Source of the DNA: Ruminococcus sp.
Lineage (GTDB): Bacteria; Bacillota; Clostridia; Oscillospirales; Ruminococcaceae
Direction of reading: 5' to 3'
DNA: 32,000 nucleotides
NCBI GenBank assembly: GCA_017475555.1
Contig: JAFVFL010000044.1
Span: 684-32,683 of the forward strand
Shown here: positions 1-32,000 of the stretch, piece by piece
Layout: every line of letters begins with the position of its first letter
How positions within the stretch are numbered: position 1 is the first letter of the stretch
Position numbers and translations under genes: made by a program
The notes under the pieces: model-generated
Seen by the model: the letters and a program-made list of their open reading frames with translations, nothing else
Told to the model about the DNA's origin: nothing
The model's database searches: none

Positions 1-1936
1 TGTCAAGCCCGTCATCAGCGGAGCTGCCGTTCACCGCAAGGCAAACGCTTTCGTCCTTCATTGAACGGATAACTACATATCCTCCGCCGGCATTTTCTAT
101 CCTCCACTCCTGATGACTTCCTCCTGTCAGAGTCCACTGCTGCATTGCGGTATTCTCCTCAGTTGAGCCGCCGGGGATATCGAGAGACTTGCCGTTGAAG
201 CGGTTTGTGATGAAGTAAGGGACGCCGCTGAGCAGGTCAGTGCCGTCAATTTTTATCTGCTGCACCTGATTCGTGCCGCCCTCTGACTTGTAAACCAGCC
301 TGCTGTCAGAGCTGCGGTCAATCATATCCTCACTCAGATCGTATGCAGCCTTTTTGCTGCCCCATACGCACATATTGTTTCCGGTTGCTGTAAAGGTCAT
401 TTTCGTTACCATTTCGTCGGACTCGTCTGCCTGGACGATGAACGCACCCTTGTAGGTCTTTCCGCCGACGGTTATGCTCATGTACGGAGTGCCGGAGGTA
501 ACGCTCCATGTTCCGGTCATATCTCCCGTAACACTGCCGTTTGCGTTGAGGGTAATGCTCACCGGAGTTGCTATCTTTACGGCTGTATCGTTGTTGTCAG
601 CCTCGCTCCAGTCCGGCTTATAGCCCTGGTTCTGGTCGTGGACGAGAAACTCATACTCACCGGTAACTGCCGCCGTGGTATGCCCCTTTTCGGAAAGCCT
701 TTCGCCGTTGTACTCATACGGAGCAGCGGTTATCCAGCCGTCCTCGTTCATGATGAGCTGGTGAACCCTGACCTGATGGAAAAGTCCGAGTCCTCCGAAT
801 TTTGTGTGATAGATGACATAGAGCCTGCCGTCATCGTCCATCAGGGCGGAGTTGTGTCCCTGAGCCTTGAACGAATAGCCGTTGCAGCTAATTTTATAGT
901 TGGACATCAGCCTTACGCCGTAATCCGCACCGATATCGTCAGTTCCCTTTGTGAAGATCGGGGAATTTCCCTTTTCGTCAACATACGGGCCATCGGGAGC
1001 CGCCGAGCGGTATATACGCATATTGTATCCGCCGTTCGGGTGGAAATAGCCGTAGGAGAGGAACATATAATAATATCCCTCATTGGTTCCGGGCTTTGTC
1101 ATATACTCGATATACGGCCCCTCGCCGGAAGCCCAGTAGCCGCCGGCTACCTTTTTGCCGAGGTATGCGTCAGAAACGTTTTTCTGTGTTGCATACGTCA
1201 CGTTGTAATCTCTCAGACCGGTATTCTCGTCAAGCTCCAGCATATAGATACCGCCGAACCACGAGCCGTAGACCATCCAGAGATTTCCCTGCTCGTCATA
1301 GAAGGTACACGGGTCGATAGCATTCGTGCCGTACTCAGCATTCCACCTGCCGGAGGAGTTGAGGTATCTGCTCAGATCAGGGCTGCTGCCGAGCACCTTT
1401 TCAACATCGGTATTTTTGTAGCTGTTTGCGGAATTTGCCGGATTTGTCTCAAATCCGGAATAAACGATAGTGCCCTTGTATGTATATGGGCCGTCGATAT
1501 CATCAGCTGTACACAGGACTATCGAGGAGTGCCAGTCATCACCGTTGACCGAAAGGTACATACACCATTTCTTCATAACGTCGTTCCACACGATATCCGG
1601 AGCCCAGAGGTTGCCCGAAAGGTCATAGCCGGAGCTTGTATTTGACCATTTTTCCGGCACTGAGAGGTCGGTGTAGATATTATTGAAGTAGGTCGTTTTA
1701 GTTGAACCGGCAGCGGAATTTGCGGTATCCGTCCAGTTCATGAGGTCATCGGAGCGACCTGCACCGAGGTGTGAGCCGATGATGTAGTAGCTGCCGTCAT
1801 CGAGCTTCACAACAGAGGGATCATGCACTGAGACACGGCTGTAATTAGCGGCTTCTGAGGTGAGGGCAGTCAGAGCCGAGGCGAGTACAGTACACGACAG
1901 CAGAGCTGCTGCGGCTTTTTTGAGAAAATCGAGCAT
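1..1936 (-). CDS. Secreted glycoside hydrolase family 43 (arabinanase-like) with C-terminal ricin-type (CBM13-like) lectin repeats; the 3' end runs off the left edge
   Basis: Absent from the ORF track because the frame is open to position 1. My translation from ATG 1936 (AGGAGG at 1948-1943; alternative ATG 1942) is MLDFLKKAAAALLSCTVLASALTALTSEAANYSRVSVHDPSVVKLDDGSYYIIGSHLGAG, a signal peptide followed by the GH43 N-terminal block. Later blocks are NLWAPDIVWN and GSWFGGIYMLELD. The last residues in the window (QQWTL..HQEWRIENAGGGYVVIRSMKDESVCLAVNGSSADDGLD) carry QxW ricin-type repeats. The plus-strand ORF 638..1645 is a shadow of this frame. Confidence 0.8.
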   Translation of the reverse strand, partial: MLDFLKKAAAALLSCTVLASALTALTSEAANYSRVSVHDPSVVKLDDGSYYIIGSHLGAGRSDDLMNWTDTANSAAGSTKTTYFNNIYTDLSVPEKWSNTSSGYDLSGNLWAPDIVWNDVMKKWCMYLSVNGDDWHSSIVLCTADDIDGPYTYKGTIVYSGFETNPANSANSYKNTDVEKVLGSSPDLSRYLNSSGRWNAEYGTNAIDPCTFYDEQGNLWMVYGSWFGGIYMLELDENTGLRDYNVTYATQKNVSDAYLGKKVAGGYWASGEGPYIEYMTKPGTNEGYYYMFLSYGYFHPNGGYNMRIYRSAAPDGPYVDEKGNSPIFTKGTDDIGADYGVRLMSNYKISCNGYSFKAQGHNSALMDDDGRLYVIYHTKFGGLGLFHQVRVHQLIMNEDGWITAAPYEYNGERLSEKGHTTAAVTGEYEFLVHDQNQGYKPDWSEADNNDTAVKIATPVSITLNANGSVTGDMTGTWSVTSGTPYMSITVGGKTYKGAFIVQADESDEMVTKMTFTATGNNMCVWGSKKAAYDLSEDMIDRSSDSRLVYKSEGGTNQVQQIKIDGTDLLSGVPYFITNRFNGKSLDIPGGSTEENTAMQQWTLTGGSHQEWRIENAGGGYVVIRSMKDESVCLAVNGSSADDGLD

Positions 1937-2119
1937 AAGCATCCTCCTGATTAATTATTTTGATAAGTTAATAGTAACATAAAATAAATAAAATGTCAAT
2001 ACAAAATAATATCAAGGAATTATGGTATCAGCAATATTTTTCTGCACAAATCCAGCAGAGCTTCAAAACGATATACACGGCGCAGCATATAAAATAATGT
2101 GATCTGGATTATAGTGCAT

Positions 2120-2147
2120 AAAAGCCCCCGCTTCTGCGGAGGCTTTT
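2120..2147 (-). terminator. Rho-independent terminator downstream of the second GH43 gene
   Basis: On the minus strand, AAAAGCCTCCGC-agaa-GCGGGGGCTTTT forms a 12-bp stem with one mismatch and ends in a T run. It lies 7 nt after the stop codon at 2154. Confidence 0.6.
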
Positions 2148-2153
2148 ATCTGT

Positions 2154-3473
2154 TTATTTGCAGAACACAAAGCTTTTCAGCTCAAATAATGCCCTGTCAT
2201 CGTAATATCTCGCTGCCCAGCTCGTGTACGGGTGATTTATCCTGAAATATACTGCGTGCCGCCCGGTGACGCTTTTGCACCTTGCGGTATATACCCCGTC
2301 GCCGGTGCCTGTTCTGCACACACCTATTTCCTCACCATCATCATAGCTGTCGAGCAGAATATGTATCTCAGCCGGACAGCCTGCACCGATGAGCTGTGCC
2401 TTGAAAACAAGGTCGCTACCGGAGAAGTCCTCACCGAAATCAAAATATCTGTACCCGATAACGCTCCCGGTCTTTATGCCGGTTATGACCCTCGTGAAAA
2501 TATCCTTTTCCGTCACGAAGCAGCCGCCCTTCAGAACACAGGCGATCTCAGCCGGAGTTATCCGGTACGGGCTGAGCGATTCCTCAAAGCCGAGCGAGGT
2601 CATCTCCACCTGCGGTATCGTTCCGTCGGGGAGTATCTCTATCCGCTCAACGCAGCCCTGTCTCTGCATTATAGAGCCGTTCGTCATGCGGTGGTAGAAT
2701 ATGTACCATTGTCCGTTTATGCAGCACACTGAGCCGTGGTCGTTGCCGGCAGGATAGTCCACACCATTGTCTATTATAGCTCCCATACGCCTGAACGGCC
2801 CTGTAGGAGAGTCGGATATGGCGTAAAACAGCCGGCTGCCCTTTCTTGGTGAGTATATCAGATAGTATTTTCCGTTTATTTTTCTCGGGGAGCTTGCCTC
2901 GAAGAAATCATCATCGCCCTCGCCCCTCGGTATCATGTCAGCCCTGTAGCTTCCGGGGATTATCGTCCTCATGTCAGCCGGGTCGATCTCACCGTAGTGA
3001 TTTTCCGTAAAGCCGTAGTATATATGCACTCTGCCGTCATCGTCAACAAGCACGCCCGCATCGTTGAAGATACCGTTATCTCCGGCGTCCTCATCGCTGT
3101 AGTTATACTTGCCCAGCAGAGTGAACGGACCCTCCGGGTGGTCGCTCACTGCAACTGCCCCCTCAGAGCCTACGATATACGCATAAAGGTAGTATTTTCC
3201 GTCCTTTTCGACAACGTCCGGTGCGAAAAGCTCTCTGCTCGTCCAGGGAGTGTCAGCCGGGTGTCCGTGGTCGTCGGCTGTGCGGAAGCTCACCCCGTGG
3301 CACTGCCAGTTATTCAGGTCGCTGACCGGTGCAGACCAGACCTTCAGCTTGAAATCGCAGAAGCCCTCCTGTGCTATACGGTCATGAGAACCATAGATAT
3401 AAACTCTGTCGCCAAAAACTCTCGGCTCGCCGTCGGGGATATACTCCCACAGCGGCAGATAAGGATTAGCCAT
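2154..3473 (-). CDS. Glycoside hydrolase family 43 (beta-xylosidase/alpha-L-arabinofuranosidase type), no signal peptide
   Basis: ORF 2154..3500. The likely start is ATG 3473 (MANPYLPLWEYIPDGEPRVFGDRVYIYGSHD), preceded by GGAGG with a 7-nt spacer. The N-terminal block and later blocks (FAPDVVEKDGKYYLY, EASSPRKINGKYYLIYS) are typical of GH43 five-bladed propeller enzymes. Confidence 0.85.
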   Translation of the reverse strand: MANPYLPLWEYIPDGEPRVFGDRVYIYGSHDRIAQEGFCDFKLKVWSAPVSDLNNWQCHGVSFRTADDHGHPADTPWTSRELFAPDVVEKDGKYYLYAYIVGSEGAVAVSDHPEGPFTLLGKYNYSDEDAGDNGIFNDAGVLVDDDGRVHIYYGFTENHYGEIDPADMRTIIPGSYRADMIPRGEGDDDFFEASSPRKINGKYYLIYSPRKGSRLFYAISDSPTGPFRRMGAIIDNGVDYPAGNDHGSVCCINGQWYIFYHRMTNGSIMQRQGCVERIEILPDGTIPQVEMTSLGFEESLSPYRITPAEIACVLKGGCFVTEKDIFTRVITGIKTGSVIGYRYFDFGEDFSGSDLVFKAQLIGAGCPAEIHILLDSYDDGEEIGVCRTGTGDGVYTARCKSVTGRHAVYFRINHPYTSWAARYYDDRALFELKSFVFCK

Positions 3474-3506
3474 TGTTATTCCTCCAAAGTAAAAGATCAC
3501 TATTGC

Positions 3507-3535
3507 ATTTTACCACATTTCCGGAGAATATTCAA
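3507..3535 (-). promoter_or_regulatory. Sigma-A type promoter for the GH43 gene
   Basis: Minus strand reads TTGAAT (3535-3530), a 17-nt spacer, then TAAAAT (3512-3507), about 35 nt upstream of ATG 3473. Confidence 0.45.
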
Positions 3536-3571
3536 GGACAATAATGACAAACTATCTGGACAGAAGTGACA

Positions 3572-4933
3572 TCAGAGCTTCTTTATAAGCTCCTTGAACA
3601 CATCTCCCCGCTCCTCGAAATTCCTGAATATCCCGTAGCTTGCCGCAGCCGGAGAAAGCACGCAGCTCCTGCCTGCCGGAGTTATATCTGCTGCGATCGC
3701 AACAGCGATCTCAAGGTGGGCAGCATAATGGATATGCCCCATTCTTCTGGGCTTTGCCGCCTTTTTCAGCATTTCAAAAACTCTCCTTCCGGACGCCTCC
3801 ATGCAGATGACCTCGATATCAGACCCTACAAGGAACTCTACAAGCGGAGTATAGTCGATACCTCTGTCCATTCCACCGATGAGTATGCACCCCGGGTCAG
3901 GTATGCTTTTTACCGCCTCGATAGCCGTGGCACACGCAGTCGAGATAGAGTCGTCATACCAGCGTATCCCCCGGTATGTCCCGGCATATTCAAGCCTGTG
4001 AGACAGCGGGTCGAAGGTACACAGTGCCCTTGTAAAGCCCTCATCAGATACGCCGAGCATACCGCATATAGTATGTGCTGCGGCGATATTGTAGTGATTG
4101 TGTACACCGAGCAGCTTAACGTCCTTTGCCGGGATAGTGTAGCACGCACGTGTCACGTCCTCGATCAAATGGTTATCGAGCGAACCGTTGCTGACGTAAA
4201 TATCAGCATTTTCGTCCAAAGCGGATATGGTGATGACCTCTGAGCATTTATCCTCCGGTGCAATATCCGATGATATCAGCAGCAGATCATCGCTTTTCTG
4301 GTGAAGATAAATATTCTTCTTGGCATTGTAGTACCGCTCCATAGTGCCGTAGTGGTCGAGGTGCTCCTCATAAAGATTCAGGAACACGGCGATATGCGGC
4401 GAAACTGTCATATATTCAAGCTGGTGGCACGAAAGCTCACACACAACTACCGAATCCTCTGTCATTTCCGGAACGATATCAAATACCGGTATCCCGATAT
4501 TTCCGGCAAGCTTCGCATCAAGTCCGTTCTCTTTAAGGATATGATATATCAGCGATGTTACAGTGCTCTTGCCCTTTGTGCCGGTAATACCGACTATCTG
4601 CCTGCGATACACCTCGAAGAACACCTGAGTCTCCGATGTTACCGTGCATTTCAGCTCATCCGGCTGCTTTTCAAGCACTATACCGGGGCTTTTGAAAACG
4701 ATATCGAACCTGTCAAGGCAGTCCTGATACCCCTTGCCACAGATAAGCTCAACGCTCTCCGGCAGGCTGTTTTTCTCCCGTTCTACCGGATTGAGGTCGG
4801 CAATTGCGACGGCAGACGGCTCGCAGTATTTCTCTATTATGCCATAGGTCGAGCGTCCCTCTCTTCCGAAGCCGAGCAGACAGACACTCTTTCCCTGCAA
4901 ATATTCCCTTATATATCCAATAAATCTGTTCAA
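3572..4933 (-). CDS. murD: Mur ligase family, UDP-N-acetylmuramoyl-L-alanine--glutamate ligase (MurD-like, possibly MurD2 type)
   Basis: 453 aa. It has an N-terminal Rossmann GKSVCLLGFGREGRS, the Mur-ligase P-loop GITGTKGKSTVTS, and a C-terminal domain with DDSISTACATAIEA. The start is TTG 4933 with GGAGAG 6 nt upstream, and it overlaps the upstream stop codon (TTGA). Confidence 0.85.
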   Translation of the reverse strand: MNRFIGYIREYLQGKSVCLLGFGREGRSTYGIIEKYCEPSAVAIADLNPVEREKNSLPESVELICGKGYQDCLDRFDIVFKSPGIVLEKQPDELKCTVTSETQVFFEVYRRQIVGITGTKGKSTVTSLIYHILKENGLDAKLAGNIGIPVFDIVPEMTEDSVVVCELSCHQLEYMTVSPHIAVFLNLYEEHLDHYGTMERYYNAKKNIYLHQKSDDLLLISSDIAPEDKCSEVITISALDENADIYVSNGSLDNHLIEDVTRACYTIPAKDVKLLGVHNHYNIAAAHTICGMLGVSDEGFTRALCTFDPLSHRLEYAGTYRGIRWYDDSISTACATAIEAVKSIPDPGCILIGGMDRGIDYTPLVEFLVGSDIEVICMEASGRRVFEMLKKAAKPRRMGHIHYAAHLEIAVAIAADITPAGRSCVLSPAAASYGIFRNFEERGDVFKELIKKL

Positions 4934-6225
4934 AGCAGTCTCTCCATTTCCCTTGTCAATATCCGGCGGAAATCCTTCGGCAGAAGATTTTCCTCATTGA
5001 ACGAGCCGCAAAGCTCACTCTCACGCTGACTGAGGCCTTCCGGTCTGTAAAGCCCGGAGCTTCTGTATTTACCGTAGAGCCGTGGCAGCTCCTCGCCGTT
5101 TTTTTCCATTCGCTGCACCGCAAGAGATACAGAAAGATCAGCCTCGTCAATGCTTCCCACGCACTCAAACGGCTTGTGCTCCGACTGACCGATAAGCTCG
5201 TCGAAATACTCCTCCATATTCTCATCATCGAGCATATCCCTGCCGAATATACCGGTAAGCTCGCTCCTGCTGAGGAACGGGGAGAGTATGATATTGACAA
5301 ACAGGCACTTCGGGCATTCCCCGCACCAGATATCCGGCGAGACCTTGCTGCCGAGGTTGCAGCTGCGGAAGACGGGGAGATATTTCCTGTGAGAAGCGAA
5401 CATCTTCGCTATCTGAAATTCCGCAAGCGGACGCAGAAAGCTGAAATAATACTCTCCTGTGCGGAGGTATTTTTCCTCATAGCTGTGGAAATCTCTTTCA
5501 AATTCAAAGCTCTTTGAATACTGATGATTCACGTCCTGACCGATGACAGTGCTCTCGTTTGCACTCGATTCATTGGAGAGGACTATATATTTCAGTCCGT
5601 GAAGATATGCCGTTATCTCTGCGGAAAACGCAACTATCGCCGAGAACGGCGTATGTCCGTTGAGGAAGCCCTGCTTGTTCAGCTCAACGAGTGAGCGGTC
5701 GAAGCGTCTCTGTGCAGTGATGAGTGCAGACTCAGGCAGTCCGGCAGCCTCAACAGTTGCGGATATCGAGCAGCGTTTGTTTATCGCATAGCACCGGCAC
5801 TTCATTCCGCTGCTGACGAGCGTTTCAAGCGTAAGAGCGGAATCCTTACCGCCGCCTATCGGTACCAGACAGCCCTCCGGCTCATTCCGCTGAGCCTCTG
5901 CTGAGCAGGTGAAGCTGCCGTCGGGAGCTATGTCCATAAAGCTCATAATATCGGCTGATATGCCGTTTACGTAGAAAAATTCGCCGAGTCCCATGAAGTA
6001 CAGCTTTTTCCACCAGAGTATCTGCTCCGTATCCAGCTCGCCGCAGTGAACGCTGAATACCGGGGAGCAGACAGCCTTCCAGTAGCTCACAGCCTCAGCC
6101 ATACCGAGTGAGAATACAAGTCTCTCAAACGTCAGGTCGCCCGCAACGCTCATGCCCTCCGGCTTAGGAAAGCTCCACCCCGGAGCGAAATCCGCAAGCC
6201 CCTGGATACTGAACCTGTACTCCAC
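4930..6225 (-). CDS. PP-loop-like ATP-utilising protein coupled to murD (MurL-like candidate, UDP-MurNAc-L-Ala-L-Glu epimerase type); the true 5' end is probably at 6327
   Basis: 431-aa ORF from GTG 6225 with no good SD. Motifs are PIGGGKDSALTLE (a variant of SGGxDS) and WCGECPKC. A strong SD plus ATG lies at 6343-6325 in the same frame, separated from the ORF only by a TAG at 6288-6286. Confidence 0.6.
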   Translation of the reverse strand: MEYRFSIQGLADFAPGWSFPKPEGMSVAGDLTFERLVFSLGMAEAVSYWKAVCSPVFSVHCGELDTEQILWWKKLYFMGLGEFFYVNGISADIMSFMDIAPDGSFTCSAEAQRNEPEGCLVPIGGGKDSALTLETLVSSGMKCRCYAINKRCSISATVEAAGLPESALITAQRRFDRSLVELNKQGFLNGHTPFSAIVAFSAEITAYLHGLKYIVLSNESSANESTVIGQDVNHQYSKSFEFERDFHSYEEKYLRTGEYYFSFLRPLAEFQIAKMFASHRKYLPVFRSCNLGSKVSPDIWCGECPKCLFVNIILSPFLSRSELTGIFGRDMLDDENMEEYFDELIGQSEHKPFECVGSIDEADLSVSLAVQRMEKNGEELPRLYGKYRSSGLYRPEGLSQRESELCGSFNEENLLPKDFRRILTREMERLL

Positions 6226-6351
6226 ATCAACTCTGTCCGCAGTCTCGGATATGCTGTAGCCTCCGTACTCAAAGACCGGATATTTCTACCTCAGTTTCTC
6301 ATATTTCAGTCCGTTATCGCTCTGCATATTCTATATTACCTCCGGTAATGC

Positions 6352-6744
6352 TCATTCAGCCCCGCCCTTCATCTTTTCCTCGAACTCAAGGCAGTGCTTT
6401 TTCAGCAGCTGGAATGTCTCATCAGACAGATCATGCTCGACCTTGCACGCATCCTCCGCCGCAGTGTCCTTGTTTACTCCAAGCAGTATGAAGAAGCTTG
6501 AAAGCGTCTTATGGCGGTCGTAGATACGCTCAGCCACATCAAGTCCGGACGGAGTGAGAGTGATGTGATTGTCCTTATCGACCTCAACGAGCCCGTCCTC
6601 CTTCATTTTTTTCAGGATTATCGAGACAGTGGGTCTTGAATATCCCATATAAGAGCATATATCAATAGCGTGTACGTCCGGCTGTTTTTCGGATAGTATA
6701 AGGATAGTTTCCAGATAATTTTCAACTGCTTCTGTGATCGCCAT
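6352..6744 (-). CDS. mntR: DtxR/MntR-family metal-dependent transcriptional regulator
   Basis: Start is ATG 6744 (MAITEAVENYLETILILSEK) with GAGGAGG upstream. The winged HTH reads IDICSYMGYSRPTVSIILKKMKEDGLV, followed by a dimerisation helix RHKTLSSFFILLG and EHDLSDET. About 130 aa. Confidence 0.85.
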   Translation of the reverse strand: MAITEAVENYLETILILSEKQPDVHAIDICSYMGYSRPTVSIILKKMKEDGLVEVDKDNHITLTPSGLDVAERIYDRHKTLSSFFILLGVNKDTAAEDACKVEHDLSDETFQLLKKHCLEFEEKMKGGAE

Positions 6745-6791
6745 ATTGATCCTCCTCAATAGATTAGTTAGCTGAAACTACAGCCTGATTA

Positions 6792-6820
6792 ATTATAACA
6801 TAAAATAACATGAATTACAA
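6792..6820 (-). promoter_or_regulatory. Sigma-A promoter for mntR and probably the downstream murL-like and murD-like genes
   Basis: Minus strand reads TTGTAA (6820-6815), a 17-nt spacer, then TGT-TATAAT (-10 at 6797-6792). Confidence 0.5.
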
Positions 6821-6848
6821 GCATATTCTGTTATATTTTAATATTTTT

Positions 6849-7283
6849 TCAATCAGTTATCTCATATCCGGTATACTCTGCAAAAATGCCGTAGATCTCC
6901 GGGAAAGCCCTCTTTGTCCTCACCGGCTTCATATTCCCGTCCGTAAAGCAGTGCGAGGAGGTACCCTCTGCACAAAGCTCACCGGTAAGGCGGCTGATGA
7001 CCCTGTAGCTCAGCTCCATAGTAGCACCGTTGAAGCGGGTGATATGGGGGTATACCGCAAACGGCTCATCAAAACGGAGCGGTCTTTTGTAGCTGCACGA
7101 AACTGACAGCACCGGCATCATCAGTCCGCAGCTCTCGATGACCTCAAACGGCATACCCGCCTGAGTGAGAAAATCGACTCTTGTCTCCTCGAATATGCGG
7201 ATATAGTTTGAATGGTGCATGATCGACATTTTGTCAGTTTCATAGTAATAAACTTTTCTTTCGTATGGTTTTATCCTATTCAT
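6849..7283 (-). CDS. Acyl-CoA thioesterase, 4HBT/YbgC hotdog family
   Basis: 144 aa. The N-terminal block VYYYETDKMSIMHHSNYIRIFEETRVDFL matches the YbgC/4HBT signature (Y..TD..G.V.H..Y). Confidence 0.8.
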   Translation of the reverse strand: MNRIKPYERKVYYYETDKMSIMHHSNYIRIFEETRVDFLTQAGMPFEVIESCGLMMPVLSVSCSYKRPLRFDEPFAVYPHITRFNGATMELSYRVISRLTGELCAEGTSSHCFTDGNMKPVRTKRAFPEIYGIFAEYTGYEITD

Positions 7284-7370
7284 AACGGGTGTTCCTTTCC
7301 GGCTGAAAATGTGTTGTACTGAGAAGAACTGTTTTTCAGGCTGATTTGTGAGTGCCTGTACACTGCGGTG

Positions 7371-7399
7371 TTGATTTATCCATGATAATGTGCTATAAT
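7371..7399 (+). promoter_or_regulatory. Sigma-A promoter for cls
   Basis: TTGATT (7371-7376), a 17-nt spacer, then TGC-TATAAT (-10 at 7394-7399), 48 nt upstream of ATG 7447. Confidence 0.55.
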
Positions 7400-7446
7400 A
7401 GTATTATATCATATTGTTTCAGATATTTCCAGTCCGGGGGTCAAAA

Positions 7447-8982
7447 ATGCTGCGTAAAATTTTCCGTAAAATATTCAGCCGGGCAGCGATCATTGTTCTG
7501 CTGCTCATATTCCAGATACTGTTTCTCATGCTTGCGGTAGCTTCGATAGGCGAACGCTTCTATTTTGTGTATATCCTTCTCATCATACTCGATGCCGTGC
7601 TTGTAATATACCTCATGAACAAGCGTGAGCCGGATTCCTATAAGCTTGCGTGGATAATCCTGATAAGCGTGTTTCCGCTGTTCGGGGGACTGACCTATCT
7701 CTTCTACAAGCAGACGCAGAAGCTGCCGAAGAGGATAGAGGAACGCTATCAGAGCATAACACGGGAAAAGCTCGTGCAGGACACGGCTGTGCTCAACGAG
7801 CTTGCAGCTGCCGACCCTGACCACATCAGCCTTGCAAGGTACACCGCAGCCTTTGGTATGTTCCCGGTATACCGCAATTTCCAGACGGAGTATTTCCCGG
7901 TCGGCGAGGCACAGTTCGAGGCGATGCTGAGGGAGATAGAGAGGGCGGAGCTGTTTGTTTTCCTTGAATATTTCATCGTTTCAGAGGGCTATATGCTTGA
8001 AACGCTGTCCGCCCTGCTGATAAAAAAGGCAAGGCAGGGGGTCGATGTGCGGCTGATGTATGACGGGATAGGCACAGGTCTGAAGGCGGATTCCGAGCAG
8101 TTTGCGGCACTTCGGGAGGGCGGTGTGCAGTGCCGGGCGTTCAACCCGTTCCGTCCGCTGCTGTCGTCGGTGCAGAACAACCGGGATCACCGGAAAATAG
8201 TCGTTATCGACGGGGTGACTGCGTTCAGCGGAGGGACTAACCTGGCAGATGAGTACATCAACCGGATAGAACGCTTCGGTCACTGGAAGGACACCGCTGT
8301 TATGATACGGGGAGAGGCTGTGAGAAATTATACGGTCATGTTTTTGCAGCTGTGGGACACCGCCGCAGTTACTCCGCCCGACCAGATAATGAAGGAGCCG
8401 GAGGCTCTCCCGCTGCCTGAGTATGAAGCAGCGGACGGCTTCATACAGCCGTTTTCCGATTCACCGCTTGATAAAGAGCCGGTCGGTAAGCTTGCCTATA
8501 TGGAGCTGATACACAATGCAAGGAGAGAGGTCTGCATAACGACACCGTATCTGATAATCGACGAGGAAATGATGAATGCACTGTGCTTTGCAGCGAAAAA
8601 GGGAGTTGACGTAAAGCTTATAACGCCGCATATCCCGGACAAGTGGTACGTCTACCGCATCGCATGGACGCTCTATCCGGAGCTTATCGAGGCAGGTGTG
8701 AAGGTGTATGAATACACACCGGGGTTTATCCATGCAAAGAGCTGTGTTTCGGACGATAACGCCGCAATGGTAGGGACAGTGAATTTTGATTACCGCAGCT
8801 TTTACCTGCACTTTGAATCCGCAGCGATACTCTACGGGTGCAGTGCGATAAAGGATATAAAGGCAGATTTCGGGCGTACACTTGCAGCTTCGCAGCAGAT
8901 AACCATAGAGGACTGCCGGAACAGACCGCTGCTCCACAAGATATCCGGAGCACTTCTGAATATGTTCGCACCCATGCTGTGA
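7447..8982 (+). CDS. cls: Cardiolipin synthase (phospholipase D superfamily)
   Basis: Two N-terminal TM helices and two HKD motifs: HRKIVVIDGVTAFSGGTNLADEY and HAKSCVSDDNAAMVGTVNFDYRS. ATG 7447 is preferred over TTG 7414. Confidence 0.9.
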   Translation: MLRKIFRKIFSRAAIIVLLLIFQILFLMLAVASIGERFYFVYILLIILDAVLVIYLMNKREPDSYKLAWIILISVFPLFGGLTYLFYKQTQKLPKRIEERYQSITREKLVQDTAVLNELAAADPDHISLARYTAAFGMFPVYRNFQTEYFPVGEAQFEAMLREIERAELFVFLEYFIVSEGYMLETLSALLIKKARQGVDVRLMYDGIGTGLKADSEQFAALREGGVQCRAFNPFRPLLSSVQNNRDHRKIVVIDGVTAFSGGTNLADEYINRIERFGHWKDTAVMIRGEAVRNYTVMFLQLWDTAAVTPPDQIMKEPEALPLPEYEAADGFIQPFSDSPLDKEPVGKLAYMELIHNARREVCITTPYLIIDEEMMNALCFAAKKGVDVKLITPHIPDKWYVYRIAWTLYPELIEAGVKVYEYTPGFIHAKSCVSDDNAAMVGTVNFDYRSFYLHFESAAILYGCSAIKDIKADFGRTLAASQQITIEDCRNRPLLHKISGALLNMFAPML

Positions 8983-9012
8983 TCGTATTGAATATCAGAA
9001 ATAACATGATAA

Positions 9013-9039
9013 GGCGGCACCCCATAAAGGGGTGCCGCC
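9013..9039. terminator. GC-rich hairpin between convergent cls and the GH30 gene
   Basis: GGCGGCACCCC-ataaa-GGGGTGCCGCC is a perfect 11-bp stem. The flanks are only weakly T-rich on either strand. Confidence 0.5.
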
Positions 9040-9125
9040 TTGGTTGCTTCAGAGCCTGAATAAGACTGAAATGTCCTGAACAGACTCTTATATAAATAAT
9101 ATCAGAGGGGCTTTTTTATCGTCTC

Positions 9126-12059
9126 TCACGCCCAGTCCTCAGCGTGGAATATGTTGCGGACAAAGTTGTAGATATGGGCATGGATAGAATTGTCACCGTG
9201 ATATCCGCCGTTTACGTAGTGCCATACATGAGGAACACCGTTGGCGGTGAAATTGTCGTGGTAATTCTTCGGATTGTCGTACACTACCGTGTCATTGCTG
9301 CCGGCTGTGATGAACAGCAGCATCGGGGACTCCTCCTCGCTGTTCCACTTAAAGCTGCCTGTAACTCCGGGTGCAGGGCATATCGCACCAACGTATCCGA
9401 AGATATCAGCGTGCTTCATTCCGATGAGTAGCGACTCACGTCCGCCCATTGAGAAACCGGTGATGGCAGTATTCTCTCTGCCGGTCTTTACGCTGTAGGT
9501 GGACTCGATATGCGGCATGAGATCCTTGAGAAGATCGTTCTCGAAGTTGTCATACGCTGCATTGTTTGCATCGTCCATAGCTGTGCAGTTCTCCTGGACA
9601 GCACTGGAATAGATGTACGGGAAAACTACTATCATATCCTTTGCAGCACCCTCAGCAATGGCGTTTCCGATTATCTGACGGGTGTACATCGTTCCGTTGC
9701 CTTCGGTTATCATTCTGTTCTGATTCTCCCAGTAGCCGTGCATAACATAAAGCACGGGATACTGTCTGCTGCTGTCGTAATTCGCCGGAAGGAGGATATT
9801 GTATGGCTTTGTGCGGTTGCAGGTGGTGGAGTAGTATGTGCCGCTCTTTACCGTTCCGTACTGCACTCCAGCCTTTTCCTGACGGGCGTCCTCAGGCTCA
9901 TACTCCTTGAAGTTCTGGTTCACTCTTGCTGTGTAGGGTGTCATAGTAAGCATATCATTCGTGTTATTCCCGTTATTCTCGTTGTTTTCGTTATTCTCAT
10001 TATTCCCGCTGCCGGAGCTGCCTGACTTCGGGAAGGTCTTTATTTGACCGAGGAGATATTTCTGTAGCAGTACAAGGTCTGCAATAGTCTGCTGCCCGTC
10101 CTGGTCCACATCAAATGCGAGCCTTGCGGAGGTATCTGCAAATCCGCCGGTCAGTCCCTTTCTTGCGGGTATCATGTCGAAGGAATCAACAACTCCGTCG
10201 CAGTTCACATCTCCGGGAATGAAGCTTGTCGGCTCTGCTCCCCTGATGACTGTACCCTCCGGAGCACCTATCGCCTCGTCGATGTAGAAATTGCTGGTGG
10301 AATCCGCAGTCTCGATGTATATTTGTGCATCGGCAGCATCCTCAGGTATCTTATAGCTTATATTTGCAAGCTGTACCCACTCTCCCTTTACAGCCTCAGC
10401 AGCTGCGATCTCCGAGTAGTGAGCCTCGCCGTCAGAGCCGGTGTACTGCAATTTCATATAGAATGTATCCGCTGCACCGCCGTCGTAGTACATGACGTTG
10501 GCGGAGAAGCTGTAGCTGCTTCCGGGGACGAAGGTCTTTTTGTTAAGTGACTTCATCGCACCGTTCCATGCAGATGTCCTGTCCTGAACGAGGAGCGATT
10601 CACCGCCGTCGTATGCAGTCCTTCCGCTTGTCATGACTGTCGCAGCACCTCTCCCTGTCCAGCTGCACGTATCAGCCTCGAAGCGGTCATGATAATAGTA
10701 TCCGTCGCCGTCAACTGCGGGGACATACGGCTGTCCGCCGCCCTCAAGAGTCACAACAAAGGTAGAAACACTGTTTGCGGGGAGCTGAGCGTTGAAGCCT
10801 GAGCCGCTGTATGCCATATCAGCAGTGAGGGCGATATTTTCACTTCCGGACGTTCTGTAGCGGTCGATATTCGTTATCTTCTCGCCGCTGCCGAGGGTAA
10901 ATACCTGATTTATCTCGGTGCTTCCCTTGTTTATGGCAACTATCGCTACCTGTCCGTTGTCATTCTTGTATGCAGAGCAGAGGATATTGCTTTCAGGGCT
11001 TTCCGTGCAGCCTATCCGGATATCTCCCGGACGCACCCACTTTGAGAACTGAGCCATAGCATAGCCCCTTTTTGATACCTTGCCGTTATCCCACATAAAG
11101 CCGTACTGACGGCGGATATACCACCATACATAGGCGTTCATATTGCCTACCACAAGTGCGTTGTGGATATTCTCAGCGACCTGCACGCCCTCCGGCCACC
11201 TGTCTGCGGAGTTCTCATCGCTGTTCGGGACATATACCTCAGTCATCCATATTTCCTTTCCGCTGTTTTCAAGGGCTGGAAAGTCCATGTTATTGCGTGC
11301 TGTGCCGTAAAAATGGGTGCCGAACATATCACAGTTAGCCATAGCCTGCGGATTGTTCAGGATAGCATTGTAATAGCTCTTTCCGTAGCTGAAGCTCTCC
11401 GGGGACATCATTTTCGTATTTGTGCCGGACGTTACAGCCTTGCCGTAGTTTGCGAGGAACGAGGCACACTCATCTGGCGACCAGTACGTCCACTCACCTG
11501 ACCAGTCCGGCTCGTTCTGGACTGAGATAGAGTTCAGCTCAACACCCTGGCTGCTGCAATATTTTATGAAGCTGTTGAGGTGCTGTGCATACTCAGCCTG
11601 CTTTGACTTATCGAGGATATATTTTCCGCCGGTCGGGCCGCCGCTTCCGTCTTTACGCATAGAAGCCGGGGGATTCCACGGGGTCGCAAAAACAGTCGCA
11701 CCGAGAGCCTGTGCTCTCTGGGCGGTGGGTATAGCGTTCTTCCACGCATTCTGGTCGTCGCTGACGAAGATACGCAGTATAGTCAGACCGAGCTCATTAT
11801 CGCCGTTTCCGAATGCTGTCTGCACCTGCTCAGCGGTCATATCGCCAGTTGCACCGTACTGAGCGTTATAGCTCTGCCATTCCGGGTGGTTCATGCCGCC
11901 GAAGCCTCTTATCACCTGGTACTCCTCGGTCGTATCGACAATTACCCCGGAGGCTGCGTATGAGGTTACCGCCGCAGGAAGACCTGCAAAGGCACTGAGC
12001 ATGAGTGCTGAGGCAGTCAGCCCGGAGGCAAGGCTGGTCAATAGTTTTCTGATATCCAT
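9126..12059 (-). CDS. Cellulosomal multidomain xylan-degrading enzyme: signal peptide, GH30 (XynC-like glucuronoxylanase), CBM22/CBM_4_9-like module, dockerin, Asn/Glu linker, CE1-type esterase
   Basis: 977 aa. The GH30 block reads QVIRGFGGMNHPEW..LGLTILRIFV..ISVQNEPDW..IWMTEVYVPNSDENSADRWPE..AYVWWYIRRQYG and closely resembles Bacillus XynC as I remember it. The CBM part reads FEADTCSWTGRGAATV..SNFYIDEA. The dockerin reads GDVNCDGVVDSFD..FDVDQDGQQTIADLVLLQKYLLG. The esterase part reads YPVLYVMHGY..GFSMGGRESL. Confidence 0.85.
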   Translation of the reverse strand: MDIRKLLTSLASGLTASALMLSAFAGLPAAVTSYAASGVIVDTTEEYQVIRGFGGMNHPEWQSYNAQYGATGDMTAEQVQTAFGNGDNELGLTILRIFVSDDQNAWKNAIPTAQRAQALGATVFATPWNPPASMRKDGSGGPTGGKYILDKSKQAEYAQHLNSFIKYCSSQGVELNSISVQNEPDWSGEWTYWSPDECASFLANYGKAVTSGTNTKMMSPESFSYGKSYYNAILNNPQAMANCDMFGTHFYGTARNNMDFPALENSGKEIWMTEVYVPNSDENSADRWPEGVQVAENIHNALVVGNMNAYVWWYIRRQYGFMWDNGKVSKRGYAMAQFSKWVRPGDIRIGCTESPESNILCSAYKNDNGQVAIVAINKGSTEINQVFTLGSGEKITNIDRYRTSGSENIALTADMAYSGSGFNAQLPANSVSTFVVTLEGGGQPYVPAVDGDGYYYHDRFEADTCSWTGRGAATVMTSGRTAYDGGESLLVQDRTSAWNGAMKSLNKKTFVPGSSYSFSANVMYYDGGAADTFYMKLQYTGSDGEAHYSEIAAAEAVKGEWVQLANISYKIPEDAADAQIYIETADSTSNFYIDEAIGAPEGTVIRGAEPTSFIPGDVNCDGVVDSFDMIPARKGLTGGFADTSARLAFDVDQDGQQTIADLVLLQKYLLGQIKTFPKSGSSGSGNNENNENNENNGNNTNDMLTMTPYTARVNQNFKEYEPEDARQEKAGVQYGTVKSGTYYSTTCNRTKPYNILLPANYDSSRQYPVLYVMHGYWENQNRMITEGNGTMYTRQIIGNAIAEGAAKDMIVVFPYIYSSAVQENCTAMDDANNAAYDNFENDLLKDLMPHIESTYSVKTGRENTAITGFSMGGRESLLIGMKHADIFGYVGAICPAPGVTGSFKWNSEEESPMLLFITAGSNDTVVYDNPKNYHDNFTANGVPHVWHYVNGGYHGDNSIHAHIYNFVRNIFHAEDWA
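9963..10007 (-). repeat. Five imperfect tandem 9-nt repeats encoding the NNENNENNENNGNN interdomain linker
   Basis: Plus strand reads GTTATTCCC GTTATTCTC GTTGTTTTC GTTATTCTC ATTATTCCC. The repeat is in frame inside the GH30-CE1 gene. Confidence 0.7.
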
Positions 12060-12270
12060 TCAAAGATCACTCCCTGTAATTCTGATGATTTTACGATACG
12101 GTTCACTTTACAAATTGATTATATATTATTCATAAAATGTTTACAACCTAAAAAATGCAGATTTGGTGGAAAAAATGAAGAAAATATGTTGCACCCTCAG
12201 GTGAAATGTGGTATGATTATTGCAGAGGTATTACGATAATACCTGACTTTACAGAGCGTGGTGGAGCTGT

Positions 12271-14481
12271 ATGAACAAACGTCCATTGATAGGCATTATA
12301 ACTGCTCGTGCCTCAGGGGTGGAGCAGAGACAGATACTCAGCGGCATTCTCTCTCAGGCTGATAAGCTCGGTGCAGCTGTCGGCATTATTTCCAACGTCT
12401 ACAATTTTTCAGAATACTATGCCGATGTTGAGGTGGAGAACAAGATATACGAGCTTATCTCCTCAGAACGCTTTGACGGGTTTATCCTGACTGCTGAATC
12501 CGTGCTGGATCCGGTGCTTCAGAAATATATTATGGATAAGCTGACTGCACGAAGCGTTCCGGTAGTTGTGACAGGAGCAAGGCTTGAGGGCTACCCCTGC
12601 GTAAATAATGATGTGCGGGAGGATCTCCGGGATATTGCCAGACATCTGACCGATGTACACGGCTTTACCGATATCGACATGATAACCGGTCATGAGTATC
12701 TTGATACCTCGCAGGAGCGTGTCAGCGGAGTACGGGATATCCTCAGTGAAAGAGGGATAGAGCTGGGCAGTAATAAGGTCATATACGGCAATTTCTGGAC
12801 AAATTCCGGCGAGGAGCTTGCAGATGAATACATTTCAGGCAAAAGAAGGCTGCCGCAGGCTGTTATATGTGCGAACGACTATATGGCATACGGGCTTATC
12901 GACAGATTTTTCAGTGCGGGTATACGTCCGCCGGCTGATGTGTCGGTGGTCGGCTATGAATATGTAGGTGAACGCTTTTATCACTCCCCGATACTCACGA
13001 CGTATCAGCGGAACCGTGCAGCTGTGGGAGCAAAGGCACTCAGCCTGCTGTACAGTATGATAATGGGTACAGAGCCGGAGGATATACCGCTCAGCGGGTA
13101 CATGGTCTGCGGTGATACCTGTCCGTGCGGTACAGACCGGAGATATATGGGTGCGGAGCTGAATGCAGTCCGCAGGGTGCAGTATTATAATGATCTGAAC
13201 CTCTGCGGAAATTTTGAGCAGCAGACCACCGTCTGCCGCTCGATATATGATTATATAGGTGTATTGCAGGAATTTGCCTATCTGATACGTGATATCAGGG
13301 GAATATATCTGTGTCTGTACGAAAACTGGTGCAGTATCAATGAAAAATCTCAACTGAACAAAGACTCAGGCGATAAAACGATGATATGCTACCGTGTGGT
13401 CAGCCCTGAGGCAGCATCGCCTGAGCCGCATATATTCACCCGGCATATGCTCTTTCCTGAGGAGCTTCCGGGTGCAGGCGAAAAGCAGTATCTCTACTTT
13501 GTGCCGATGTTCTCTGCCGGTATCGAGTTCGGCTATTTTATCTTTCAGTACACCGCCCCGGACGGGTATGATATAATGATGACGGAATGGCTGAAAATAG
13601 CGGTAAACGCATTGATGGTGCTGAGAATGAAGAACGATATAACCACTCTTCTTGAGTGCAGCAGCCTTTCTGAATTTCATGATACAGCCACAGGACTTTA
13701 CAACCGCAGAGGAGTGGTAAGCGAGCTGAAAAATGCACTGAAAAATGCCGCACCGGATTCTGAGCTTGTTATGATAGTCCTCAGGGCGGGGCTGTTTTCT
13801 GATGAGAGCAATATTGACGGAAAGGGGATAGCTGTGAGGATAGATTCCGAAATTGCGGACTGCCTCAAGCGTGTTTCTGTGCAGCGCGGCAGCTTCTGTG
13901 CAAGGCTTGGCGTCAGTCAGTTCGTGTATGCGGCTGTCGGGAGCTTTACCGCAGATCACGCACTGGATATTGCAGACCGCCTGAAAATGCTCATCTGCTA
14001 TTCGCCGCTTTACAGAAAACACAGGGAATCAGGAGCAATAGTCGCTGTTTCGGAGGCTGTCGGTGCAGAGCAGGCAGACCCGGAGGAGCTGCTTTCACGG
14101 CTTTCGGAGAATGTCAGAAAGGAAGCGGGGAGGCTCATGGTGCAGAACAGCCGTAACGGTACCGCAGAGCTCCGGAGTATCCGCAATGCGATGTACAGGC
14201 AGCCGCAGCTTGTCTGGGACTCACAGGAGGTATGCAGCAGATCTCACCTGAGCTACGGGCATTTTCGTGCCTCATACAAGGAATGCTTCGGGATAAGCTT
14301 TCATCAGGATCTTATCCGGAGCAGGATAAGCTATGCGAAATATCTCCTCATGACGACCGCATACAGCTGCTCAGTGATCGCATATAAGTGCGGATATGAG
14401 GATGATAAGTATTTTATGCGGCAGTTCAGGAAGCTGACCGGTACTACTCCGAATACATACCGGAATTTCGGAGCAGGATGA
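12271..14481 (+). CDS. Hybrid transcriptional regulator: LacI/PBP1-type sugar-binding domain, central sensor region, degenerate GGDEF-like domain, C-terminal AraC-type HTH
   Basis: 736 aa. The N-terminus resembles periplasmic-binding-fold regulators (VICANDYMAYGLIDRF..VSVVGYE). The GGDEF-domain entry motif is ATGLYNRRG (aa 473-481), but the GGDEF position reads GVSQF. The AraC signature is at the end (IAYKCGYEDDKYFMRQFRKLTGTTPNTYR). Transcribed divergently from the GH30 gene. Confidence 0.75.
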   Translation: MNKRPLIGIITARASGVEQRQILSGILSQADKLGAAVGIISNVYNFSEYYADVEVENKIYELISSERFDGFILTAESVLDPVLQKYIMDKLTARSVPVVVTGARLEGYPCVNNDVREDLRDIARHLTDVHGFTDIDMITGHEYLDTSQERVSGVRDILSERGIELGSNKVIYGNFWTNSGEELADEYISGKRRLPQAVICANDYMAYGLIDRFFSAGIRPPADVSVVGYEYVGERFYHSPILTTYQRNRAAVGAKALSLLYSMIMGTEPEDIPLSGYMVCGDTCPCGTDRRYMGAELNAVRRVQYYNDLNLCGNFEQQTTVCRSIYDYIGVLQEFAYLIRDIRGIYLCLYENWCSINEKSQLNKDSGDKTMICYRVVSPEAASPEPHIFTRHMLFPEELPGAGEKQYLYFVPMFSAGIEFGYFIFQYTAPDGYDIMMTEWLKIAVNALMVLRMKNDITTLLECSSLSEFHDTATGLYNRRGVVSELKNALKNAAPDSELVMIVLRAGLFSDESNIDGKGIAVRIDSEIADCLKRVSVQRGSFCARLGVSQFVYAAVGSFTADHALDIADRLKMLICYSPLYRKHRESGAIVAVSEAVGAEQADPEELLSRLSENVRKEAGRLMVQNSRNGTAELRSIRNAMYRQPQLVWDSQEVCSRSHLSYGHFRASYKECFGISFHQDLIRSRISYAKYLLMTTAYSCSVIAYKCGYEDDKYFMRQFRKLTGTTPNTYRNFGAG

Positions 14482-14499
14482 TTTTTTGATGAAAAGGGC

Positions 14500-14528
14500 T
14501 TGCATTTTCTGTGCAGATGTGATATAAT
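14500..14528 (+). promoter_or_regulatory. Sigma-A promoter upstream of tRNA-Ala
   Basis: TTGCAT (14500-14505), a 17-nt spacer, then TATAAT (14523-14528). It sits about 112 nt upstream of the tRNA. Confidence 0.6.
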
Positions 14529-14640
14529 ATGTTCAGCAGCTGGTGAGTGCTGCATTTTGTGCGGCTTCGCAGGAAGTCTGGTAAGTGCAGCAGCCATCGG
14601 CGTAGAGCAGCAGAGGCTGCAATATACTATATATCTCATC

Positions 14641-14716
14641 GGGGCATTAGCGCAGCTGGGAGCGCATCACACTGGCAGTGTGAAGGTCACGGGTTCGAAT
14701 CCCGTATGCTCCACCA
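14641..14716 (+). tRNA. tRNA-Ala (anticodon GGC), CCA encoded
   Basis: A 76-nt cloverleaf. The acceptor stem GGGGCAT/ATGCTCC carries the G3:U70 alanine identity pair. The D arm is GCGC-AGCTGGGA-GCGC and the anticodon arm is TCACA-CTGGCAG-TGTGA. The T arm is ACGGG-TTCGAAT-CCCGT, followed by discriminator A and CCA. Confidence 0.95.
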
Positions 14717-14721
14717 AATTT

Positions 14722-14762
14722 CAGCCCATGTTTCGACGAAAACATGGGCTGTTTTATTTTTA
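14722..14762 (+). terminator. Rho-independent terminator of the tRNA transcript
   Basis: CAGCCCATGTTT-cgacga-AAACATGGGCTG is a 12-bp stem, followed by TTTTATTTTT. Confidence 0.8.
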
Positions 14763-14792
14763 TGTCTCCTATTCGGCAGCGGTTTTCAGAAG

Positions 14793-14850
14793 ATTTCCGT
14801 TATATTTCCGTTAGACCCGCAGTTTTCCGTGATGCATCCCTGAACGGAAT
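14793..14850. repeat. Cluster of four TTCCGT-core repeats, candidate integrase arm-type binding sites
   Basis: ATTTCCGTTA occurs at 14793-14802 and 14804-14813, and TTTTCCGTGA at 14823-14832. An inverted copy at 14843-14850 has the reverse complement ATTCCGTT. The cluster lies between the tRNA and the 3' end of the integrase gene. Confidence 0.45.
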
Positions 14851-14861
14851 GTACCAGTTCC

Positions 14862-14900
14862 AAATAAAAAAGAAAGCTCTCCTTGTTCGGAGGGCTTTCT
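14862..14900 (-). terminator. Rho-independent terminator of the integrase gene
   Basis: Minus strand reads AGAAAGCCCTCC-gaacaa-GGAGAGCTTTCT followed by TTTTTTATTT. The 12-bp stem has one mismatch. It starts 6 nt after the stop codon at 14906. Confidence 0.65.
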
Positions 14901-14905
14901 TAGTC

Positions 14906-16357
14906 TCAAGGCTTCTTATCTTTATGCGGGAGCAGCTTTTCCTCAATGGTGCAGGAGGCGATCTCATCAGCGGACTGGATGGCATGAACATAGATCTTGC
15001 TGGTGGTCGCAATGCTCGAATGTCCTAAGCGGCGGGAGACGGTCGGGATGCTCACACCTTCAGCGATGAGTAGCGTGGCATGGGTGTGACGGAGGGAGTG
15101 CGGTGTGAAGTGCGGGAGACCGTTGCGCTTGACAAACTTGCGCACCCAATCGGTCACGCTGTCGGGGTTCATGGGGGTGGAATCGTCCTTGATGAACAGG
15201 CGGTCATTGGGAACGAGCTGCTGGCTGCCATCCGCAAGCGTGATGAGGATGGTGTCCTGCCAGATCTCCTCTAAATATTGGCGCTGCTGCTGCCAGTGCT
15301 GACGATAGGAACGGAGCTGGTCGAACATCGTCTCGGACAGCTTGATGGTGCGGAATGAGGTGTCGTTCTTCGGGGATTTGGTGATGATGCCCATATGGTC
15401 TACATACTGGCTCGTCCTGCAAATGTGGATGACCTTGTTCTCGAAATCGACATCCTTCCATTCCAGCCCGAGCAGCTCTCCTCTTCGGATGCCGCTGAAC
15501 ATGAAGAGGTACATAATGGTCTTCCACTTGATCGGCTCCTCTTCGAGCAGCTCCAGAACGTGCCTTGCCTGTTCATCGTCGAGGAAGGCAGCCTCCTTGC
15601 GCTCCTGTCGGGGTGCCTTCATATAGTTCTTGTCGGCGATGTTGAACGGGATGAGCCTGTCTCGGGTCGCTTGTGCGAGGATGGAGCTGATGAGCTTGTG
15701 GTGGTGCAGGATGGTCTTGTCAGACAGACCGCCTGTGTCCTGATGAAGCTCGAACAGCTTGTCAACGGGGAGCTGCAGCCCCGCAGCGATCTTCCTGGCG
15801 GATTCAATACTGATGTGTCCGTCAGGCTTGCAGACGGCTCTGATGGTGGAGGGAGAGACACCGCACAGTGAGGCGAACTTACCCTGTGAGAGCCGCTTCT
15901 GCCGTATGATGCCCCCGATCTTGTCTGAAACTGCATAAGCACCCGTTCTCTTGACACCGTTCTCCCGCAGATTGTTGTAGAACATCTGCAAATGGCGGGA
16001 CTGGAGCTTGGCCAGCTTGATTTCCCCGATGGCGGTATTGATGGCTTTGAGCATCGCCTTGTAGCGTTCATAGGTCTTGGGGGCGAGCTGGGGAGGGCGG
16101 TTGCTCTCGAGCCAGCTCACCGCATACTCCCCGAAGCGGGTGTTATTGTCAAAGCAGGAGCCGCTCGTGACCGATTCCTCGAATTTCACGACCTGCTTTT
16201 GCAGCTCCCGCTCGATTTGTTTTGCTGTCATGCCCTCGGGCGGCTTCCACGTCATGGAGTGCTCGACCTGCTTGCCCTTGCTGTCATAGCCATCGTAGGT
16301 GCGGATGTAGTAGGTCACTTTTCCGCTTTTGGATATGTGTTTCTTGACTGTTGCCAT
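14906..16357 (-). CDS. int: Tyrosine site-specific recombinase (integrase) with an N-terminal arm-binding domain and an inserted XRE-type HTH
   Basis: Start is ATG 16357 (MATVKKHISKSGKVTYYIRTYDGYDSKGKQ) with AAAGGAG upstream. The catalytic region reads GIRRGELLGLEW..HSLRHTHATLL..LGHSSIATTSKIYVH. An HTH-like insert IRQKRLSQGKFASLCGVSPSTIRAVC..SARKIAAGLQLPVDKLFEL is also present. Confidence 0.9.
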   Translation of the reverse strand: MATVKKHISKSGKVTYYIRTYDGYDSKGKQVEHSMTWKPPEGMTAKQIERELQKQVVKFEESVTSGSCFDNNTRFGEYAVSWLESNRPPQLAPKTYERYKAMLKAINTAIGEIKLAKLQSRHLQMFYNNLRENGVKRTGAYAVSDKIGGIIRQKRLSQGKFASLCGVSPSTIRAVCKPDGHISIESARKIAAGLQLPVDKLFELHQDTGGLSDKTILHHHKLISSILAQATRDRLIPFNIADKNYMKAPRQERKEAAFLDDEQARHVLELLEEEPIKWKTIMYLFMFSGIRRGELLGLEWKDVDFENKVIHICRTSQYVDHMGIITKSPKNDTSFRTIKLSETMFDQLRSYRQHWQQQRQYLEEIWQDTILITLADGSQQLVPNDRLFIKDDSTPMNPDSVTDWVRKFVKRNGLPHFTPHSLRHTHATLLIAEGVSIPTVSRRLGHSSIATTSKIYVHAIQSADEIASCTIEEKLLPHKDKKP

Positions 16358-16411
16358 GTTGTTCTCCTTTCCTTGGATGGGGGATGCTGGTGAGAGCATC
16401 CCCTCTATGAT

Positions 16412-16672
16412 TTATGCAGAGATCTTGCGGATGCCAGGAACTGGCGCTTCTGCGGATACAGTGGTCATTGGTGTTTCTTCCTCATCGAGAGACAGCGTGT
16501 TGGTGTCGAGGTACTGCATCAGCTTCTCCCAGTTAATAAGGATCTTCTGCCCGACCTTCACACAGGGGATCGCACCGCTTTTGGTAAGCTGTAGCAAGTA
16601 GTTGCGGCTGATGCCGATATTGTGCTCTCTGCACAGCTTGGCGGTCTGGTTGATACTATTCATCTTGTTCAT
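16412..16672 (-). CDS. Excisionase-family/MerR-like HTH DNA-binding protein (Xis candidate)
   Basis: 86 aa with GAGGAGG 8 nt upstream. The HTH pattern is INQTAKLCREHNIGISRNYLLQLTKSGAIPCVKVGQKILINWEKLMQYL. It lies immediately upstream of int. Confidence 0.65.
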   Translation of the reverse strand: MNKMNSINQTAKLCREHNIGISRNYLLQLTKSGAIPCVKVGQKILINWEKLMQYLDTNTLSLDEEETPMTTVSAEAPVPGIRKISA

Positions 16673-16714
16673 AGAGTGAACCTCCTCTCATAGTGATAAT
16701 ATACAATTGACAAA

Positions 16715-18415
16715 TTATGGCGTTTCAGGCTTACGGATATCATACATCGTATGTCCATGTGACAGCGTTTCTGAGATTCCTGCGAATCTAAGAATCTCAT
16801 TGACAGTCTCGATCTGAATATTGGACTTGAGCTCCTTGGGATAGGCACCTGTCTCATTGCAGGCGGCTTTCAGTGCTGTTTTGAGGATACTGAGTTCGTC
16901 GGCACCTCTTTTGCTTGCCTTGAAGTCCTCCCATGCGCTGCAGATGCGGGCATGGCAGTCGGAGGTCTTGTCGTAAGTAATGGACAGTGCCTCGATATGC
17001 GCAGTGTCCTTGCCGTACAATTGCAGGATGTGGCGGAGAAAGGTATGAGGATGTTCAGTCTCCTCCGCTCGGAGCTGCCCAATGAGGTCAAGCTGTCTGC
17101 GAAGCTCATCACGACCGATACGGTTCAGGACAGGCTTCTGGGTAATGGCATCGTAGTAGACATAGGGGTTCGGCTGCGGCAGGTACTGCATCGCAAAGTC
17201 AGGGTTGATTGCGGCTCTGTCGAACTCCTGGAGCTGCATATACAGCTGCCCTGCAATGCTGCCGAGGTGACTTGCAGTGTAGTCAGGGAGCAGGACAATG
17301 ACCTCACGGGGCCTCTTGCGGCTGACTCTTGCTCTGCCGATGACCTGTTGGAGGGTGATGGGGTCGAAGGTTTCGGCAACGATGACGGATAAGCTGTCAT
17401 CATGGAGGGACAGACCGTTCTCCGCGACCTTGGTCGTGACGAGGGCGGCAGTCTCAAATCTGCTGTGCTCGGTGATCTGGTGCAGCTCCGATTTTTTATC
17501 TTCATCGGAATAGATATGCTGGCTGTCTCCGAGCAGCTCCTGTAGCTCTCTGCCCTTCTGGATGTCGTTGATGTAGATGAGTGCCTTCTTTCCGTTCGCG
17601 GCTACGGCATTCAGATAGTCGAGGAACACCGTTCTGTTGTCGGGGTCATAGTTCTTGAATGTCAGGTAGTCCCAGTTTGGCTCCATCAGATAGGTGTGCT
17701 GGATGCGGGTATCATCCTGCACAGGCGTGAATCTCAGGTAGTCCGTGAGGTTATCTGCCGTCAGAGGATAGAGCGCCTTGCCCGATACCGATTCCAGCTC
17801 CCAGAGGGTCGGCAGGACGGCTTCGGGTGTGGCGGTCAGGTAGATGCGAACGGTGTTGTCAAGGTTGCTGTGCAGATAGCGGAGCATTTGCTGCGGATAG
17901 ACAGAGAAGGTCGCATCCTCTGCAAGGCAGTGGCATTCATCGAGGATGAGGACGAGCGCCTTTCCGTGATAGCGGTGACAATGCTTGACGAATTTCTGAT
18001 AGGTCATGACAGTCAGGTTTTCCATGACCGATATGCGACCTATCAGATCCGCAGGAATGTCAGCGGCGCCCGATTTGCGGAGCAGCTCCTGCTTGAGCTG
18101 GGTCTCACAGGCACTGCGGTTTGTCAGGAAAATGACCTGCTTGTGTTTGGCAAGGTCGAGAGCAATTCTCTCGACCGTCCAGGACTTGCCAGCACCTGTC
18201 GGACTGAATACGGCGATGGAGCTGCCCCAGTCCAGCTTGTCGGCATCCTCGGTGGTGAGGATGGCATTGAGGTACTGGTCATGCGCTCCGAGGGTGTAGC
18301 CCGTTGCCAGACTCATCCCCGCAATGAGCGGGGTGAGGTTGGCGGCGGTCAGCTCCTTAGCGGAGGTCTGGGCGGCGTGGTAGTTCATGCCGTCGGGGAT
18401 TACTAGTGGTGCCAT
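16715..18415 (-). CDS. Superfamily-2 DEAD/DEAH-type helicase
   Basis: The real start is ATG 18415 (MAPLVIPDG) with GGAAAGGAGAG upstream; the 48 codons before it overlap the previous gene. The motifs are I SPTGAGKS, II LILDECH, III LTATP and VI QVIGRARV. Confidence 0.8.
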   Translation of the reverse strand: MAPLVIPDGMNYHAAQTSAKELTAANLTPLIAGMSLATGYTLGAHDQYLNAILTTEDADKLDWGSSIAVFSPTGAGKSWTVERIALDLAKHKQVIFLTNRSACETQLKQELLRKSGAADIPADLIGRISVMENLTVMTYQKFVKHCHRYHGKALVLILDECHCLAEDATFSVYPQQMLRYLHSNLDNTVRIYLTATPEAVLPTLWELESVSGKALYPLTADNLTDYLRFTPVQDDTRIQHTYLMEPNWDYLTFKNYDPDNRTVFLDYLNAVAANGKKALIYINDIQKGRELQELLGDSQHIYSDEDKKSELHQITEHSRFETAALVTTKVAENGLSLHDDSLSVIVAETFDPITLQQVIGRARVSRKRPREVIVLLPDYTASHLGSIAGQLYMQLQEFDRAAINPDFAMQYLPQPNPYVYYDAITQKPVLNRIGRDELRRQLDLIGQLRAEETEHPHTFLRHILQLYGKDTAHIEALSITYDKTSDCHARICSAWEDFKASKRGADELSILKTALKAACNETGAYPKELKSNIQIETVNEILRFAGISETLSHGHTMYDIRKPETP

Positions 18416-18432
18416 AAAACATCTCTCCTTTC

Positions 18433-19821
18433 CTATGGCATCAGCAGCTTTACACCCGTAAAGCCGCGCAGGTTGTAGCTGCTTGTGTGTTGTCTCTTGC
18501 TTTGGATCCTGTCTTGGTTCACAAGGCGAAATGCCTGTGAAAAGCCTGTGGTGTCGCAAATACTCGTCTGGTAGTGTGCGGTAAATGCCTCGAACAGCTC
18601 CTGCGAGGTTGTGAATGCACTCTGATCTGTGAAGTCGCAGTAGGTCTGCGAAAAGTCACGGACAGCGTTGTATTCCGTATTGACAGGCGATGTGAGGATC
18701 GTCTGGAGCTGGTCAAAGCGGTCATGTCCCGTGAATTGGTAATTGTTTGCCTTCAGCCGCAGATAATAGCGGAATGCCTCGGTCGCAACGGCATCCTTCT
18801 CACGCAGAAGCTTTTGTAGGATCATCGGATCCTGCTGTTCCTTCGGGATGCTGTACGGATAGGGAATGGTAACGAGTCGGCGCACAAATGCCTGGTCTAC
18901 TGCAGCATACGCCATACCGATGTTATAATTGCTTGCGATGGCGATCTTACATTTGCAGGTGAATTGTACCATTTCCCGATTCTTCCGATCGGCGGTCATA
19001 TCATCAAAGCCCGATGCAGATTTCAGAAAACCGATGCTCTCGGAGCTCAGGTTCACGGCGCCCTCATCCGCAGAATACTCTAAGCGGCAGTGCTGGATGC
19101 GGTGACGCCCGAAACGGCTGGTCATCGTCTTGATCGGCATACTGTCTACGGCTCCAGGGAGGAAGGTGCGCAGGAAGGACAGCTCTGTTGACTTCCCGTT
19201 ATTACCTGTCTCACCAAAGAGCGAGAAGATAGCTTTTGCATGATAATCGGAGGAAAGGACATAGCCCCAAAACTCCCAGTGACGGGCGATCAGCTCGGGG
19301 TCGCCACCCGAGATGATCGCAAGAAATGCATCGGCTGTCGGATGATAGAGCTGCCTATCAGGCAGATAGTTGGCATTGACATAGATCGTAGCAAAATAAT
19401 CGGACGGTATCACCTGTAAGGGCATACCGTTACGATTGGAGATTAGTCCGTTTTTGAAAACGGTATAGTCTTCACTGTCGGGGCCGCAGGGACTCTCACG
19501 AACACGAATCAGCACGGATTCAAGGAGCTGTCTGCAATGATTGGGCTTCAGAATGATGTTCTCTGACAGTGCATACTGATAGGCCAGGTTGCAAAAGCTA
19601 TCCTCATCCAAGGGTCGGTAAACAATACCGTTTAGCATATGCATCACGCCGTCAAATTTGCGGAAAAGCTGCTTATCATAAACGAGTGTGTCGGCAGTAC
19701 GGATGATATACCAGTCGAGCTCCTCTTTTCCCAGAATGCGAAGTGTTTTCTCGCCCTGTGCAAAGGTCGTGCCGTTATCTGTTTCGGGAGCCGCTGGCGA
19801 TTTTTGTAGACTTGTATCCAT
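18433..19821 (-). CDS. P4-family primase C-terminal / D5-type SF3 helicase NTPase; no separate primase catalytic domain seen
   Basis: Start is ATG 19821 (MDTSLQK) with AAGGGAG 8 nt upstream. A D5_N-like region (VFKNGLISNRNG..FLAIISGGDPELIARHWEFWGYVL) is followed by Walker A FGETGNNGKST and a Walker B-like YSADEG. The gene ends in TAG. Confidence 0.8.
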   Translation of the reverse strand: MDTSLQKSPAAPETDNGTTFAQGEKTLRILGKEELDWYIIRTADTLVYDKQLFRKFDGVMHMLNGIVYRPLDEDSFCNLAYQYALSENIILKPNHCRQLLESVLIRVRESPCGPDSEDYTVFKNGLISNRNGMPLQVIPSDYFATIYVNANYLPDRQLYHPTADAFLAIISGGDPELIARHWEFWGYVLSSDYHAKAIFSLFGETGNNGKSTELSFLRTFLPGAVDSMPIKTMTSRFGRHRIQHCRLEYSADEGAVNLSSESIGFLKSASGFDDMTADRKNREMVQFTCKCKIAIASNYNIGMAYAAVDQAFVRRLVTIPYPYSIPKEQQDPMILQKLLREKDAVATEAFRYYLRLKANNYQFTGHDRFDQLQTILTSPVNTEYNAVRDFSQTYCDFTDQSAFTTSQELFEAFTAHYQTSICDTTGFSQAFRLVNQDRIQSKRQHTSSYNLRGFTGVKLLMP

Positions 19822-19843
19822 ATGGTCATCTCCCTTCATATCG

Positions 19844-19872
19844 GGAGGGCAGCTCTGCCTGAGCCGCCCTCC
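19844..19872 (-). terminator. GC-rich hairpin at the boundary between the AT-rich cassette and the primase-type gene
   Basis: Minus strand reads GGAGGGCGGCTC-aggca-GAGCTGCCCTCC. The 12-bp stem has one G.U pair and no clear T run. It begins 11 nt after the stop codon of the 182-aa gene. Confidence 0.45.
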
Positions 19873-19882
19873 GTGTTTGGGG

Positions 19883-20431
19883 TTAGTCTTCGGTGTAAAC
19901 GGGGATGTAAATCAGTTTGACTGAACGTACCTCTATCCAGCGTATATATTGTTCCCAGTAGTATTTCGATGAAGCGTATCGATAATCTCCACCCATCTCA
20001 TATGTGGTTGCTTTGGATGGAAACAAACGGTGATACTCACAGATCAAATTCTTGACTTCATCAGAAGTGTCTGGTTTATCCAATAAAAGATCAAGAATAT
20101 ATGGATCTAAAACCGTTCTTAGTGTTGCTTTGCATAATTTTCTGATTCTTCTAAAAATGATTCCACATTGTTTTGCGCGGTCTTCCTGTTCAACTCTCTC
20201 TGTAAGTGCGCGGTCAAGCTGTTCTAATTCTTCGGGACACTCTTCGAGCGTCCACTTAGAATAGATGCTAACCTTAAAGTAAGAGAGCATACCAGGCTTT
20301 CTGAGGTGGAATTTCAACTCTTCGCCCTTCTTACGAACGAGATAGCCGTCAATTCCATATTCGTTCAGTTTGCTGATCACCTTCTTGTCAGCTGTATTGA
20401 GCTTCTGCTTAGTTTTGTAACAAATGATCAT
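19883..20431 (-). CDS. Hypothetical protein, 182 aa, no recognisable domain
   Basis: ATG 20431 lies 9 nt after AGGAGG; the TTG at 20440 directly abuts the SD. The gene is AT-rich and encodes a Lys/Glu-rich protein (MIICYKTKQKLNTADKKVISKLNEYGIDGYLVRKKGEELKF). Confidence 0.6.
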   Translation of the reverse strand: MIICYKTKQKLNTADKKVISKLNEYGIDGYLVRKKGEELKFHLRKPGMLSYFKVSIYSKWTLEECPEELEQLDRALTERVEQEDRAKQCGIIFRRIRKLCKATLRTVLDPYILDLLLDKPDTSDEVKNLICEYHRLFPSKATTYEMGGDYRYASSKYYWEQYIRWIEVRSVKLIYIPVYTED

Positions 20432-20594
20432 AATAATCAACCTCCTTAGTAATTAAATCATTATTGGGTTAGACAATCTTTAGGACTGTCCATTACAAAG
20501 AGTTTTGTGATTATCGGAAACCCGATAATTCTAAACAAACTAAGGTTTATAGCTCATAAGCTCACCTCCTATTCGATTTTCAAGTTTCATGTGC

Positions 20595-20623
20595 TTGCCA
20601 TTATCAGCATTTTGTGTTATAAT
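20595..20623 (+). promoter_or_regulatory. Near-consensus sigma-A promoter with extended -10, driving the 640-aa gene
   Basis: TTGCCA (20595-20600), a 17-nt spacer, then TGT-TATAAT (-10 at 20618-20623). It leaves a leader of about 180 nt before ATG 20809. Confidence 0.65.
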
Positions 20624-20808
20624 GGACTTTAGGTTCTACTTATCGGAACCTCGTTTTGCAGGTCTTGTTTCTCTGCATCTTTATCATACCACTTTTTTGA
20701 AAATTTGGCGATTTGTAACGGGTTTGCAAAATTGATTTTTCAGTCTTAATTTTTTGAAAAAGCCTTTTTGGCTTGATTCTGCCATTTTGAACGGGAAGGG
20801 AGGAAGCT

Positions 20809-22731
20809 ATGGCTAAGAAAAAACAGGAAAATTCCAAACTTGATCTGTATCGACAGAAGATGAGTGAACTAATCAAGGGGATTTTCGGATACAAGCAGAT
20901 TGATTTTGAGCCTAGGGGAGAGGATACTCCTAAATCAGTGACGATCAAGCTAAGACATAATGATTTGGTTCATTCATTTAGCCAAACAAGAATCCATCAA
21001 AGAAATTTTCGCATTCTGTTTCAGTACACATTTTCTCCACCTGATGGAACAACAGTTGATTTTTGTATTGGCAATCCCAATCTGAAAACTATTGAATATT
21101 CACGACAGGAATATATTCATACGATTCTTATAAACGCAATTCGCTTCTGTGTTGATGAGGAAACGCAGGAGAGTATTTTAAAAAACTATACGTTGCCGCT
21201 CAATAAATATGATGTTACCACACGTTCCATTCTTGATGTCATGGCAAACTATGATTCGATAAATGGTACACCTGTAATTTGTACGGCGGAACAAGTGAAG
21301 GCGTGTCAGGATAAGTTTGGCAATCAAACCCTACCTGCGGATCAGGCAGAAAGTGGTGCAACGCATCATTTTACGGATGAGGAAATCTTTCACGATCATC
21401 CTGAAGCAGAAGAAAGTTATCTTGGGTTAATCGGCAGAGCATTGGTAGACAGAATGCTCCCACTGTTTTTTGATGAAACTTTATCAGATGAGGCTTTTCA
21501 AAAACAGTATACAGAGGTGCTTTCAGACCTTAGTGAGCAGATAAAGGAAAAGCTTATTGAAGATGCAGAACGGATAGCGGTTGAACGCAAGCATAGGGCA
21601 GAGAGCATCAAGAAAATAATTCTTGTCGATCCTGCATATCAGTTTGACCGACCTGATATGCAGGTGCTGTATACCCCAGAGCAGGCTCCTGTTCTGACGG
21701 ATTGGCACGTTCCTGTTCAGCAATATATGAAGTATTGCAAACCAGAAATCAGGCAGGAGGATGTTAAAACATTTCTTTCCTGTTTTGCAAAGGGAAGACC
21801 ATATCCTTTTGCATTGGTTCATCCCGAAGCGCTTGAGCCTGTCATGGAAATGCCGATTTCCGACAGGGGCGTACCGTATCGGCAGGCGATGTTTGATGAC
21901 TTTCAGATAATCCACCTGACACAGGAGTATAACCCACAGTTTACACCATCCCTATTTGAGTACCTTGGTTCGCAGGATGAGTATATCCGTAAAGCAATCG
22001 AGAATATGAACGGTGAACAACTCGATACATACTGGAAATCTGTGTTTGCATCAGTTGAGGATCTTCTCTCCCGTGTATTCCGACATTCTGATGATTTTAC
22101 TGCACTTATTCAGGAAGTGCCACTTTCAAGAAAGGAATATCCTTATCAGGAGGAATACTATCGAAAGCAGGGAAAGGGATATCAGGATTATCTTGCGGAA
22201 TATCTAGATCAAAAAATAGATGGACTTGAAAGCTGGATGGAAGCATTCCATCAGAAGCATCTGTTGGAGCTGGAGGAGAATACTTTTTCAGCTTTTTTGT
22301 CACAGGATCTGATTTATCAACACTACGTTCTTGGGTGGGATGGATTGGCTGAACCGTACAGGGATATGCTTGGTGAAGACTATCTTGCAGGTGATGGAAT
22401 AAAGCAGCTTGCTTATATATGCATTCCACTGATTGGAGAACTTGCATTAGAATTAGAAGAAAATGCTGCCAGTATTGCAGAGGCTGCCAAGGCAAGAATG
22501 TCAGTCAACCAGTTTCAGCATCATCTGTATCTTGTCAAAAAGTATCTGACTGATGTAGGGTTGGATAAAGCAATTCAGCAATGGAACGAGACCTATCAAA
22601 CAGCCAGGAGACGTGGTACAAACTCCATTCATGATTTTCGTGGGCTGCTGTATTATGCACAGCAGAATGGAAATTTGTTCCAAAACTTGAAAGATGCACT
22701 GGAATCTTATGTCGGATATCTTGAAGCATAA
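20809..22731 (+). CDS. Hypothetical protein, 640 aa, acidic, predicted mostly helical, no recognisable domain
   Basis: ATG 20809 with GGGAAGGGAGG upstream. The long open frame lies in an AT-rich block. I could find no NTP-binding, nuclease, HTH or transmembrane motifs by eye. Confidence 0.75.
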   Translation: MAKKKQENSKLDLYRQKMSELIKGIFGYKQIDFEPRGEDTPKSVTIKLRHNDLVHSFSQTRIHQRNFRILFQYTFSPPDGTTVDFCIGNPNLKTIEYSRQEYIHTILINAIRFCVDEETQESILKNYTLPLNKYDVTTRSILDVMANYDSINGTPVICTAEQVKACQDKFGNQTLPADQAESGATHHFTDEEIFHDHPEAEESYLGLIGRALVDRMLPLFFDETLSDEAFQKQYTEVLSDLSEQIKEKLIEDAERIAVERKHRAESIKKIILVDPAYQFDRPDMQVLYTPEQAPVLTDWHVPVQQYMKYCKPEIRQEDVKTFLSCFAKGRPYPFALVHPEALEPVMEMPISDRGVPYRQAMFDDFQIIHLTQEYNPQFTPSLFEYLGSQDEYIRKAIENMNGEQLDTYWKSVFASVEDLLSRVFRHSDDFTALIQEVPLSRKEYPYQEEYYRKQGKGYQDYLAEYLDQKIDGLESWMEAFHQKHLLELEENTFSAFLSQDLIYQHYVLGWDGLAEPYRDMLGEDYLAGDGIKQLAYICIPLIGELALELEENAASIAEAAKARMSVNQFQHHLYLVKKYLTDVGLDKAIQQWNETYQTARRRGTNSIHDFRGLLYYAQQNGNLFQNLKDALESYVGYLEA

Positions 22732-22854
22732 GTTTCTTCTTAAATGGCCATATACCGCAAATTTGTTTTTACCCAAAAATAAATTTTCCCGTCCCTCTCT
22801 ATATAGGAAGAGACAAAAAATAATTTTGAAAGCAGCAGTAGGACAGAAAGCCAT

Positions 22855-22981
22855 TGTACCACGGTTCCACGTCTTAACGAGGTTCGGAGCTGTTTTTGCT
22901 GCAATCCAAAATATGTGCAAACCCTTCCAAGACGCGGAACCGTGGAACATCGCCCCTGACGGCTTTGAGACCGTCAGGGGC
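22855..22981. other. Two adjacent stem-loops between the convergent 640-aa gene and the amidotransferase gene (bidirectional terminator or boundary element)
   Basis: The first stem has 21-nt arms TGTACCACGGTTCCACGTCTT (22855-22875) and AAGACGCGGAACCGTGGAACA (22929-22949), with 2 mismatches and a 53-nt loop. The second is a perfect 10-bp hairpin, CCCCTGACGG-ctttgaga-CCGTCAGGGG (22953-22980). Confidence 0.5.
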
Positions 22982-22989
22982 ATTGTCAT

Positions 22990-23940
22990 TCATATCTCCC
23001 CGCACATCATCGCCTCATGGAACATGAGCGGGTCGAAGAGAAACTCCTCAATTTCGTCATAGGTATACCCCAGATCCAACAGACGGCGCACCTCACCCTC
23101 CGTCACGCCGAAGTAGCCGCAGATGTCAAGCAGCTGTAACACACTGTCCTCCTCGGAGGTGCAGCCAACCTCCTCCCATCCGCAAGAATCATACCTTGTC
23201 CATCTGTAGTGCGGGGTGTACAGCATCGGGCGGAAGGCATCACGGTCGATGCTGCCGTCGGGATGGATGCACAGCAGGTCGCCCTCCTCTGCGTCGATGA
23301 TCTCATAGTGCATCCAGCGGAGTGGGCTGCGTTTCAGTGCTGCGGTCATGATGTCGGGCGTGGAGCTGTACAGGTAGAGCCCCAGCTCGGGAAAATGAAT
23401 GAGATAGAGTGGGTTATCCCCCTTCACAAACCAGAGGTTGTTATCGGCATCCAGCACCGTGAAGGTGAAATTCCCGTTCACTGCCTCTGCCATATTGCGG
23501 AGTGAATCAAAATTCAGCCTGCGCTCTGCCTCGATAAGCTGCACCGCAATATAGCTGTCGGTCTCAATTTTGGTCGAAGGCAGATGCCGCTCACGGCGAA
23601 GGATACTGTCATTATACAGCACGCCATTGTGCGCCAGTGCGAACGCTTTGCCAGCTGTACCTCGGAAGGGATGGTTGTTGTAATTTTGCTTCTCGCTGCC
23701 CTGCGTGGTGAAGCGGGTATGCCCCATCACAGCGCTTGTCCCGTTCGGAATGCGCAGGCGCAGCTTGTGGGCGGGCTTTGGGCGCTTGTAGATGGTCAGC
23801 TGACCTCCCTGATTGTAGGCGATGCCGCAGGCGTGGCTCCCCCTGACCTCGGAGGCATTCGCCAGCGCCTGCAAGAGCTTTTGCAGAATCTTCACAGGGA
23901 GCTTGTGTCCGTAGTCCAGAAATCCAAAAAGTGCGCACAT
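22990..23940 (-). CDS. Class-II (Ntn-type) glutamine amidotransferase domain protein with a C-terminal extension
   Basis: Start is ATG 23940, giving MCALFGF with the catalytic Cys directly after the initiator Met. GAGGAGG lies 10 nt upstream. Other motifs are SHACGIAY, GHTRFTTQG, NNHPF and LAHNGVLYN. The ATG lies 1 nt after the amidoligase TAA. Confidence 0.85.
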   Translation of the reverse strand: MCALFGFLDYGHKLPVKILQKLLQALANASEVRGSHACGIAYNQGGQLTIYKRPKPAHKLRLRIPNGTSAVMGHTRFTTQGSEKQNYNNHPFRGTAGKAFALAHNGVLYNDSILRRERHLPSTKIETDSYIAVQLIEAERRLNFDSLRNMAEAVNGNFTFTVLDADNNLWFVKGDNPLYLIHFPELGLYLYSSTPDIMTAALKRSPLRWMHYEIIDAEEGDLLCIHPDGSIDRDAFRPMLYTPHYRWTRYDSCGWEEVGCTSEEDSVLQLLDICGYFGVTEGEVRRLLDLGYTYDEIEEFLFDPLMFHEAMMCGEI

Positions 23941-23941
23941 A

Positions 23942-25036
23942 TTACATTTCCTCCTCGTTTGTGATGGCTTCGTTGACATAGAGCCGCCGTTCCTTCATGT
24001 ATTGAATCAGCTCGGGCTCCGTGATGCGGCTGACGAATTCCGACCATGACAGTGCCTTCAGATCATACTCGCACAGGCTCATGGCAGTTTGGCAAATATG
24101 CTCCACAAGCTGCAAGGTCGCAAGGAGCGTGTTGAGCTTCAGCGTGCCGCGGAACAGTCTGAATTCGATGGTGGCGCGGTTGCAGAGATTGACAGCGACA
24201 TATCGGTTGTAATCCGATTTTGCCTTGTCATAGAGCTTTTTCGGGTCGTGCTCGTATCCTCTGCGGGCTGCCCAGCGGTTCATGTTGTATTCGGTGCGGC
24301 GGGAGAATTTCAGGAGCTCATTCCAATGCACCTCCACAAAGAACAGGATCTTGCTGATCGTGTCCTCCTGTTCGATTTCACTGTCGCCCAGACCGTCACG
24401 GCTGACATGAATATGCAGACCACAGGTGCCTGTCTGATGGCTGCGGTAGCCCATCTGGACAGCACGGTGCAGGATGTCTGCCCAGCAGAACTCGCTAAGA
24501 TGGTAGTCAAGGCTCATCGGATGTGTGACAATTTCAAAGCCGTCGTCAATACTTCCGTCCGACTTGATGTAGATGTGCTCGGAATTACGGTTGCCGATTT
24601 CGAGCAGCTCCTCAGCGTTGTCGTTGTCGTGACCGCCGTTGTCCACCTCCAGCTCGACACCGAGAAAACGCTTGCCCTGTCCGTACAGAATCGGGGTAGG
24701 CTTGTAGCTGTACTCACGAATGGCGCTGCTGTGCTTTTCGTAGCAGTTAAAGCAGAAATCATAGCCATCGGCATAGTACGAATCATCGTTATGCACGATT
24801 CTGTCACAGTCATAGCAGCGGGTGTAGTGGTCATCGTAGCAGTGCTGGCACAGAAAATGCTCGCTGTCGGATACGGCATTCTCGCTGTAGATGAAAGTCC
24901 CGCAGCGGTCACAGCTGCCGCACTCGTCCTCGTAGCAGCTTGGACATACAACATCATCCTCGACGAGATAATAATCATCGTCGTTCACCTCGCCCCCACA
25001 GCAAGCGCAAACGAGGTTCTCTCTGGTTTCGTCCAT
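23942..25036 (-). CDS. Amidoligase (glutamine-synthetase-like COOH-NH2 ligase, Pfam Amidoligase_2 type) with an N-terminal multi-zinc-ribbon module
   Basis: 364 aa with AAGGAGG upstream. The N-terminal ~100 aa carries seven CxxC pairs (CACC, CPSC, CGSC, CDRC, CQHC, CYDC, CFNC). The core motifs are FLGVELEVD, DGFEIVTHP, TCGLHIHVS and TIEFRLFRGT. Confidence 0.75.
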   Translation of the reverse strand: MDETRENLVCACCGGEVNDDDYYLVEDDVVCPSCYEDECGSCDRCGTFIYSENAVSDSEHFLCQHCYDDHYTRCYDCDRIVHNDDSYYADGYDFCFNCYEKHSSAIREYSYKPTPILYGQGKRFLGVELEVDNGGHDNDNAEELLEIGNRNSEHIYIKSDGSIDDGFEIVTHPMSLDYHLSEFCWADILHRAVQMGYRSHQTGTCGLHIHVSRDGLGDSEIEQEDTISKILFFVEVHWNELLKFSRRTEYNMNRWAARRGYEHDPKKLYDKAKSDYNRYVAVNLCNRATIEFRLFRGTLKLNTLLATLQLVEHICQTAMSLCEYDLKALSWSEFVSRITEPELIQYMKERRLYVNEAITNEEEM

Positions 25037-25059
25037 AATTGTTCCTCCTTTTGGACATG

Positions 25060-25091
25060 AAAAATGCCCCTGCCGTCATTGGCAGGGGCAT
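25060..25091 (-). terminator. Intrinsic terminator/attenuator inside the operon, between the DUF960-like gene and the amidoligase
   Basis: Minus strand reads ATGCCCCTGCC-aatgac-GGCAGGGGCAT followed by TTTT. The 11-bp stem is perfect. It lies 20 nt after the stop at 25112 and 24 nt before ATG 25036. Confidence 0.65.
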
Positions 25092-25111
25092 CGGTTTTGG
25101 TGGATATACGG

Positions 25112-25396
25112 TCAATACTCCTCTGCAAGGAGCATGGTGCTGTAGCTCTCGGAGTCGATGACATACAGCTTGGCGGTGATGGGCTTTTCGGTCGGGATGA
25201 TGTATTCCATGCGGTATGCGGGCTGTTCAGATGTATGCGAGATTCTCTGCATTTCTCCCATAGGATCCAGCTTGAAAACCTGAAAATAATCCCGCTCCTC
25301 GGGCAGACGGTCGATGCAGCTCCACAGAAAGAGCTGCAATTCGAGGGGAATTTGTGCATCTACTCCTCTGGTCAGAAAACGTTGGTTGTCAAACAC
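25112..25396 (-). CDS. DUF960-like small protein (94 aa)
   Basis: GTG 25396 lies 6 nt after GGAGGTG and gives (M)FDNQRFLTRGVDAQIPLELQLFLWSCIDRL..YFQVFKL..KLYVIDSESYSTMLLAEEY. I recall this pattern from the Firmicute DUF960 family. The start overlaps the upstream stop by 8 nt. Confidence 0.55.
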   Translation of the reverse strand: MFDNQRFLTRGVDAQIPLELQLFLWSCIDRLPEERDYFQVFKLDPMGEMQRISHTSEQPAYRMEYIIPTEKPITAKLYVIDSESYSTMLLAEEY

Positions 25397-25652
25397 GGCT
25401 ATCACCTCCGTTTGTGAGCAATGCAGCTGTAATTCTGGCACCGAGCTTCATCCCTGATTTGATGGCGGAATTGTAGATTGCCGAGGACAGCTTTCCGAAT
25501 AGTGCATCCAGCTCCATTGCTTGCTGATGCGGTAGATTCTGATCGCAATATTCGTGGAACTGTGCTGATGCCTGGTTGTGCGCCTGACTCTGCATGAGCT
25601 CCGCATCCAGTTCGTCCGCAAATCTCTTGGCGATTGCATCCAATACGTCCAT
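25389..25652 (-). CDS. Hypothetical small helical protein (87 aa), first gene of the amidoligase operon
   Basis: ATG 25652 with AAAGGAGG 8 nt upstream. The C-terminal part AIKSGMKLGARITAALL resembles small accessory proteins of clostridial integrative elements, though my recollection of that family is weak. Confidence 0.55.
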   Translation of the reverse strand: MDVLDAIAKRFADELDAELMQSQAHNQASAQFHEYCDQNLPHQQAMELDALFGKLSSAIYNSAIKSGMKLGARITAALLTNGGDSRV

Positions 25653-25834
25653 TTGTGTGACCTCCTTTTCAGGTTTTTATGCTCCCTATGTTCCGCCTTT
25701 CGGCGGTTTTCCTATGCGGTCTACCATAATCGTATCATCAGTACCTGGCATAGTCATGATAATAATATACAACCCAGAATTTGAATTCGTGCAGCACTGC
25801 TCTGCACGGTGTCATAGAAGAGTCAGGGGCTTGA

Positions 25835-25878
25835 CACAAAAATAGAGGTATCAGGAAATACAGTGTCCTGATACCTCT
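25835..25878 (-). terminator. Rho-independent terminator on the minus strand, upstream of the amidoligase operon
   Basis: Minus strand reads AGAGGTATCAGGA-cactgtatt-TCCTGATACCTCT followed by ATTTTTGTG. The 13-bp stem is perfect. No annotated minus-strand gene ends here. Confidence 0.55.
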
Positions 25879-26144
25879 TTCTGGATCCACTGCCCCGCTT
25901 ACGCTCTCTTCCGCAAATCCAGATTGTGTCTATAGATAGATATAATTTGATGATGTCACCAGTAGAAATGTCGTTTTTTGAATGTGGTCGATTTTTCATG
26001 AAACCGACAAAAAGCTTTATTGATATGTTATATGGAATTGAAACAAATTATCATTTCTCATATTGATTTGGCAAAGACGAACTATCTGCCGTAGGCGTGT
26101 GGCCGCGCACAGCGCTCCCACGCCACAGCATCTATAAAACAGGA

Positions 26145-26207
26145 AAAATGGGGGTTTTTGTACAATCCCCTATTATATATAATGGCTTGTACATTTTCCC
26201 CCATTTT
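26145..26207. repeat. Imperfect 21-nt inverted repeat flanking an AT-rich TATATATAAT core
   Basis: AAAATGGGGGTTTTTGTACAA (26145-26165) and TTGTACATTTTCCCCCATTTT (26187-26207). The outer 10 nt and the GTACAA/TTGTAC parts pair, while the T-tracts between them do not. It lies about 120 nt upstream of the second helicase gene. Confidence 0.6.
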
Positions 26208-26327
26208 ACTCTGTGAGAGGCGAGCGCAGCGAAGCAGAGCCTCTCACGGAGAAAATACCGTCCTTGCCAATTTTATCAATGAAACAATGAACAATTATGT
26301 TAAAAGATAATGCAAGGAGGCGAATCT

Positions 26328-28574
26328 ATGAAACGAACCATCACACTCCATCATCAAAGACAAGGGTATACAGATAGGATGTTCAATATTGCCGTCAAAT
26401 ACGGAATCCACTATAAAATGATTGAAGAGGAAAATGCCAATGTTATGGTGTTTACGCTGCGGGAGGAGATTGAGGATGTAAGGACAACAGAGTATTTTCA
26501 AGAGCTGTTATGCAGGATATTTGAGACAGAACCCGCAAATTCTATTTATCCTGCATCTGATGTGGATGTGAGTATTTACACGATTCTATTGGCTTTTGTT
26601 GATATGATGCGAAACGAATACAATGACAAGCACTATCGGGAGGCTCTAAAAAGATTTCATGATGCTCGTCATATAGATATGATCGGAAGTTTACCTTCGA
26701 TTCATAAATTGAAAAACGGGAGCTATTCTCTTACTCCAATCACCCATGAACAGGTAGGATACGAGGTCATTTCTATTTTGTCACCAGAGAAATTGAAGGG
26801 GAATACACAGGCGCAGTCAAAGGCAAGAGATAAACATAAAAGGGCTGTGTATCGGAATTTTGATTGGGATAATCTCTATGAATGCTGCAATTTGTATCGA
26901 GAATTTTGTGACGGTGAGGAGCTTTACGATGCAGAACAGGTCTTTTTACTTGCGAGAAATATATGCGGTGCGGAGAATGGGAAAAAGCAGTTCCTTAAAA
27001 TCATGAATGAGCAGCATTCTGACAGCATTTTTGCTGATTTGAATTGGAAGGAAATTCTGACGACGATTATCAAGGGGAATGTTCCGCTTGCATCATGTCA
27101 GGAATGTGCGTATTGTGAGGAATGTCAGCACACCGAAAATATGCTGTCTACCGCACAGCCTCAGCGCTTTGAGGTCAGGAAGATCAGAGATGAAAAATAT
27201 GTCTCACTGGAGGAGGTCAGCGATGATCTGCACGCAGCCTTCGACAGAGCCATCAGCGCACAGGATAACCACGTTCGCATCATCAAAGCACAGACGGGTG
27301 CGGGAAAAACGGAGACCTATTTGCAGTGCATGAAGCATAGCGAAAAGCCACTGCTTATCGCCGTTCCTACGCATGAACTCAAGAAGGAAATTTATCGGAA
27401 ATCCGTGGCAATGGGGATAGAGAATATCTGCTGTACGCCAGATCTGGAGGAGTACCAGCTGTCCGAGGAACTGCGACAGGAGCTGAATAACCTGTATGCA
27501 ATTGGGGCTGGAGCATATGTACTGAAATACTTGACAGAGCAATTATTACTGTTAAAGCATCATGATTCTGATTATGTCAATATCTCTCAGTATCTGGACA
27601 ATTTGAAGCGCTCCACCCGTTCAACAGGTCATATCATCACAACACACGCAAGACTTCTGTACATGGCGCAGGAGGTATTGAACAGCCATGAAGTCATCAT
27701 TGACGAGGATATTTTGAGAACGGCAATGAATACAAATTGTGTCAGCATGAAAGACCTGCATCATATTCGTAACATGGGTGTTTTCAAGGGCGATGCAAGG
27801 TGCAGGATCGAGTATCTATGCAGAAATCGTGGGTATCGGAAGCTGCACAAAATAGACCTTGATAAGGATGAAAAACTTCTTGGCAATTTGGGGAATATCA
27901 GCTCTGATATTTGCGGAGTATTAGGTGCGGAATATGTCTATATCACAGACGCTATGGTGCATTACTTATCGGATATTCCATTGCCATCAGGGAAGCTGAC
28001 AATTCTCTCTGCGACCGCTGATGCAGAGCTGTACCAGCGTTTTTATCCAGACAGACAATTTGATTTCTACAAGTGCAAAAAAGCAAAGTATATGGGGAAA
28101 ATCAGGCAGCATACGGATTGCAGCTACAGTAGTTATATTCTGGAAAAGCATCCAGAAAAGGTGAGCGCATTATATCAGACGGCGAAGGAGGATACGGTCA
28201 TTACCTTCAAGGGCATTGAGCAGGAATTCCACACAAACTATCACTTTGGAAATGTGGAGGGGCTGAACCTATTGAGCGGGAAGAATTTGTCTGTCATCGG
28301 TCTGCCAAACAAGCCCGATTTTGTGTACTGCCTGTATGGAATGCGTGCTGGACTGGAATTGAAAAAATCACCGAATATGTACGTTCACAGGATTGAGCAA
28401 GGCGGCTACAGCTTTTCTCTCAACACGTTTCAGGATTCTACTTTGCAAAGGATCCAGACCTGGATGCTGTCCTCACAATTAGAGCAGGCTGTCGGTCGGG
28501 CGAGGCTTTTGCGGAATGACTGCATGGTGACGGTCTATGCGGGGTTTCCTGTGGAACAGGCGGTTTTTAATTAA
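26328..28574 (+). CDS. Superfamily-2 DEAD-like helicase with a ~320-aa N-terminal region containing a CxxCxxCxxC cluster
   Basis: ATG 26328 (MKRTITL) with AAGGAGG upstream. The motifs are I KAQTGAGKTETY, Ia LIAVPTHELKKEI, II VIIDEDI, III ILSATAD and VI QAVGRARLLR. The Cys cluster reads CQECAYCEECQH. Confidence 0.8.
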   Translation: MKRTITLHHQRQGYTDRMFNIAVKYGIHYKMIEEENANVMVFTLREEIEDVRTTEYFQELLCRIFETEPANSIYPASDVDVSIYTILLAFVDMMRNEYNDKHYREALKRFHDARHIDMIGSLPSIHKLKNGSYSLTPITHEQVGYEVISILSPEKLKGNTQAQSKARDKHKRAVYRNFDWDNLYECCNLYREFCDGEELYDAEQVFLLARNICGAENGKKQFLKIMNEQHSDSIFADLNWKEILTTIIKGNVPLASCQECAYCEECQHTENMLSTAQPQRFEVRKIRDEKYVSLEEVSDDLHAAFDRAISAQDNHVRIIKAQTGAGKTETYLQCMKHSEKPLLIAVPTHELKKEIYRKSVAMGIENICCTPDLEEYQLSEELRQELNNLYAIGAGAYVLKYLTEQLLLLKHHDSDYVNISQYLDNLKRSTRSTGHIITTHARLLYMAQEVLNSHEVIIDEDILRTAMNTNCVSMKDLHHIRNMGVFKGDARCRIEYLCRNRGYRKLHKIDLDKDEKLLGNLGNISSDICGVLGAEYVYITDAMVHYLSDIPLPSGKLTILSATADAELYQRFYPDRQFDFYKCKKAKYMGKIRQHTDCSYSSYILEKHPEKVSALYQTAKEDTVITFKGIEQEFHTNYHFGNVEGLNLLSGKNLSVIGLPNKPDFVYCLYGMRAGLELKKSPNMYVHRIEQGGYSFSLNTFQDSTLQRIQTWMLSSQLEQAVGRARLLRNDCMVTVYAGFPVEQAVFN

Positions 28575-28648
28575 AAAAAACGTAACATAAAAGTAAAAGA
28601 AATCCGATGGTGCATGATGTGACATCTCGGTAGAAGGAGAAAATTATT

Positions 28649-29488
28649 ATGGAATATATCGAAAATGCAAGACCATTCGTAAAGTGGGCAGGAGGAAAAA
28701 GACAGCTCCTGCCCACGCTGACAGAGCTGCTTCCGAAGGAGCCAATTTCCGTCTATTGTGAACCGTTCCTGGGAGGAGGTGCAATGCTGTTTCATTTGCA
28801 GCCAGAGGTCGCTTTTGTGAATGACCTGAACAGTGAGCTTATCAATGCCTATAACGTAATCAAGAATCAGGCTGATGCGCTGATTGAAACTTTGAAAACC
28901 TACGAAAATACGAAGGAATTTTTCTATGAGATAAGGAATCTTGACAGGGATTTACAGATATTTTCTGCGCTTACGGAGGTGCAGAGAGCAGCAAGGTTTA
29001 TCTACCTCAACAGGACTTGCTTTAACGGATTGTACCGAGTGAATCAGAAGGGGCAGTTCAATGTATCTTTTGGAAATTATCCTGCCCCGAATATTGTCAA
29101 TGCAGAAGGGTTGTATGCGGTCAGGGACTATCTGAATCGGGCGCAGGTGCATTTTATGTCAGGGGATTTTGCGTACATATTAGAGCAGCTTCCCTGTGGT
29201 GCTTTCGTGTATTTCGACCCGCCTTATCTGCCCGATATTGGCTCTTCCAGCTTTACAGCCTACAACAGCAAATGCTTCTCAATGATGGACCATATCAGAC
29301 TGCATTGGTGGTGTGAGCAGCTCACAAAGCGTGGAATCAAATTTATGCAGTCCAATTCCTACACACCGATAATTGCAAGCCTGTACAGCTGCTATGATGT
29401 TCAGCTTGTACAGGCAAGGCGTTCTATCAATTGCAACGGGGATGGGAGAGGCGCAGTGAATGAAGTAATTATTCGTAATTACATATGA
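28649..29488 (+). CDS. dam: Dam-family N6-adenine DNA methyltransferase (probably GATC-specific), orphan
   Basis: The motifs are FVKWAGGKRQLLP, EPFLGGGAM, NRTCFNGLYRVN and VYFDPPY. GAAGGAGA lies upstream. No adjacent endonuclease gene. Confidence 0.9.
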   Translation: MEYIENARPFVKWAGGKRQLLPTLTELLPKEPISVYCEPFLGGGAMLFHLQPEVAFVNDLNSELINAYNVIKNQADALIETLKTYENTKEFFYEIRNLDRDLQIFSALTEVQRAARFIYLNRTCFNGLYRVNQKGQFNVSFGNYPAPNIVNAEGLYAVRDYLNRAQVHFMSGDFAYILEQLPCGAFVYFDPPYLPDIGSSSFTAYNSKCFSMMDHIRLHWWCEQLTKRGIKFMQSNSYTPIIASLYSCYDVQLVQARRSINCNGDGRGAVNEVIIRNYI

Positions 29489-29655
29489 TATGCTGCCATT
29501 TCCGCTTTTGCAGAAAATCAGAACAATGCGAATAAATCCCGCTGTGGAAATTATAAATGATGATAACTTACAGAATGCTGCAAATTTTCAAACGAAGGAC
29601 ATAACATAATGATAAATGGCAGCCATTAAATTTCAAAAATCAGGGAGGAATTTTT

Positions 29656-29841
29656 ATGACAGACAATAACGAAATCATGCAGATAGAAGAGGTGATGGAG
29701 TATCTCAATATCGGGAAAAACACGATGTATGGACTTTTGAAAAGCGGAGAGCTGAACGCCTTCAAAATCGGAAAGGTTTGGAAGATTCCGAGAAAGTCGG
29801 TGGAGGAGTATGTGGAAAAGGCATTGAAGAAGAAAACATGA
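29656..29841 (+). CDS. Excisionase-family HTH DNA-binding protein (61 aa)
   Basis: MQIEEVMEYLNIGKNTMYGLLKSGELNAFKIGKVWKIPRKSVEEYV matches the excisionase-family HTH pattern. GGGAGGA lies upstream. Confidence 0.75.
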   Translation: MTDNNEIMQIEEVMEYLNIGKNTMYGLLKSGELNAFKIGKVWKIPRKSVEEYVEKALKKKT

Positions 29842-29847
29842 TTAGGC

Positions 29848-29878
29848 GCAGTCGGGCATTGCCTGGCTGCATTTTTTT
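29848..29878 (+). terminator. Rho-independent terminator after the first HTH gene
   Basis: GCAGTCGGGC-att-GCCTGGCTGC forms a 10-bp stem including two G.U pairs, followed by ATTTTTTT. Confidence 0.7.
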
Positions 29879-29961
29879 CGATTCAATGCAAAAATAATAC
29901 AACATAAAAGTAATGGTCAGAAAATAATCTTATACAATTCCATAGGGAAGGAGGGAACGTC

Positions 29962-30183
29962 ATGAGTGACAAAATCTTTGTGATACACCAAAAGGACGTA
30001 TTCACAGTAAAAGAGGCAGCGGAATATCTGACAGTCTGCCCGAAAACGCTATATCATCTTATCGAGTGCGGAGAATTGAAGGCTGCTAAAATCGGCAGCA
30101 GATACAAGCTGAAGGCTGAGGATTTAATCTGTTACATCAATCAGAAAAAGGAGAAGAATCAACATGAGAAACATCAATCTTAA
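29962..30183 (+). CDS. Second excisionase-family HTH DNA-binding protein (73 aa)
   Basis: FTVKEAAEYLTVCPKTLYHLIECGELKAAKIGSRYKLKAEDLICYI. GGAAGGAGGG lies upstream. Confidence 0.7.
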   Translation: MSDKIFVIHQKDVFTVKEAAEYLTVCPKTLYHLIECGELKAAKIGSRYKLKAEDLICYINQKKEKNQHEKHQS

Positions 30184-30862
30184 CGACTTTACCGCCCCTG
30201 TACAGCTAACGATTATCGCAACCTATGCCTATCTTCGTGGCAAGCAGTCACAGGGCAAGCCGCTTCTGCCAGCGGAAGTCACATTGCTCAGCGGCAGGCT
30301 ACAGGATTCCCCGCTTTGCATGATGCTGGGCAGCAATGCAGAGAATGGATATTTGCAGACGGCAATGAATTTAGAGGGAAACATCTGCTTGATGGCGGCA
30401 AATCTGATTGCACGGTATGGCGCAGGATTACAGCTTGATTTGAATAGTCTGTGTCAGGAGATGCTACCCAAAATACCGCTTGGTGCAGCGTGTTCCTACT
30501 CTGAAATACGGACTGACGGGACAATGCTTATTCTGAGCAGAATTGATACAGGTTACGGCACTGTGGTCAAGTGCTATCAGTACCGCATAGCTTCCTTTGA
30601 TGAAATGCTGGATATCCTGCTCAGTTATGATGACGAACTGGAAGCAATTCTTGAGAATTTGAAGGACTATCCTGATGCAAGCAGCTGGATGGAGTCCCTT
30701 GAGGAAGACCTTCTGAATGCGTATTGTTATCATATTTTTGGAAAAGATTATGAGAGTGTGTATCAGAATGATGTGAGAAAGCTTCCGCCGATGCTGCTGT
30801 ATCAGCTTGGAGCGGATATCCGTGAGAATCTGAGGAGGATTGAGGAAGCGTTTTATTTGTGA
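30164..30862 (+). CDS. Hypothetical protein, 232 aa, no recognisable domain
   Basis: ATG 30164 with AAAGGAGAAG upstream. It overlaps the preceding HTH gene by 20 nt, which suggests translational coupling. Confidence 0.6.
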   Translation: MRNINLNDFTAPVQLTIIATYAYLRGKQSQGKPLLPAEVTLLSGRLQDSPLCMMLGSNAENGYLQTAMNLEGNICLMAANLIARYGAGLQLDLNSLCQEMLPKIPLGAACSYSEIRTDGTMLILSRIDTGYGTVVKCYQYRIASFDEMLDILLSYDDELEAILENLKDYPDASSWMESLEEDLLNAYCYHIFGKDYESVYQNDVRKLPPMLLYQLGADIRENLRRIEEAFYL

Positions 30863-30904
30863 TAGTACGTTAGTGGATGGTAGAAAATTCGAGAAGGACT
30901 GTTA

Positions 30905-31213
30905 TTACTTGCTCAATCTGTTGATGAGTCCCAATACCATCAGAAGGTCTGTATCATTCAATTGATTCAGCCCATCCAGAGCCTTTTGTATCAATTCAGG
31001 GTGTTCTGTTTTGGTGTTGAAAAACTCGGACGGTGTGATACCAAAATACTCACAGATAGCAAACAACTCTGACAGTGGTGGGAGCGATTTCCCCGATGAA
31101 ATATTATAAATATAGCCGCGGCTGTGACCCAAGTCATAGCTCATCTGATATTCGGACACGCCCTTCTTCAAGCGAAGCTGTGTAATCCTGTCTCTGACAA
31201 AATCTTCGTACAT
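30905..31213 (-). CDS. XRE/Cro-C1 family HTH transcriptional regulator (102 aa)
   Basis: The real start is ATG 31213 (MYEDFVRDRITQLRLKKGVSEYQMSYDLGHSRGYIYNISSGKSLPPLSELFAICEYFGITPSEFF). The 88 upstream codons of ORF 30905..31477 are Cys/Ile-rich and look non-coding. Confidence 0.8.
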   Translation of the reverse strand: MYEDFVRDRITQLRLKKGVSEYQMSYDLGHSRGYIYNISSGKSLPPLSELFAICEYFGITPSEFFNTKTEHPELIQKALDGLNQLNDTDLLMVLGLINRLSK

Positions 31214-31363
31214 AAAAATCACCTCTATATCTATGATACAGCAGGCACAATCAAATTTACTCAAAGAAAATATGTGATTTCTATTGAAATGTCCAATGAT
31301 ATATGTTATAATATACTTGTGATAGTTGCAGGAGCTTGATACGACAACGATTAGAAAACAAAT

Positions 31364-31389
31364 CCTCCTGTACCAGAGTGTACAGGAGG
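31364..31389 (-). terminator. Hairpin in the XRE/integrase intergenic region; T-rich tail on the minus strand
   Basis: CCTCCTGTAC-cagagt-GTACAGGAGG is a perfect 10-bp stem. The minus strand continues ATTTGTTTTCT. Confidence 0.4.
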
Positions 31390-31595
31390 GAATCTTTCGC
31401 AAAATACTGCAATCTGCGATAGGACAAATTGCACAAGTCATTATTAACAGTATATCATAATTCGGGCGAAAAGTCAATAGGCTTTGTCGGTTTTCAGATA
31501 TTTTGCAGCTGAAAAAGATAATCCAACGGCACTTAAAACCCGAATTGAAACATATAGTTCGTCAGAAATCTGGTCTGTAGAATAGGAGTGAGGAT

Positions 31596-32000
31596 ATGGC
31601 AAGACGTGGGGAGAATATCTATAAACGCAAGGATGGCCGCTGGGAGGGGCGTTATAAATGTGGCTATGATGATACTGGAAAAGCACGTTACCGTTCTGTG
31701 TATGCCAGGACATATCAGGAGGTCAGGGACAAACTTGCACAGGTAAAATCATCCACTACTGCCGTATCTTCGGGAAAAAGGACTGTTAAGGACTTATTCG
31801 ATGAGTGGATGAAGGCGGTCGAGTTAAAGGTCAAAATTTCCACATTTTCTTGTTATCAAATGAAAATCAGTAAGCATATTCTTCCTGTATTTGGCGGGCT
31901 ATATTATGACAGACTGACAGCCGACAACCTTCATGCGTTTATCCGTTCCAAGCTGAAAGAAGGGCTTTCTGCAAAGTATATCAGTGATATTATTGTTGTA
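31596..32000 (+). CDS. int: Second tyrosine integrase, N-terminal arm-binding plus core-binding part only (truncated by the window edge)
   Basis: Absent from the ORF track because it is open to the right edge. ATG 31596 has GGAGTGAGGA upstream. My translation is MARRGENIYKRKDGRWEGRYKCGYDDTGKARYRSVYARTYQEVRDKLAQVKSS..VKDLFDEWMKAVELKVKISTFSCYQMKISKHILPVFG, the typical N-terminus of Tn916/ICE-type integrases. Confidence 0.85.
   Translation, partial: MARRGENIYKRKDGRWEGRYKCGYDDTGKARYRSVYARTYQEVRDKLAQVKSSTTAVSSGKRTVKDLFDEWMKAVELKVKISTFSCYQMKISKHILPVFGGLYYDRLTADNLHAFIRSKLKEGLSAKYISDIIVV

What the first reader, a model, noticed from the sequence alone, without database searches (positions are those of the whole stretch)
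19844..22981. AT-rich, self-promoted two-gene cargo cassette (182 aa + 640 aa, no recognisable domains) interrupting the island backbone
The GC-rich replication module (int, xis, helicase, D5 NTPase) and the GC-rich amidoligase operon are both on the minus strand. A 3.1-kb block of much lower G+C sits between them. My own counts are 18/60 G+C at 20041-20100 and 22/60 at 21181-21240. The flanking blocks give 35/60 at 19141-19200 and 38/60 at 24601-24660. The block holds two divergent genes, 19883-20431 (-) and 20809-22731 (+). The second lies behind a near-consensus promoter (TTGCCA-17-TGTTATAAT) and a leader of about 180 nt. By eye I find no Walker, HKD, DEAD, HTH or TM motif in either protein. 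The block is delimited by strong hairpins at 19844-19872 and 22855-22981. In P4-like satellites, prophages and ICEs, hotspots carry defence or anti-defence cargo as compositionally foreign, independently promoted cassettes within a co-directional backbone. I therefore infer that this pair may be an undescribed conflict system.
Basis: partly seen in the sequence, partly recalled or inferred. Interest (0 to 1): 0.72.

Follow-up and report, generated by a model that had tools for sequence, protein, structure and literature searches.

The report
Swappable orphan-gene slot in Ruminococcus island
The AT-rich block is real, but it is two independent modules of a small Ruminococcus genomic island rather than a two-gene system; one module is a single-gene slot, read from a conserved promoter, where related islands carry at least three unrelated proteins of unknown function.

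Summary

I compared about 20 related islands from Ruminococcus/Oscillospiraceae metagenomes and genomes. The two genes are not a pair.

- **The 182-aa gene** is the first gene of the leftward operon (small, D5, helicase, xis, int). It is optional, can move within the replication module, and occurs with or without the 640-aa gene.
- **The 640-aa gene** is a 2.1-kb exchange cassette (about 20640-22745) in a fixed slot.
- **The slot** lies between a conserved backbone promoter (P_R) and a conserved non-coding element that looks like an ori or oriT.
- **Occupants.** The slot holds at least three unrelated orphan families (b640, b388, b463). All are AT-rich and on the opposite strand to the backbone, and all turn over independently of the backbone.
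- **Opposing promoter.** The cassette leader usually carries a leftward promoter-like site (P_L) about 46 bp from P_R. This is the face-to-face geometry of the P2/186 switch.

No homology or fold evidence assigns a function. My best guess is a quiescent-state conflict or specificity factor, at 0.45. An immunity-type regulator is the main rival. This is a moderately interesting lead, not a demonstrated defence system.

The parts
18433..19821 (-). D5-like NTPase (DUF5906), a backbone anchor gene. The likely true start is the ATG at 19821, giving 462 aa.
   Evidence: Pfam DUF5906 and PHROG primase-helicase matches. The start is inferred from the upstream GGGAG ribosome-binding site and from NCBI's 462-aa gene call on the same contig. 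The protein is 44-81% identical in all related islands.
19844..19872 (-). Conserved RNA stem-loop between the small gene and D5.
   Evidence: The arms are 12 nt and 92% complementary. Across five islands, 7 of 12 pairs show compensatory changes. 93% of cells are paired, against 33-47% when the partners are slid. G-U pairs form only on the minus (mRNA) strand.
19883..20431 (-). Small basic protein of 182 aa (pI 8.8), with an N-terminal beta-alpha-beta-beta-beta domain, a long helix and a C-terminal extension. It is an optional accessory of the D5 replication module and is not part of the swapped unit.
   Evidence: Only six homologues were found among 5.8 billion clusters. The AF2 model has pLDDT 71.5, and no fold match is significant. 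A version of 102-181 aa, which shares mainly the N-terminal domain and long helix, lies between D5 and the helicase in L001, L016, L017, L022 and L034. The gene is absent from L015, L020, L030, L031 and L038. dN/dS is 0.33-0.59.
20472..20531 (-). Leader of the small gene. It holds a hairpin (GACAATC/GACTGTC, 20472-20490) and a 9-bp palindrome (GATTATCGG-AAAC-CCGATAATC, 20509-20531).
   Evidence: Both are conserved in the window, L003 and L010. In L003 the palindrome shows a compensatory change (ATGATCGG/CCGATCAT). The minus-strand leader folds with z = -2.1.
20540..20572 (-). Five-codon mini-ORF (MSYKP*) behind a strong AGGAGG site. I infer it is a relic of the ancestral D5 ribosome-binding site and start, left when the small-gene module was inserted.
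   Evidence: The upstream sequence cttgaaaat.gaataggag followed by ATGAGC is the real D5 start in L015, and L030 and L031 share a similar start (MSNE...). The relic is conserved in L003 and L010. The relic interpretation is an inference.
20595..20623 (+). P_R, the backbone promoter that reads into the slot: TTGCCA-17-TG-n-TATAAT.
   Evidence: It matches 11 of 12 positions. The same extended -10 promoter lies next to the D5 or small-gene ribosome-binding site in 12 of the 13 intergenic regions scanned, whichever gene follows it. It is at least 97% identical between L030 (b640 type) and L031 (b463).
20640..22745 (+). The exchange unit: leftward promoter P_L, a 180-nt leader and the 640-aa ORF.
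   Evidence: Window versus L001: nucleotide identity is mostly 0.8-1.0 between about 20650 and 22780, with one dip to 0.62-0.70 near 21010-21070. It is 42-56% to the left and 64-78% to the right. dS is 0.17 inside the unit, against 0.74-1.65 for the flanking genes. Window versus L003 (b388 island): the flanks are 79-88% identical and the interior is unrelated.
20683..20711 (-). P_L, a predicted leftward promoter (TCGCCA-17-TG-n-TATGAT) for the small, D5, helicase, xis, int operon. It faces P_R, and the inferred transcription starts are about 46 bp apart.
   Evidence: It matches 9 of 12 positions and has the TG extension. A leftward TG-extended site lies 28-67 nt from the P_R -10 in 5 of 9 cassette leaders. 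The background rate inside the slot genes is 0.017 per 100 nt. In islands without a small gene there is no room for a back-to-back promoter, because only about 20 nt separate the D5 ribosome-binding site from the P_R -35. This is a prediction, with no transcript data.
20809..22731 (+). b640: a 640-aa acidic (pI 5.0), soluble protein that is largely helical in a low-confidence model. It has an N-terminal module (about 1-280) and a more conserved C-terminal module (about 284-640). Its function is unknown.
   Evidence: Only 17 relatives were found among 1.84 billion representative proteins. It has no Pfam, PHROG, PADLOC, NCBIfam or PDB-sequence match. The AF2 model is poor (pLDDT 50.8), so the Foldseek search is uninformative. 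It has no predicted transmembrane segment. NCBI names it 'hypothetical protein' MBR1382405.1.
22735..22989 (.). Conserved non-coding backbone element. It contains a GGCYATATAYCG motif, AT-rich repeats, the palindrome CTCTCTATATAG.AAGAGA, inverted pairs of GTTCC/GGAAC pentamers (22855-22949) around an AT-rich spacer, and a GC hairpin (22952-22981). It is a candidate ori or oriT and also a two-way terminator.
   Evidence: It is present downstream of the slot gene in all three cassette types, and in two copies in L010 and L002. The long inverted repeat is nearly invariant and shows no covariation (covariation term +0.64), which points to a DNA site rather than an RNA. The ori/oriT function is inferred.
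22990..23940 (-). Class-II glutamine amidotransferase, the backbone anchor on the right. It is followed by the amidoligase at 23942-25036.
   Evidence: Pfam GATase_6/7 and Amidoligase_2. The proteins are 52-90% identical in related islands.

Best explanation
The AT-rich block is two separate modules of a roughly 16.5-kb integrative, self-replicating island. The host is a rumen Ruminococcus, and the island lies next to tRNA-Ala.

Module 1 (about 19822-20553) is the 182-aa gene with its own ribosome-binding site, leader hairpins and a trailing RNA stem-loop. It was inserted between the ancestral D5 ribosome-binding site and D5. It is an optional small protein tied to the D5/helicase replication module.

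Module 2 (about 20640-22745) is a single-gene exchange cassette made of P_L, a leader and the 640-aa ORF. It occupies a fixed slot between the backbone promoter P_R and a conserved ori/oriT-like element.

Shown:
- The slot holds at least three unrelated, fast-evolving orphan proteins in related islands.
- Cassettes are replaced on near-identical backbones and shared between diverged ones.
- Homology ends just after the P_R -10 on one side and at the GGCYATATAYCG motif on the other.

Inferred:
- Exchange is by homologous recombination in these conserved flanks.
- P_R is the promoter active in the quiescent state. It fires head-on into the cassette-borne P_L about 46 bp away.
- Expression of the slot gene and of the replication/excision operon is therefore mutually exclusive, as in the P2/186 switch.
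- The protein is a conflict or specificity factor expressed in the resting island. It may exclude phages or rival elements, or recognise a helper or inducing signal. It is not a portable defence system or a core enzyme.
For: Slot census. The b640 family fills the slot in the window, L001, L002, L010, L015, L030, L035, L037 and L038. It also lies divergent from a D5-type gene in the more distant element L039. The b388 family fills it in L003, L016, L017, L019, L020, L021, L023, L024 and L033. The b463 protein fills it in L031. L037 carries an extra Zn-ribbon gene in the slot.

The families are unrelated. hhalign probabilities are 0.2% or less.

Turnover is decoupled from the backbone.
- Window versus L003: D5 is 81% identical but the slot family differs.
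- Window versus L001: D5 is 58% identical but b640 is 89%, with dS 0.17 against 0.74-1.65 in the flanks.
- L030 versus L031: D5 is 98.3% identical at the nucleotide level but the slot families differ.

Other points.
- The slot gene has lower GC3 than the backbone in every island with mapped flanking genes except L039, whatever the overall G+C.
- P_R is conserved and P_L-like sites are enriched in the cassette leaders.
- dN/dS is higher than in the backbone: 0.29 against 0.06-0.19.
- b640 diverges much faster than D5. For example, between L002 and L037 D5 is 86% identical and b640 is 40%.
- Disrupted alleles exist (L028, L017, L021), so the gene can be lost.
Against: - There is no functional evidence at all. 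None of the three slot families shows a nuclease, NTPase, protease, TIR/SIR2 or membrane module, or any PADLOC match.
- No known defence system was seen in the slot in about 20 islands, whereas P4/P2 hotspots often carry recognisable ones.
- The slot was never found empty.
- The b640 family was found only beside D5-type genes, even at 17-20% identity (L039). That suggests a function tied to the island's own life cycle.
- P_L is part of the swapped unit. That is what an immunity module (a regulator with its target promoter) would look like.
- P_L and both transcription starts are predictions only.
- The census comes from few, mostly short metagenomic contigs.
Confidence: 0.45

Rival explanations
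1. Immunity-type module. The slot protein is the island's own maintenance regulator, analogous to the CI/C repressor of P2-like phages or to Stl of SaPIs. It acts on the cassette-borne P_L, and the three families are alternative immunity or induction types.
For: - The gene lies where the immunity gene lies in a face-to-face switch (PMC7498355).
- The swapped unit includes P_L, so regulator and target promoter would travel together.
- The slot was never empty.
- The b640 family was seen only beside D5-type genes.
- Most leaders contain two-copy direct repeats. In the window one copy overlaps the P_L -35.
Against: - No HTH or other DNA-binding domain is detected in any of the three families.
- The proteins are large, at 330-750 aa. 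b640 and b463 are acidic (pI 5.0-5.5), although the b388 proteins are not (pI 7.6-8.6).
- Frameshifted or split alleles persist in three islands.
- The window's leader repeats were not detected in L001, which carries the same cassette. Two-copy repeats are often chance.
Confidence: 0.25
2. Generic portable defence or anti-defence cargo, as the first reader proposed but as a single gene. It would be an undescribed anti-phage or anti-restriction effector that happens to sit in this hotspot.
For: - The locus meets the structural definition of a hotspot: a small locus with high turnover between conserved genes (PMC9122126).
- The gene is AT-rich, is read from a strong promoter and evolves fast.
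- The acidic protein would suit a decoy or anti-restriction role.
- The island also carries an orphan Dam methylase.
Against: - The families were not found in phages. Every contig that yielded a b640 context belongs to this island family or to a more distant D5-linked element (L039).
- There are no PADLOC matches and no known defence domains. No known system was ever seen in the slot.
- Only three families were seen in about 20 islands.
Confidence: 0.15
3. Core replication or transfer function. The slot protein would be the missing primase, initiator or loader for the D5 helicase, or a relaxosome factor acting on the adjacent ori/oriT-like element.
For: - The D5 protein (462 aa) matches only the helicase part of primase-helicase families.
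- The slot gene always neighbours D5 and the ori/oriT-like element.
- In L039 the gene on the far side is a MobA/VirD2 relaxase with a NikA-like protein.
- One acidic residue, D274, at the end of a hydrophobic stretch that is a beta-strand in the low-confidence model, is nearly invariant.
Against: - Three unrelated families would all have to serve the same conserved non-coding element. That element does not co-vary with cassette type.
- The gene is on the opposite strand with its own promoter, facing the replication operon.
- dN/dS is relaxed and disrupted alleles exist.
- No AEP, Toprim, Rep or relaxase signature is detected.
Confidence: 0.08

Closest known systems
Diversity hotspots of P4-like satellites and P2-like phages (Rousset et al. 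2022, PMC9122126)
   Same: A small locus (1-5 kb) with high turnover lies between two conserved genes of an integrative element. The occupants are often orphans, and the element is replicative and carries a D5/alpha-type helicase.
   Different: Here the slot holds one gene, or two in a single island. The gene is read from a conserved backbone promoter, and each cassette brings the opposing promoter of the replication operon. Only three island-restricted families were seen, none with a known defence domain. No protection has been shown.
Face-to-face lytic/lysogenic switch of coliphage 186 and P2 (PMC7498355)
   Same: Two promoters face each other 40-60 bp apart. One drives a maintenance-state gene and the other drives an operon that includes replication and excision functions. 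A small protein is the first gene of that operon in some islands.
   Different: The gene at the immunity position is 330-750 aa with no HTH. The integrase is on the replication side, not the maintenance side. The promoters are predicted, not mapped. No operators have been identified.
Stl master repressors of SaPIs/PICIs (from my own knowledge of that literature)
   Same: A variable, element-specific gene is transcribed divergently from the xis/replication operon of a small integrative replicative island. Different islands carry different alleles.
   Different: Stl proteins are about 250 aa with an N-terminal HTH and lie next to int. No HTH is found here, no helper phage is known, and the element has no packaging genes in view.
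Lysogenic-conversion or exclusion genes co-transcribed with immunity genes, such as lambda rexAB and P2 old/tin (from my own knowledge)
   Same: A gene expressed from the quiescent-state promoter of an integrated element, and dispensable for the element itself.
   Different: Those proteins have known activities and phenotypes, which these lack. Here no separate immunity gene is visible in the same transcript.

Membership tests
Defence hotspot of a satellite or prophage (as defined in PMC9122126) | [quoted passage not shown] | tested here: met
   The unit is 2.1 kb and lies between D5 (or small gene plus D5) and the GATase or its equivalent. It is bounded by the conserved P_R and the conserved non-coding element.
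Defence hotspot of a satellite or prophage (as defined in PMC9122126) | High turnover of unrelated gene content, decoupled from the backbone | tested here: met
   Three unrelated families occupy the slot. L030 and L031 have D5 genes 98.3% identical but different occupants. For the window versus L001, dS is 0.17 inside the cassette and 0.74-1.65 in the flanks.
Defence hotspot of a satellite or prophage (as defined in PMC9122126) | Some occupants are recognisable defence systems or carry defence-type domains | tested here: not met
   No PADLOC, Pfam or NCBIfam match for b640, b388 or b463. No known system was seen in the slot in about 20 islands.
Defence hotspot of a satellite or prophage (as defined in PMC9122126) | Occupants protect against phage when expressed | not testable with these tools
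   This needs cloning and phage challenge.
Two-gene conflict system (toxin-antitoxin or sensor-effector pair) | The two genes co-occur and are inherited as a unit | tested here: not met
   The small gene occurs with b388 (L003). b640 occurs without a small gene (L015, L030, L038). The small gene is relocated in L001. The high-identity block between the window and L001 excludes the small gene.
P2/186-type face-to-face switch with an immunity repressor | Opposed promoters 40-60 bp apart between a maintenance gene and a lytic or replication operon | tested here: inconclusive
   Sequence predictions fit. P_R is at 20595-20623 and P_L at 20711-20683, with starts about 46 bp apart. P_L-like sites are enriched in 5 of 9 leaders. 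There are no transcript data.
P2/186-type face-to-face switch with an immunity repressor | The maintenance gene encodes a DNA-binding (HTH) repressor with operators over the opposing promoter | tested here: not met
   No HTH or other DNA-binding domain in any slot family. Only weak two-copy repeats occur near P_L.
PICI/SaPI-type phage satellite | int, xis and a replication module with ori on a roughly 10-20 kb island | tested here: met
   The island carries int, an HTH_17 xis, an SF2 helicase, D5 and an ori-like element. It spans roughly 14.75 to 31.5 kb of the window, about 16.5 kb.
PICI/SaPI-type phage satellite | Packaging or capsid-hijack genes (terS, cpm, cos/pac) and a helper phage | tested here: not met
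   No such genes were found among the island ORFs scanned. A distant relative instead carries a MobA/VirD2 relaxase with a NikA-like protein, which suggests mobilisation by conjugation. Helper dependence cannot be tested here.
Integron-type gene cassette | attC-like recombination site on each cassette and a dedicated integron integrase with attI | tested here: inconclusive
   Breakpoints fall where flank homology ends (after the P_R -10, and at the GGCYATATAYCG motif), which homologous recombination explains. No repeated attC-like hairpin travels with the cassettes. The integrase matches the phage-integrase family. I did not test for site-specific exchange.

The most novel reading that the evidence does not exclude
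This undescribed family of Ruminococcaceae replicative islands may carry a dedicated expression slot wired into a face-to-face promoter switch. Its interchangeable occupants (b640, b388, b463) would be three new, domain-less classes of conflict protein made only while the island is dormant. They might be anti-phage or anti-island exclusion factors, or helper or inducer sensors that couple recognition of an invader to release of the replication/excision operon.
Probability: 0.3. Interest if true: 0.7.

Novelty: new variant of a known kind. Interest (0 to 1): 0.5.

Why it matters
Variable slots between conserved anchor genes have been a productive route to new anti-phage systems, but almost all of that work is in Proteobacteria. 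This is a clean, sharply bounded slot in gut and rumen Clostridia, and it has three occupant families with no detectable relatives.

If the occupants act in conflicts, they are new effector or sensor types. If they are regulators, they are a new kind of immunity module without an HTH.

The slot is also wired in an unusual way, with a backbone promoter facing a cassette-borne promoter. That would couple cargo expression to the island's dormancy and gives a simple testable model.

One relative sits in a cultured strain with a complete genome, Ruminococcus callidus ATCC 27760 (NZ_CP186925, L020), which makes experiments possible.

Tried and rejected
1. Structure route. AF2 on six-sequence alignments gave pLDDT 50.8 for b640 and 71.5 for the 182-aa protein. 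Foldseek against PDB and BFVD gave nothing below E = 0.03, and the top hits were designed helical proteins. A better alignment was therefore available too late.

2. Profile searches. A 15-member b640 profile against PDB sequences, Pfam, PHROGs, PADLOC and NCBIfam gave only noise. The same held for b388, b463 and the small-protein variants.

3. Shared-domain idea. I thought b640, b388, b463 and the small protein might share an N-terminal beta-hairpin domain. hhalign probabilities of 0.2% or less rejected this.

4. RNA element in the b640 leader. Rfam found nothing and the fold z-score was -0.77.

5. The long inverted repeat downstream as an RNA. It showed no covariation.

6. attR search. No direct repeat of 12 nt or more from the tRNA/int flank occurs elsewhere in the window.

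7. L014 as an independent, phage-like context for the b640 C-terminal half. It turned out to be a 5'-truncated remnant in the same island family, with the same downstream element.

8. Searches in other collections. tblastn of both proteins against 50,697 phage records gave no match. IMG/VR gave only two R. callidus-type islands. A b640-profile scan of viral contigs failed because no stretch was conserved enough.

9. Literature. I found no description of this island family.

Full report
**1. The observation**

- All four G+C counts are exact.
- The block 19844-22981 is 40.9% G+C, with 53.6% on both sides. It is the lowest 3.1-kb window in the 32 kb.
- The contrast is sharper at third codon positions. 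GC3 is 0.43 for the 182-aa gene and 0.37 for the 640-aa gene. It is 0.60-0.76 for int, helicase, D5, GATase and amidoligase, and 0.55-0.62 for the host genes on the left.
- The island backbone is therefore more GC-rich than the host, and the block less so. The island's right part (25.6-32 kb) is also fairly AT-rich, at 42.7%.
- The ORFs, the promoter TTGCCA-17-TG-n-TATAAT at 20595-20623 (11 of 12), the 180-nt leader and the hairpins are all present.
- Neither protein matches Pfam, PHROGs, PADLOC or NCBIfam.

**2. Where the window comes from**

- The 182-aa protein is identical to a 'hypothetical protein' of a rumen Ruminococcus sp. MAG (GCA_017484345.1; MBR1382404.1). The 640-aa protein is MBR1382405.1.
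- The island starts next to tRNA-Ala(GGC) at 14641-14716.
- Its gene order is: int, HTH_17 xis, SF2 helicase, D5/DUF5906, 182-aa gene, 640-aa gene, GATase, Zn-ribbon amidoligase, DUF960, an 87-aa gene, a 754-aa DEAD-like protein, Dam methylase, two HTH_17 genes and a 232-aa gene. An XRE gene and a second integrase follow.
- It has no capsid, packaging or conjugation genes.

**3. Both proteins are very rare**

- A word-indexed search of 5.8 billion clusters found 5 relatives of the 640-aa protein and 6 of the 182-aa protein.
- A profile search with the b640 alignment added only two short b640 fragments.
- A full HMMER profile scan of 1.84 billion representatives found 17 relatives of b640.
- AlphaFold2 on the shallow alignments gave pLDDT 50.8 (b640) and 71.5 (small protein). 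Foldseek against PDB and BFVD returned nothing significant.
- A 15-member b640 profile hit nothing in the PDB sequences, Pfam or PHROGs.
- Homology therefore gives no function.

**4. Comparative anatomy decides the question**

I recovered about 20 related islands through the proteins' encoding contigs and through D5-profile scans of genome, viral and metagenome collections. I mapped their ORFs against a panel of the window's proteins.

The space between D5 and the GATase (or its equivalent) always holds one large gene on the opposite strand. That gene belongs to one of three families.

| Family | Size | Islands |
|---|---|---|
| b640 | 575-750 aa | window, L001, L002, L010, L015, L030, L035, L037, L038, L039 |
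| b388 | 327-430 aa | L003, L016, L017, L019, L020, L021, L023, L024, L033 |
| b463 | 463 aa | L031 |

L039 is a more distant element whose far-side neighbour is a relaxase rather than the GATase.

- Profile-profile comparison finds no relationship among the three families. Probabilities are 0.2% or less.
- None of the three matches any family library.
- L037 carries an extra Zn-ribbon gene in the slot.
- In L022 the 417-aa ORF just upstream of D5 aligns with none of the slot families. From its sequence I judge it an IS110-type transposase, a reading I did not test.
- The slot gene has lower GC3 than its backbone in every island with mapped flanking genes except L039, whether the element is 36% or 49% G+C overall.

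**5. Turnover is decoupled from the backbone**

- Window versus L003: D5, helicase, GATase and amidoligase are 81-89% identical, yet the slot families differ.
- Window versus L001: D5 is only 58% identical but b640 is 89%. Synonymous divergence is 0.17 in b640, against 0.74 in the helicase and 1.65 in the GATase.
- Nucleotide identity between the window and L001 is mostly 0.8-1.0 between about 20650 and 22780, with one dip to 0.62-0.70 near 21010-21070. Outside that span it is 42-56% to the left and 64-78% to the right.
- L030 versus L031: the D5 genes are 98.3% identical, and the promoter region is at least 97% identical for about 85 nt. Identity then collapses, into a b640-type gene in one and b463 in the other.
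- Both of those islands share the same downstream non-coding sequence, which starts at a GGCTATATA(G/T)CG motif.
- The exchange unit is thus sharply bounded. It starts just after the P_R -10 and ends about 15 nt after the stop codon. In the window this is about 20640-22745.

**6. The 182-aa gene is not in that unit**

- It is on the backbone strand, 61 nt from the D5 start, and is the first gene of the leftward operon.
- Its homologues occur with b388 (L003).
- In other islands a version of 102-181 aa, which shares mainly the N-terminal domain and long helix, lies between D5 and the helicase (L001, L016, L017, L022, L034).
- It is absent from L015, L020, L030, L031 and L038.
- Upstream of it, the window keeps cttgaaaat.gaataggag followed by ATG-AGC and then a stop after five codons. 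In L015 this is the real D5 start, and L030 and L031 share a similar one. I read this as a relic showing that the small-gene module was inserted into the 5' end of the D5 operon. This is an inference.
Seven of its 12 pairs show compensatory changes across five islands. 93% of cells are paired, against 33-47% in slid controls. G-U pairs form only on the mRNA strand.

**7. The promoter and the right-hand hairpins belong to the backbone**

- The extended -10 promoter next to the D5 or small-gene ribosome-binding site is found in 12 of the 13 intergenic regions scanned, whichever gene follows.
- The 255-nt stretch 22735-22989 is a conserved non-coding element found downstream of all three cassette types, sometimes in two copies.
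- Its long inverted repeat is made of paired GTTCC/GGAAC pentamers around an AT-rich spacer. It is nearly invariant and shows no covariation, so it looks like a protein-binding DNA site rather than an RNA.
- I infer an ori or oriT. A distant relative (L039) has a MobA/VirD2 relaxase and a NikA-like gene beyond its b640-like gene.

**8. A switch-like geometry**

- In islands without a small gene, only about 20 nt separate the D5 ribosome-binding site from the P_R -35. The promoter of the D5 operon must therefore lie beyond P_R, facing it.
- The window has such a site: TCGCCA-17-TG-n-TATGAT on the minus strand at 20711-20683. The inferred starts are about 46 bp apart.
- Leftward TG-extended sites lie 28-67 nt from the P_R -10 in 5 of 9 cassette leaders. 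Inside the slot genes the rate is 0.017 per 100 nt.
- This is the arrangement of P2-like phages. Their lytic and lysogenic promoters face each other 40-60 bp apart, and pR interferes with pL (PMC7498355).
- I therefore infer that the slot gene is the quiescent-state transcript, and that it opposes the replication/excision operon in cis. No transcript data exist.

**9. What the protein does**

The properties of b640:
- It is soluble and acidic (pI 5.0), largely helical in the low-confidence model, with no predicted membrane segment.
- Its C-terminal half is the more conserved.
- It is under purifying but relaxed selection, with dN/dS 0.29 against 0.06-0.19 in the backbone.
- It diverges far faster than D5.
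- Split or frameshifted alleles exist in L028, L017 and L021.

These features, together with the turnover, favour an accessory conflict or specificity factor. I hold this at 0.45.

Against a portable defence gene:
- The b640 family was seen only in this slot, always beside a D5-type gene, even at 17-20% identity.
- No known defence system ever appears in the slot.

For the main rival, an immunity-type regulator (0.25):
- The gene's position in the switch fits.
- P_L travels with the gene.

Against that rival:
- No slot family has a DNA-binding domain.
- The proteins are large, and b640 and b463 are acidic.
- Disrupted alleles persist.

A core replication or transfer role (0.08) is unlikely. 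Three unrelated families would have to serve the same conserved non-coding element.

**10. Verdict**

The slot is variable and independently expressed. However, it is a single-gene slot, not a two-gene system. Its promoter and its 'delimiting' hairpins are backbone features. A conflict role is plausible but untested.
- Relative to known systems, this is a new variant of the hotspot theme, in a family of islands that I could not find described.

Noticed in passing
window 22735-22989: A 255-nt non-coding element is conserved downstream of the slot gene in all island types, and is present in two copies in L010 and L002. It contains a GGCYATATAYCG motif, AT-rich repeats, a TATATA-centred palindrome, paired GTTCC/GGAAC pentamers in inverted orientation and a GC hairpin. 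The inverted repeat is nearly invariant and shows no covariation. It is a candidate ori or oriT.
   Followed up: partly
window 19844-19872 (minus strand): An RNA stem-loop between the 182-aa gene and D5 shows compensatory changes in 7 of 12 pairs across five islands. It has no U-tract after it. It could be a processing, stabilising or attenuating element within the operon.
   Followed up: yes
window 20509-20531 and 20639-20653: The 9-bp palindrome GATTATCGG-AAAC-CCGATAATC shows a compensatory change in L003. A related half-site, TTATCGGAAC, lies just downstream of the P_R start. CGGAAC/TGGAAC also occurs at the equivalent position in L001, L015, L030 and L031, and it resembles the pentamers of the downstream element. 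One backbone DNA-binding protein may recognise both ends of the slot.
   Followed up: no
window 20540-20572 (minus strand): A five-codon mini-ORF (MSYKP*) sits behind a strong AGGAGG site. It matches the real D5 ribosome-binding site and start of islands that lack the small gene, so it looks like a relic of an insertion.
   Followed up: partly
window 30905-31713 and beyond the window (L025:10742-17558): To the right of the island lie an XRE-type HTH gene, a second tyrosine integrase (357 aa), a beta-helix protein, a dynamin-like GTPase (682 aa) and an AAA_35 ATPase (501 aa). This may be a second integrated element or a defence-type cluster abutting the island.
   Followed up: no
window 14641-14716 and 14724-14752: tRNA-Ala(GGC) with its terminator hairpin lies 190 nt from the integrase stop and is the probable integration site. 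No direct repeat of 12 nt or more from this flank recurs in the window, so attR was not located.
   Followed up: partly
window 14906-19821 and 22990-25036: The island backbone genes have GC3 of 0.60-0.76, which is higher than the flanking host genes (0.55-0.62). The backbone itself is therefore compositionally foreign, in the opposite direction to the slot.
   Followed up: no
window 23942-25036: The amidoligase has an N-terminal array of CxxC zinc-ribbon motifs and matches PHROG 16683 (unknown function) at E = 6e-96. It is paired with a class-II GATase and DUF960. This module is absent from L031 and is replaced by a relaxase plus a NikA-like gene in L039.
   Followed up: partly
L028:634-2552 (same island, another sample): This b640 allele has a 1-nt deletion in an A5 run, equivalent to window position 21500, which splits the gene into 244-aa and 403-aa ORFs. 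It also has a 3-nt deletion. The b388 gene is likewise split in L017 and L021. These are either real pseudogenes or assembly errors.
   Followed up: partly
L022:1099-2352: A 417-aa ORF lies on the opposite strand immediately upstream of D5, where the slot gene would be. It aligns with none of the slot families. From its sequence I judge it an IS110-type transposase, but I did not test this.
   Followed up: no
L037:4334-4825: An extra 163-aa Zn-ribbon gene (GC3 0.24) follows the b640-type gene inside the slot. The slot can therefore hold more than one gene.
   Followed up: no
window 9126-14481: The host genes to the left of the island are a 977-aa GH30/CBM/dockerin/esterase protein (cellulosome-type) and a 736-aa protein that combines a periplasmic-binding domain with an AraC domain. 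Both are consistent with a fibre-degrading rumen Ruminococcus.
   Followed up: no

Follow-up and report, generated by a model that had tools for sequence, protein, structure and literature searches.

An amidoligase and class II glutamine amidotransferase gene pair with a LIM-like zinc-finger region on small integrative elements of Ruminococcus

Introduction

Amidoligase_2 enzymes and class II glutamine amidotransferase (GATase)-like proteins are reportedly paired in phages and mobile elements, as Iyer, Abhiman, Burroughs and Aravind are said to have predicted in 2009; in the Pfam description of PF12224, the 2009 reading of the partner is said to be a 'glutamine amidotransferase-like thiol peptidase'. 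Such pairs are found in phage phiEco32, in LUZ24-like phages, where they lie in the early region by published annotation, in mycobacteriophage Marvin (gp105/gp106) and on a plasmid of M. abscessus; in the podovirus MW202733 the ligase gene is followed by a 304-aa ORF, which was not scanned. Later papers credit the 2009 prediction with a cell-envelope, superinfection-blocking role for the phiEco32 pair (PMC11318856, PMC10580990). In some viral contigs, amidoligase/amidotransferase genes co-occur with thymidine-hypermodification genes (PMC8989533), and one paper proposed them as nitrogen-metabolism auxiliary genes (PMC10945688). The first-pass annotation of the DNA studied here had stated that no substrate or role of the pair was shown experimentally; indeed, no experimental characterisation of this family pair was found in the literature, and a paper from 2023 says that the functions 'remain to be explored' (PMC10580990).

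Here, we describe such a pair in a 32,000-nucleotide stretch of Ruminococcus sp. DNA (the window). It is a further member of this known, uncharacterised enzyme pairing and as such of moderate interest. The ligase family, the partner family, the gene order and the mobile habitat are the same as in the LUZ24-like, phiEco32 and Marvin pairs, but the Ruminococcus subfamily adds an invariant LIM-like triple zinc finger and a conserved DUF960 gene set apart by a terminator-like hairpin. Unlike the LUZ24-type cluster, which has ATP-grasp, COOH-NH2_lig and AIG2/GGCT genes, the Ruminococcus module is without them.

Results

Four ORFs were confirmed on the minus strand between positions 22990 and 25652. 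They encode an acidic 87-aa protein (25389..25652), the first gene of the unit and preceded by a good Shine-Dalgarno (SD) sequence, a DUF960 protein (25112..25396), a 364-aa amidoligase (23942..25036) and a 316-aa class II (Ntn, Cys1) GATase (22990..23940). The genes had been taken for one operon of four tightly packed members. The four genes and their coordinates held, but a 75-nt spacer with a hairpin parts DUF960 from the amidoligase, and the unit is two translationally coupled gene pairs split by a conserved terminator-like hairpin, not a single tight operon. The hairpin (25063..25092, minus strand) has a GC-rich stem of 12 bp followed by a T-run, lies ahead of the SD sequence of the amidoligase and appears, from its sequence, to be terminator- or attenuator-like. 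Equivalent hairpins were found in about 53 of 55 distinct related loci, with many differing stem sequences; the fold z-score in related loci had a median of -3.3 and was below -2 in 45 of 57. The order of DUF960, hairpin and enzymes resembles that of substrate-then-enzyme operons. The unit ends with an 11-bp GC-rich hairpin immediately past the GATase stop, between convergent genes (22952..22981). On the other side, an intergenic region of 657 bp (25653..26309) with promoter-like hexamers and several inverted repeats separates the unit from a divergent gene for a 754-aa helicase-like protein.

Genes for an integrase, an excisionase-type HTH protein, a primase-helicase and a repressor were found in the window, in keeping with the mobile-element setting that had been proposed. 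The suggested association with conjugative elements needs narrowing, since no conjugation genes were found in the window element and the relatives are mostly small integrative mobilizable elements. About 90 related Ruminococcus/Oscillospiraceae loci were surveyed, and residue conservation was read from 42 ligase and 41 GATase sequences. The carriers are small integrative elements, often mobilizable. In 25 of 83 related loci, genes for an RHH protein and a MobA/VirD2-type relaxase take the place of the divergent helicase-like gene, and the spacer equivalent to 25653..26309 in these relaxase loci is therefore a candidate oriT region. In several relatives the module adjoins the integrase at the element end, a frequent location of cargo genes, and in four Ruminococcus loci it is followed by DUF1643.

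The survey of homologous neighbourhoods bore out the pairing as near-universal: the GATase gene follows the ligase gene in 80 of 89 testable copies. The nine exceptions arise from ligase genes duplicated in tandem (ligase-ligase-GATase), from frameshifts or from wider or overlapping spacing, and in eight of them a GATase ORF lies further downstream; for the ninth, the second ligase copy of locus L028, no GATase match was found within the remaining 1,051 nt of the contig. DUF960 is present in 56 of the 60 loci with adequate flanks and is absent beside the ligase-GATase pair in Marvin and mycobacterial plasmids. No conserved third enzyme was found in the module neighbourhoods scanned. The hosts of the zinc-finger subfamily are so far all Gram-positive or mycobacterial.

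The 87-aa protein had been counted as an operon member, but its gene occurs in only about 14 of the about 90 related loci and is a facultative, not a conserved, member of the unit. It matched no credible family in Pfam, NCBIfam or PHROG; its homologues have the motif AGMKLGA(R/K)I in common at the C-terminus and are found only in a subset of loci, upstream of DUF960. The assignment of the second gene to DUF960 was borne out by Pfam PF06124 with 88 bits (E=6e-25, cut-off 25) over profile positions 1-94 of 94. Its true start is probably the GTG at 25396, giving 94 aa and an overlap of 8 nt with the 87-aa gene, because the homologues are 94-95 aa long and open with MFxNQRY. The protein ends with the invariant tail MLLAEEY-COOH, and an [E/D]Y-COOH end was present in 125 of 150 family representatives. 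The AlphaFold2 (AF2) model (pLDDT 84) has one helix and a five-stranded sheet, with the EY tail at low confidence (flexible); the sole PDB relative is 2r41 from E. faecalis, of unknown function (TM 0.70). A giant protein of C. difficile has DUF960 as its C-terminal domain. The tail is kept in Staphylococcus SCCmec, Bacillus and Clostridium copies without a ligase nearby, and outside the Ruminococcus loci DUF960 adjoins SAUGI, RadC and DUF1643, typical establishment genes. The SAUGI-DUF960-DUF1643 block of staphylococcal SCCmec is likewise part of an integrative element, beside recombinases, and its DUF960 has an MLLxEEY-COOH end, but the block contains neither amidoligase nor GATase.

The 364-aa protein had been assigned to Amidoligase_2 from the motifs GVELEVD, GFEIVTHP, GLHIHVS and IEFRLFRGT, which were all confirmed. 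The window protein itself scored 21.4 bits (E=2.6e-4) against PF12224, just below the Pfam cut-off of 22; nevertheless, the assignment is supported, since all 42 aligned homologues matched the family at E<=0.01 (best E=2e-8) and the modelled fold agrees. Further, phrog_2443 'amidoligase enzyme' matched at 5e-10, and many database homologues carry a precomputed PF12224 match or the NCBI name 'amidoligase family protein'. The AF2 model (pLDDT 87, pTM 0.73) has a glutamine-synthetase (GS)-type fold: Foldseek matched it with probability 1.00 to 1tt4/1r8g (YbdK), 9qur (GmaS) and 3ln7, and further to GS, Dop and PafA, with GmaS found also via 7cql. In the catalytic domain (residues ~120-335, 24032..24679, minus strand), E128, E130, D160, E168, H208, H210, R246, R247, R278, E291 and R293 are invariant in 42 sequences; these acidic, His and Arg residues are probably metal-, phosphate- and carboxylate-type active-site residues, with individual roles assigned by inference. 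The ligase looks catalytically intact and is predicted to form amide bonds in an ATP-dependent manner. YbdK/GCS2, GmaS and GS, the best Foldseek matches, have the catalytic fold and the acidic/His/Arg active-site residues in common with it, but they are only 12-15% identical, have neither a zinc finger nor a GATase partner and use free glutamate and small amines.

The N-terminal part of the ligase (residues 10-98, 24743..25009, minus strand) is a zinc-finger region of three CxxC-x17-CxxC units. CxxC motifs start at residues 10, 31, 39, 42, 63, 74 and 95, so that the seven pairs counted in the first-pass annotation are obtained only if the overlapping C39xxC42xxC45 is counted twice. Twelve cysteines, arranged as six CxxC pairs with a period of 32 aa, are invariant or nearly so in the 42 homologues and indicate three zinc sites, whereas C39 is unconserved; all ligands are Cys, with no His or Asp ligand in the three-finger region. 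The family profile of the region matched LIM proteins (CRP1, E=3e-5), and Foldseek found the LIM domains of LMO2 and PINCH. Pfam LIM (PF00412) was matched by 17 of 42 homologues (best 2.8e-6); the window protein scored 17.7 bits against a cut-off of 22.9, its three all-Cys fingers corresponding to 1.5 LIM units. Residues 1-105 carry a net charge of -21. The resemblance to LIM domains and this charge argue against nucleic acid as the bound partner and point to a protein. Hence, of the earlier suggestion of about three zinc ribbons for a macromolecular target, the three zinc sites stand, a protein target is favoured and nucleic acid is disfavoured.

The GATase gene starts exactly 1 nt past the ligase stop, as had been noted (gag gag gaa atg TAA t ATG tgc gca, ATG at 23940), and its SD sequence sits within the last ligase codons. 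The class II assignment was likewise sound: the N-terminus is MCALFGF, and the protein scored 43.4 bits with GATase_6 (cut-off 27), 33.3 bits with GATase_7 (cut-off 25) and 23.4 bits with the YafJ/EgtC-type GATase_4 (cut-off 23). Its nearest solved relatives are PurF and GFAT/GlmS. Its alignment with the class II enzymes GlmS, PurF and AsnB runs from Cys1 over the whole glutaminase domain, with the N-terminal domain of GlmS aligning to residues 1-180 and all glutamine-binding residues kept. In those enzymes the glutaminase is fused to a synthase, whereas the window GATase is a polypeptide by itself and has a conserved acidic helical module at the C-terminus (~residues 265-316). M1 and C2 are invariant in 41 sequences, as are R33, H74, R76, T78-G81, N88-P91, H104-N105-G106 and T127-D128-S129. 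With Cys1, the R-x-T-T-Q-G glutamine-binding loop, the HNG oxyanion motif and TDS, every glutaminase residue is kept and the enzyme looks catalytically intact.

Discussion

In our view the best explanation, to which we give a probability of roughly 35%, is that amidoligase and GATase make up a single enzyme of two subunits that forms amides in a glutamine-dependent manner, and that small integrative elements carry it as an accessory module. The Cys1 subunit would hydrolyse glutamine via a gamma-glutamyl thioester and pass the ammonia to the ligase, which with ATP would phosphorylate a carboxylate, most likely that of a glutamyl-type side chain or of a C-terminus, and convert the acyl-phosphate to the amide. 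The acidic LIM-like array would recruit a protein rather than DNA or RNA as the substrate, with DUF960 and its flexible -E-Y-COOH tail or a basic host protein as the candidates. A leaky terminator would keep DUF960 in excess over the two enzymes, and the role may be establishment or counter-defence when the element enters a cell.

For such an enzyme speak the conservation of the ligase active-site residues, the zinc cysteines and the GATase catalytic set, the ligase fold established by AF2 and Foldseek, a zinc region suggestive of a protein partner, and a GATase whose nearest matches, the glutaminase domains of PurF and GlmS/GFAT, belong to true amidotransferases. The genes are tightly coupled and nearly always paired, the pair recurs on a plasmid and in phages beyond the Ruminococcus host group, and DUF960 is linked to it in a substrate-then-enzyme-like layout. 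A role in establishment is favoured by the integrative or mobilizable carriers, the relaxase beside the module in part of the loci and the company that DUF960 keeps elsewhere. Against DUF960 as the substrate, the EY tail is family-wide, also where there is no amidoligase, and the pair occurs without DUF960, so that DUF960 is not a proven substrate. Besides, transcription of the module leads away from the putative oriT spacer, which gives no ground for presuming that the genes are expressed early from the single strand of DNA that is transferred.

The glutamine-derived ammonia logic of the first-pass annotation is one of two comparably supported readings. To our knowledge, the GATase of characterised ammonia-donating class II amidotransferases is always fused to the synthase, and EgtC, the characterised stand-alone relative, is a gamma-glutamyl amidohydrolase. 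The ligase may, instead of amidating, link free glutamate through its gamma-carboxylate to an amine, be it that of a lysine, an N-terminus, a polyamine or another small amine. The Cys1 protein would then donate no ammonia but act as a thiol amidohydrolase on the gamma-glutamyl group, taking it off or processing it, as in EgtA/EgtC, PuuA/PuuD and BtrJ/BtrG; this we regard as possible, if doubtful. In essence, it corresponds to the reading reportedly given to the pair in 2009. The closest structural relatives of the ligase (YbdK/GCS2, GmaS, GS and GshF) all use free glutamate, which speaks for gamma-glutamyl ligation and against the amide-forming enzyme, as does the separate GATase polypeptide, and the GATase_4 match fits an EgtC-type hydrolase. 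Other Amidoligase_2 members pair with or carry ATP-grasp ligases and AIG2/GGCT cyclotransferases, the latter also cleaving gamma-glutamyl amides, an association that suggests gamma-glutamyl conjugate chemistry rather than simple amidation. However, no solved EgtC-type protein is as similar to the GATase as are the PurF/GlmS glutaminase domains. To add the group only to take it off again would be futile without an intermediate step, for which the module conserves no third enzyme, and the tight 1:1 translational coupling suits an obligate complex.

The resemblance of the ligase to PafA and Dop, GS-fold enzymes which act on the gamma-carboxyl or amide of a protein C-terminal Glu/Gln, raises the idea of Pup-like tagging, with the C-terminal Glu/Tyr carboxylate of DUF960 joined to target lysines and the Cys1 protein as a processing or de-tagging hydrolase. 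The flexible -E-Y-COOH tail, the position of DUF960 upstream of a possibly leaky terminator and its synteny with the enzymes would suit a tag, but we consider this unlikely: the tail is conserved in ligase-free copies, actinobacterial phages and plasmids have the pair without DUF960, and in C. difficile DUF960 ends a giant protein. Membership in the Pup/PafA/Dop system is ruled out, since the match is at fold level (probability 0.6-0.9, weak E of ~0.015-0.09), and pupylation has a disordered GGQ/GGE tag and a second GS-fold enzyme where here there are a folded DUF960 ending in EY and an Ntn GATase partner. Equally, MurT/GatD, which amidates lipid II in a glutamine-dependent manner, is, like the enzyme proposed for our pair, a two-protein, glutamine- and ATP-dependent system for amidation of a glutamyl carboxylate, but MurT is built on a Mur-ligase fold and GatD belongs to the class I (triad) GATases. 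Neither protein is homologous, membership is ruled out and the formal analogy drawn earlier survives as an analogy only. This precedent, the hosts of the subfamily and the role attributed to the phiEco32 prediction (PMC11318856, PMC10580990) would suit an enzyme that amidates, or adds peptide to, peptidoglycan or teichoic-acid carboxylates and so blocks superinfection. We hold this to be very unlikely, because no signal peptide, membrane segment or cell-wall gene was found in or next to the module and a cytoplasmic, highly acidic LIM-like interaction domain has no obvious lipid II role. Least probable is cargo with another role, in anti-phage defence, a DNA hypermodification step or nitrogen metabolism. 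The position beside the integrase in several relatives and the published proposals (PMC8989533, PMC10945688) favour it, but no PADLOC model matched any of the four proteins, no 5-hmdU kinase, aGPT-Pplase or other hypermodification gene was found in the window or the conserved neighbours scanned, the early-region location in lytic LUZ24-like phages speaks against defence and the zinc-finger fusion against bulk metabolism.

A bolder proposal, which we rate as rather improbable, is that the acidic, DNA-mimic-like LIM array docks the ligase on the invariant EY tail of DUF960 or on a basic protein with which the host binds DNA or defends itself, and that the pair covalently rewrites a carboxylate (Glu to Gln, a C-terminal amide or a gamma-glutamyl isopeptide), thereby switching the protein off or on at entry into a new cell. 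If true, the Amidoligase_2/GATase pairs of phages and mobile elements would thereby gain their first function, which would amount to a new bacterial protein modification and an establishment or counter-defence weapon of a new kind.

Gene organization of the module

All four minus-strand genes that the first-pass annotation had placed at 22990-25652 were found there by ORF calls on the window. The first, which encodes 87 aa (25389-25652, minus strand), has a strong Shine-Dalgarno (SD) sequence and is followed by a gene whose product matched DUF960 (Pfam PF06124; 88 bits, E = 6e-25). Because the homologues of the latter have 94-95 aa and the N-terminus MFxNQRY, the true start of DUF960 is probably GTG 25396, which has GGAGGTG ahead and gives an 8-nt overlap with the 87-aa gene. 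The third gene encodes the 364-aa amidoligase (ligase; 23942-25036, minus strand), in which every motif quoted earlier was present, with CxxC at residues 10, 31, 39, 42, 63, 74 and 95. The fourth, encoding a 316-aa class II glutamine amidotransferase (GATase), was said to start 1 nt past the ligase stop with a Met-Cys N-terminus, and both features were seen in the junction sequence (gag gag gaa atg TAA t ATG tgc). In the final ligase codons, GAGGAGGAAATG codes for the EEEM tail of the ligase and at the same time serves as SD sequence for the GATase. A common signal in the acidic-hydrophobic C-terminal tails of ligase and DUF960 was rejected, since EEEM is encoded by this SD sequence and the Glu-Tyr (EY) tail of DUF960 is independent of the ligase. 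Two further long ORFs, one of 162 aa antisense to the end of a 640-aa gene (22501-22989, minus strand) and one of 323 aa antisense to the amidoligase (24089-25060, plus strand), lie within or antisense to genes that have homologues and look like by-products of base composition and not like genes.

DUF960 and ligase genes are separated by a 75-nt spacer in which a hairpin with a 12-bp GC-rich stem is followed by a T-run (25063-25092), ending ~20 nt ahead of the ligase SD sequence. The hairpin was found in about 52-53 of 55 distinct related spacers, and the fold z-scores of 57 related spacers had a median of -3.3, with z < -2 in 45. The stem sequences are widely divergent (GCCCTCCCG, GCCGCTCC, CCAGCCCC, GGGACACGG, GAGCCAGTCC and others) and the hairpin is nevertheless kept, indicating that the structure is maintained by compensatory change. 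These features suggest an intrinsic-terminator-like, leaky hairpin. Since the spacer leaves no room for a separate promoter, the enzyme genes would be expressed by read-through, which implies a read-through control of these genes and would give DUF960 in excess over the enzymes. Therefore, the tightly packed four-gene operon assumed before is better described as two translationally coupled pairs joined by a leaky, terminator-like hairpin. For the 87-aa gene, ORF and SD sequence are present, but it is not a conserved member of the module. A single-sequence search of all ORFs found its family in only ~14 loci, and an iterative HMM search of 30 ORFs directly 5′ of DUF960 recovered only 6.

Properties of the encoded proteins

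The proposed hmmscan of the ligase against Amidoligase_2 gave 21.4 bits for the window protein at a cut-off of 22, and PF12224 was matched by 42/42 aligned homologues (best E = 2e-8). Many of its 6,493 database relatives were already annotated as PF12224 or 'amidoligase family protein', the PHROG 'amidoligase enzyme' matched with 5e-10 and the full-length phage family phrog_16683 with 6e-96. On these profile matches, membership in Amidoligase_2 is secure at the family level. The AlphaFold2 (AF2) model of the ligase (pLDDT 87, pTM 0.73) matched YbdK/GCS2 (1tt4, 1r8g), gamma-glutamylmethylamide synthetase and bifunctional glutathione synthetase, further glutamine synthetases and Dop/PafA; as modelled, the fold is that of a glutamine-synthetase carboxylate-amine ligase. 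E128, E130, D160, E168, H208, H210, R246/R247, R278, E291 and R293 are invariant among the homologues, compatible with an active enzyme. Direct searches of the PDB with the ligase and DUF960 sequences yielded only noise.

Residues ~1-100 of the ligase form three CxxC-x17-CxxC units at a spacing of 32 residues, whose 12 cysteines are invariant or nearly so among the homologues; C39 is not conserved. Profile matches (CRP1, E = 3e-5; Pfam LIM in 17/42 homologues) and structural matches (LMO2, PINCH) mark this region as LIM-like. Its net charge over 105 residues is -21, the same as the median among the homologues. Of the macromolecular targets proposed before, the LIM-like character favours protein, whereas the charge speaks against nucleic acid; the array likely binds protein, or mimics DNA. 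Among predicted viral proteins, too, this combination of zinc fingers and ligase is found, and some bear the name 'LIM domain containing protein'.

The 316-aa protein is, as recognized from its MCALFGF start, a class II GATase: it matched GATase_6 (43 bits), GATase_7 and GATase_4, the alignment with the glutaminase domain of GlmS begins at residue 1, and Cys1 and all usual glutamine-binding and oxyanion positions are invariant among the homologues. Its nearest solved relatives by profile are PurF and GFAT/GlmS. The C-terminal ~80 residues comprise a variable linker and a conserved acidic helical module (CGYFGV..EEV..L...GYSYDEIEEFL), for which no family match was found.

The AF2 model of DUF960 (pLDDT 84) has one helix packed against a five-stranded sheet, with lower confidence for the final four residues; its only PDB relative is 2r41 from E. 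faecalis, a protein of unknown function (TM 0.70). All intact ligase-adjacent copies end with (L/F)(L/F)xxEY-COOH. When 1.84 billion cluster representatives were searched by profile, 1,229 DUF960 clusters were obtained, and among the best 150 of these 1,229 representatives (mutually ≤50% identical) 125 had an (E/D)Y C-terminus. The exact end M-L-L-x-x-(E/D)-Y-COOH was seen nearly everywhere in the sequences inspected, i.e. the last DUF960 codons of the window (25112-25123), the comparison loci L094-L097 and the family representatives P0361-P0510. The same end was found without a ligase nearby in S. aureus SCCmec (beside SAUGI and DUF1643), on B. cereus plasmids (beside RadC), on a C. butyricum megaplasmid and in a giant C. 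difficile protein; in the latter, encoded by plasmid pHSJD-312 (L097, 1-5306), which has >1,700 residues, DUF960 is the C-terminal domain and ends with MLLSSEY-COOH. Therefore, the EY tail belongs to the family as a whole and shows no specific co-evolution with the ligase. An invariant Glu-Tyr at the end of a tail predicted to be flexible suggests a docking or modification site; a description of this tail was not found in the literature.

Distribution and conservation of the gene pair

A scan of one genome per species revealed at least 455 relatives of the ligase, nearly all of them in Ruminococcus or other Oscillospiraceae. Several genomes contain multiple copies, such as R. flavefaciens FD-1 with at least three (on three contigs) and R. 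callidus ATCC 27760 with two sites. The fetched loci contained 95 ligase copies, 89 of which had enough downstream sequence to count, and a GATase gene follows directly 3′ in 80/89. The nine exceptions are ligase-ligase-GATase tandems (loci L016, L028, L033 and L036), frameshifted ligases and copies with wider or overlapping spacing, and in eight of them a GATase ORF lies further downstream; behind the second ligase copy of L028 the contig continues for only 1,051 nt, which gave no GATase match. The tandems encode diverged zinc-finger amidoligases (L016 5118-8369, L033 9977-13195, L036 9980-13252, L028 4985-7514). In L016, L033 and L036 a single GATase gene follows, and judged from this arrangement one glutaminase-type partner may serve two ligases. 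DUF960 is encoded in 56/60 loci with adequate flanks, directly upstream in 41 and sometimes downstream. Since DUF960, ligase and GATase are conserved across loci and the 87-aa family is not, these three form the core.

Outside this group, a ligase-GATase pair without DUF960 is present on a plasmid of M. abscessus and in mycobacteriophage Marvin (gp105 and gp106), where gp106 matched GATase_4 only weakly (19.1 bits, below the cut-off of 23). In podovirus MW202733 the ligase gene is followed by an ORF of 304 aa. A ligase-GATase fusion in Marvin was ruled out, since gp105 matched the ligase only and the GATase match is in the separate gp106. By published annotation, LUZ24-like phages have an amidoligase/GATase pair in the early region (PMC3890496).

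Genetic context

The element carrying the module starts with an integrase (14906-16399), adjoined by chromosomal glycoside-hydrolase, dockerin and regulator genes. The gene next to the integrase end (12271-14481, plus strand) encodes a hybrid regulator with a LacI-type periplasmic-binding domain, a GGDEF-like segment and an AraC HTH domain. An identical ligase is present on nine contigs, GCA_017484345.1 among them, and the four that reach beyond the integrase have the same element and the same flanking regulator gene. The integrase is followed by genes for an HTH_17 protein, an SNF2-type helicase, a DUF5906 primase-helicase, two proteins without assigned function and the module; beyond it lie genes for a 754-aa helicase-like protein, a Dam methyltransferase, further HTH_17 proteins and a repressor. 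Family searches found no conjugation or capsid genes in the part of the element within the window. By gene content, the layout is that of a satellite-like element or a mobilizable island. The element (14906-32000) continues in the comparison locus L001; its primase-helicase is of the DUF5906/D5 type and its HTH genes are excisionase-type. L001 has a second integrase beyond the repressor end and may contain two elements in tandem.

The 754-aa protein (26310-28574, plus strand) is encoded divergently from the module; apart from a Cys-rich stretch (CQECAYCEECQH), it shows only a weak match to the DEAD/ResIII P-loop. Its family is found divergently upstream in seven related loci (eight in all), at the position of the relaxase in other elements. 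The 640-aa protein (20809-22731, plus strand), encoded convergently with the module, had no credible match in Pfam, NCBIfam, PHROGs and PADLOC but is also encoded on other contigs that have the identical element (L001, L004, L005).

Downstream of the module, related loci most often encode a tyrosine integrase (in 37 loci), a small serine recombinase (in 20) or HTH_17 excisionases, and in 25/83 loci an RHH protein and a MobA/VirD2-type relaxase nuclease are encoded divergently, ~1 kb upstream of the module. Judged by these genes, the carriers are small integrative elements, often mobilizable, and the module probably adjoins an oriT spacer. A location in the leading region was set aside for mere adjacency, since the module is transcribed away from the candidate spacer; Samuel et al. 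2024 list neither family in their supplementary tables. A few loci have DUF1643 (L051 12314-12853), DUF4314 (L068 11097-11318) or DUF1848 (L053 6827-7759) beside the module. Together with SAUGI and RadC, these neighbours appear to constitute a pool of small establishment genes common to Firmicutes mobile elements.

Discussion

The module encodes two intact enzymes of defined folds which are near-universally co-encoded, translationally coupled and linked to DUF960 in mobile elements. We favour, with a probability of roughly one in three, that the pair is a heteromeric glutamine-dependent amidoligase that makes an amide on a protein bound by the zinc-finger array. Glutamine would be hydrolysed at Cys1 of the GATase and the ammonia handed to the ligase, which would phosphorylate a glutamyl-type or C-terminal carboxylate of the bound protein; ammonia and phosphorylated carboxylate would then give the amide. 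A different reading, reportedly the original one from comparative genomics in 2009, is that the ligase converts free glutamate into a gamma-glutamyl amide, which would be the substrate of the Cys1 protein, then a thiol amidohydrolase. In its favour, the structural neighbours of the ligase all act on free glutamate, other family members are partnered with gamma-glutamyl cyclotransferases, and EgtC, the characterised stand-alone class II relative, is a hydrolase. However, the GATase resembles PurF and GlmS and the module has no conserved intervening enzyme. We regard this reading as the main rival, nearly as probable as the one we favour.

The remaining explanations, i.e. Pup-like tagging by DUF960, modification of the cell wall and a function in bulk nitrogen metabolism, are less likely than these two readings. 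So is defence, for which PADLOC gave no matches, and so is DNA hypermodification, which was set aside since family searches of the window found none of the partner genes.

According to papers citing them, Iyer et al. 2009 predicted that phages and mobile elements pair Amidoligase_2 proteins with class II GATase-like proteins, and proteins of such pairs are routinely annotated as amidoligase/amidotransferase in databases. In line with the first-pass annotation, full-text literature searches found no experimental characterisation of the pair, and a passage of a 2023 paper states that the functions of amidoligase/GATase pairs remain to be explored (PMC10580990). The present analysis adds that the zinc-finger domain is LIM-like and highly acidic, that a DUF960-ligase-GATase triad is near-universal in Ruminococcus elements, that the terminator is conserved and apparently leaky, that the EY-COOH tail of DUF960 is family-wide and that the module has a mobilizable-element context.

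The gene calls as such would not surprise a specialist, and if the pair makes an ordinary small metabolite, the result is routine annotation. Annotation of such pairs, in phages, plasmids and integrative elements alike, goes back to 2009, and the subfamily described here is a clean experimental route into the question of their substrate: it abounds in Ruminococcus from rumen and gut, consists of only two enzymes and one small conserved partner, and has a dedicated, probably protein-binding domain that could serve as bait. Identification of the substrate would give a function to thousands of mobile-element genes and could reveal a new covalent modification of proteins or metabolites in the conflict between element and host.
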